32,000 bases of DNA. Source: Massilicoli timonensis. Lineage in GTDB: Bacteria; Bacillota_I; Bacilli_A; Erysipelotrichales; Erysipelotrichaceae. This document shows, in pieces, positions 1-32,000 of this stretch. Made by a program: the position numbers and the translations under genes. Position 1 is the stretch's first letter. Each line of letters begins with the position of its first letter. The DNA lies in assembly GCF_900199515.1 (NCBI RefSeq), contig NZ_LT963434.1:1622180-1654179 (forward strand), in the 5' to 3' direction. The notes beneath the pieces are model-generated. The model saw only the letters and a program-made list of their open reading frames with translations. It was not told the DNA's origin and did no database searches.

Positions 1-369
1 GTTGATCATGGCTTGATCGTAGACTATCATACGACTGACTGGTATGCCAATGAAAATCAATATGTCGATAAAGCGCTGCTTTACAATGCGGTATCGCTCT
101 TTCTGCTGATCGATAATCTCGAATCCGTTACCTTCCATTTCAGCGGAGGATCTTATCAAACAAATCGAGCAGTCATAGAGAACGCATACCCAAGCTATTT
201 TGAAATATTGGCAGAGGAACAGCTCGACAAAGCGAAGTTCCATGAATATGTGGAAAACAAGATGAATGATACTGATTTTGTGGAAGGAGTTTTCGCTAAG
301 TGTTTTACCCAGCATGCGAATGAAATCAGTTCATTTGTAAAACGGCCCTATGTGAAAAAACTACTTTGA
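1..369 (+). CDS. 3' part of a conserved hypothetical protein whose 5' end lies outside the window (DUF4825-like by recollection only)
   Basis: The frame is open from base 1 (VDHG precedes the track's TTG at 13) to TGA 367-369. A hairpin terminator follows. The family guess is unverified. Confidence 0.5.
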   Translation, partial: VDHGLIVDYHTTDWYANENQYVDKALLYNAVSLFLLIDNLESVTFHFSGGSYQTNRAVIENAYPSYFEILAEEQLDKAKFHEYVENKMNDTDFVEGVFAKCFTQHANEISSFVKRPYVKKLL

Positions 370-397
370 TCTTATTGGAACAAAGATCAGCGGCTGT

Positions 398-446
398 AAA
401 AAAACGGTCGATCGGAAGTGATGACTTTCCGGACGAACCGTTTTTT
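398..446. terminator. Bidirectional rho-independent terminator between convergent genes
   Basis: A-run 398-404, then a long imperfect hairpin (CGGTCGATCGGAAGT ... ACTTTCCGGACGAACCG), then T-run 441-446. It lies between the + ORF end (369) and the - ORF end (471). Confidence 0.55.
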
Positions 447-470
447 CTGTTTGTATCTCATGTGAAGCAA

Positions 471-1634
471 TCAGCGAAACTGCTGTATAAATACGGCAAT
501 TCGTTCTAATGCGGTTTTGATCTGTTCTAAGCTTGCGGCATAAGAAACACGAATATAGCCTTCTCCCGCTTCTCCGAATGCAGTGCCCGGTACGACCGCG
601 ACCTTTTGTTCCGTCAATAGTCTTTCGCAAAACTCTTCACTTGTCAAACCGGTGCTTTTGATACAAGGGAAAATGTAAAATGCACCTTGCGGCATATGCG
701 TCGGCAAACCGATCCGCTCAAAGCCTTTTACGATGAAATTGCGGCGGTTTTGATAAGATGCCCGCATTTCCTCTACATGTTCTTCGCCATGGCGCAGCGC
801 TTCGATTGCACCGTACTGTGCTGCGGTCGGCGCCGACATGATAATGAACTGATGGATCTTATTCATCGCTTTGGTAAAGGTTTCGTTGGCAATGACATAG
901 CCAAGCCGCCATCCCGTCATGGCAAACGCTTTTGAGAACCCGCTGATCAAAATGACCTGATCCTTGATAGAAGGAAAGTTGGCGAGCGAGGCATGCTTTG
1001 TATCGTAAGACAATTCCGCATAGATCTCATCACTGATCACGATCAGATGATGCGCTTCAATGATCGGCACCAGTTTTTCATAATCCTCGTAAGTCATGAC
1101 CCCGCCGGTAGGATTGCTTGGGAAATTCAACAATACGGCTTTTGTCTTTGGGGTAATAGCAGAACGCAGCGCTTCCGGCGTTAGCTTGAACTGATCTTCT
1201 TCCTTTAATTCCACGAAAACCGGCTTTCCGCCTGTAAGCTGTACGCCCGGCTCATAAGCGACATAGTTTGGCTGCATCAAAATGACTTCATCGCCCGGAT
1301 TTACGATCGCCCGCAGTGCAATGTCGATGCCTTCGCTGCCGCCGACCGTTACGACCACATTGGCATCAGGCTGATAGTCTAACTGAAAGCGCCGCTTCAT
1401 ATAACGGCAGATCTCCACACGCAGCTCCTTCAGCCCCTGATTGGCAGTATAAAACGTTTTGCCGCTCTCAATCGAATAAATGGCGGCTTCACGAATGTGC
1501 CATGGCGTATCAAAATCAGGTTCCCCGACGCCTAACGAGATCACATCATCCATTGCGGAAGCCAAATCGAAAAACTTGCGGATGCCGCTGGGTTTGATCG
1601 CTTTTACTTTATCAGAAAGATATTGTTTCATCAT
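471..1634 (-). CDS. Pyridoxal-phosphate-dependent aminotransferase, class I/II
   Basis: 387-aa ORF with the PLP-lysine signature SGFSKAFAMTGWRLGY and the fold-type I pattern (NPTG, SDEIY). Its start overlaps the stop of the upstream AsnC gene. Confidence 0.9.
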   Translation of the reverse strand: MMKQYLSDKVKAIKPSGIRKFFDLASAMDDVISLGVGEPDFDTPWHIREAAIYSIESGKTFYTANQGLKELRVEICRYMKRRFQLDYQPDANVVVTVGGSEGIDIALRAIVNPGDEVILMQPNYVAYEPGVQLTGGKPVFVELKEEDQFKLTPEALRSAITPKTKAVLLNFPSNPTGGVMTYEDYEKLVPIIEAHHLIVISDEIYAELSYDTKHASLANFPSIKDQVILISGFSKAFAMTGWRLGYVIANETFTKAMNKIHQFIIMSAPTAAQYGAIEALRHGEEHVEEMRASYQNRRNFIVKGFERIGLPTHMPQGAFYIFPCIKSTGLTSEEFCERLLTEQKVAVVPGTAFGEAGEGYIRVSYAASLEQIKTALERIAVFIQQFR

Positions 1635-2119
1635 GGTGTAACGACCAGCCTTTCACTTGGTTTATCATCATCCTCCAAAGCGATCCCGTTCACCTTGTAC
1701 TCTTTCAAGACAAACAAGGTAACCGTTGATTTTACCTGCTCGATGCAGGCAAGCTTTGCCCCGACAAAATTAGAGATCTCCTGCATCGTCTTGCCGTAGA
1801 TGATCACGATAAATTCACTGCGCCCGCTCATCAAATACATCGTATCCACTTCCGGATAACGATAAATATTCTTTGCGACCCGATCGTAGCCGAACTCCCG
1901 TTCCGGTGTAACGCCGACCTCGATCATTGCCATGACCCGCTCCTGATTGGCTTTATCCCAATTCACGACCGTGTGATAACCGCAAATGATCTTTTCCTTT
2001 TCCAGTTCGCTCATCTCATGGATGACACTTGCTTCATCTGCCAATAAAATATCAGCCAGATCCTTCGTATCCATGCGTGCGTTTTTTTCTAACAGTGATA
2101 ATAATACATTCCGTTCCAT
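1631..2119 (-). CDS. Lrp/AsnC-family transcriptional regulator
   Basis: The real start is taken at Met75 of the track ORF (MERNVLLSLLEKNARMD...), preceded by AGGTGAAAGA. It has an N-terminal HTH plus a C-terminal RAM-like domain. The upstream extension of the track ORF is low-complexity and AT-rich. Confidence 0.85.
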   Translation of the reverse strand: MERNVLLSLLEKNARMDTKDLADILLADEASVIHEMSELEKEKIICGYHTVVNWDKANQERVMAMIEVGVTPEREFGYDRVAKNIYRYPEVDTMYLMSGRSEFIVIIYGKTMQEISNFVGAKLACIEQVKSTVTLFVLKEYKVNGIALEDDDKPSERLVVTP

Positions 2120-2494
2120 TCTTTCACCTGCTCTTCCAATTATATTTATGTATATTCTATACCATTTTAGAAGGAAAGAAAATATAAATCGTGAAAGAGT
2201 TGCGGCTATTGAAAATAACCTACGGAATCGATCTGCACGACGTTCTCTTCTAATGAAAGAAATATAAAAAATAGAATTTTTCACAAATAGGAAAGAGTTA
2301 ATGAGCGAAAAAAGAAGAAATGTGATGTGCGCCGTCTGCACGAAGAATGAGATGTTACAAAAAAAATAAATTGTAAACCGGTTTAATGAAATCGCTTACA
2401 TTTTGGTATTGAAAATTTATAGAAACAATGCAATAATATACATACACAGTAATCCTATCAGCGAAGATAAAACCGGATAGAAAAGGGTGATGTT

Positions 2495-3331
2495 ATGGCA
2501 ATTTATGATGTATTGTGCACGATCTCCCATGAAAAAGAAACGGCACAATGTCACTTTAACGGCTACCTAGAAGATTATTTGACACTTCTGGAACAACAGG
2601 AAGGCAATCAAACCATTCGTGAAATCCTGGAACAGATCTCAAAATTAGATGAAAGTTTGAAAATATGTGTGGGATTACAGTTGTCGATCAATCAGAAAGC
2701 AATCGCAAATCAGATCATTCGCTATAAAGACGCATTCAAATTACATGCGGATGCGATCGTTTGTCCTTATATCATATATGGATATAAAAACGAACGTCAG
2801 TATGCGATGATTTTATGTGAAGGAGGACGCGAGCAGTATATTTATGCAAAGGCATTTTATTATGTCATCAGTGAACCGGACAATCAGTTTGAAGGCTCCC
2901 GCAATGAAATGATCGCTTTATGTGTGAATAGGGAAAATATGGAACTGAGCGTAGAATGTGCGTCGCGCTTCTTTGAAAAAGGTGAAAAGGCGGGCTTTGT
3001 TCAGCGAATGCTGGATCGCAAGCTGTTTTCCAATTATCAGGAAATGTATGATCTGGCTAAGGAGATGGGAGAAACGCTGCAGGCAGAAGCCGCAGACCGA
3101 TTGGCATCCGGTAATAAGGAAAAAACGATTTATGAGCTGATCGCAAAGTGGTTCCTGCTGAAGAAATTTTGTTATGTGCAGTATATGATGGATAAGCATG
3201 TTCTGCACCATGTGCATGAGGACAATCTGAAAAAGCAGCGGCAGGCGGCGAAGGAACTGTGTGATCGTATCAAATTCATCTCTTTTTCGCAGATGTGGCG
3301 TTTCGGTGAAGAAAGCATAAAAGATAGATGA
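2495..3331 (+). CDS. Hypothetical protein (278 aa), no recognisable domain
   Basis: Long ORF with SD AAAGGGTGA upstream of the ATG, followed by a hairpin terminator. I recognise no motifs. Confidence 0.6.
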   Translation: MAIYDVLCTISHEKETAQCHFNGYLEDYLTLLEQQEGNQTIREILEQISKLDESLKICVGLQLSINQKAIANQIIRYKDAFKLHADAIVCPYIIYGYKNERQYAMILCEGGREQYIYAKAFYYVISEPDNQFEGSRNEMIALCVNRENMELSVECASRFFEKGEKAGFVQRMLDRKLFSNYQEMYDLAKEMGETLQAEAADRLASGNKEKTIYELIAKWFLLKKFCYVQYMMDKHVLHHVHEDNLKKQRQAAKELCDRIKFISFSQMWRFGEESIKDR

Positions 3332-3347
3332 ATAAAGGAAAAGAGGA

Positions 3348-3389
3348 AGCAGATGAAAGCAGGAAGATTTATGGCGATCATCTGCTTTT
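3348..3389 (+). terminator. Rho-independent terminator candidate
   Basis: 9-bp perfect stem AGCAGATGA (3348-3356) / TCATCTGCT (3378-3386) followed by TTTT. The loop is long (21 nt). Confidence 0.5.
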
Positions 3390-3539
3390 GTCCTGTTAAG
3401 GAAAAAGGAGTCGAAATGCTTGGAAGCGATAAAAGCGCTTTTTTGAAGCAAAGTGATGAAAGGGATCATCGTTAGGAAAAAACGATAAAATTGGCGCTTA
3501 AAAAGCTGTGGATAAATCAAAGAAATAACAGAAAATCTC

Positions 3540-3568
3540 TTTACTTACACTACATTCAATGCTATAAT
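3540..3568 (+). promoter_or_regulatory. Sigma-A type promoter of the rpsF-ssb-rpsR operon
   Basis: TTTACT (3540-3545), 17-nt spacer, extended -10 TGcTATAAT (TATAAT 3563-3568), about 75 nt upstream of rpsF. Confidence 0.55.
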
Positions 3569-3576
3569 CTTAGAAC

Positions 3577-3594
3577 GAGTAGAAATCTCTACTC
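3577..3594 (+). promoter_or_regulatory. 5'-UTR hairpin, candidate rpsF (S6:S18-binding) leader element
   Basis: Perfect 7-bp stem GAGTAGA / TCTACTC with loop AATC, between the promoter and the rpsF SD. The identification with the rpsF leader is positional only. Confidence 0.3.
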
Positions 3595-3643
3595 CTTGCT
3601 CTTATTTAGATAAGGGCCATATAGACCATAAGGAGGTGTAGCT

Positions 3644-3937
3644 ATGAAGAAGTATGAAATCATGTATATCATCAAGCAGGATCTGGATGAAGCAGCACGT
3701 AATGAAGTAATCGCGTCACTGCACGGCATCATCGAAAACCACGGCGGCAGCATTGATAATGTTGATGAGTGGGGCATGAAAGAATTTGCTTACGAGATCG
3801 ACCACATGAAAAAAGGCTACTATGTTGTGATCAACGCATCTGCTACCAATGAAGGTATCGCGGAATTTGATCGTTTGACACGTATCAACAACAATGTAGT
3901 GCGCCATATGATCATCAAAATGCAGGGCGAAGAATAA
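3644..3937 (+). CDS. rpsF: 30S ribosomal protein S6
   Basis: MKKYEIMYIIKQDLDE... is a typical S6 N-terminus. SD AAGGAGGTG is present, and the rpsF-ssb-rpsR order is conserved. Confidence 0.95.
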   Translation: MKKYEIMYIIKQDLDEAARNEVIASLHGIIENHGGSIDNVDEWGMKEFAYEIDHMKKGYYVVINASATNEGIAEFDRLTRINNNVVRHMIIKMQGEE

Positions 3938-3952
3938 GAAGGGATGATGTAA

Positions 3953-4456
3953 ATGATTAACCGTGTCGTATTGGTAGGAAGATTAACCAAAGATCCAGTA
4001 TTACGCAAGACACCGTCAGGTGCATCAGTCGTATCCTTCACCGTTGCCTGCAATCGCCGTGTGCAGACACAGGAGCAGTCAGCGGATTATATCAACTGCG
4101 TGGCATGGAATAAAGTTGCGGAGCTGATGGCGCAATATCTGCATAAAGGATCGCTGATCGGCTTGGAGGGAAGAATCCAGACGAGAAGCTATGATGATCA
4201 AACAGGCAGACGTGTTTATGTGACAGAAGTCTTGGCAGACAATGTGCAGTTTTTAGAGCCGAAAGGCGCAAGAAGTGAAGGCGCATCGAACTATGTGCCG
4301 AATCAAAACGCATACGGCGCGCAGAACTACAATAACAATCAGTTTGCGCAGAATGAATTTGCACAGCAGCCGGCATTCCAGAATGCAAATGACTTCTCAC
4401 AGGATTATGCAAGCAGCGACACGCTGGATATTTCCAGTGATGACCTGCCGTTTTAA
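3953..4456 (+). CDS. ssb: Single-stranded DNA-binding protein
   Basis: OB-fold N-terminus [15 protein letters not shown], a Q/N-rich linker, and the acidic tail ending DDLPF. Confidence 0.95.
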
Positions 4457-4470
4457 GAAAGGAGATTACT

Positions 4471-4701
4471 ATGGCATATAGAAAACAGCGTATGGGACGT
4501 AAAAAAGTATGTTACTTTACGAAAAACCATATCGAATATATCGACTATAAAGACGTTGAATTGTTAAAGCGTTTTATTTCCGCTAACGGGAAGATCATTC
4601 CTAGACGCGTAACCGGAACGCGCGCAAAATATCAGCGCATGCTGGCGACTGCGATCAAACGCGCTCGTCAGATGGCTCTGTTACCTTACGTAGCAGAATA
4701 A
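4471..4701 (+). CDS. rpsR: 30S ribosomal protein S18
   Basis: Motif block CYFTKN...[23 protein letters not shown]...KYQR. SD AAAGGAG is present. Confidence 0.95.
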
Positions 4702-4713
4702 GAAAAAGAAGGG

Positions 4714-4742
4714 AAACCGTCATCGATCTGGTGGCGGTTTTT
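4714..4742 (+). terminator. Weak rho-independent terminator after rpsR
   Basis: Stem CCGTC / GGCGG (one G-U pair) with an 11-nt loop, then TTTTT. An A-tract on the 5' side could extend the stem. Confidence 0.4.
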
Positions 4743-4814
4743 GCACATTATGATCCTATCCAAAACCTGTCTTATCAGCAGGAAAATCATTTCGATACAG
4801 AAAGGAGAATGCTT

Positions 4815-5735
4815 ATGAATCAAAGCGTGCGCCGCATCAGCGAAGGAGCGATGATGGTGGCAATGGTCGGCTTGGTGCTGTTTTTCAACCGTCAGACAGC
4901 CGGTATGTTTGAGTATCTGTTTTACTGGCTGCTCAGTTTTCCGATTTTGATCTATACTGCCAAATATGGGTTAAAAGCAGCGCTCATTCCCGCTTTCAGC
5001 ATGCTGGTCCTGAGCCTTATCCTTTCTGTACCGACGACCGTTTTTTATTTGGTATCCGCCTTGATCGTCGGACTGTTTTACGGCTGCGGTGTCAAAAAAC
5101 AATTAGAGAATCGTGTACTGTTGGGCGCTACGATCTTCTTTACCTTTCTTTCTTATCTGGTAACGACGGTATTGCTTGCACAGGTATTCGGCTATGGCAG
5201 CGATGATGTGGAAATGCTGATCGAGCTGTTTCAGTTATTGGAGATCAGCGTACCGGCACAGATTGCCAAGATCGCTTTGTGGGTGTCTGTATTTTTGGCA
5301 TTGGTCATGAGCGTATTAGAAGCGCTTTGTATCCATCTGCTTGCGATCCTATTATTAAAACGCTTGAAAATAGCAGAAATTCGGACAAAAACGGTCATTG
5401 ATCTGCAATTTCCCAAATGGTTCGGTGTGATTTCCATTATTGTTATACTTCTATTTCTAGGCAGAAATATGTTAGAATTAAATAGTGAAGCTGCGGCACT
5501 CTTAAGTCTTGCGATGCTGGCTGTCAGTGTGATCGCTTTAGCGAATGGCTGCATGTACTTAATGTGTATCTTATTGCTTGCAGGAAGAAAAAAATGGGTG
5601 TTTATTCTGCCGCTTATGGCGATTACCCCGATCATTCAGTATATCATCTTGTTTTTCGGCATTTATGACATGCTCATCGGCGGAAAACAGATCTTGAAGG
5701 AGGCGGTGCAAAATGGAACGATTAGAAAACCTTAA
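4815..5735 (+). CDS. yybS: Polytopic membrane protein, YybS-like (DUF2232)
   Basis: Start chosen at ATG 4815 (MNQSVRRI...), 7 nt after GGAG. The track's earlier start lies inside the rpsR terminator. It has multiple hydrophobic spans and overlaps gdpP by 23 nt, as in the Bacillus yybS-yybT pair. Confidence 0.65.
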   Translation: MNQSVRRISEGAMMVAMVGLVLFFNRQTAGMFEYLFYWLLSFPILIYTAKYGLKAALIPAFSMLVLSLILSVPTTVFYLVSALIVGLFYGCGVKKQLENRVLLGATIFFTFLSYLVTTVLLAQVFGYGSDDVEMLIELFQLLEISVPAQIAKIALWVSVFLALVMSVLEALCIHLLAILLLKRLKIAEIRTKTVIDLQFPKWFGVISIIVILLFLGRNMLELNSEAAALLSLAMLAVSVIALANGCMYLMCILLLAGRKKWVFILPLMAITPIIQYIILFFGIYDMLIGGKQILKEAVQNGTIRKP

Positions 5736-7695
5736 ATTACAGATTGCCGTGATCGTCATTGCGGAAATCGTCATGCTGCTGGTGATGTATCTGGTAGGCT
5801 TTCAGGAAACGGTGAAGCCGTTGGCACTGTTTATGGTATTCAACATCGTTGTGGTCATCTGGATCTTATATTCTCTGCAAAAAGAGAAAGAGAACCGTGA
5901 TATTGACATTTCCCGTATTTTAGGAAAAGATGCGAAAGACGCGTTTGTGTTTGGCCAGATCGGGATCATCACTTATGATGATAATTTTGTCGTAACCTGG
6001 GTCAATGAATTTATGATGCAGCGGGAATTAAAATTGGTAGGAAAAAAAGTAACGTCTTGGATCCCGGATCTGCATGTGCTGTTAAACGGAGAAAGCGACA
6101 GCATTGTCGGCGCTTATGAAGATCAGACATATGAAGTAACGCATAAGGAAAACGGACATGTGCTGTATGTGCGTGATATTACCGAAATCACTGCGCTGCG
6201 CAAGCTGCAGAAAGATGAGGAAGTCGTGATCGGGCTGATCCATCTGGATAATTACATGGATATTTCTCAATATGAGGATGAAACCAAGATGGCGCTGATC
6301 AACACCAATCTGCGGCAGGCAGTCGTGGAATGGGCGAAGGGATATGGCATGTTGATCCGCCGTCTGCGCAGCGATCGCTTTTTGGTCGTATTGGATAAGG
6401 CAATCTATGAAAAGATCTTAGAGGATAAGTTTTCGATCTTAAACAAGATCAGAAACAATGCCGATGAAATAGATGTTGCGATTACGCTCAGCATGTCGTT
6501 TGCGGGAGGCACCAGCGATTATCAGGAACTGGATACGATGGTAAACGACTTGTTAGAACTGGCGCTTTCTCGCGGCGGCGATCAGGTGGCGGTAAAGCGT
6601 TATGGTGAAAACGTGCGTTATTTCGGCGGCAATTCCGAAGCCAAAGAAAAGCGAAGCAGAGTGCGGGTGCGGGTCATGGCACAGGCGATCCGGGAAACGA
6701 TCGAGGACAGTGAACGTGTTTTTATCGTCGGACATCGGCTGATGGATTTCGACTGTATGGGCAGTGCGCTGGGCATGTCGCGCATCGTACAGGCCTATGG
6801 ACGCAAGTGCTACATCGTTTCTAAAAGCGGTGGGATCGAAGAACAGTTAAATGATGCGCTGCACACCTTCAACGAAGCGCTGGGGGCAAGGCATCAGTTT
6901 ATCAGCGATATGGAAGCCTGCAAGATGGCTGATGCACAGGATCTGGTGATTGCGGTCGATCACCATAATCCGGATCAGTGCGGGGCGCCGGATATCCTGC
7001 GGCAACAAAAGCGTAAGATCGTGATCGATCATCATCGACGCAGTGAAAACTTCATTGATGATCCATTGCTTGTCTATGTGGAAACCGGTGCCAGCAGCGT
7101 AAGTGAATTGATTACCGAGCTGTTGCCGTACCAAACCAATAAAGTGCATTTGAGCGAAGAAGAAGCGACGATCATGTACCTCGGTATTTTGATTGATACC
7201 AATCGGTTCAAAGCGAGAACCGGATCGCGTACGTTTGAAGCGGTGGCACAATTGAAAAAGCTGGGGGTAGATTCGATCAAAGCGGAAAATCTGCTGAAGG
7301 AAAACTTTGAAGAATTTGAAGAGCGGGCACAGATCATGAAATATGCAAAACGCTTTCACGAACATATCGTGATTGCCTGTGTCAGCGATAACCGGATCTT
7401 GAATCGCACGATGCTTTCCAAGGTCGCGGATAATTTACTGAATATCAAAGGGGTGGACGCAAGTTTTGTACTGGCCCGCACCGATGAGAAAAATGTGGCA
7501 ATTTCCGCACGCAGCAGCGGCAGTATCAATGTGCAGATCATTATGGAAGCGATGCAGGGCGGCGGTCATTTCTCGGCGGCGGCGCTGCAGCGGGAAAGCG
7601 ATGATATTGCGTCGGTAAATGCGGAACTGGAAGCGACGATAGAAGCATATTTAACCAGAAAGGATGAAGAAAATGAAAGTAATTCTGTTAAGTGA
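5713..7695 (+). CDS. gdpP: Cyclic-di-AMP phosphodiesterase GdpP (DHH/DHHA1 family)
   Basis: Two N-terminal TM helices, a central PAS/degenerate GGDEF-like region, DHH motifs (VDHHNP, IDHHRR), and the DHHA1 GGGH motif ([11 protein letters not shown]). It sits upstream of rplI-dnaB. Confidence 0.9.
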
Positions 7696-8125
7696 TGTGA
7701 AGAAAGTAGGAAAAAAAGGGGAACTGGTCGAAGTGGCAGACGGCTATGCACGCAACTTTTTGATTCGCCAGCGATTGGCGGTAGAAGCGACCAAACGCTC
7801 TTTGGAAATACGCGATGAACAAAAATTACAGGAACAGCTGCATGAAAAGGAGTTAGAAGCGCAGGCGGAGGAGCTGAAAAAGAAACTGGATATGATCAAG
7901 GTACATTTTACTTTGAAGCAGGGACAGGACGGCCGCATCTTCGGTTCTATTTCCACGAAACAGCTGGCGGAAGGCATGATGAAGCAGCATGGCATTGCGA
8001 TCGACAAACGCAAGATCTTGGGAATCAGCAGCGTCGATGCGCTGGGCGACAGCGATGTCAAGATCGACTTGTATCACAATAAGGTGATCGGTACGATCCA
8101 TGTGCATGTCGCGCCTAAGCAATAG
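7673..8125 (+). CDS. rplI: 50S ribosomal protein L9
   Basis: [21 protein letters not shown]... is the canonical L9 N-terminus. ATG 7673 has better SD spacing than the track's 7664. Confidence 0.93.
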
Positions 8126-8134
8126 GTGAAGCAT

Positions 8135-9472
8135 ATGAGCAAAGAATTACCGCACAGTACGGAAGCGGAGCAGGCGATCCTCGGCTCCATGCTGGTATAT
8201 CCAAGCGTAACCCGTACGATCTATGATCAGGGCTTGCATAAAGAGGATTTTTATTTAGATATTCATCAGCGCATTTTTCAGGAAATGATGTATCTGGTGG
8301 ATCATGGCAAACCGGTCGATGTAACCGGGCTTATCACAAGGCTGAGCGACAGCGATCAGTTAAATCTGGTCGGAGGCGCCGATTATATCATCAAGCTTTC
8401 GGATACCGCAGTATCGGCTGCCAATAGCAATTACTATATTGAACTGATCCAGAATCGCGCCCATCTAAGACGGCTGATCGATACAGCGGAGAAAATCGCC
8501 GCTGATGGCTTTGCGGCAGGCGATGAAGTGGATGCGGTCATGGATGAAGCAGAAAAACGGATCTTGCAGGTAACAAGAAATCGCCGTGGCAGTGAATTCA
8601 AAACAAGCCGCGAAGTCGTAAATGAAGTCATCCATGAAATTATGAAGCTGCGCGCCAGTGATGACCGCGTAACCGGAATCAAAACCGGCTATACCGAATT
8701 AGATAAGAAAACCAACGGCTTTCAGCGCGGCGATCTCATTATCTTAGCAGCGCGTCCGGCGATGGGGAAAACCGCTTTCGCACTGAATCTGGCCCTGAAT
8801 GTTGCACAGTTAAACAGTCAGGCTACCGCGATCTTTTCTCTAGAAATGGGTGCGGATCAGCTGATGAAGCGTATTTTGTCCTGTAAAAGCCAGGTGGAAT
8901 CCAGTAAACTGCGTTCCGGTTATCTGCGTGATGATGAGTTCAGCGCCTTAAATGAAAGCGCCAATGAATTGATGCATACAAAACTGTATATCGACGATTC
9001 GGCAGCGATCAAAATGGCAGAGATCCACGCGAAATGCCGAAAGCTGAAAGCAGAGCAGGGACTGGATCTGGTCGTGATCGATTATTTGCAGCTGATCAGC
9101 GGCAGCGGCAAAGGCAACGGCGACAATCGCCAGCAGGAAGTATCGGAGATTTCCCGATCCTTAAAGATCATGGCAAAAGAATTAAATGTCCCGGTCATTG
9201 CTTTATCCCAGCTTTCCCGCAGCGTGGAAGCACGAAAAGACGACAAACGGCCGATGCTTTCCGATCTGCGCGAATCCGGGGCGATCGAGCAGGATGCCGA
9301 TATCGTATTATTCTTGTACCGCGATGCCTACTATGCAAAGCCGGATGAGGCAAACGAACAGACCTTAGACAATACGGAGATCATTTTCGCCAAACACCGT
9401 AACGGTGCAACCGGCAGCGTCATGCTCGCCTTCAACAAGGCGATTTCCGCATTCTATAACATTGCGGCGTAA
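8135..9472 (+). CDS. dnaB: Replicative DNA helicase (DnaB family; called DnaC in B. subtilis)
   Basis: N-terminal PHSTEAEQAILGSML and Walker A GARPAMGKTAF. RecA-like motifs (DYLQLI, SQLSR) are present. ATG 8135 lies 5 nt after AGGTGA. Confidence 0.95.
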   Translation: MSKELPHSTEAEQAILGSMLVYPSVTRTIYDQGLHKEDFYLDIHQRIFQEMMYLVDHGKPVDVTGLITRLSDSDQLNLVGGADYIIKLSDTAVSAANSNYYIELIQNRAHLRRLIDTAEKIAADGFAAGDEVDAVMDEAEKRILQVTRNRRGSEFKTSREVVNEVIHEIMKLRASDDRVTGIKTGYTELDKKTNGFQRGDLIILAARPAMGKTAFALNLALNVAQLNSQATAIFSLEMGADQLMKRILSCKSQVESSKLRSGYLRDDEFSALNESANELMHTKLYIDDSAAIKMAEIHAKCRKLKAEQGLDLVVIDYLQLISGSGKGNGDNRQQEVSEISRSLKIMAKELNVPVIALSQLSRSVEARKDDKRPMLSDLRESGAIEQDADIVLFLYRDAYYAKPDEANEQTLDNTEIIFAKHRNGATGSVMLAFNKAISAFYNIAA

Positions 9473-9504
9473 AAATAGGGAATGAAGATTAGGAGGGAAA
9501 ACAG

Positions 9505-11001
9505 ATGAAGCGAAATTACCTCGTTTTGGGTGGATGCGTCATGGCAGCGCTTTTGCTTACGTTCATACAAATGATGTTCGATTCACCTGTTTTATCGAAA
9601 GCAACTGCGAAGCAGCTGAATGATGAAACGATCCCGCTGATCGAGCAGAATGTGATTTCTGCCGCATCTAAACCGTATGAGGTCAAGATGCTTTATGAAA
9701 ACGAACAGGTGATCGGCGTACTGAAGCAGGAGGAAAAATTAGATGCACTGTTAAAAAGCGTATATGAAGAACAGTATCGCGATGATTTTCCGGATTCACA
9801 GCTGGCGCTTGGGAAAGATGTGCATGTTGAATCTACGCTCACTTCACTTGTCTATGAAGATAAGGATGATGAAATCTTAAACTATTTGAAAAAGAACGAT
9901 CTATTTTCGGTCGAAGTCAATCAAGTCATCTTTTCCAATGGTGAACATGTTTATGTAAAAGATCTGGAGCTGTTTGAACAGGCGAAAGAAAACTATGTGG
10001 CTTCTTTTTTAGACGAAGAATCGTATCAAACCTTGAAGGATGGAAAAGAAACACCTTCCTTACAGACATACGGTGAGCGGTTTACCGGTTATGAAATTAT
10101 CGAAAATGCCAATTATACAAAAGGTTTTGCGCCGGTATCGGATATTATTTTGACAAAAGAGGAAGCGGCGATCTATTTCGCATATGGCATGGAATATGAA
10201 GAAGAGTATTACACGACGCAGGAATATGATACGGTGCAAGGTGTGGCATGGCTAAACAGCATGGATGTTTCCAGTCTGCTGGCGATCAATTCTTCGGTAT
10301 TGAAAAGTGAAAATCAGCTGCTGGCGATCGGCACGCAGTTAAATGTCGCCAAGCCGGATTCACCGATCCAAGTGAAGACGACAAAGGAAGTGCTGACAGA
10401 GGAAGTGATCTATGCTCCGGAAACCCAGTATATTTATGATGATACGCTGCGGGAAGGCATCAGCGAAGTGGTAACGGTCGGAGAAAACGGCAGCAAAGAT
10501 GTAACGTATGAGGTTACTTATATCAACGGCGTATGGCAATCCTCTGCCAAGCGCAGTGAAAAGATCACGAAAAATCCGGTGCAGGAAGTCGTACGTGTCG
10601 GTACGAAGGTAGAACCGAAGATCGGCAGCGGTGTATTTGGCTGGCCGGTCTACAATCCGATGGTCAGCTGCGGCTGGTACTGTTATGGCGGGCATCAGGC
10701 GCTCGATGTGCAGAATGCATATAACCGTTATGATAAAGTGCTTGCCAGCGACCGCGGCGTCGTGATTGAAAATTCCTACCGTTCGATCAACGGCTATTAC
10801 ATGATCATCGATCATAACAATGGTTATCAGACTTACTATGGACATATGTCCGGTCCAGGTTTCTTCCCGGTCGGCGCTACGGTTGCCAAAGGTGAAGTGA
10901 TCGGCAATATCGGTATGACCGGACTTGCGACTGGGCCGCATGTCCACTTTGAGATCAGGCTGAATGGGCAGCAGGTCAATCCTGCCTTATATCTGAACTG
11001 A
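9505..11001 (+). CDS. Secreted or anchored M23 (LytM-type) peptidoglycan endopeptidase with G5 and LysM-like domains
   Basis: N-terminal hydrophobic anchor and a LysM-like stretch (YTTQEYDTVQGVAWLN...). G5-like segment (VKTTKEV...ENGSKDVTYEVTYINGV...VVRVGTK). M23 motifs HQALDV, YYGHMS and GPHVHFEIR. Confidence 0.85.
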   Translation: MKRNYLVLGGCVMAALLLTFIQMMFDSPVLSKATAKQLNDETIPLIEQNVISAASKPYEVKMLYENEQVIGVLKQEEKLDALLKSVYEEQYRDDFPDSQLALGKDVHVESTLTSLVYEDKDDEILNYLKKNDLFSVEVNQVIFSNGEHVYVKDLELFEQAKENYVASFLDEESYQTLKDGKETPSLQTYGERFTGYEIIENANYTKGFAPVSDIILTKEEAAIYFAYGMEYEEEYYTTQEYDTVQGVAWLNSMDVSSLLAINSSVLKSENQLLAIGTQLNVAKPDSPIQVKTTKEVLTEEVIYAPETQYIYDDTLREGISEVVTVGENGSKDVTYEVTYINGVWQSSAKRSEKITKNPVQEVVRVGTKVEPKIGSGVFGWPVYNPMVSCGWYCYGGHQALDVQNAYNRYDKVLASDRGVVIENSYRSINGYYMIIDHNNGYQTYYGHMSGPGFFPVGATVAKGEVIGNIGMTGLATGPHVHFEIRLNGQQVNPALYLN

Positions 11002-11741
11002 TGAAATTCGCTTTGCTTGCCAGCGGTTCAAGAGGAAACTGCTGCATCATCAAACATCAGGATGCCCAGATCTTGATCGACTGCGGAACGACTCGTAAAT
11101 ATTTACATAGCTGCTTTGCGAAGCTGCAATATGACTATCATCAAGCAGATGCGCTGTTAGTAACACATAATCACAGTGATCATATTTCACAGATCAAGCT
11201 GTTTCAAGATCATAAGAAATATGGTCCGGAAGCGATCGAAGAGCAGGAAATACAGATCGTATCACCTTATGAGGAATTTGATGTCGGCAGTATCCATGTG
11301 CAGGTACTGCCGATGTCGCACGATGTATCCTGCGTTGGCTATGTACTGCATGCCGGTGATGAAAAACTGGTATATATTACCGATACCGGCTATATCAAAG
11401 CCGAAGTGAAGCCGTATATCGAAAATGCGGATTATTATATTTTTGAAAGCAATCACGATATTGAATTGCTGATGCAGACGAATCGTCCGGTCTATGTCAA
11501 ACAGCGCATCATCAATGACTGCGGTCATTTATGCAATGATGAAAGCGCCACGATCTTGGCGCAGATCATCGGTGATAAAACGAAAGAAATCGTCTTGGCG
11601 CATATTTCGCAGGAAGGCAACACGCGTGCATTGGCATTAGAAACCTTGCAGGCTTGTTTGCAGGCACATGGGATCGACAGCAGCCGCTTCAAGCTGCATG
11701 CGGCAGGACAGTTTGAAATCTATCTGGGAGGAAAACGATGA
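11001..11741 (+). CDS. walJ: MBL-fold metallo-hydrolase, YycJ/WalJ-like
   Basis: LASGSRGNC...LIDCG and the HxHxDH motif (THNHSDH). It overlaps the peptidase stop by 1 nt and overlaps rlmH in an ATGA junction. The position next to rlmH matches Bacillus yycJ. Confidence 0.7.
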   Translation: MKFALLASGSRGNCCIIKHQDAQILIDCGTTRKYLHSCFAKLQYDYHQADALLVTHNHSDHISQIKLFQDHKKYGPEAIEEQEIQIVSPYEEFDVGSIHVQVLPMSHDVSCVGYVLHAGDEKLVYITDTGYIKAEVKPYIENADYYIFESNHDIELLMQTNRPVYVKQRIINDCGHLCNDESATILAQIIGDKTKEIVLAHISQEGNTRALALETLQACLQAHGIDSSRFKLHAAGQFEIYLGGKR

Positions 11742-12211
11742 AGCTGGTCGCGGTTGGAAAAGTGAAAGAAAAAAGCATGCGCAGCCTGCTTGACGAATAT
11801 GCGAAACGGATCAGCGCCTATACCAAATTGGAAATCATTGAAGTAGCGGATGAGATTGCCCCGGAAAGCAATTCCGCCGCTCAAAATGAGCAGGTCATGA
11901 AAAAAGAAGGCGAACGTCTTTTGGCTAAGATAAAGGATGGGGAATATGTGATCTTATTGGATCTGCATGGAAATGCAATGAGCAGCGAGCAGTTAGCGGC
12001 TAAGATCGATCAGATATTCACCTATCAGACAAGCCAGATCACGTTTGTGATCGGTGGTTCATTAGGCTTGAGCGATGCTGTGATCAAACGCGCCGATCTG
12101 CGTTTACAGCTATCGACAATGACGTTTCCCCATCAGCTTTGCCGAGTATTGATCTTAGAACAGATCTATCGTGCGTTTAAGATCATGAATCATGAACCGT
12201 ATCATAAATAG
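11738..12211 (+). CDS. rlmH: 23S rRNA (pseudouridine1915-N3)-methyltransferase RlmH
   Basis: 157-aa SPOUT protein with the typical MKL..VGK.K start and the C-terminal FPHQL.R..L.EQIYRA motif. Confidence 0.92.
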   Translation: MKLVAVGKVKEKSMRSLLDEYAKRISAYTKLEIIEVADEIAPESNSAAQNEQVMKKEGERLLAKIKDGEYVILLDLHGNAMSSEQLAAKIDQIFTYQTSQITFVIGGSLGLSDAVIKRADLRLQLSTMTFPHQLCRVLILEQIYRAFKIMNHEPYHK

Positions 12212-12281
12212 AACGATAGAAACCTTTGTCAAGAAGCTTTTATTGGACTCATATTTTTATGAAACATAGGATAGAACGAGA

Positions 12282-12326
12282 AAGGCAGAAAGATCACTTT
12301 ACAAAAAGTAGATCCTTCTGCCTTTT
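12282..12326. terminator. Rho-independent terminator after rlmH, possibly also serving convergent clpP
   Basis: 14-bp stem with one mismatch (AAGGCAGAAAGATC / GATCCTTCTGCCTT), a 15-nt loop, then TTTT on the + strand. The T tract on the - strand is weaker. Confidence 0.6.
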
Positions 12327-12486
12327 ATCATACAAAATGATATAGTAGGTTTAGGAATGTGCTTTACGACAATGACAAATACATATATCAAAAAAGATGT
12401 CGTTTTATGATAGATGCAAGTCGCCTTCATGAGCGTGGCTTGGCACCAGCCTGCATGTTTTCTTTCGTTGGAAATCAGTATGAGCG

Positions 12487-13074
12487 TTATTGCTCCTGCA
12501 TCGAAGTGATGATGCGATCGGCAATGCCATAGGAAACCGCCGTTTTTGCATCCATATAATGATCACGATCACAGTCCTGTTCGATCACTTCTACTTCTTT
12601 GTTACAGGCATCCGCCAAGATTCGATATAACCGTTTTTTCATCGAAGCGATATGCGCCGCTGCGATTTCCATGTCCTTCGCCTGTCCGCCGATCTGTCCT
12701 AACGGCTGATGGATCATCACTTCACTGTTCGGTAATAAAAAGCGCTTGCCTCTTGTTCCCGCCGCTAACAGCACGGCTGCCATGCTGGCGCACATCCCCA
12801 TATCAATGGTAATGATCTCATTGGGAATGTATTGCATGATGTCATAAATAGCCAATCCGGCACTGACGCTGCCGCCCGCTGAATTGATATATAAAATGAT
12901 CGCCTCGCTGCTTAAACCGGAAAGATAAAGCAGCTGTGCGCAAATGCTGCTGGAAAGCTGATCATCGATCTCCCCGCTCAACAGCACGATACGCTCCTTC
13001 AAAAGACAGGAGTACAGATCATAGACCCGTTCATGCGCGCCTTCTCTTTCGATCACCGTTGGTACGATCCACAT
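12487..13074 (-). CDS. clpP: ATP-dependent Clp protease proteolytic subunit
   Basis: VIEREGAHERVYDLYS...LLKERI, catalytic Ser context GMCASMAAVLL, His context MIHQP, and Asp in DRDHYM. Confidence 0.93.
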   Translation of the reverse strand: MWIVPTVIEREGAHERVYDLYSCLLKERIVLLSGEIDDQLSSSICAQLLYLSGLSSEAIILYINSAGGSVSAGLAIYDIMQYIPNEIITIDMGMCASMAAVLLAAGTRGKRFLLPNSEVMIHQPLGQIGGQAKDMEIAAAHIASMKKRLYRILADACNKEVEVIEQDCDRDHYMDAKTAVSYGIADRIITSMQEQ

Positions 13075-13165
13075 TTTATCACCCTCTTTTCATGCTTCAT
13101 TCTATATAAAGTATGTCTGGAACCGGCAAAAATATGCAGAAGCGTCCCATTTCACAAAGCAGTGA

Positions 13166-14287
<1,122 letters not shown>

Positions 14288-14307
14288 TTACATGCTTTGA
14301 TGAGCAG

Positions 14308-14337
14308 ACGGTATGGGAAATCTCATACCGTTTTTTT
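14308..14337 (+). terminator. Rho-independent terminator of gap
   Basis: 10-bp stem ACGGTATGGG / CTCATACCGT (one G-U pair), loop AAAT, then T7. Confidence 0.8.
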
Positions 14338-14570
14338 CATTTTATGTATTCCTTTCGTATTTCATACGAAACGCTGCTTTCATGATGACATGCCGGTTTG
14401 TTTGCCGTATAGGGGAAAGCGGCTTGCCGATGAAAACAGTTGCTTTCTTTATAACGTCTTTTGATCAACTGCATAGGATAAAGTATCTTTTCCTAATAAA
14501 GCGAAAAGATTCGGGCATACTCATCCATAAAGGGAAGGGTGTTTCCCGTCATATAAAAAGGAGACCAGCT

Positions 14571-14786
14571 ATGAAAGAAATCAACTATCAAGTAGAAATG
14601 ATCGATGTGCTGCATGATGAGAAAACGCTGATCAGCGGTCTGAAAGAACTGCGCGGCGTCATCTCGGTAAATGTGGATCTGCCTCATCAGGAAATCCGTA
14701 TTTTTTATGATGAAACGGTTTGTCAGACTTATCAGATCGAAGAAAGACTGCACCATCTGCAATATGATTTCACCTTGCGCAGATGA
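14571..14786 (+). CDS. Small hypothetical protein (71 aa), HMA/ferredoxin-like pattern without metal-binding cysteines
   Basis: ATG 14571 follows AAAAGGAGA. The sequence (..LISGLKELRGVISVNVDL..QEIRIFYDE..) resembles a heavy-metal-associated fold but has no CxxC motif. The upstream part of the track ORF (14313-) overlaps the gap terminator. Confidence 0.4.
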   Translation: MKEINYQVEMIDVLHDEKTLISGLKELRGVISVNVDLPHQEIRIFYDETVCQTYQIEERLHHLQYDFTLRR

Positions 14787-14818
14787 CAGAAGAAAGCGTG
14801 ATCCTCATTGTTTTTTAG

Positions 14819-14847
14819 TTGAAAGGGCAATCGCGTCATGCTATACT
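14819..14847 (+). promoter_or_regulatory. Promoter of the cysS T-box leader
   Basis: TTGAAA (14819-14824), 17 nt, extended -10 TGcTATACT (TATACT 14842-14847). Confidence 0.55.
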
Positions 14848-14854
14848 ATAAGAA

Positions 14855-15070
14855 ACCAAAGATAAGGGACGAGTAGCCACAGGATAAGCGCATAGAGAGG
14901 ATCTGGCCGGTGAAAAGATTTCGCGGACTTGTGAGGAATGCACCTTTTAGGGTTTTTTCGATAATGTAGAAAAAAACGTAGATCGGCGTTACTCGATAAA
15001 TAAGTGGAATCAAAGCGTTCAAGTAGAGTGGGACCGTGCGAACTGCACCTCTATATTGACGTTTTTTTTA
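14855..15070 (+). promoter_or_regulatory. T-box riboswitch leader, cysteine specifier (UGC)
   Basis: Stem I elements AGAGA (14894-14898) and distal GGTGAAA. Specifier context GAA-TGC-A (TGC 14939-14941). T-box core AGAGTGGGACCGTGCG (about 15024-15039). A terminator helix CGTTCAAGTAGAG...CTCTATATTGACG is followed by T8 (15062-15069), just upstream of cysS. Confidence 0.8.
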
Positions 15071-15088
15071 TGAATCAGGAGGAACGAT

Positions 15089-16420
15089 ATGAAATTATTT
15101 AACAGTATGAGCAGGGAAGTGGAGGAATTTCAGCCAATCCATGAAAACCAGGTAAACATGTATGTGTGCGGACCGACGGTCTATAATCATGCACATATCG
15201 GCAATGCCAGACCGATCGTGGTGTTTGATACGCTGCGCAAGACATTTGAGATGCTGGGCTACCAGGTAAAAATGGTATCCAATTATACCGATGTCGATGA
15301 TAAGATCATCAAAGCGGCGATCGAGCGCCACATCAGCGAAAAAGAAGTAACCGAGGAATTTATCAAGGCTTATAACGACGTGCGTTTGCAGCTGCATGCG
15401 AAAATGCCGGATGCGGCGCCAAAGGTAACGGAAACGATGGACCGCATCATTGCGTTTATCGATATTCTGGTAAAAAAAGGCTATGCATATGTGGTAGATG
15501 GAGATGTGTATTTCAGAGTCGGTGAGGTAAACCAGTATGGCGGCTTATCACATCAGCAGGTCGATGATCTGGTGGTCGGTGCGCGCATTGATGAAAACAG
15601 TAAAAAGGAAAATCCGCTTGATTTTACTTTGTGGAAAGCGACGGAGGAAGGAATCCGATGGGAATCGCCATGGTCGCTTGGACGCCCGGGCTGGCATACG
15701 GAATGCGTGGTCATGATCAATAAGGAATTCGATGGTGAACTGATCGATATTCACGGCGGCGGCATGGACTTGAAATTTCCACACCATGAAAATGAGATCG
15801 CCCAGTCTCGTGCGGCTTTCGGCAATCCGATCGCCAATTATTGGATCCATAACGGCATGGTAAATATTGACGGAGAAAAGATGTCAAAATCATTAGGCAA
15901 TGTGATCTGGGCAAAGGATATGATCGCTAAAATCGGTGCGAATGTACTGCGCTGGGTGATGCTGTCGGCACATTATCGCGGGCCGCTAAATATCAATGAA
16001 GAAGCGATTGCCACGGCGAGCAAAGAATTGGAGCGTATCAGTAAATCCATGACGCAGGCTTATGTGAAAGCAGGCTTGGCCGGCGTAGAATTACAAGGAG
16101 ATGCGGCAGAAATCTGGGATCGATTCCTGGAAGCAATGCAGGATGATCTCAATACGCCAAATGCAGTGGCATGCGTTTTTGAAGCCAATAAGCAGCTCAA
16201 CCAGGCGCTGCGTCAAAAAGAGGTGGACTTTGCATGGATCGGCAGCCTGATGAAGGCGCTGGAACAGATGCTTTATGTGCTGGGAATTGAAATTCCGAAG
16301 ACAGTGCTGGGTGAAGAAGATAAAGCGATTTTCGCAAAATGGAATGCGGCGAAAGCGGAAAAGCAGTTTGAGGAAGCAGACCGTTACCGCATGATCTTGA
16401 TTGAAAGAGGTTTGTTGTAA
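15089..16420 (+). CDS. cysS: Cysteine--tRNA ligase
   Basis: HIGH motif (HIGNAR) and KMSKS motif (KMSKSLGN), with class I architecture. It is preceded by the Cys T-box. Confidence 0.95.
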   Translation: MKLFNSMSREVEEFQPIHENQVNMYVCGPTVYNHAHIGNARPIVVFDTLRKTFEMLGYQVKMVSNYTDVDDKIIKAAIERHISEKEVTEEFIKAYNDVRLQLHAKMPDAAPKVTETMDRIIAFIDILVKKGYAYVVDGDVYFRVGEVNQYGGLSHQQVDDLVVGARIDENSKKENPLDFTLWKATEEGIRWESPWSLGRPGWHTECVVMINKEFDGELIDIHGGGMDLKFPHHENEIAQSRAAFGNPIANYWIHNGMVNIDGEKMSKSLGNVIWAKDMIAKIGANVLRWVMLSAHYRGPLNINEEAIATASKELERISKSMTQAYVKAGLAGVELQGDAAEIWDRFLEAMQDDLNTPNAVACVFEANKQLNQALRQKEVDFAWIGSLMKALEQMLYVLGIEIPKTVLGEEDKAIFAKWNAAKAEKQFEEADRYRMILIERGLL

Positions 16421-16809
16421 TGCGGGCTGACGCGATGAATGCGACCTCGCTTGCTTATATCGGGGATGCACTGATGTCGCTTTATGTACGGGAGTATTTA
16501 TTGTCGCAAGGCTATCAAAAGCCAAACGATCTGCAAGTGAAGAGCACTTATTATGTGAGTGCCAAAGCACAGGCGCATTATGTGAAGATCTTGATGGAGC
16601 AGTCATTTTTTCGGGAAGCAGAGTTGGAAATCATACGTCGCGGCCGCAATGCGCATACGGTTACGAAAGCCAAAAACGCCGATGTAATGACATATCGCAT
16701 GTCTACCGGTTTTGAGGCGCTTTGGGGATATCTGTATCTGAATCAAGAGCAGGCGCGATTGGAAGAATTGTGGGAAGCGGTAAAAAAGATAGGAGAAGTG
16801 AAGCGATGA
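16420..16809 (+). CDS. mrnC: Mini-ribonuclease III
   Basis: LAYIGDALMSLYVREYLL and the GFEALWGYLYL RNase III-like signature. TAATG junction with cysS. The order is conserved as cysS-mrnC-rlmB. Confidence 0.85.
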   Translation: MRADAMNATSLAYIGDALMSLYVREYLLSQGYQKPNDLQVKSTYYVSAKAQAHYVKILMEQSFFREAELEIIRRGRNAHTVTKAKNADVMTYRMSTGFEALWGYLYLNQEQARLEELWEAVKKIGEVKR

Positions 16810-17531
16810 CGCAATATGTATATGGGAAGAATGTCGTCCACCAGCTATTGAAAGAACAAAAACGCATCTATGAGGTGATCGTAAGCGAGGGGCTGAAGGA
16901 TCGGGAATTGATCAAAGCGCTGAAGCAGCGGCATCTTACGATTCGCAGTATGCCGCGCAAACAAATGGATCGGCTGTTAAAGACAGAGCATCATCAGGGA
17001 ATTGCGGCTTGTATCGATGATTACAAGACTTATTCGCTGGAGGAACTATTGGAAACGATACCGGAAGGAAAGACGCCGTTTTTGATCATGCTGGATAACT
17101 TAGAAGATCCACATAATCTGGGGGCGATCCTGCGTACTTGTGATGCGGTTGGTGCAGATGGTGTGATCTTGGCGAAAAATCGCAGCGTTTCTTTGAACCC
17201 GACGGTCGCAAAGGTATCGACCGGTGCGATCGATACCGTAAAAGTCGCTGTGGTAAACAATTTATCACAGACGCTGGTGCGTTTGAAAGAAAAGGGATTT
17301 TGGGCAGTAGGAGCTGATCTGGAGCAATCGATCGATTATCGGGAAGCAGATTTTACCGTTCCGCTGGTGCTGGTCGTCGGCTCGGAAGGCTTTGGCATTC
17401 GTCCGCTGGTACGCAAAAACTGTGATTACTGCGTACGATTGCCGATGGTCGGCACGATCACTTCCTTAAACGCTTCGGTCGCCTGCGGCATCCTTCTTTA
17501 CGAAGTATTTAATCAGCGCGATCATCGCTAG
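16806..17531 (+). CDS. rlmB: 23S rRNA (guanosine-2'-O)-methyltransferase RlmB (TrmH/SpoU family)
   Basis: Start at Met29 of the track ORF (MTQYVYGKN...), in an ATGA junction with mrnC. SpoU motifs are LDNLEDPHNLGAILRT, VVGSEGFGI and LNASVA. Confidence 0.88.
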   Translation: MTQYVYGKNVVHQLLKEQKRIYEVIVSEGLKDRELIKALKQRHLTIRSMPRKQMDRLLKTEHHQGIAACIDDYKTYSLEELLETIPEGKTPFLIMLDNLEDPHNLGAILRTCDAVGADGVILAKNRSVSLNPTVAKVSTGAIDTVKVAVVNNLSQTLVRLKEKGFWAVGADLEQSIDYREADFTVPLVLVVGSEGFGIRPLVRKNCDYCVRLPMVGTITSLNASVACGILLYEVFNQRDHR

Positions 17532-17579
17532 ATAGAATAATTATTTGGGAAACGTAAAAATACGTTTTGGGAGGAATCA

Positions 17580-18188
17580 ATGGGGAAGAAGAAAACAGGG
17601 AGCGCTGTGCGCCCCAATGACTATGAATTGTTGTATTATGGGTTACAAAATCAGGAAAGTGCATGGAATTTATTGCATTGTTCCTATCAATCGCTTATTG
17701 AGATCGCTTTGTATCGCTGGAACGCTTATTTCACTGAGGAAGAACGAAAAGAACTGAAACAGGAGTGTTTTCATTCTCTTTCACTTGCCTTGTATGAATA
17801 CCGCGAGGATCAGGGCGCATCATTTTACACTTATGTTTCTAAGCGGCTGGAGAATGTCATTGTTTCTTATGTGCGCCGCCGTCAGGCATTAAAGCGCAAA
17901 GCGATGGTGCATGCTTATTCACTTGATGTCAGCATCAATGAAAAAGAGAGCTGTTATTGGATCGATCAGATACGCAATGATCAATGGGAGTTTGAAGGTG
18001 TTTTGAAATTACGCTGGAAGGAAGCGCAAAAGCAGGAAGAAGCGATCTTGCGTACATGCAGCGAACTGGAACAAAAGATCTTTCGCTATCATCGCTATGG
18101 CTATCGGTATGATGAAATAGCGGCGATCCTACATACGACTAAGAAAAAAGTCGATAATACGATACAAAAGATTCGCAAGAAACTTTGA
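17580..18188 (+). CDS. sigH: Sigma-70 family sigma factor, SigH-like by position
   Basis: 202 aa with region-2-like (FYTYVSKRLENVI) and region-4 HTH (YDEIAAILHTTKKKVDNTIQKIRKKL) segments. It lies between rlmB and rpmG-secE-nusG, as in Bacillus. The yacP gene is absent. Confidence 0.65.
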   Translation: MGKKKTGSAVRPNDYELLYYGLQNQESAWNLLHCSYQSLIEIALYRWNAYFTEEERKELKQECFHSLSLALYEYREDQGASFYTYVSKRLENVIVSYVRRRQALKRKAMVHAYSLDVSINEKESCYWIDQIRNDQWEFEGVLKLRWKEAQKQEEAILRTCSELEQKIFRYHRYGYRYDEIAAILHTTKKKVDNTIQKIRKKL

Positions 18189-18193
18189 TTTCA

Positions 18194-18222
18194 TTGACTA
18201 GCACGGCACTTTATGTTACAGT
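18194..18222 (+). promoter_or_regulatory. Candidate promoter for rpmG-secE-nusG
   Basis: TTGACT (18194-18199), 17 nt, extended -10 TGtTACAGT (18217-18222). Confidence 0.4.
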
Positions 18223-18248
18223 TAATAAGCATAGAAAGAGGTGTAAAC

Positions 18249-18398
18249 ATGAGTGAAAAAGTAATTTTGACATGCACGCGCTGCCTTTCTCGTAACTATA
18301 CGACACATAGAAATAAGAAGACCAATACGCAGCGTCTGGAGCTGAAAAAGTATTGTAAAAAATGCGGAGAGCATACGATTCACAAGGAAACGAAATAA
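18249..18398 (+). CDS. rpmG: 50S ribosomal protein L33
   Basis: 49 aa with a zinc ribbon CTRC...CKKC and the ending HKETK. SD GAGGTG is present. Confidence 0.92.
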
Positions 18399-18410
18399 GG
18401 AGTGAATGAA

Positions 18411-18587
18411 ATGAAATGGTTTAGTATTGCCGGAATTCGGGCAGAGGTGCACCGAATCCGTTGGCCTAAGATGAAGGATCTGATTGCGAACAGCGGTTCG
18501 GTTATTTTCTTTACCGCTGCATTTGCGCTGTTTTTTACTTTGTGCGAATGGATTGCAAAAACGTATTTGCACTTCATCGGACTTTAG
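18411..18587 (+). CDS. secE: Preprotein translocase subunit SecE
   Basis: 58 aa with the EVHRIRWPKMKDL motif followed by a single TM helix. ATG 18411 lies 8 nt after AAGGAG. Confidence 0.85.
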   Translation: MKWFSIAGIRAEVHRIRWPKMKDLIANSGSVIFFTAAFALFFTLCEWIAKTYLHFIGL

Positions 18588-18599
18588 GAGGAATGCGTT

Positions 18600-19148
18600 G
18601 TGAGTGAAGGAAACAAAGAATGGTATGTCGTAAATACCTATGCCGGACATGAAAACAGGGTAAAAGAAAATCTGGAACGCCGTATTGAAACGATGGGATT
18701 ACAGGATTTCCTGTTTCGTGTCGTCGTGGCAGAAGAGACGGAAATCGAATATAAAAACGGCAAGCAGGTCGAAAAAGTACAGAATCTGTTTCCCGGCTAT
18801 CTGTTTGTGGAAATGAACATGACCGATGAGGCATGGTATACGGTGCGTAATACGCCGGGGGTTACCGGATTTATCGGATCCAGCGGGGGCGGGGCAAAGC
18901 CTTTCCCGGTAGCGGAAGATGAAATTGAGGCGATCCTGCGCCGTCTTGGCATGTCTGATCGCAAGGTAAATGTCGATTTTGCGGTAGGTGATCGTGTTAA
19001 GATCCTGAACGGTCCGTTTGCGGGTTCGGAAGGAACAGTGGAAGAACTGCACGATGACGCACAGGAAGCAGTGGTATTGTTGATCTTATTCGGACGGGAA
19101 ACACCGACAGAGATCGGTTACGGCGAACTGGAAAAAGTAGATTTATAA
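18600..19148 (+). CDS. nusG: Transcription termination/antitermination factor NusG
   Basis: NGN domain (WYVVNTYAGHENRVKENLE) and KOW motif (GDRVKILNGPFAGSEGTVEEL). GTG start 8 nt after GGAGG. Confidence 0.95.
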   Translation: MSEGNKEWYVVNTYAGHENRVKENLERRIETMGLQDFLFRVVVAEETEIEYKNGKQVEKVQNLFPGYLFVEMNMTDEAWYTVRNTPGVTGFIGSSGGGAKPFPVAEDEIEAILRRLGMSDRKVNVDFAVGDRVKILNGPFAGSEGTVEELHDDAQEAVVLLILFGRETPTEIGYGELEKVDL

Positions 19149-19153
19149 GAGCG

Positions 19154-19184
19154 GACTTTCATCGAAAGATGGAGGTCTTTTTTT
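19154..19184 (+). terminator. Strong rho-independent terminator of nusG
   Basis: 10-bp stem GACTTTCATC / GATGGAGGTC (some G-U pairs), GAAA tetraloop, then T7. Confidence 0.85.
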
Positions 19185-19255
19185 AAGCGGATCATTCGTT
19201 TGTTCCTTGCTTTTGTTTGAAGATGAATCGCTTAGGCGCATGAAAAACAAAGGAC

Positions 19256-19290
19256 AATAAAAAGGCGTGTATCACTTTATGGATACACGC
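19256..19290 (-). terminator. Rho-independent terminator of the HxlR-family gene
   Basis: Perfect 9-bp stem GCGTGTATC (19265-19273) / GATACACGC (19282-19290). The minus strand then reads CTTTTTATT. It lies 9 nt past the stop codon. Confidence 0.8.
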
Positions 19291-19298
19291 TGCTTCAT

Positions 19299-19634
19299 TT
19301 AATGTTGAGAATTTTGATAAGCCTCACCGAAGTCTCGCATGGCGTCCAGGATCGGATGCAGGCTTTTGCCTAATGCCGTCAAGGTGTATTCTACGCGCGG
19401 CGGTACTTCCGCATAAACGGTACGCGTCAGTAAACCGTTTTCCTCCATTGCTCGAAGCTGCGTGGTCAATACCTTTTGCGATACGGAGCCGATTGATTTT
19501 TTTAATTCACCAAAACGTTTTGTGCCGGTAAGCAAATCACGCAAGATCAGCACTTTCCACTTATCACCGATCAAAGTCAAGGTTGTTTCCACAGGACAAG
19601 CCGGTAGTGCTTTCACTGATTTTTGTTCAGTCAT
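19299..19634 (-). CDS. HxlR-family winged-helix transcriptional regulator
   Basis: CPVETTLTLIGDKWKVLILRDL..G.KRFGELKKSI..VSQKVLT.QLR.ME..GL..R.VY.EVPPRVEY.LT..G is the family signature, including the N-terminal Cys. Confidence 0.9.
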   Translation of the reverse strand: MTEQKSVKALPACPVETTLTLIGDKWKVLILRDLLTGTKRFGELKKSIGSVSQKVLTTQLRAMEENGLLTRTVYAEVPPRVEYTLTALGKSLHPILDAMRDFGEAYQNSQH

Positions 19635-19840
19635 CGTATCATCTCCTCTTAATAGTTTCTATCGGTAACTTTGTTTACAATTTTACCATACAGCCTCAAT
19701 GCAATCAAGAGGACCGATGGCTTATCATAAGCAGTATAAATGATAATACGGTTGAATAGATGCATGTTTATGTAAAAGCTAAAAATGGAGAATCTTTTAA
19801 TAGTATCTTTTTGGTAACTACAGTACAAAAAAGTGCTTAC

Positions 19841-19869
19841 TTTACATTGGAAACCAATGGTCCTATAAT
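19841..19869 (+). promoter_or_regulatory. Candidate promoter for the NTF2-like gene or operon
   Basis: TTTACA (19841-19846), 17 nt, TATAAT (19864-19869). This leaves a 5' UTR of about 115 nt. Confidence 0.5.
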
Positions 19870-19992
19870 ATGCACAGAGCTGCAAAGAACGGCCGTTTGG
19901 AAAGCTCAAAGTGAATAAAAAGAATAAAGCTAAGATGTATATGTGTGAAAGTATTTGATAACAAGTAACGAAATAAAAAGGAGGAAACAATC

Positions 19993-20766
19993 ATGACAAA
20001 TATAGAAAATGCAGTTGCACTCATCCATACTTTTGCAAGCGGTGATGTTGAAAAAGCGAAAGATCTGCTTGCGGAAGGATATATCCAACATAACCTTGCC
20101 TATGGAACAGGACGTGATGCCTTTATCAGCTCGGTTGCCGCGCTTGCTTCTGCTCCTGTTAAAACGACTGTAAACAATATCCGTGCATTTGAGGACGGCG
20201 ATAAGGTTTTCTTACAGACAGTTTACAACTTTGCAGGTGCGGGCGAGCAAGTCGCTTTTGACATTTTCCGTTTTGAAGAAAACGGCAAGATTGCCGAGCA
20301 TTGGGATAATCTCGCAGCAAAGGCAGATCCAAATCCCTCCGGCAGAACACAGATTGATGGCACGATGGAACTGAAAGATCTTGATAAGACGGAGGCAAAC
20401 CGTGAAGTAGTCAAGCATTTCCTTTACGATGTTATGCAGGGCAACCGTCCTGAAAAGACACCGGATTATTTTGATGGTGATACCTACATCCAGCATAACA
20501 CCGGCATTGCCGATGGATTGTCTGGTTTAGGCGCTGCACTGGCGGCACTTGCTGAACAAAATATACAGATGATTTATACAACCGTTCATCAGGTGCTTGC
20601 ACAAGGGAATTTCGTGCTTGCGGTCAGTGAAGGAACTTTCGGCGGTATGCCGACCTCTTACTATGATCTGTGGCGTGTTGAGGACGGTAAGATTGCCGAG
20701 CATTGGGATGTAATGGAAACCATTGCTGACAAATCTACTTGGCAAAATCAAAACGGTAAATTCTAA
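19993..20766 (+). CDS. Tandem NTF2/SnoaL-like domain protein
   Basis: Two internal repeats are visible: ...GYIQHNLAYGTG...GKIAEHWDNL and ...TYIQHNTGIADG...GKIAEHWDVM. SD AAAAGGAGGA is present. Confidence 0.75.
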   Translation: MTNIENAVALIHTFASGDVEKAKDLLAEGYIQHNLAYGTGRDAFISSVAALASAPVKTTVNNIRAFEDGDKVFLQTVYNFAGAGEQVAFDIFRFEENGKIAEHWDNLAAKADPNPSGRTQIDGTMELKDLDKTEANREVVKHFLYDVMQGNRPEKTPDYFDGDTYIQHNTGIADGLSGLGAALAALAEQNIQMIYTTVHQVLAQGNFVLAVSEGTFGGMPTSYYDLWRVEDGKIAEHWDVMETIADKSTWQNQNGKF

Positions 20767-20773
20767 ATAAGAC

Positions 20774-20808
20774 AAAGTCCTGCATCTATATTTGCAATGC
20801 AGGACTTT
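20774..20808 (+). terminator. Perfect 12-bp stem-loop, possibly a weak terminator or RNA-stability/processing element
   Basis: AAAGTCCTGCAT (20774-20785) / ATGCAGGACTTT (20797-20808) with an 11-nt loop. There is no U tract beyond the stem, so read-through into the next gene is likely. Confidence 0.45.
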
Positions 20809-20841
20809 ACGCAATATCTTGTTTGGGAAAGGGTGTGGCAA

Positions 20842-21456
20842 ATGAACTATTTACATTACTTAGAAAAAGAAATTCATTCTGTGATCGCGGCAACTGTCGA
20901 TGACAACGGTCTGCCCGTTACCTGTGCGATTGACATAATGGATAGTGATGAAAAAGGATTGTATTTTTTAACGGCGAAAGGAAAAGGGGTTTATCACCGC
21001 TTAAAGAAAAACGAATATGTTGCATTAACAGGAATGCATGCAGGCGATACGCTTTCCCGTGCAGCTGTTTCGGTACGGGGAAAAGTACAAGAAATCGGGA
21101 AAACGCCTTTGCTAAGGCTGTTTGAAAAAAATCCATATATGAATGAGATTTATCCGAGTGAAGAGTCCCGACAGGCGCTTACTGTCTTTCATCTTTATGA
21201 GGGCAGCGGTGAATGGTTTGACCTTTCAAAAAAGCCGATTGAGCGCGCTTCTTTCACGATTGGCAGCAAACAGGAAGAAAAACAGGGCTATGAAATTACG
21301 CAAAAATGTAACGGCTGCCGGACTTGTCAAACTGTCTGCCCGCAAGATTGCATCGATTTTTCGATCGTCCCTGCTGTAATCAGGCAGGGAAACTGCCTGC
21401 ATTGCGGCAACTGTTTCCATGTTTGTCCGCAAAAAGCAGTGATACGGAGAGGATAA
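20842..21456 (+). CDS. Pyridoxamine-5'-phosphate-oxidase-family (flavin split-barrel) domain fused to a 2x[4Fe-4S] ferredoxin domain
   Basis: Start at Met16 of the track ORF, because the earlier ATG sits inside the hairpin. The N-terminal PNPOx-like pattern is VIAATVDDNGLPVTCAIDIM...GLYFLTAKGK. The C-terminus carries two cluster motifs, CNGCRTCQTVCP and CLHCGNCFHVCP. Confidence 0.8.
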   Translation: MNYLHYLEKEIHSVIAATVDDNGLPVTCAIDIMDSDEKGLYFLTAKGKGVYHRLKKNEYVALTGMHAGDTLSRAAVSVRGKVQEIGKTPLLRLFEKNPYMNEIYPSEESRQALTVFHLYEGSGEWFDLSKKPIERASFTIGSKQEEKQGYEITQKCNGCRTCQTVCPQDCIDFSIVPAVIRQGNCLHCGNCFHVCPQKAVIRRG

Positions 21457-21460
21457 GAAA

Positions 21461-22240
21461 ATGACACAAACCGAAAGACGAAGATATTTAATAGCGGCAC
21501 TTCTAAAAGAACAGCCGCAGCATGCTAAAATCGAAATTCCATCGCGTGAGCAGGAACAAAAATCCTTGCTTCGTTCGCTTTTTAATAAACGCATGCCCTT
21601 GCCTGTAACAGATGAATTTGTGACGGTTCAGGATGCTTATTTGCAGGAAGAAATCCGCAGGAAAGGAATTACGGCTTTATCAGACTTAACACCGATTCAA
21701 AAAGGGATATATCTTTGGCGTGGGGATATTACCACGCTGCAATGCGACGGTATTGTAAATGCCGCCAACAGTCAAATGCTCGGCTGTTTCTGTCCGAATC
21801 ACGGCTGCATTGACAATGCCATCCACACCTTTGCGGGGGTACAGCTTCGTTTGGCTTGTGCGGAGTTGATGAGAAAGCAAGGTCATCAGGAAGAAACGGG
21901 GAAAGCTAAGATCACCCTTGCCTATAATTTGCCGAGCCGTTATGTGCTGCACACGGTCGGTCCGATTGTTCACGGTGATCTTACTGAAAAAGATAAAGAG
22001 CTGCTTGCTTCCTGTTACCGATCTTGTTTGGAACTGGCAGAAAAAAACGGGCTAAAAAGTATTGCATTCTGTTGCATTTCTACGGGAGAATTTCATTTTC
22101 CAAATGATAAAGCAGCACAGATAGCGGTTGAAACCGTAAAAAGATATAAGAAACAAACACACAGCGAAATAGAGGTGATATTCAATGTTTTTAAGGAACT
22201 TGATTACAACATCTACCATGAGCTGCTCCAAGCAAATTGA
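21461..22240 (+). CDS. Macrodomain protein, sirtuin-linked protein-ADP-ribose hydrolase type
   Basis: GDITTLQCDGIVNAANSQMLG, HTVGPIV and FCCISTGEFHFP are macrodomain motifs. A Cys/His cluster CFCPNHGC is present, as in the Zn-binding sirtuin-linked macrodomains. The start lies 4 nt after the upstream stop, with SD GGAGAGGA. Confidence 0.9.
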   Translation: MTQTERRRYLIAALLKEQPQHAKIEIPSREQEQKSLLRSLFNKRMPLPVTDEFVTVQDAYLQEEIRRKGITALSDLTPIQKGIYLWRGDITTLQCDGIVNAANSQMLGCFCPNHGCIDNAIHTFAGVQLRLACAELMRKQGHQEETGKAKITLAYNLPSRYVLHTVGPIVHGDLTEKDKELLASCYRSCLELAEKNGLKSIAFCCISTGEFHFPNDKAAQIAVETVKRYKKQTHSEIEVIFNVFKELDYNIYHELLQAN

Positions 22241-23009
22241 CAAACTGAAAAAAGAAATAGAAAAAGCCGATGCGATTATAATCGGCGCAGGCGCAGGAAT
22301 GTCCGCCTCGGCAGGATTTACCTATGATGGAGAACGCTTTGAAAAGTATTTTTCCGATTTTTATAAAAAGTATGGAATTTCAGATATGTATGCAGGCGGT
22401 TTTTATCCATATGAAACCCTCGAAGAATATTGGGCGTGGTGGTCACGGCATATCTATGTAAATCGTTATGATGTGTCTGTCGGAGAGCCATATTCTACAC
22501 TACTAAAAATCGTGCAGAATAAGGACTATTTTGTATTAACGAGCAATGTAGACCATCAATTTCAGCTTGCGGGCTTTGATAAAAAACGACTGTTTTACAC
22601 ACAGGGCGATTATGGTTTATGGCAGTGTTCAAAAGCGTGTCACGATAAGACCTATGATAACGAGAAAACTGTACGGAAAATGGTTGCAGAGCAAAAGGAT
22701 ATGAAGATTCCAACAGATTTGATACCGAAATGTCCTGTTTGCGGGGCGCCTATGACGATGAATTTAAGATGTGATAGCTTCTTTGTGGAGGATGAAGGCT
22801 GGCATGCCGCCGCAAATCGTTATACAGATTTTATCAGTAAGCATAAAAATAAGCATGTTTTATTTTTAGAACTTGGTGTTGGCGGGAACACCCCGGTGTT
22901 ACATTTTTGGAGCACCGCAGAAAAATCAAGAAAACACATGGATAAACGGCAGACCCAGATTGGTTCGCATAACTGGATAAAAGAATTTAAGGAAAAGAGG
23001 TGTGCATGA
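22185..23009 (+). CDS. Class-M-like (macrodomain-linked) sirtuin, copy 1, with an aberrant C-terminus
   Basis: GAGAGMSASAGF (NAD-binding loop), TSNVDHQFQLAGF, YTQGDYGLWQC, and Zn-ribbon cysteines C..C / CPVCG. SD GAGGTGA lies 6 nt before ATG 22185 (alternative start 22218). It overlaps the macro gene by 56 nt. The last 37 aa or so do not align with copy 2. Confidence 0.8.
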   Translation: MFLRNLITTSTMSCSKQIDKLKKEIEKADAIIIGAGAGMSASAGFTYDGERFEKYFSDFYKKYGISDMYAGGFYPYETLEEYWAWWSRHIYVNRYDVSVGEPYSTLLKIVQNKDYFVLTSNVDHQFQLAGFDKKRLFYTQGDYGLWQCSKACHDKTYDNEKTVRKMVAEQKDMKIPTDLIPKCPVCGAPMTMNLRCDSFFVEDEGWHAAANRYTDFISKHKNKHVLFLELGVGGNTPVLHFWSTAEKSRKHMDKRQTQIGSHNWIKEFKEKRCA

Positions 23010-23869
23010 TGTTTGGCTGGAGAATTCCTAAAGCAGAGAATACGCCTGAAGCTACGGAAAAGCTGCGTGCGGCGTTGGATAAAGCGGAGGCGGTAATTGT
23101 TGGTGCCGGCGCCGGCCTATCTACTTCTGCCGGCTTCACTTATTCGGGAGAACGTTTTGAAAAGCATTTCCACGATTTTGCAGCCAAATATCATTTCAGT
23201 GATATGTATTCCGGGGGCTTCTACCACTATGATACACTGGAAGAACATTGGGCGTACTGGAGCCGGTATATTCTTATCAATCGTTATGAGGATGCGCCAA
23301 AGCCGGTATATGACAAGCTGCTTTCGCTAATCCAGAACAAAGACTATTTTGTGTTGACAACAAATGTCGATCACTGCTTTCAGAAAGCTGGATTTGATAA
23401 GCATAGATTGTTCTACACACAAGGGGATTACGGATTGTTCCAGTGCAGCGAGCCATGCCACCAAAAGACATACGAAAATGAAGCTGTCATTCGCCAGATG
23501 GTACAGCAGCAAAAAGATATGAAGATTCCATCTGATTTAATTCCCCGCTGCCCTGTATGTGGAAAACCGATGACAATGAACCTTCGTGCGGATAATACTT
23601 TTGTGGAAGATGAAGGCTGGCATACCGCTTCGGAACGGTACGCAGACTTCCTTTGTCGTCATAAACACATGAACACGCTGTTCTTAGAATTAGGCACCGG
23701 CATGAATACGCCGGGCATAGTGAAATTTAGTTTCTGGAGGATGGCATATGAGTGGCCGGACGCAATTTATGCCTGTATCAATCTGAACGAGGCATATGCG
23801 CCAAAGGAGATTCAGAAAAACTCCATCTGTATCAATGCGGACATAGGAGAAGTGCTGAACAAGCTGTAA
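23006..23869 (+). CDS. Class-M-like (macrodomain-linked) sirtuin, copy 2, apparently full length
   Basis: It carries the same motif set as copy 1 (GAGAGLSTSAGF, TTNVDHCFQKAGF, YTQGDYGLFQC, CPVCG). It also has the C-terminal Rossmann strands ACINLNEAY...ICINADIGEVL. It forms an ATGA junction with copy 1. Confidence 0.85.
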   Translation: MMFGWRIPKAENTPEATEKLRAALDKAEAVIVGAGAGLSTSAGFTYSGERFEKHFHDFAAKYHFSDMYSGGFYHYDTLEEHWAYWSRYILINRYEDAPKPVYDKLLSLIQNKDYFVLTTNVDHCFQKAGFDKHRLFYTQGDYGLFQCSEPCHQKTYENEAVIRQMVQQQKDMKIPSDLIPRCPVCGKPMTMNLRADNTFVEDEGWHTASERYADFLCRHKHMNTLFLELGTGMNTPGIVKFSFWRMAYEWPDAIYACINLNEAYAPKEIQKNSICINADIGEVLNKL

Positions 23870-23969
23870 TTTAATATATGCGGCATTTAAGCCGTTTGCG
23901 AAAGGACGTTTCACTTTTACGGGTGGGCGCCCTTTTTTCATCCCTATTTTACGGAGGAAGGAGAACAAC

Positions 23970-24491
23970 ATGGAACTAAACGAAATGGAAAAAAAGCTGC
24001 TTTTTCAGGTAGAAGGAGATTATCAGACTAAAGTTCTGAATGAGCTCTACATGACCGTGCGCTATTCAAATGATTCCGAGCAGCGGGAGGCGGCGCAAAG
24101 CCTCATGGCAAAGCTGCGCATCCTGTCGGATGCGGAGTGCATGGACTTAGTGAAGGACATACAGAAGAACTACCGTCTGCCCCATCCGCCCCGGACTATT
24201 GGGGAAAGGATTGCCGAGGCCAGGCAGCGATCCGGCGCTGAAAAATTAAAAGGGCATGACATCATGGCGCTGGAACGGTTTGACCCGGAGGTGCGGCACA
24301 TGATCGTCTTTGATGTACTGTCCTATGACGCCCCTGTTGGCGATAAGGGAGATAAGATGCGTCTGTTCCTTACAGATGCCGGTTATCAGAAATTTTTAGA
24401 CAGCCAGGAACGGGGCGAAGTAAAACTGAAAAACCATGCAAAGGTGTCCGGCGGAAATCTTTATTATGACCGCAGGGACCGTGCCTTGTAG
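23970..24491 (+). CDS. ICE protein whose N-terminal third resembles transposon-transfer-assisting (TTRAP) family proteins
   Basis: SD GGAGGAAGGAG is present. The N-terminus MELNEMEKKLLFQVEGDYQTKVLNELYMTVRYS...LSDAECMDLV resembles the small TTRAP proteins at the ends of Firmicute conjugative transposons. This is from recollection and is unverified. Confidence 0.55.
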   Translation: MELNEMEKKLLFQVEGDYQTKVLNELYMTVRYSNDSEQREAAQSLMAKLRILSDAECMDLVKDIQKNYRLPHPPRTIGERIAEARQRSGAEKLKGHDIMALERFDPEVRHMIVFDVLSYDAPVGDKGDKMRLFLTDAGYQKFLDSQERGEVKLKNHAKVSGGNLYYDRRDRAL

Positions 24492-24520
24492 CGGAATAAT
24501 CGAAGAAAGGAGGCTGTGAA

Positions 24521-25393
24521 ATGGCTGTATTCCGTGTAGAGAAAACGAAGGACTTTACGGTTATGAGCAATCATCATCTGCGTAATACGGAATTGTCCTT
24601 AAAGGCGAAGGGGCTCCTTTCCCTTATGCTGTCGCTGCCGGAAGATTGGGATTATACCACAAAGGGGCTTGCACATATCTGTAAGGACGGTGTGGATTCT
24701 ATTACTACCGCCCTGAAGGAGCTGGAGCGGCACGGGTATCTTACCAGGCAGCGCCTCCGATATGATAACGGGCAGCTCGGAGATATTGAATACACAATCC
24801 ATGAAAAGCCCGCAACCGGCGTAAAACAAGGAGTTCCACCTAAACGGGAAAATCCAAGACAGGCAAATCCAAGACAGGCAAAACCTAAACAGGCGGAACC
24901 TGGACAGGGAAATCCCGCACAATTAAATACTAATCCACAAAGGACTAAAAAATCAAAAACGGATATATCAAGAACACATCAATCAATCTATCCGGCAGAG
25001 CCGGAAACGGCTGACTGTCAGGATGGGATTGATAGGATGGATATGGCAGAGGCATATCGTGAAATCATCAAAGAGAATGTTGAGTATGACTTTCTGGTTC
25101 CCCGCTATGGGAGGGAACGCATGGACGAAACGGTGGAGCTTATACTGGAAACGGTGCTTTCCAGACGGCCATATATCCGCATTGCCGGAGACGACTTTCC
25201 ACGGGAGGTTGTCAGGAGCCGGTTCTTAAAGATCAACTCCAGCCATGTGGAGTATGTTTTTGACTGTATCGACAAGAATGTTACGAAGGTCAACAATATC
25301 AAGGCTTATCTGCTGGCAGCGTTCTATAATGCCACAGCGACGATGGATAGTTATTACCGTGCCGAGGTCAATCACGACATGTACGGGTGTTAG
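24521..25393 (+). CDS. DnaD/replisome-organiser-like wHTH replication protein (DUF6017-type C-terminus)
   Basis: N-terminus FRVEKTKDFTVMSNHHLRN..LSLKAKGLLSLMLSLPEDWDYT..GLA.I.KDG.DSI..ALKELE..GYL. A proline/glutamine pentapeptide-repeat linker follows. The C-terminal domain is conserved. Confidence 0.7.
   Translation: MAVFRVEKTKDFTVMSNHHLRNTELSLKAKGLLSLMLSLPEDWDYTTKGLAHICKDGVDSITTALKELERHGYLTRQRLRYDNGQLGDIEYTIHEKPATGVKQGVPPKRENPRQANPRQAKPKQAEPGQGNPAQLNTNPQRTKKSKTDISRTHQSIYPAEPETADCQDGIDRMDMAEAYREIIKENVEYDFLVPRYGRERMDETVELILETVLSRRPYIRIAGDDFPREVVRSRFLKINSSHVEYVFDCIDKNVTKVNNIKAYLLAAFYNATATMDSYYRAEVNHDMYGC
24848..24922 (+). repeat. Five imperfect tandem 15-bp repeats inside the Rep-like gene
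   Basis: The units are GAAAATCCAAGACAG, GCAAATCCAAGACAG, GCAAAACCTAAACAG, GCGGAACCTGGACAG and GGAAATCCCGCACAA. They are in frame and encode ENPRQ-ANPRQ-AKPKQ-AEPGQ-GNPAQ. Confidence 0.85.
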
Positions 25394-25414
25394 GCGCCAG
25401 AGGGCGCTTTTTTT
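25393..25414 (+). terminator. Rho-independent terminator after the Rep-like gene
   Basis: Stem GCGCC / GGCGC with loop AGAG, followed by T7. Confidence 0.6.
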
Positions 25415-25447
25415 CATGCAATCATGGAGGAAGGAGGCGAAAGCACA

Positions 25448-25486
25448 ATGAAACGAAAAGCTGTGCCGGTGTTATGCCCGGTGTAA
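25448..25486 (+). CDS. Candidate 12-codon leader ORF (MKRKAVPVLCPV) overlapping the Toprim gene start
   Basis: The only strong SD in the region (GGAGGAAGGAGG, 25427-25438) lies 9 nt before ATG 25448. The ORF ends at TAA 25484-25486, 10 nt past the out-of-frame ATG 25474 of the next gene. Confidence 0.3.
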   Translation: MKRKAVPVLCPV

Positions 25487-26457
25487 CCAAAGAGCAGATC
25501 CAGGCAGCCAGGGAGGCGGACCTGTTCGCTTACCTGCAGTTTCACGAGCCGGGCGTATTGAAACGGGACGGGCCGAATTACCGGCATAAAGAGCATGACA
25601 GCCTGGTTTATGTGACCGGGAAAAAATACTGGTACTGGAACAGCCGGGGCCGGAGTATCAACGCTCTGGACTACCTGATCCAGATTCGGGGATATGGTCT
25701 GGTGGATGCGGTCCACACACTGGTCGGCGGCGAGATTCAGCAGATACCGGAACGCCGGAGTACGCCGGAGCCAAATTACATACAGAGGGAACAGAAGAAA
25801 AAAGCCTTTTCCCTCCCCTGGGCCAGACGGTGTGCTACCGCTGCTGTTTCTTATTTGCAGCAGCGCGGAATCAGTAGTGAAGTAATCAGCCGGTGCGTTC
25901 GGTTAGGGCTTTTCTATGAAGCCCGTTATAAGGGCGAGGCGGTCTGTGTGTTTGTGGGAAAGGATGATGCGGGGAAAGCAAAATTTGCCTGTATGCGGAG
26001 TATTACCGGCAAACTCAGAAAGGACGTATACGGCAGCGACAAAATGTACAGCTTTTGTTATCCACCCCAAAATCCGGGCAGCCAGCATGTGGCGGTCTTT
26101 GAAGCGCCTATCGATGCTCTTTCCCACGTAACGCTGCAAGAGCTGGAAGGCTGGAAATGGGATGGCTACCGTCTGTCTTTGGGCGGTACCTCTCATGTGG
26201 CGCTGATTGCGTTTCTGGAGCGCCACCCGGAAATCCGGCGCGTCAATCTTTACATGGACAATGATCTTGGCGGTCTTAAAAATGCCAGAAGGATTAAGGC
26301 AATGCTCCATGACAATCCGCGTTTTAAGCATATCCGGGTAGGCATCAACCCGCCCCGCGTTGGAAAGGACTATAACGAAAAGCTGTTACATACCAGAGGA
26401 AAAATCAAGGACCGCCAACTACCATGCCGCCAGAAACAGGCGGCTATTTCAATTTAA
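25474..26457 (+). CDS. DUF3991 + Toprim domain protein (primase/topoisomerase-like, ICE-associated)
   Basis: Start taken at Met30 of the track ORF (MPGVTKEQIQAAREADLFAYL...), because the upstream extension crosses the terminator. Toprim acidic motifs are VAVFEAPIDALS and LYMDNDLGG. Confidence 0.8.
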   Translation: MPGVTKEQIQAAREADLFAYLQFHEPGVLKRDGPNYRHKEHDSLVYVTGKKYWYWNSRGRSINALDYLIQIRGYGLVDAVHTLVGGEIQQIPERRSTPEPNYIQREQKKKAFSLPWARRCATAAVSYLQQRGISSEVISRCVRLGLFYEARYKGEAVCVFVGKDDAGKAKFACMRSITGKLRKDVYGSDKMYSFCYPPQNPGSQHVAVFEAPIDALSHVTLQELEGWKWDGYRLSLGGTSHVALIAFLERHPEIRRVNLYMDNDLGGLKNARRIKAMLHDNPRFKHIRVGINPPRVGKDYNEKLLHTRGKIKDRQLPCRQKQAAISI

Positions 26458-26471
26458 GGGGGGATTTTGGT

Positions 26472-26696
26472 ATGAACGGAACACAGCAGATTCGTTTTAC
26501 GGACAGTGCTGGAAAGGCGCTGTTTTCGATTCCTGATAACGGCCTTCTCTGCCTGTTTTATGGAAATGGGGACCGGCATTTTTCTTTTTGCCGTTATCTG
26601 GACCAGGATCATGCGGAGATTGACGGCGTGAAATATTCTCTCCGTGAATTTGCCCGGAGGATGGAACACAACGAAATCAGTTTTGCCCCGGCTTAA
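26472..26696 (+). CDS. Small ICE hypothetical protein (74 aa)
   Basis: ATG 26472 follows AAGGGGGG. It is tightly packed in the operon. I recognise no motif. Confidence 0.5.
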   Translation: MNGTQQIRFTDSAGKALFSIPDNGLLCLFYGNGDRHFSFCRYLDQDHAEIDGVKYSLREFARRMEHNEISFAPA

Positions 26697-26728
26697 CGGC
26701 GGGGCCAGAATAACAGGAGGTTTTCACT

Positions 26729-27013
26729 ATGACAAAAACAGAAAATACCGCTTTGCAGATGATTGCCGAAACCGCCCGCTGCCCGGAGTATGGGCCTGAA
26801 ATGGTAACGGCGCTGATGAAAAAGCTGGATGTGAATGAAAAGGGGTTCGCGTTGCTGATGAATGTTACCCCTTCTACTGTCCGTCTCTGGACCAGTGGGG
26901 CCGTCCAGCCCAGCAGCACGGCAAAGCGGCTGATGCAGATTTTTGAGACCGGGCCGGAAATTATCGGCAAGATTGCCGGAGGGCAGCCTCCGGCAGACAG
27001 GAGGGATTTATAA
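26729..27013 (+). CDS. XRE/MqsA-like helix-turn-helix protein
   Basis: KGFALLMNVTPSTVRLWTSGAVQPSSTAKRLMQI fits an HTH followed by the 'G...P...A.RLL' pattern of the antitoxin/XRE class. SD CAGGAGG is present. Confidence 0.6.
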   Translation: MTKTENTALQMIAETARCPEYGPEMVTALMKKLDVNEKGFALLMNVTPSTVRLWTSGAVQPSSTAKRLMQIFETGPEIIGKIAGGQPPADRRDL

Positions 27014-27784
27014 ATGGCAGAAACGGACAGCCAGCCGATTGCGGAAAATGAGCAGGTAAAAGAGCTGCTTGCTCTCCTGAAAGACAACAATACGCCGGGA
27101 TATGAGGAATTTGCCAGGCTGATCGGCCATGTGACCGAGATGGAGCAGCGGCTTTCCGAAGCAACCGAGGAACTAAAGGCCATGCGTCGGGAGGTACAGG
27201 GCTTACAGGACCATTCCCTGAAAGATTCCCTCCAAAAAAGTTGTAAGGCTATGGAGGCAAGTGTGGCTGCTATGCGCCAGCGTCTTTCCAAGCTCAAAGA
27301 GCAGATCATTGACGGGTGCCGGCATATCCTGACTGATTTCAAGGAACGCGGAGCCGTTGCCTTGAATGGAATCACACAATTCCTGCATATCCGGCCAGCG
27401 CTGGAGGCTATTCAGGAGGCGGCAGAAAAAGGGATGCAGGCCAGTGACAGGGCTGTTTCCAGGATTGACGCTTTCAGTGCGGAATACCATGAGGCAGGCC
27501 GCCATCTGAAAAATATGGGCCGCACCCTTCGAGGGAAACCTATGGAGGCAGAAGCAAAAGAAACCGGAAAGATTGCCAGGGTGTTCAAAGGCGCTTTCAA
27601 AGCGGAGCGTGCCCTTATATCTTCTGTAAAACATGGCGCGGAGCGGTCTTTGAATACCCTTGCCCGATTGGAACAGACCGCAGAACGCCGTCCTTCCGTT
27701 TTGAAAGCAATGCGGGAGCAGGCAGCGAAAACGGAGCCGGCAAAAAAGCAGCCGGCACCTTCTCACGATAAGGACAGCCGGTAA
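27014..27784 (+). CDS. Coiled-coil ICE protein (DUF6674-like by recollection) with a C-terminal PSVL tail
   Basis: TAAATG junction with the upstream gene. Long heptad-like helical sequence. It ends ...ERRPSVLKAMREQAAKTEPAKKQPAPSHDKDSR. Confidence 0.6.
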   Translation: MAETDSQPIAENEQVKELLALLKDNNTPGYEEFARLIGHVTEMEQRLSEATEELKAMRREVQGLQDHSLKDSLQKSCKAMEASVAAMRQRLSKLKEQIIDGCRHILTDFKERGAVALNGITQFLHIRPALEAIQEAAEKGMQASDRAVSRIDAFSAEYHEAGRHLKNMGRTLRGKPMEAEAKETGKIARVFKGAFKAERALISSVKHGAERSLNTLARLEQTAERRPSVLKAMREQAAKTEPAKKQPAPSHDKDSR

Positions 27785-27818
27785 GCATTTGCAGCCCAGA
27801 GAGAAAGGAGGATTTTGA

Positions 27819-28721
27819 TTGAAACAGGAACCGCTGCCTCAGATTTATTTGCTCCGTGATACGGACCTTACGATATTTGCCTATGAACTCCATATTTTCG
27901 CGGGTGATTTTCTCCGGGAGAGTGAATTTAATATGCACTCCCTGGTTACGAATACCGGGCCGGATTCGATTGCTATTATGGGACACCGGCACATGTGGCT
28001 GTCCGATGCGCTGCACGCGTACTGTTCCACAGCGGACCTCTACCAGATGATCTTTACGACGGAATATCTTGGCGCAAGGGCTTTTCTGTTCCATACGGAT
28101 CATAAAGCGGACGGCCATCTGTACGGCGACATGCTGATGATGGACTTAGATACGCTGCGCCAGGATGTGAAAGGCAGCACACTTTCCCCCTATGGCGTCA
28201 ATATCGAACATCAAAACGGCGCGTCTGAAACGGTCAGCTTTGAAAAATGGCACTCGATGGAACTTTACGAAAAAGACGCTTTGAAAAGCTGGGGATTCTG
28301 CTACAGACCGGAGCAGGTTACAGAATGGCAGCATTACTATACCGGCAGATTCGGCCAGTGGAAAGAGCAGGCATTTTCCTATATGCCCCAGGATTTGGAG
28401 GAACGCCTGAATGTAGAATACATGACCGATGCGCAGAACCCCGATATGGATATGTACCGTATTCCTCTGGCAGCGGCAAAACAGATGCTTCTCTATGACG
28501 AAGCGCCGGTTTACCGTCTCCTTCCTTCCGGGCCGGAAAAGATAGCGCCTATTGCGGCAGTCACTACGGGGCTGTGGTATGAGCATTACAGGGAATTTGC
28601 CATTGCTCCGGAGGACTTAGGCGCTCTGGACCGATTGATTCATAGAGAAACGGATCGGATTATTGGAAAGCCCACTGCCCTTCATAAGCCGGAGAAAGAC
28701 CGTTCCAGTCAGGAGCGGTAA
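27819..28721 (+). CDS. ICE hypothetical protein (300 aa)
   Basis: TTG start 7 nt after GGAGG. It has no recognisable domain. The C-terminus ...IIGKPTALHKPEKDRSSQER may be a degenerate version of the shared tail. Confidence 0.5.
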   Translation: MKQEPLPQIYLLRDTDLTIFAYELHIFAGDFLRESEFNMHSLVTNTGPDSIAIMGHRHMWLSDALHAYCSTADLYQMIFTTEYLGARAFLFHTDHKADGHLYGDMLMMDLDTLRQDVKGSTLSPYGVNIEHQNGASETVSFEKWHSMELYEKDALKSWGFCYRPEQVTEWQHYYTGRFGQWKEQAFSYMPQDLEERLNVEYMTDAQNPDMDMYRIPLAAAKQMLLYDEAPVYRLLPSGPEKIAPIAAVTTGLWYEHYREFAIAPEDLGALDRLIHRETDRIIGKPTALHKPEKDRSSQER

Positions 28722-28750
28722 ATTTTTGTACAGATTGGAGGTGATACCGA

Positions 28751-30781
28751 TTGCCAGAAAACATACAGCATGAAGATTTTGGTGAGAAAATCGGCGGCGC
28801 AAAAAAGGACCTTTGGAAAGACCGGGGACTTTATGTGGATGACCTTAGCGGCATGAATGAACGGGAGGCGGAAAAATTCGTCAAGAAGGATAATGTCTGG
28901 AAAAAGCCGGACTATCAGGCCATGCTTGACGAGGGCGTCCCTCTGGGTGTTGTCTATTTCATCAAAAAAGTGCGGGACGGATTAAATGCTTCCCCGCAGT
29001 ATTACCGCAGGGACGACACGCCGGAGAAACGTCTTGCAAGGCAGAAAGAATATATCCAGACAGTACGGGAATTGCAGAGCGTGGTCTCGGAAGTCCGCAC
29101 CGTGGAGGATGCCATGAAAGTTTATGACCGTTTCTTTTTGGAGAACGGGTATTTGGAACAAGTACAGGGCTGGGGCAGCGGCATCCATTATAGAGCAACG
29201 GAAAAAGGCCGGGAGAATCCGGTCATTACAAATAAACTGTCCAATACCCTGATGGTTCGCTCGGCGGAATATTTTGAGCGGAATTTTACGCAGAAAGCCA
29301 GAAAGGAACAGTTTGGCGTCTCCAAAGACCAGAAGGTGCCAAAGGGATATGCGATCCATTTCAATGACGGGAAAAACACTTATTCCAAAAATAATGACTG
29401 GAAGGCCGGCACCTATTATGTGACGAAGGGTTATTCCATTTTGCAGATGAACTTTGAATCCCGTGAGGCTGCTCTGAAATGGGTGCAGGATTTTGCCAGA
29501 CAGCGGAGCAAAGGCGGAAAGGTCCGGTTTACCCCTCCGCAGCTTGAACATGTGAGACGGACCGGGCCGGATTACCGGAACGGCCAGGAAATTACAGGAC
29601 AGCATTACCTTGAAACCTTCGGCTTCCGCGGCGGTGAGTTTGGAAACTGGATGAATCAGAATGACAGGCAGGCTTCCCTCAATATGGGATTTGAAGCGCT
29701 CAAAGATTTGGCGTCAGCTTTACAGATCAGCGATAAGGATATTGCCTATCAGGGAACGCTTGCTATCGCTTTCGGCGCCAGGGGCAGCGGCAACGCCGCG
29801 GCTCATTATGAACCCCTCCGTAAAGTCATCAATCTCACGAAGATGCACGGTGCCGGTTCCCTGGCCCATGAATGGTGGCATGGGTTTGACGATTACCTGG
29901 GGGCGCGAATGGGCGCAAAGGGATTTCTTTCGGAGCAGCCCCGCCTCTATCCCCTGTTTCAAAAGCTCATTGATACCATGAAATATAAGCCGGAAACGCC
30001 GGAGCAGGCGGCAAAGCGTACCGAGGCACAGAGCGAGCGGACCCGGAAAAACGCGGCAAGCTGGCTGGATTCTGCGGTACTTGGTTCCCTGAAACGGTAT
30101 GGGAATGAAGAACAAATGGAGACCTATGCAGTTCTGCGCGAGGCGTTCCTGTCAGGTAAAACCGGCTCTGTGGAGCGGATCAGCGCCTTTAAGAAGGCTG
30201 TTACCGGGCGCGTGATCCCGAAAAGTGAGCGGGAAAGGCTGGAACTGTTTGAGCGGATGCTTTATGGAGTACAGGAACAGGAAACACCGCAGATTGGGCG
30301 CACAGAAACCGATTACTACCGTAATTCCGTGCGGATGGGAAAAGAATGTGAAAAAGACGGCGGTTATTGGGACAGCAATGTGGAGATGACGGCCAGAGCT
30401 TTTGCCTGCTACATAAAAGATAAGCTGCCCTATCAGTCGGACTATCTGGCAGGTCATGCGGATTGTGCCGTTACTCTTGTAGCTGGGAAAGACGGGAAAA
30501 TGGAGGTTTTGAAAGCCTATCCCGAAGGAGCGGAACGGCAGGCGATCAATGCGGTGTTTGATGAAATTATGGCGGAGCTAAAACAGGAACAGATACTTAC
30601 CCATTGGGAGACAACGCTTCCGCTTCCGGCGCAGGCCGCGCCGCTGGCTGAAAATGAGCAGATTTCCATATTTACGATGGAGCGTCCTTCGGTTATGGCG
30701 CAGCTTGCAGCGGCAAAACCGGCAGAAAAAACAACGCCGGCACAGACGGTTCCGAAAAAGAGCCGTGCGCCGGAGATTTAG
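28751..30781 (+). CDS. Large polyvalent-protein-type ICE protein (LPD1-like by recollection) with an HExxH motif
   Basis: TTG start 6 nt after GGAGGTGA. N-terminal EDFGEKIGGAKKDLW box. Central ...GARGSGNAAAHYEP..KVINLTKMHGAGSLAHEWWHGFDDYLG contains HEWWH. C-terminal tail ERPSVMAQLAAAK... Confidence 0.65.
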   Translation: MPENIQHEDFGEKIGGAKKDLWKDRGLYVDDLSGMNEREAEKFVKKDNVWKKPDYQAMLDEGVPLGVVYFIKKVRDGLNASPQYYRRDDTPEKRLARQKEYIQTVRELQSVVSEVRTVEDAMKVYDRFFLENGYLEQVQGWGSGIHYRATEKGRENPVITNKLSNTLMVRSAEYFERNFTQKARKEQFGVSKDQKVPKGYAIHFNDGKNTYSKNNDWKAGTYYVTKGYSILQMNFESREAALKWVQDFARQRSKGGKVRFTPPQLEHVRRTGPDYRNGQEITGQHYLETFGFRGGEFGNWMNQNDRQASLNMGFEALKDLASALQISDKDIAYQGTLAIAFGARGSGNAAAHYEPLRKVINLTKMHGAGSLAHEWWHGFDDYLGARMGAKGFLSEQPRLYPLFQKLIDTMKYKPETPEQAAKRTEAQSERTRKNAASWLDSAVLGSLKRYGNEEQMETYAVLREAFLSGKTGSVERISAFKKAVTGRVIPKSERERLELFERMLYGVQEQETPQIGRTETDYYRNSVRMGKECEKDGGYWDSNVEMTARAFACYIKDKLPYQSDYLAGHADCAVTLVAGKDGKMEVLKAYPEGAERQAINAVFDEIMAELKQEQILTHWETTLPLPAQAAPLAENEQISIFTMERPSVMAQLAAAKPAEKTTPAQTVPKKSRAPEI

Positions 30782-30784
30782 GAG

Positions 30785-31615
30785 GTGTTGAAAAGATTGG
30801 AAGAAAATAAAGACTTCCGTGCTTACCGGTACGGCGACCATTTAGAGCCAGGGTATGAATTGAAGATTGAACACAGTATTTCTTGTGAAGATGTGGATAT
30901 TTCCCCCTTTATTATGATGGGAAAAGAAAGTTTAGAGGCTATGCGTCAGGGTAGTATTGACGGGGAGCAGAAAGCCTATGAAATTGTGGTGGCAGCGGCG
31001 AAACAGTGGGAACAGCAGGCAGCTTCCACACAGATGATAGACCGGGCGCTGGAATATCTTCGCACGCCGGAGGTGGAGCATACGGGGAATGTATGGGAGA
31101 AAAGCGACGGCTGTAGGGACAGTGAGCAGATCAGCAACCGCGTGTATAAAATGTCTTGCAGCATTAAGGAAAATACCAAACATGGTCGTGAGACCGATCA
31201 GCGTATTCCGGTTGCCTGGCATGTTACATGGGATTTGTATGTGAACTCCCCAAAACAGGGATATGGCGAGAAGATTGCCGGACAAAACCAGAAACGCTAC
31301 ACCGATAAGGCTGCGGCCCTAAAGTATCTGGATGGACGCAAGAAAGCCTACGCCCATTTATTTACGGAAATCTCCCCGCAGATACCAAAACAGTATGAGC
31401 GTCATTTTACTGTGCATGGGGCGCTCCTGCCGGGATATACCGTGGAGGGCCAGGAACCGGTAAAGACAGACCGTACCGCCGCCGAAGTTTCGGAGGGCGG
31501 TATTTCTATGCTGGAAAAGCCTTCTGTGTTGGGGAAACTGGCAGCGGCAAAATCCCAGGAGAAAGCCCCCGCTGCGCCTGGGACAGCGAAAAAGAAGGAG
31601 GATATGCAGATTTGA
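30785..31615 (+). CDS. ICE hypothetical protein (about 272-276 aa) with a C-terminal PSVL tail
   Basis: The ORF follows the previous stop by 3 nt. The true start is ambiguous: GTG 30785 overlaps the SD AGGAGG, and TTG 30797 is also plausible. It ends EKPSVLGKLAAAKSQEKAPAAPGTAKKKEDMQI. Confidence 0.55.
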   Translation: MLKRLEENKDFRAYRYGDHLEPGYELKIEHSISCEDVDISPFIMMGKESLEAMRQGSIDGEQKAYEIVVAAAKQWEQQAASTQMIDRALEYLRTPEVEHTGNVWEKSDGCRDSEQISNRVYKMSCSIKENTKHGRETDQRIPVAWHVTWDLYVNSPKQGYGEKIAGQNQKRYTDKAAALKYLDGRKKAYAHLFTEISPQIPKQYERHFTVHGALLPGYTVEGQEPVKTDRTAAEVSEGGISMLEKPSVLGKLAAAKSQEKAPAAPGTAKKKEDMQI

Positions 31616-32000
31616 AAGTTTTAATGGTGGAACCGGGCAGATCGCCCTACGAAACGGAAATTGAGGGCGGGCTGGCCTCATTGCAGGAGGCTGTCGGCGG
31701 AGATATTCAGGCAATCTATCCCTATGAGGATATGGTTGCGCTGATCTGCAATGAGGAAGGCAAATATACAGGGCTGCCTTTGAACCGGGCGCTCTATGAT
31801 GAGGAAGGCCGTATGTATGACATTGTTGCCGGCAATTTTTTGATTGTCGGTCTGAGCGAGGAAGATTTTACTGACCTTCCTGCTGATCTGATGGAAAAAT
31901 TCAGCGAGCAGTTCAAGTACCCGGAAAAATTTGCCCGGATTGCCGGCGAGATCATCGCGGTTAAGCAGCCGGCTACAAATGAGCGGCAGGAGAAAGCCCC
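31612..32000 (+). CDS. DUF3846-like protein, 5' part (runs off the window)
   Basis: TTG 31612 lies 8 nt after AAGGAGGA and overlaps the upstream stop. The translation LKVLMVEPGRSPYETEIEGGLASLQEAVGGDIQAIYPYEDMVALICNEEGK...NFLIVGL matches my memory of the DUF3846 pattern. The ORF is absent from the track because no stop occurs in the window. Confidence 0.6.
   Translation, partial: MKVLMVEPGRSPYETEIEGGLASLQEAVGGDIQAIYPYEDMVALICNEEGKYTGLPLNRALYDEEGRMYDIVAGNFLIVGLSEEDFTDLPADLMEKFSEQFKYPEKFARIAGEIIAVKQPATNERQEKA

Follow-up and report, generated by a model that had tools for sequence, protein, structure and literature searches.

The 32,000-nt window from Massilicoli timonensis (Erysipelotrichaceae), i.e. 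the whole stretch of DNA analysed here, probably holds a redox-stress operon that includes a class-M sirtuin (SirTM) and zinc macrodomain (Zn-Macro) pair, and in which the resident sirtuin gene was truncated by a conjugative element (ICE) and replaced by the copy that this element carries. Two results are new: the conserved linkage of the pair with a PNPOx-ferredoxin fusion (PNPOx-Fd), and the ICE-borne, non-paralogous nature of the second sirtuin. M. timonensis is the host of both operon and inserted element. The resident operon reads SnoaL-like, PNPOx-Fd, Zn-Macro and SirTM, with an HxlR-type regulator gene in divergent orientation, as follows:

19299..19634, - strand: divergent HxlR-family regulator (111 aa; Pfam HxlR, 8.6e-34)
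19799..19869, + strand: operator-like block AATAGTATCTTTTTGGTAACTACAGTACAAAAAAGTGCTTACTTTACA, with dyads, overlapping a promoter-like site
19993..20766, + strand: first operon gene, protein of 257 aa with a tandem pair of SnoaL_2/NTF2-like domains (Pfam SnoaL_2, 1.3e-22, matched in two stretches)
20774..20808, + strand: hairpin with a 12-bp stem in the SnoaL/PNPOx-Fd intergenic space, no T-run 3' of the stem
20842..21456, + strand: PNPOx-like FMN split barrel with a 2x[4Fe-4S] ferredoxin domain (204 aa; Pfam PNPOx_N and Fer4 families)
21461..22240, + strand: Zn-Macro, predicted SirTM-linked protein-ADP-ribose hydrolase (259 aa; NF003163 equivalog)
22185..23009, + strand: SirTM-1, truncated resident SirTM (codons 1-237 resident, then 37 read-through codons; stop at 23007-23009)
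22887..22900, no strand assigned: insertion junction (attL core), palindromic AACACC-CC-GGTGTT
22897..23005, + strand: left arm of the element, about 110 nt, beginning TGTTACATTTTTGGAGCACC and holding the SirTM-2 ribosome-binding site
23006..23869, + strand: SirTM-2, intact element-borne class-M sirtuin (287 aa; alternative start GTG at 23000)
23970..32000, + strand: conjugative-element genes, namely DUF5720, HTH_36/DUF6017, DUF3991/Toprim, DUF6674, LPD1, LPD34 and the start of DUF3846 (Pfam; gene tables of identical contigs)

The four coupled + strand ORFs of the initial annotation were present at the same coordinates in an ORF check of the window, and the 4-nt gap, 56-nt overlap and ATGA overlap that join them are legible directly in the sequence. 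The Macro protein (WP_102268949.1, a record named "protein-ADP-ribose hydrolase") scores 379 bits against the NCBIfam model NF003163 of the same name (cut-off 272) and matches the S. aureus Zn-macrodomain 5kiv at 4e-79, as well as 8rsl/8rsi; the C..NH.C of its zinc motif CFCPNHGC aligns with S. aureus GCMQANHDC. SirTM-2 matches SpySirTM (5a3a) at 1e-74, and its equivalents of N120, Q139 and R194 and its four cysteines are invariant in the SirTM alignment. On sequence criteria the macrodomain is assigned as a canonical Zn-Macro and both sirtuins as class M, and these profile and structure-database matches uphold the writer/eraser part of the proposed module. The Gln at the position of the catalytic His, the AGFTY loop and CFCPNHGC had been taken for anomalies, but are published defining motifs of SirTM and Zn-Macro, QG replacing HG and a zinc motif on the Macro catalytic loop being hallmarks in the literature (PMC4518038, PMC11490716). 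YTQGD is indeed found in both sirtuins; TSNVDHQFQ, also ascribed to both, is exact only in the first, the second reading TTNVDHCFQ.

Homologues of PNPOx-Fd are 204-207 aa long, which supports the 204-aa start, and its AF2 model (pLDDT 79.7) gave Foldseek matches to 2hhz, PNP oxidase, GS26-like and NimA/NimC proteins. Gene identities agree with the earlier description of a Macro-SirTM pair coupled to PNPOx-Fd and preceded by genes for a SnoaL protein and an HxlR regulator that bears a Cys. Its neighbourhood was surveyed from both sides, each time among the best 80 matches, a non-random sample, using crude ORF calls and tblastn. The fusion is found upstream at 27 of the 80 SirTM loci, each representing a species; any PNPOx-type gene is found at 33 and an adjacent Macro at 62. 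In the reverse survey, Macro lies directly 3' of PNPOx-Fd relatives at 62 of 73 loci and, counting non-redundant clusters, in 50 of 61 (approx. 82-85%), mostly after a gap of 5-24 nt. The linkage noticed in this one window is thus conserved in many genomes, in both directions (27/80; 62/73). Elsewhere PNPOx-Fd is replaced by nitroreductase, NAD(P)H-binding or radical-SAM proteins: recurrent neighbours among the 80 SirTM loci include nitroreductase (~12), NAD_binding_10 (~8), radical SAM/SPASM (~8), Rrf2 and FMN_red, and some loci have none. The SirTM sequences are 63-76% identical despite these different neighbours. Judging from gene content, the pair in Clostridia and relatives belongs to a conserved set of predicted flavin/iron-sulfur reductases, of which PNPOx-Fd is the most frequent, and PNPOx-Fd-Macro-SirTM appears to be a second, so far undescribed, type of extended SirTM operon.

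Clues on regulation come from the divergent gene, found at 40 of the 80 SirTM loci. The closest solved structures to its product are 7kd3, HypR/YybR (4a5m) and HxlR (7bze), and its single N-terminal cysteine (Cys13, motif ACPVE) is aligned to Cys14, the sensing residue of HypR. The operator-like block features the dyads TAGT.TC-N5-GGTAACTA and GCAC/GTAC-N6-GTGC and overlaps the promoter-like site TTTACA-17-TATAAT (11/12 match). An 18-nt probe from its core (at most 4 mismatches) was found at about 25 loci of other species, directly beside their HxlR gene, and positions 19801-19850 align by blastn to a locus in another host, L018. We infer that the operon is under HxlR control. The SnoaL gene is a less frequent companion: 9 of 80 SirTM loci have it upstream, as do 15 of the 49 PNPOx-Fd loci with enough upstream sequence. 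The hairpin that follows it is strong (20760-20845, -25.2 kcal/mol, z = -3.4, with none of 200 shuffles as good), and such a structure between the SnoaL and PNPOx-Fd genes counts against an operon explanation; it was not flagged in the terminator call.

The two tandem sirtuins had been described as divergent paralogues, roughly two-thirds identical. The latter estimate was close (64% between the intact resident allele and SirTM-2), but the former reading gives way to an ICE-truncated resident gene followed by an ICE-borne copy. ICE-free conspecific contigs (L001-L004) feature nusG-HxlR-SnoaL-PNPOxFd-Macro and a single intact SirTM of 288 aa. The window aligns to them at 98.7% DNA identity (blastn) up to 22896, the final base common to the window and the empty-site allele, within the conserved NTP codons. 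SirTM-1 matches the intact allele, save a few allelic substitutions, through ...GGNTP (codon 237) and is unrelated beyond, its last 37 codons (22896-23006) being read-through of element DNA and not sirtuin sequence. It thereby lacks the conserved C-terminal 51 residues, with the invariant F243 and W244 and a near-invariant YAC.N block. By this comparison SirTM-1 is the resident gene cut by ICE insertion, and SirTM-2 would be not a duplication but a spare copy brought by the element that made the cut.

At least four other hosts show the same junction (junction alignments, five hosts), with homologous element arms at the same position in L017, L018, L020, L085 and L107. In L018 the same element type, with SirTM first, sits in a different host behind a different upstream operon, where the resident ORF likewise measures 274 aa; in L017 and L019 it occupies a non-SirTM pseudo-site, SirTM again first; L020 (Gemmiger formicilis) has the same junction and arm with different cargo, and L085 and L107 share junction and arm. 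Truncation, empty site and recurrent junction are direct observations. SirTM-2 is the first gene of the element. A copy 84% identical to it takes the same leading place in this ICE type, both in another host and at a site other than SirTM, and at the DNA level SirTM-2 itself is 89% identical to a Macro-SirTM locus that is resident elsewhere. At least 14 contigs, drawn from several samples, show the two sirtuins in tandem. Element genes have a G+C of 0.49-0.52, compared to 0.40-0.45 for the operon; the element runs past the window end at 32000, and a VirD4-type coupling protein and Maff2 lie farther along it (L102, L017). The SirTM-2 start codon shares bases with the stop of the cut SirTM-1 frame, and no + strand promoter-like site was found in the left arm (22897-23005); expression from the host operon, and replacement, are therefore expected. 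In 4 of 5 SirTM-site insertions the reading frame stays open through the arm up to a terminal TGATG/TAATG, and we infer that the two sirtuins are translationally coupled. The element would thus insert site-specifically at the codons of the N-T-P motif, removing the last 51 residues of the resident SirTM, and the complete SirTM that it carries, lacking an obvious promoter, would be expressed from the host operon in place of the broken gene.

In the mechanism we propose, an oxidant or electrophile would modify Cys13 of the regulator and switch the operon on; SirTM would then ADP-ribosylate a protein of the same regulon, and Zn-Macro would remove the mark. Our best guess for the substrate, held weakly and by analogy, is the co-translated PNPOx-Fd flavoenzyme, which takes the position of GcvH-L in Staphylococcus.

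It is also quite possible, if somewhat short of an even chance, that PNPOx-Fd, like the other reductases, is no more than a co-regulated member of the HxlR stress regulon, the pair acting on a conserved target encoded elsewhere or on the regulator. The neighbours vary (PNPOx-Fd 27/80, nitroreductase ~12) while SirTM does not diverge accordingly, and HxlR is the most constant partner (40/80); with PNPOx-Fd at about one third of SirTM loci and SirTM 63-76% identical, a shared distant target fits better than a neighbour-specific one. Nevertheless, the few bases between most PNPOx-Fd relatives (~82-85%) and Macro are tighter than co-regulation alone needs, and the one SirTM characterised so far has as its substrate the product of the gene directly 5' of Macro. 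The pair might instead serve a GcvH-L/LplA2 system encoded elsewhere, the search having covered 32 kb of a 2.09-Mb genome. This seems unlikely: as initially stated, both genes are missing around the operon, no GCV_H or lipoate-ligase domain being found in the window ORFs tested, nor GcvH/LplA genes in the gene tables of conspecific contigs for the same region, and neither GCV_H nor BPL_LplA_LipB is among the recurrent neighbour families of the 80 SirTM loci. Such a pair is no oddity, as had been supposed, but falls in the recognised category of "lone operons", known from Enterococcus faecalis, Treponema pedis and Clostridium asparagiforme (PMC4518038, PMC11490716); their target is unknown (Rack et al. 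2015, PMC4518038; Ariza et al. 2024, PMC11490716), and their Zn-Macros fail to remove the GcvH-L mark in published assays.

We give little credence to a DarT/DarG-like toxin/antidote or anti-phage system in an accessory islet, as also suggested initially, even though an ADP-ribosyltransferase lies next to a reversing macrodomain, the pair adjoins mobile DNA, and AbiEii, ParE/MazE and Schlafen-like cassettes gather downstream of SirTM in other strains. SirTM occurs with no Macro within ~10 kb at 9 of 52 well-flanked loci, the ICE takes SirTM alone into a site without Macro, PADLOC models match none of the proteins, and many species keep the pair in an HxlR-regulated redox-enzyme operon at different chromosomal sites. 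Least probable of all is a tandem duplication yielding two functional paralogues with a substrate each. Both ORFs are open and tightly coupled, and 64% identical over their common part, but conspecific strains have one intact SirTM, homology breaks at 22896, SirTM-1 ends in an unrelated tail instead of its conserved 51 residues, and SirTM-2 moves with the element to other hosts and a non-SirTM site. From the original interpretation, the writer/eraser module and the PNPOx-Fd linkage are retained; anomalies, paralogues and toxin/antidote are not. The redox-stress operon with an element-supplied SirTM remains our preferred reading, its gene identities and linkage statistics being observed.

DarT/DarG likewise combines an ADP-ribosyltransferase with a macrodomain that reverses it, but DarT has its own fold rather than that of sirtuins and modifies DNA, whereas the only characterised SirTM modifies protein, Macro is not always adjacent to SirTM, and the present proteins lack a defence-model match (PADLOC). 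Known HxlR-family thiol/electrophile sensors are HypR, with its hypO nitroreductase, and YodB in Bacillus subtilis, and QsrR in S. aureus. These systems share with the present one a small, divergently encoded HxlR regulator with a conserved N-terminal cysteine in CPxE, adjoining nitroreductase or flavin-reductase genes and a palindromic sequence over the promoter; the present regulator, a predicted sensor by homology, lacks the second cysteine of HypR. We know of no HypR, YodB or QsrR regulon that includes an ADP-ribosylation writer/eraser pair.

The lone pairs also have Macro directly 5' of an overlapping SirTM, QG replacing HG, the zinc motif and no GcvH-L/LplA2. Here and in many Clostridia, however, the pair is the distal part of a conserved reductase operon under a divergent HxlR gene; such neighbours of lone pairs are not mentioned in the text and supplements of PMC4518038 and PMC11490716. 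The extended operon of Staphylococcus aureus and Streptococcus pyogenes (gcvH-L, macro, sirTM, lplA2, and OYE and LLM oxidoreductases) is similar in its tight coupling of the pair to the gene directly upstream of Macro and in its association with FMN-dependent oxidoreductases and oxidative stress. Unlike it, the present operon has no lipoyl carrier or ligase, features PNPOx-like or nitroreductase flavoproteins instead of OYE/LLM and an HxlR-type regulator, and its ferredoxin domain suggests an anaerobic electron supply at low potential.

As for the element, SXT integrates in prfC and islands in the 3' ends of tRNA genes, the interrupted gene being repaired, and large serine recombinases move the clostridial elements Tn4451 (TnpX) and Tn5397 (TndX). 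Gene-repairing and clostridial serine-recombinase elements also have inverted-repeat arms around a short core at the junction, and TnpV/TnpW-type genes occur in relatives of the present one, whose presumed recombinase type would fit this group. Like gene-repairing elements, it inserts site-specifically in a conserved gene whose function would be restored by element sequence; whereas those supply the missing end only, the present element brings a whole replacement gene with predicted coupling to the truncated host ORF.

The four plus-strand ORFs at 20842-23869, proposed in the initial annotation to form a coupled operon, were confirmed from ORF positions and by reading of the sequence, with a 4-nt gap (21457-21460) between the first two genes, a 56-nt overlap (22185-22240) between the second and third, and an ATGA overlap (23006-23009) between the third and fourth. 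In Pfam searches, the first protein features PNPOx_N and a 4Fe-4S dicluster (PNPOx-Fd), the second a Macro domain, and the two sirtuins (SirTM-1 and SirTM-2) only marginal SIR2 matches, as expected for class-M sirtuins (SirTM), which diverge from this model. The Macro protein scores 379 bits against the NCBIfam equivalog NF003163 'protein-ADP-ribose hydrolase' (cut-off 272) and, in a search of solved structures, matches the S. aureus zinc macrodomain 5kiv at 4e-79; its catalytic-loop Cys/His motif LGCFCPNHGCIDN, which replaces a Gly-rich stretch, aligns with LGCMQANHDCIDN of 5kiv. By this motif it is a predicted zinc macrodomain (Zn-Macro). In the same type of search, residues 6-286 of SirTM-2 align with SpySirTM (5a3a, E = 1.3e-74). 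Two traits define class-M sirtuins in Rack et al. 2015 (PMC4518038): QG stands where the catalytic His is expected, and the gene is linked to one for a special macrodomain. Both sirtuins carry YTQGD, with QG in place of this His, and the 56 nt shared by the Macro and SirTM-1 genes provide the linkage; SirTM-2 is thus a class-M sirtuin and a predicted ADP-ribosyltransferase. Residues N120, Q139, G140 and R194 and four cysteines are invariant in an alignment of 15 relatives; a 2021 review lists N118/Q137/R192 (Spy numbering) as the SirTM catalytic trio and describes the macrodomain zinc motif. The Gln, the AGFTY loop and the CFCPNHGC cluster, initially singled out as oddities, are therefore family hallmarks, since published definitions include them. 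Two 519-aa members (P0374 and P0377) of the 90% cluster of the 259-aa window Macro may be Macro fusions or read-through gene calls.

The noted lack of GcvH-L and LplA2 holds for every window ORF tested with Pfam, none of which contains GCV_H or BPL_LplA_LipB, so that the flank of the extended Staphylococcus/Streptococcus operon is not found here. It does not stand as an anomaly, since pairs without GcvH-L/LplA2 are already recognised: the SirTM/Zn-Macro pair occurs alone, in an extended operon, or fused, and Zn-Macros of lone pairs, whose targets were left unidentified in that study, fail to demodify GcvH-L (Ariza et al. 2024, PMC11490716).

SirTM-1 is best treated as a disrupted gene. Conspecific contigs display the same flank (nusG, HxlR, SnoaL, PNPOx-Fd, Macro) followed by a single 288-aa SirTM and then accessory genes, with no inserted conjugative element (ICE). 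DNA identity of the window to these ICE-free contigs (L001-L004) is 98.7% over 19150-22896 and ends sharply at 22896, within a gene that is intact in all four. Up to ...LELGVGGNTP, SirTM-1 is the intact allele with few allelic substitutions; beyond this point it is unrelated, having lost the final 51 conserved residues and gained 37 others, and hence lacks a complete sirtuin fold. The supposed pair of sirtuin paralogues thereby drops out as a false lead. The exact SirTM-1 and SirTM-2 proteins were found only together and in this arrangement, which is shared by at least 14 contigs assembled from different samples; this rules out an assembly chimera.

SirTM-2 belongs to the inserted element. An 84%-identical protein is encoded by the leading gene of elements of this type in two other settings (contigs L018 and L017/L019), with the gene order SirTM, DUF5720, DUF6017, DUF3991/Toprim, LPD1, LPD34, DUF3846/YodL, DUF3801 and a VirD4-like gene. 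L018 derives from another species and has a different upstream operon; here too the resident SirTM is truncated, leaving an ORF of 274 aa. The pseudo-site used in L017/L019 has the same core, given as AATACCCC.

Target sites of the element (a slash marks the junction)
Window, junction: AACACCCCGG / TGTTACATTTTTGGAGCACC
Empty site, junction: AACACCCCGG / GGATCATC
L018, junction: AATACCCCAG / TGTTTTGTTCTTCGAGCACC
L017:7453-18435 and L019, element at a non-SirTM site: no sirtuin and no Macro nearby, adjoins a DUF2705/ABC gene cluster; host core AATACCCCAG

The element end and the target sequence that it adjoins are the same across independent hosts (the window, L018, L020, L085 and L107), and the junction geometry is identical in Gemmiger formicilis (L020), a Lachnospiraceae MAG (L085) and a metagenome contig (L107). 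Campbell-type homologous recombination between an ICE-borne and a chromosomal SirTM was considered and rejected: its expected product is two hybrid full-length genes, not the truncated gene and the non-homologous arm of about 110 nt, which separates 22896 from the SirTM-2 start, at an identical position in several hosts. The 37 codons of this arm stay open in four of the five insertions into SirTM genes, and the stop codon that closes them shares bases with the start codon of SirTM-2 (TGATG or TAATG); no promoter-like site was found in the arm. We infer from these features that SirTM-2 would be expressed from the host operon by read-through and translational coupling, replacing the broken gene. 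A resident Macro-SirTM locus without the element (L016) shows 89% DNA identity to SirTM-2, which suggests that the cargo SirTM was derived from a resident-type locus of this kind.

Candidate conjugation genes of this element type encode a VirD4-type coupling protein, Maff2, Toprim/DUF3991 and LPD1/LPD34; neither a relaxase nor VirB4 was found in the part of the element reached, its right end lying beyond. In one variant of the window's ICE (L101:13018-15860), the VirD4-like gene is cut to 103 aa, and after it come genes for a TnpX-like large serine recombinase of 624 aa and for TnpW. The recombinase was rejected as the end of the element and belongs to a mobile element nested inside the ICE, because element genes continue past it and the coupling-protein gene is interrupted. 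Cargo may differ: in Gemmiger formicilis DFI.6.10 (L020:10915-19538), the same left arm and spare SirTM accompany TnpV, ArsA, an arsenate-reductase-like phosphatase, an ACR3-type (SBF-family) transporter, ArsR and a heavy-metal P-type ATPase. In another contig (L126:2400-4376), a single SirTM lies between the resident Macro and the ICE gene DUF5720, the left-arm motif is absent, and the SirTM body is closer to ICE-borne copies (76-80% DNA identity) than to resident ones, so that this locus looks like a collapsed pair of truncated and spare genes.

The 3′ end of SirTM appears to be a serial insertion hotspot. Downstream of the insertion point in the ICE-free strain L001 (L001:12046-16317), three decayed copies of the terminal ~155 nt of SirTM lie at 13792, 14698 and 16164, each starting at the AACAC core and preceded by an arm like GRTGCRCAATAAAsAA. 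Pairs of these copies bound cassettes encoding a 197-aa protein with AbiEii, ParE/MazE, and AAA_14; sister strains also carry Schlafen/AlbA_2 in the region after SirTM. Junctions resembling attR of related, decayed islands were found in L001 and in contigs L092 and L098. The reverse-complemented left arm of the ICE resembles the right arms of the hotspot, and the window junction is palindromic (AACACC-CC-GGTGTT). Taken together, arm resemblance and palindrome make this junction look like a putative attachment site of a large serine recombinase. A full-text literature search found no paper linking conjugative elements, serine recombinases and sirtuins as an integration site.

Upstream, the operon is headed by a divergent gene for an HxlR regulator (Pfam HxlR, 8.6e-34), whose N-terminal Cys13 falls, in alignment, on Cys14, the sensing residue of B. 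subtilis HypR; HypR's second Cys has no counterpart. In the intergenic stretch that separates this gene from the operon, a block at 19799-19846 with two dyads overlaps an 11/12 promoter match including the -35 box. Little-changed versions of it stand beside HxlR at about 25 loci of other species, irrespective of the genes downstream. This conservation marks the block as a candidate HxlR operator and supports the predicted control of the whole operon by HxlR. A hairpin at 20774-20808 between the SnoaL and PNPOx-Fd genes (12-bp stem, -25 kcal/mol, z = -3.4, no T-run) overlaps an alternative upstream ATG at 20797 and could be a processing or attenuation site. The model of PNPOx-Fd (pLDDT 79.7) displays an FMN-type split barrel closest to 2hhz, PNP oxidase, GS26-like and NimA/NimC proteins, and the tail is a clostridial-type 2x[4Fe-4S] domain; the predicted architecture fits a low-potential reductase without pinning a specific chemistry. 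Elsewhere in the window (11001-11741), a chromosomal gene flanked by those for a G5/M23 peptidase and RlmH encodes a metallo-beta-lactamase-fold protein with a Pfam match to Anti-Pycsar_Apyc1; it is probably one of the housekeeping nucleases or phosphodiesterases with this fold.

Gene neighbourhoods were surveyed with one genome per species for the best 80 of at least 585 stretches encoding SirTM relatives, and in reverse for the best 80 of at least 560 metagenomic relatives of PNPOx-Fd (59-79% identity), scoring neighbours by tblastn with the window proteins. Since both samples are the best 80 rather than random draws and ORF calling was crude, all fractions are indicative only. The linkage to PNPOx-Fd, which the initial annotation had suggested checking in pairs without GcvH-L/LplA2, was recovered from both sides. 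Macro adjoins SirTM in 62 of these best 80 SirTM loci; a PNPOx-Fd fusion is encoded on the same strand no more than 6 kb upstream in 27, any PNPOx-type gene is present in 33, the SnoaL protein in 9 and a divergent HxlR in 40 (33 of the 57 with at least 3 kb of upstream sequence). Clustering and Pfam analysis of 259 neighbouring ORFs gave further same-strand families, namely nitroreductase, radical SAM/SPASM, NAD_binding_10, Rrf2, Fer4-nitroreductase and FMN_red; GCV_H and BPL_LplA_LipB were absent from the recurrent families near these best 80 loci. Conversely, Macro lies directly downstream of PNPOx-Fd relatives in 62 of the 73 cases with enough sequence among the best 80, mostly 5-24 nt away, and in 50/61 after near-identical contigs were collapsed. 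The five-gene cassette also occurs in a second species, where it lies elsewhere on the chromosome. In an operon variant (L018:4786-6379, L020, L071 and L023), the PNPOx gene and Macro are preceded by genes for a PNPOx-like protein of 131 aa, encoded separately, and for the S component of an ECF transporter; the S component weakly matches the riboflavin type, a hint that the variant is connected with flavin supply. Neither the text nor the supplements of Rack et al. 2015 (PMC4518038) and Ariza et al. 2024 (PMC11490716) mention neighbours of the PNPOx, HxlR, ferredoxin or nitroreductase type, and a full-text search found no paper combining HxlR, macrodomain and sirtuin.

These data point to a probably HxlR-controlled redox or electrophile stress operon with the SirTM/Zn-Macro pair at its distal end, where the pair would reversibly ADP-ribosylate a protein of the HxlR regulon. 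The co-translated flavoenzyme PNPOx-Fd is weakly favoured as the leading substrate candidate. The main alternative is plain co-regulation, with the target encoded elsewhere; the variety of neighbours across SirTM loci speaks for it, whereas the 82-85% linkage of PNPOx-Fd relatives to Macro, among the best 80 of at least 560, speaks against it. A GcvH-L target encoded elsewhere in the genome is improbable, with GCV_H and BPL_LplA_LipB absent from the window ORFs tested and from the recurrent families near the best 80 SirTM loci. The toxin/antidote reading by analogy with DarT/DarG, also raised initially, is weak, as is that of a defence system: 9 of 52 well-flanked SirTM loci lack a nearby Macro, so that adjacency is not obligate, the ICE carries SirTM to a site devoid of Macro (L017/L019), and PADLOC defence models gave no match.

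What lone SirTM/Zn-Macro pairs modify and serve for is the open question stated by Ariza et al. 2024 (PMC11490716). For the operon discussed here, it narrows to a short list comprising the PNPOx-Fd protein, followed by the pair in about four-fifths of cases, and a small set of alternative reductases that replace it in other genomes; clues to the stress that induces the operon come from the conserved regulator and from the candidate operator. Tentatively, and with more doubt than confidence, we propose that the pairs of Clostridia and Erysipelotrichia represent a second, undescribed type of extended operon, in which a ferredoxin-fused FMN split-barrel protein or equivalent reductase would take the place of lipoyl-GcvH-L as putative reversibly ADP-ribosylated target under thiol-sensing HxlR control, and that a family of conjugative and mobilisable elements, with the SirTM gene as attachment site and a translationally coupled spare SirTM, would make the SirTM 3′ end an accretion hotspot for accessory and defence cassettes. 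If such reductases are the target, ADP-ribosylation would directly gate low-potential detoxifying reductases in anaerobes. The mobile-element family inserts at a conserved sirtuin motif in many gut anaerobes and supplies a replacement gene; its behaviour is relevant to the ways in which elements keep insertion from being costly and in which accessory islands accumulate beside SirTM.

Compared with the extended SirTM operon of Staphylococcus and Streptococcus, the OYE/LLM-type genes are absent here (Pfam detected no OYE or luciferase-like monooxygenase gene in the window), and other flavoproteins stand in their place.
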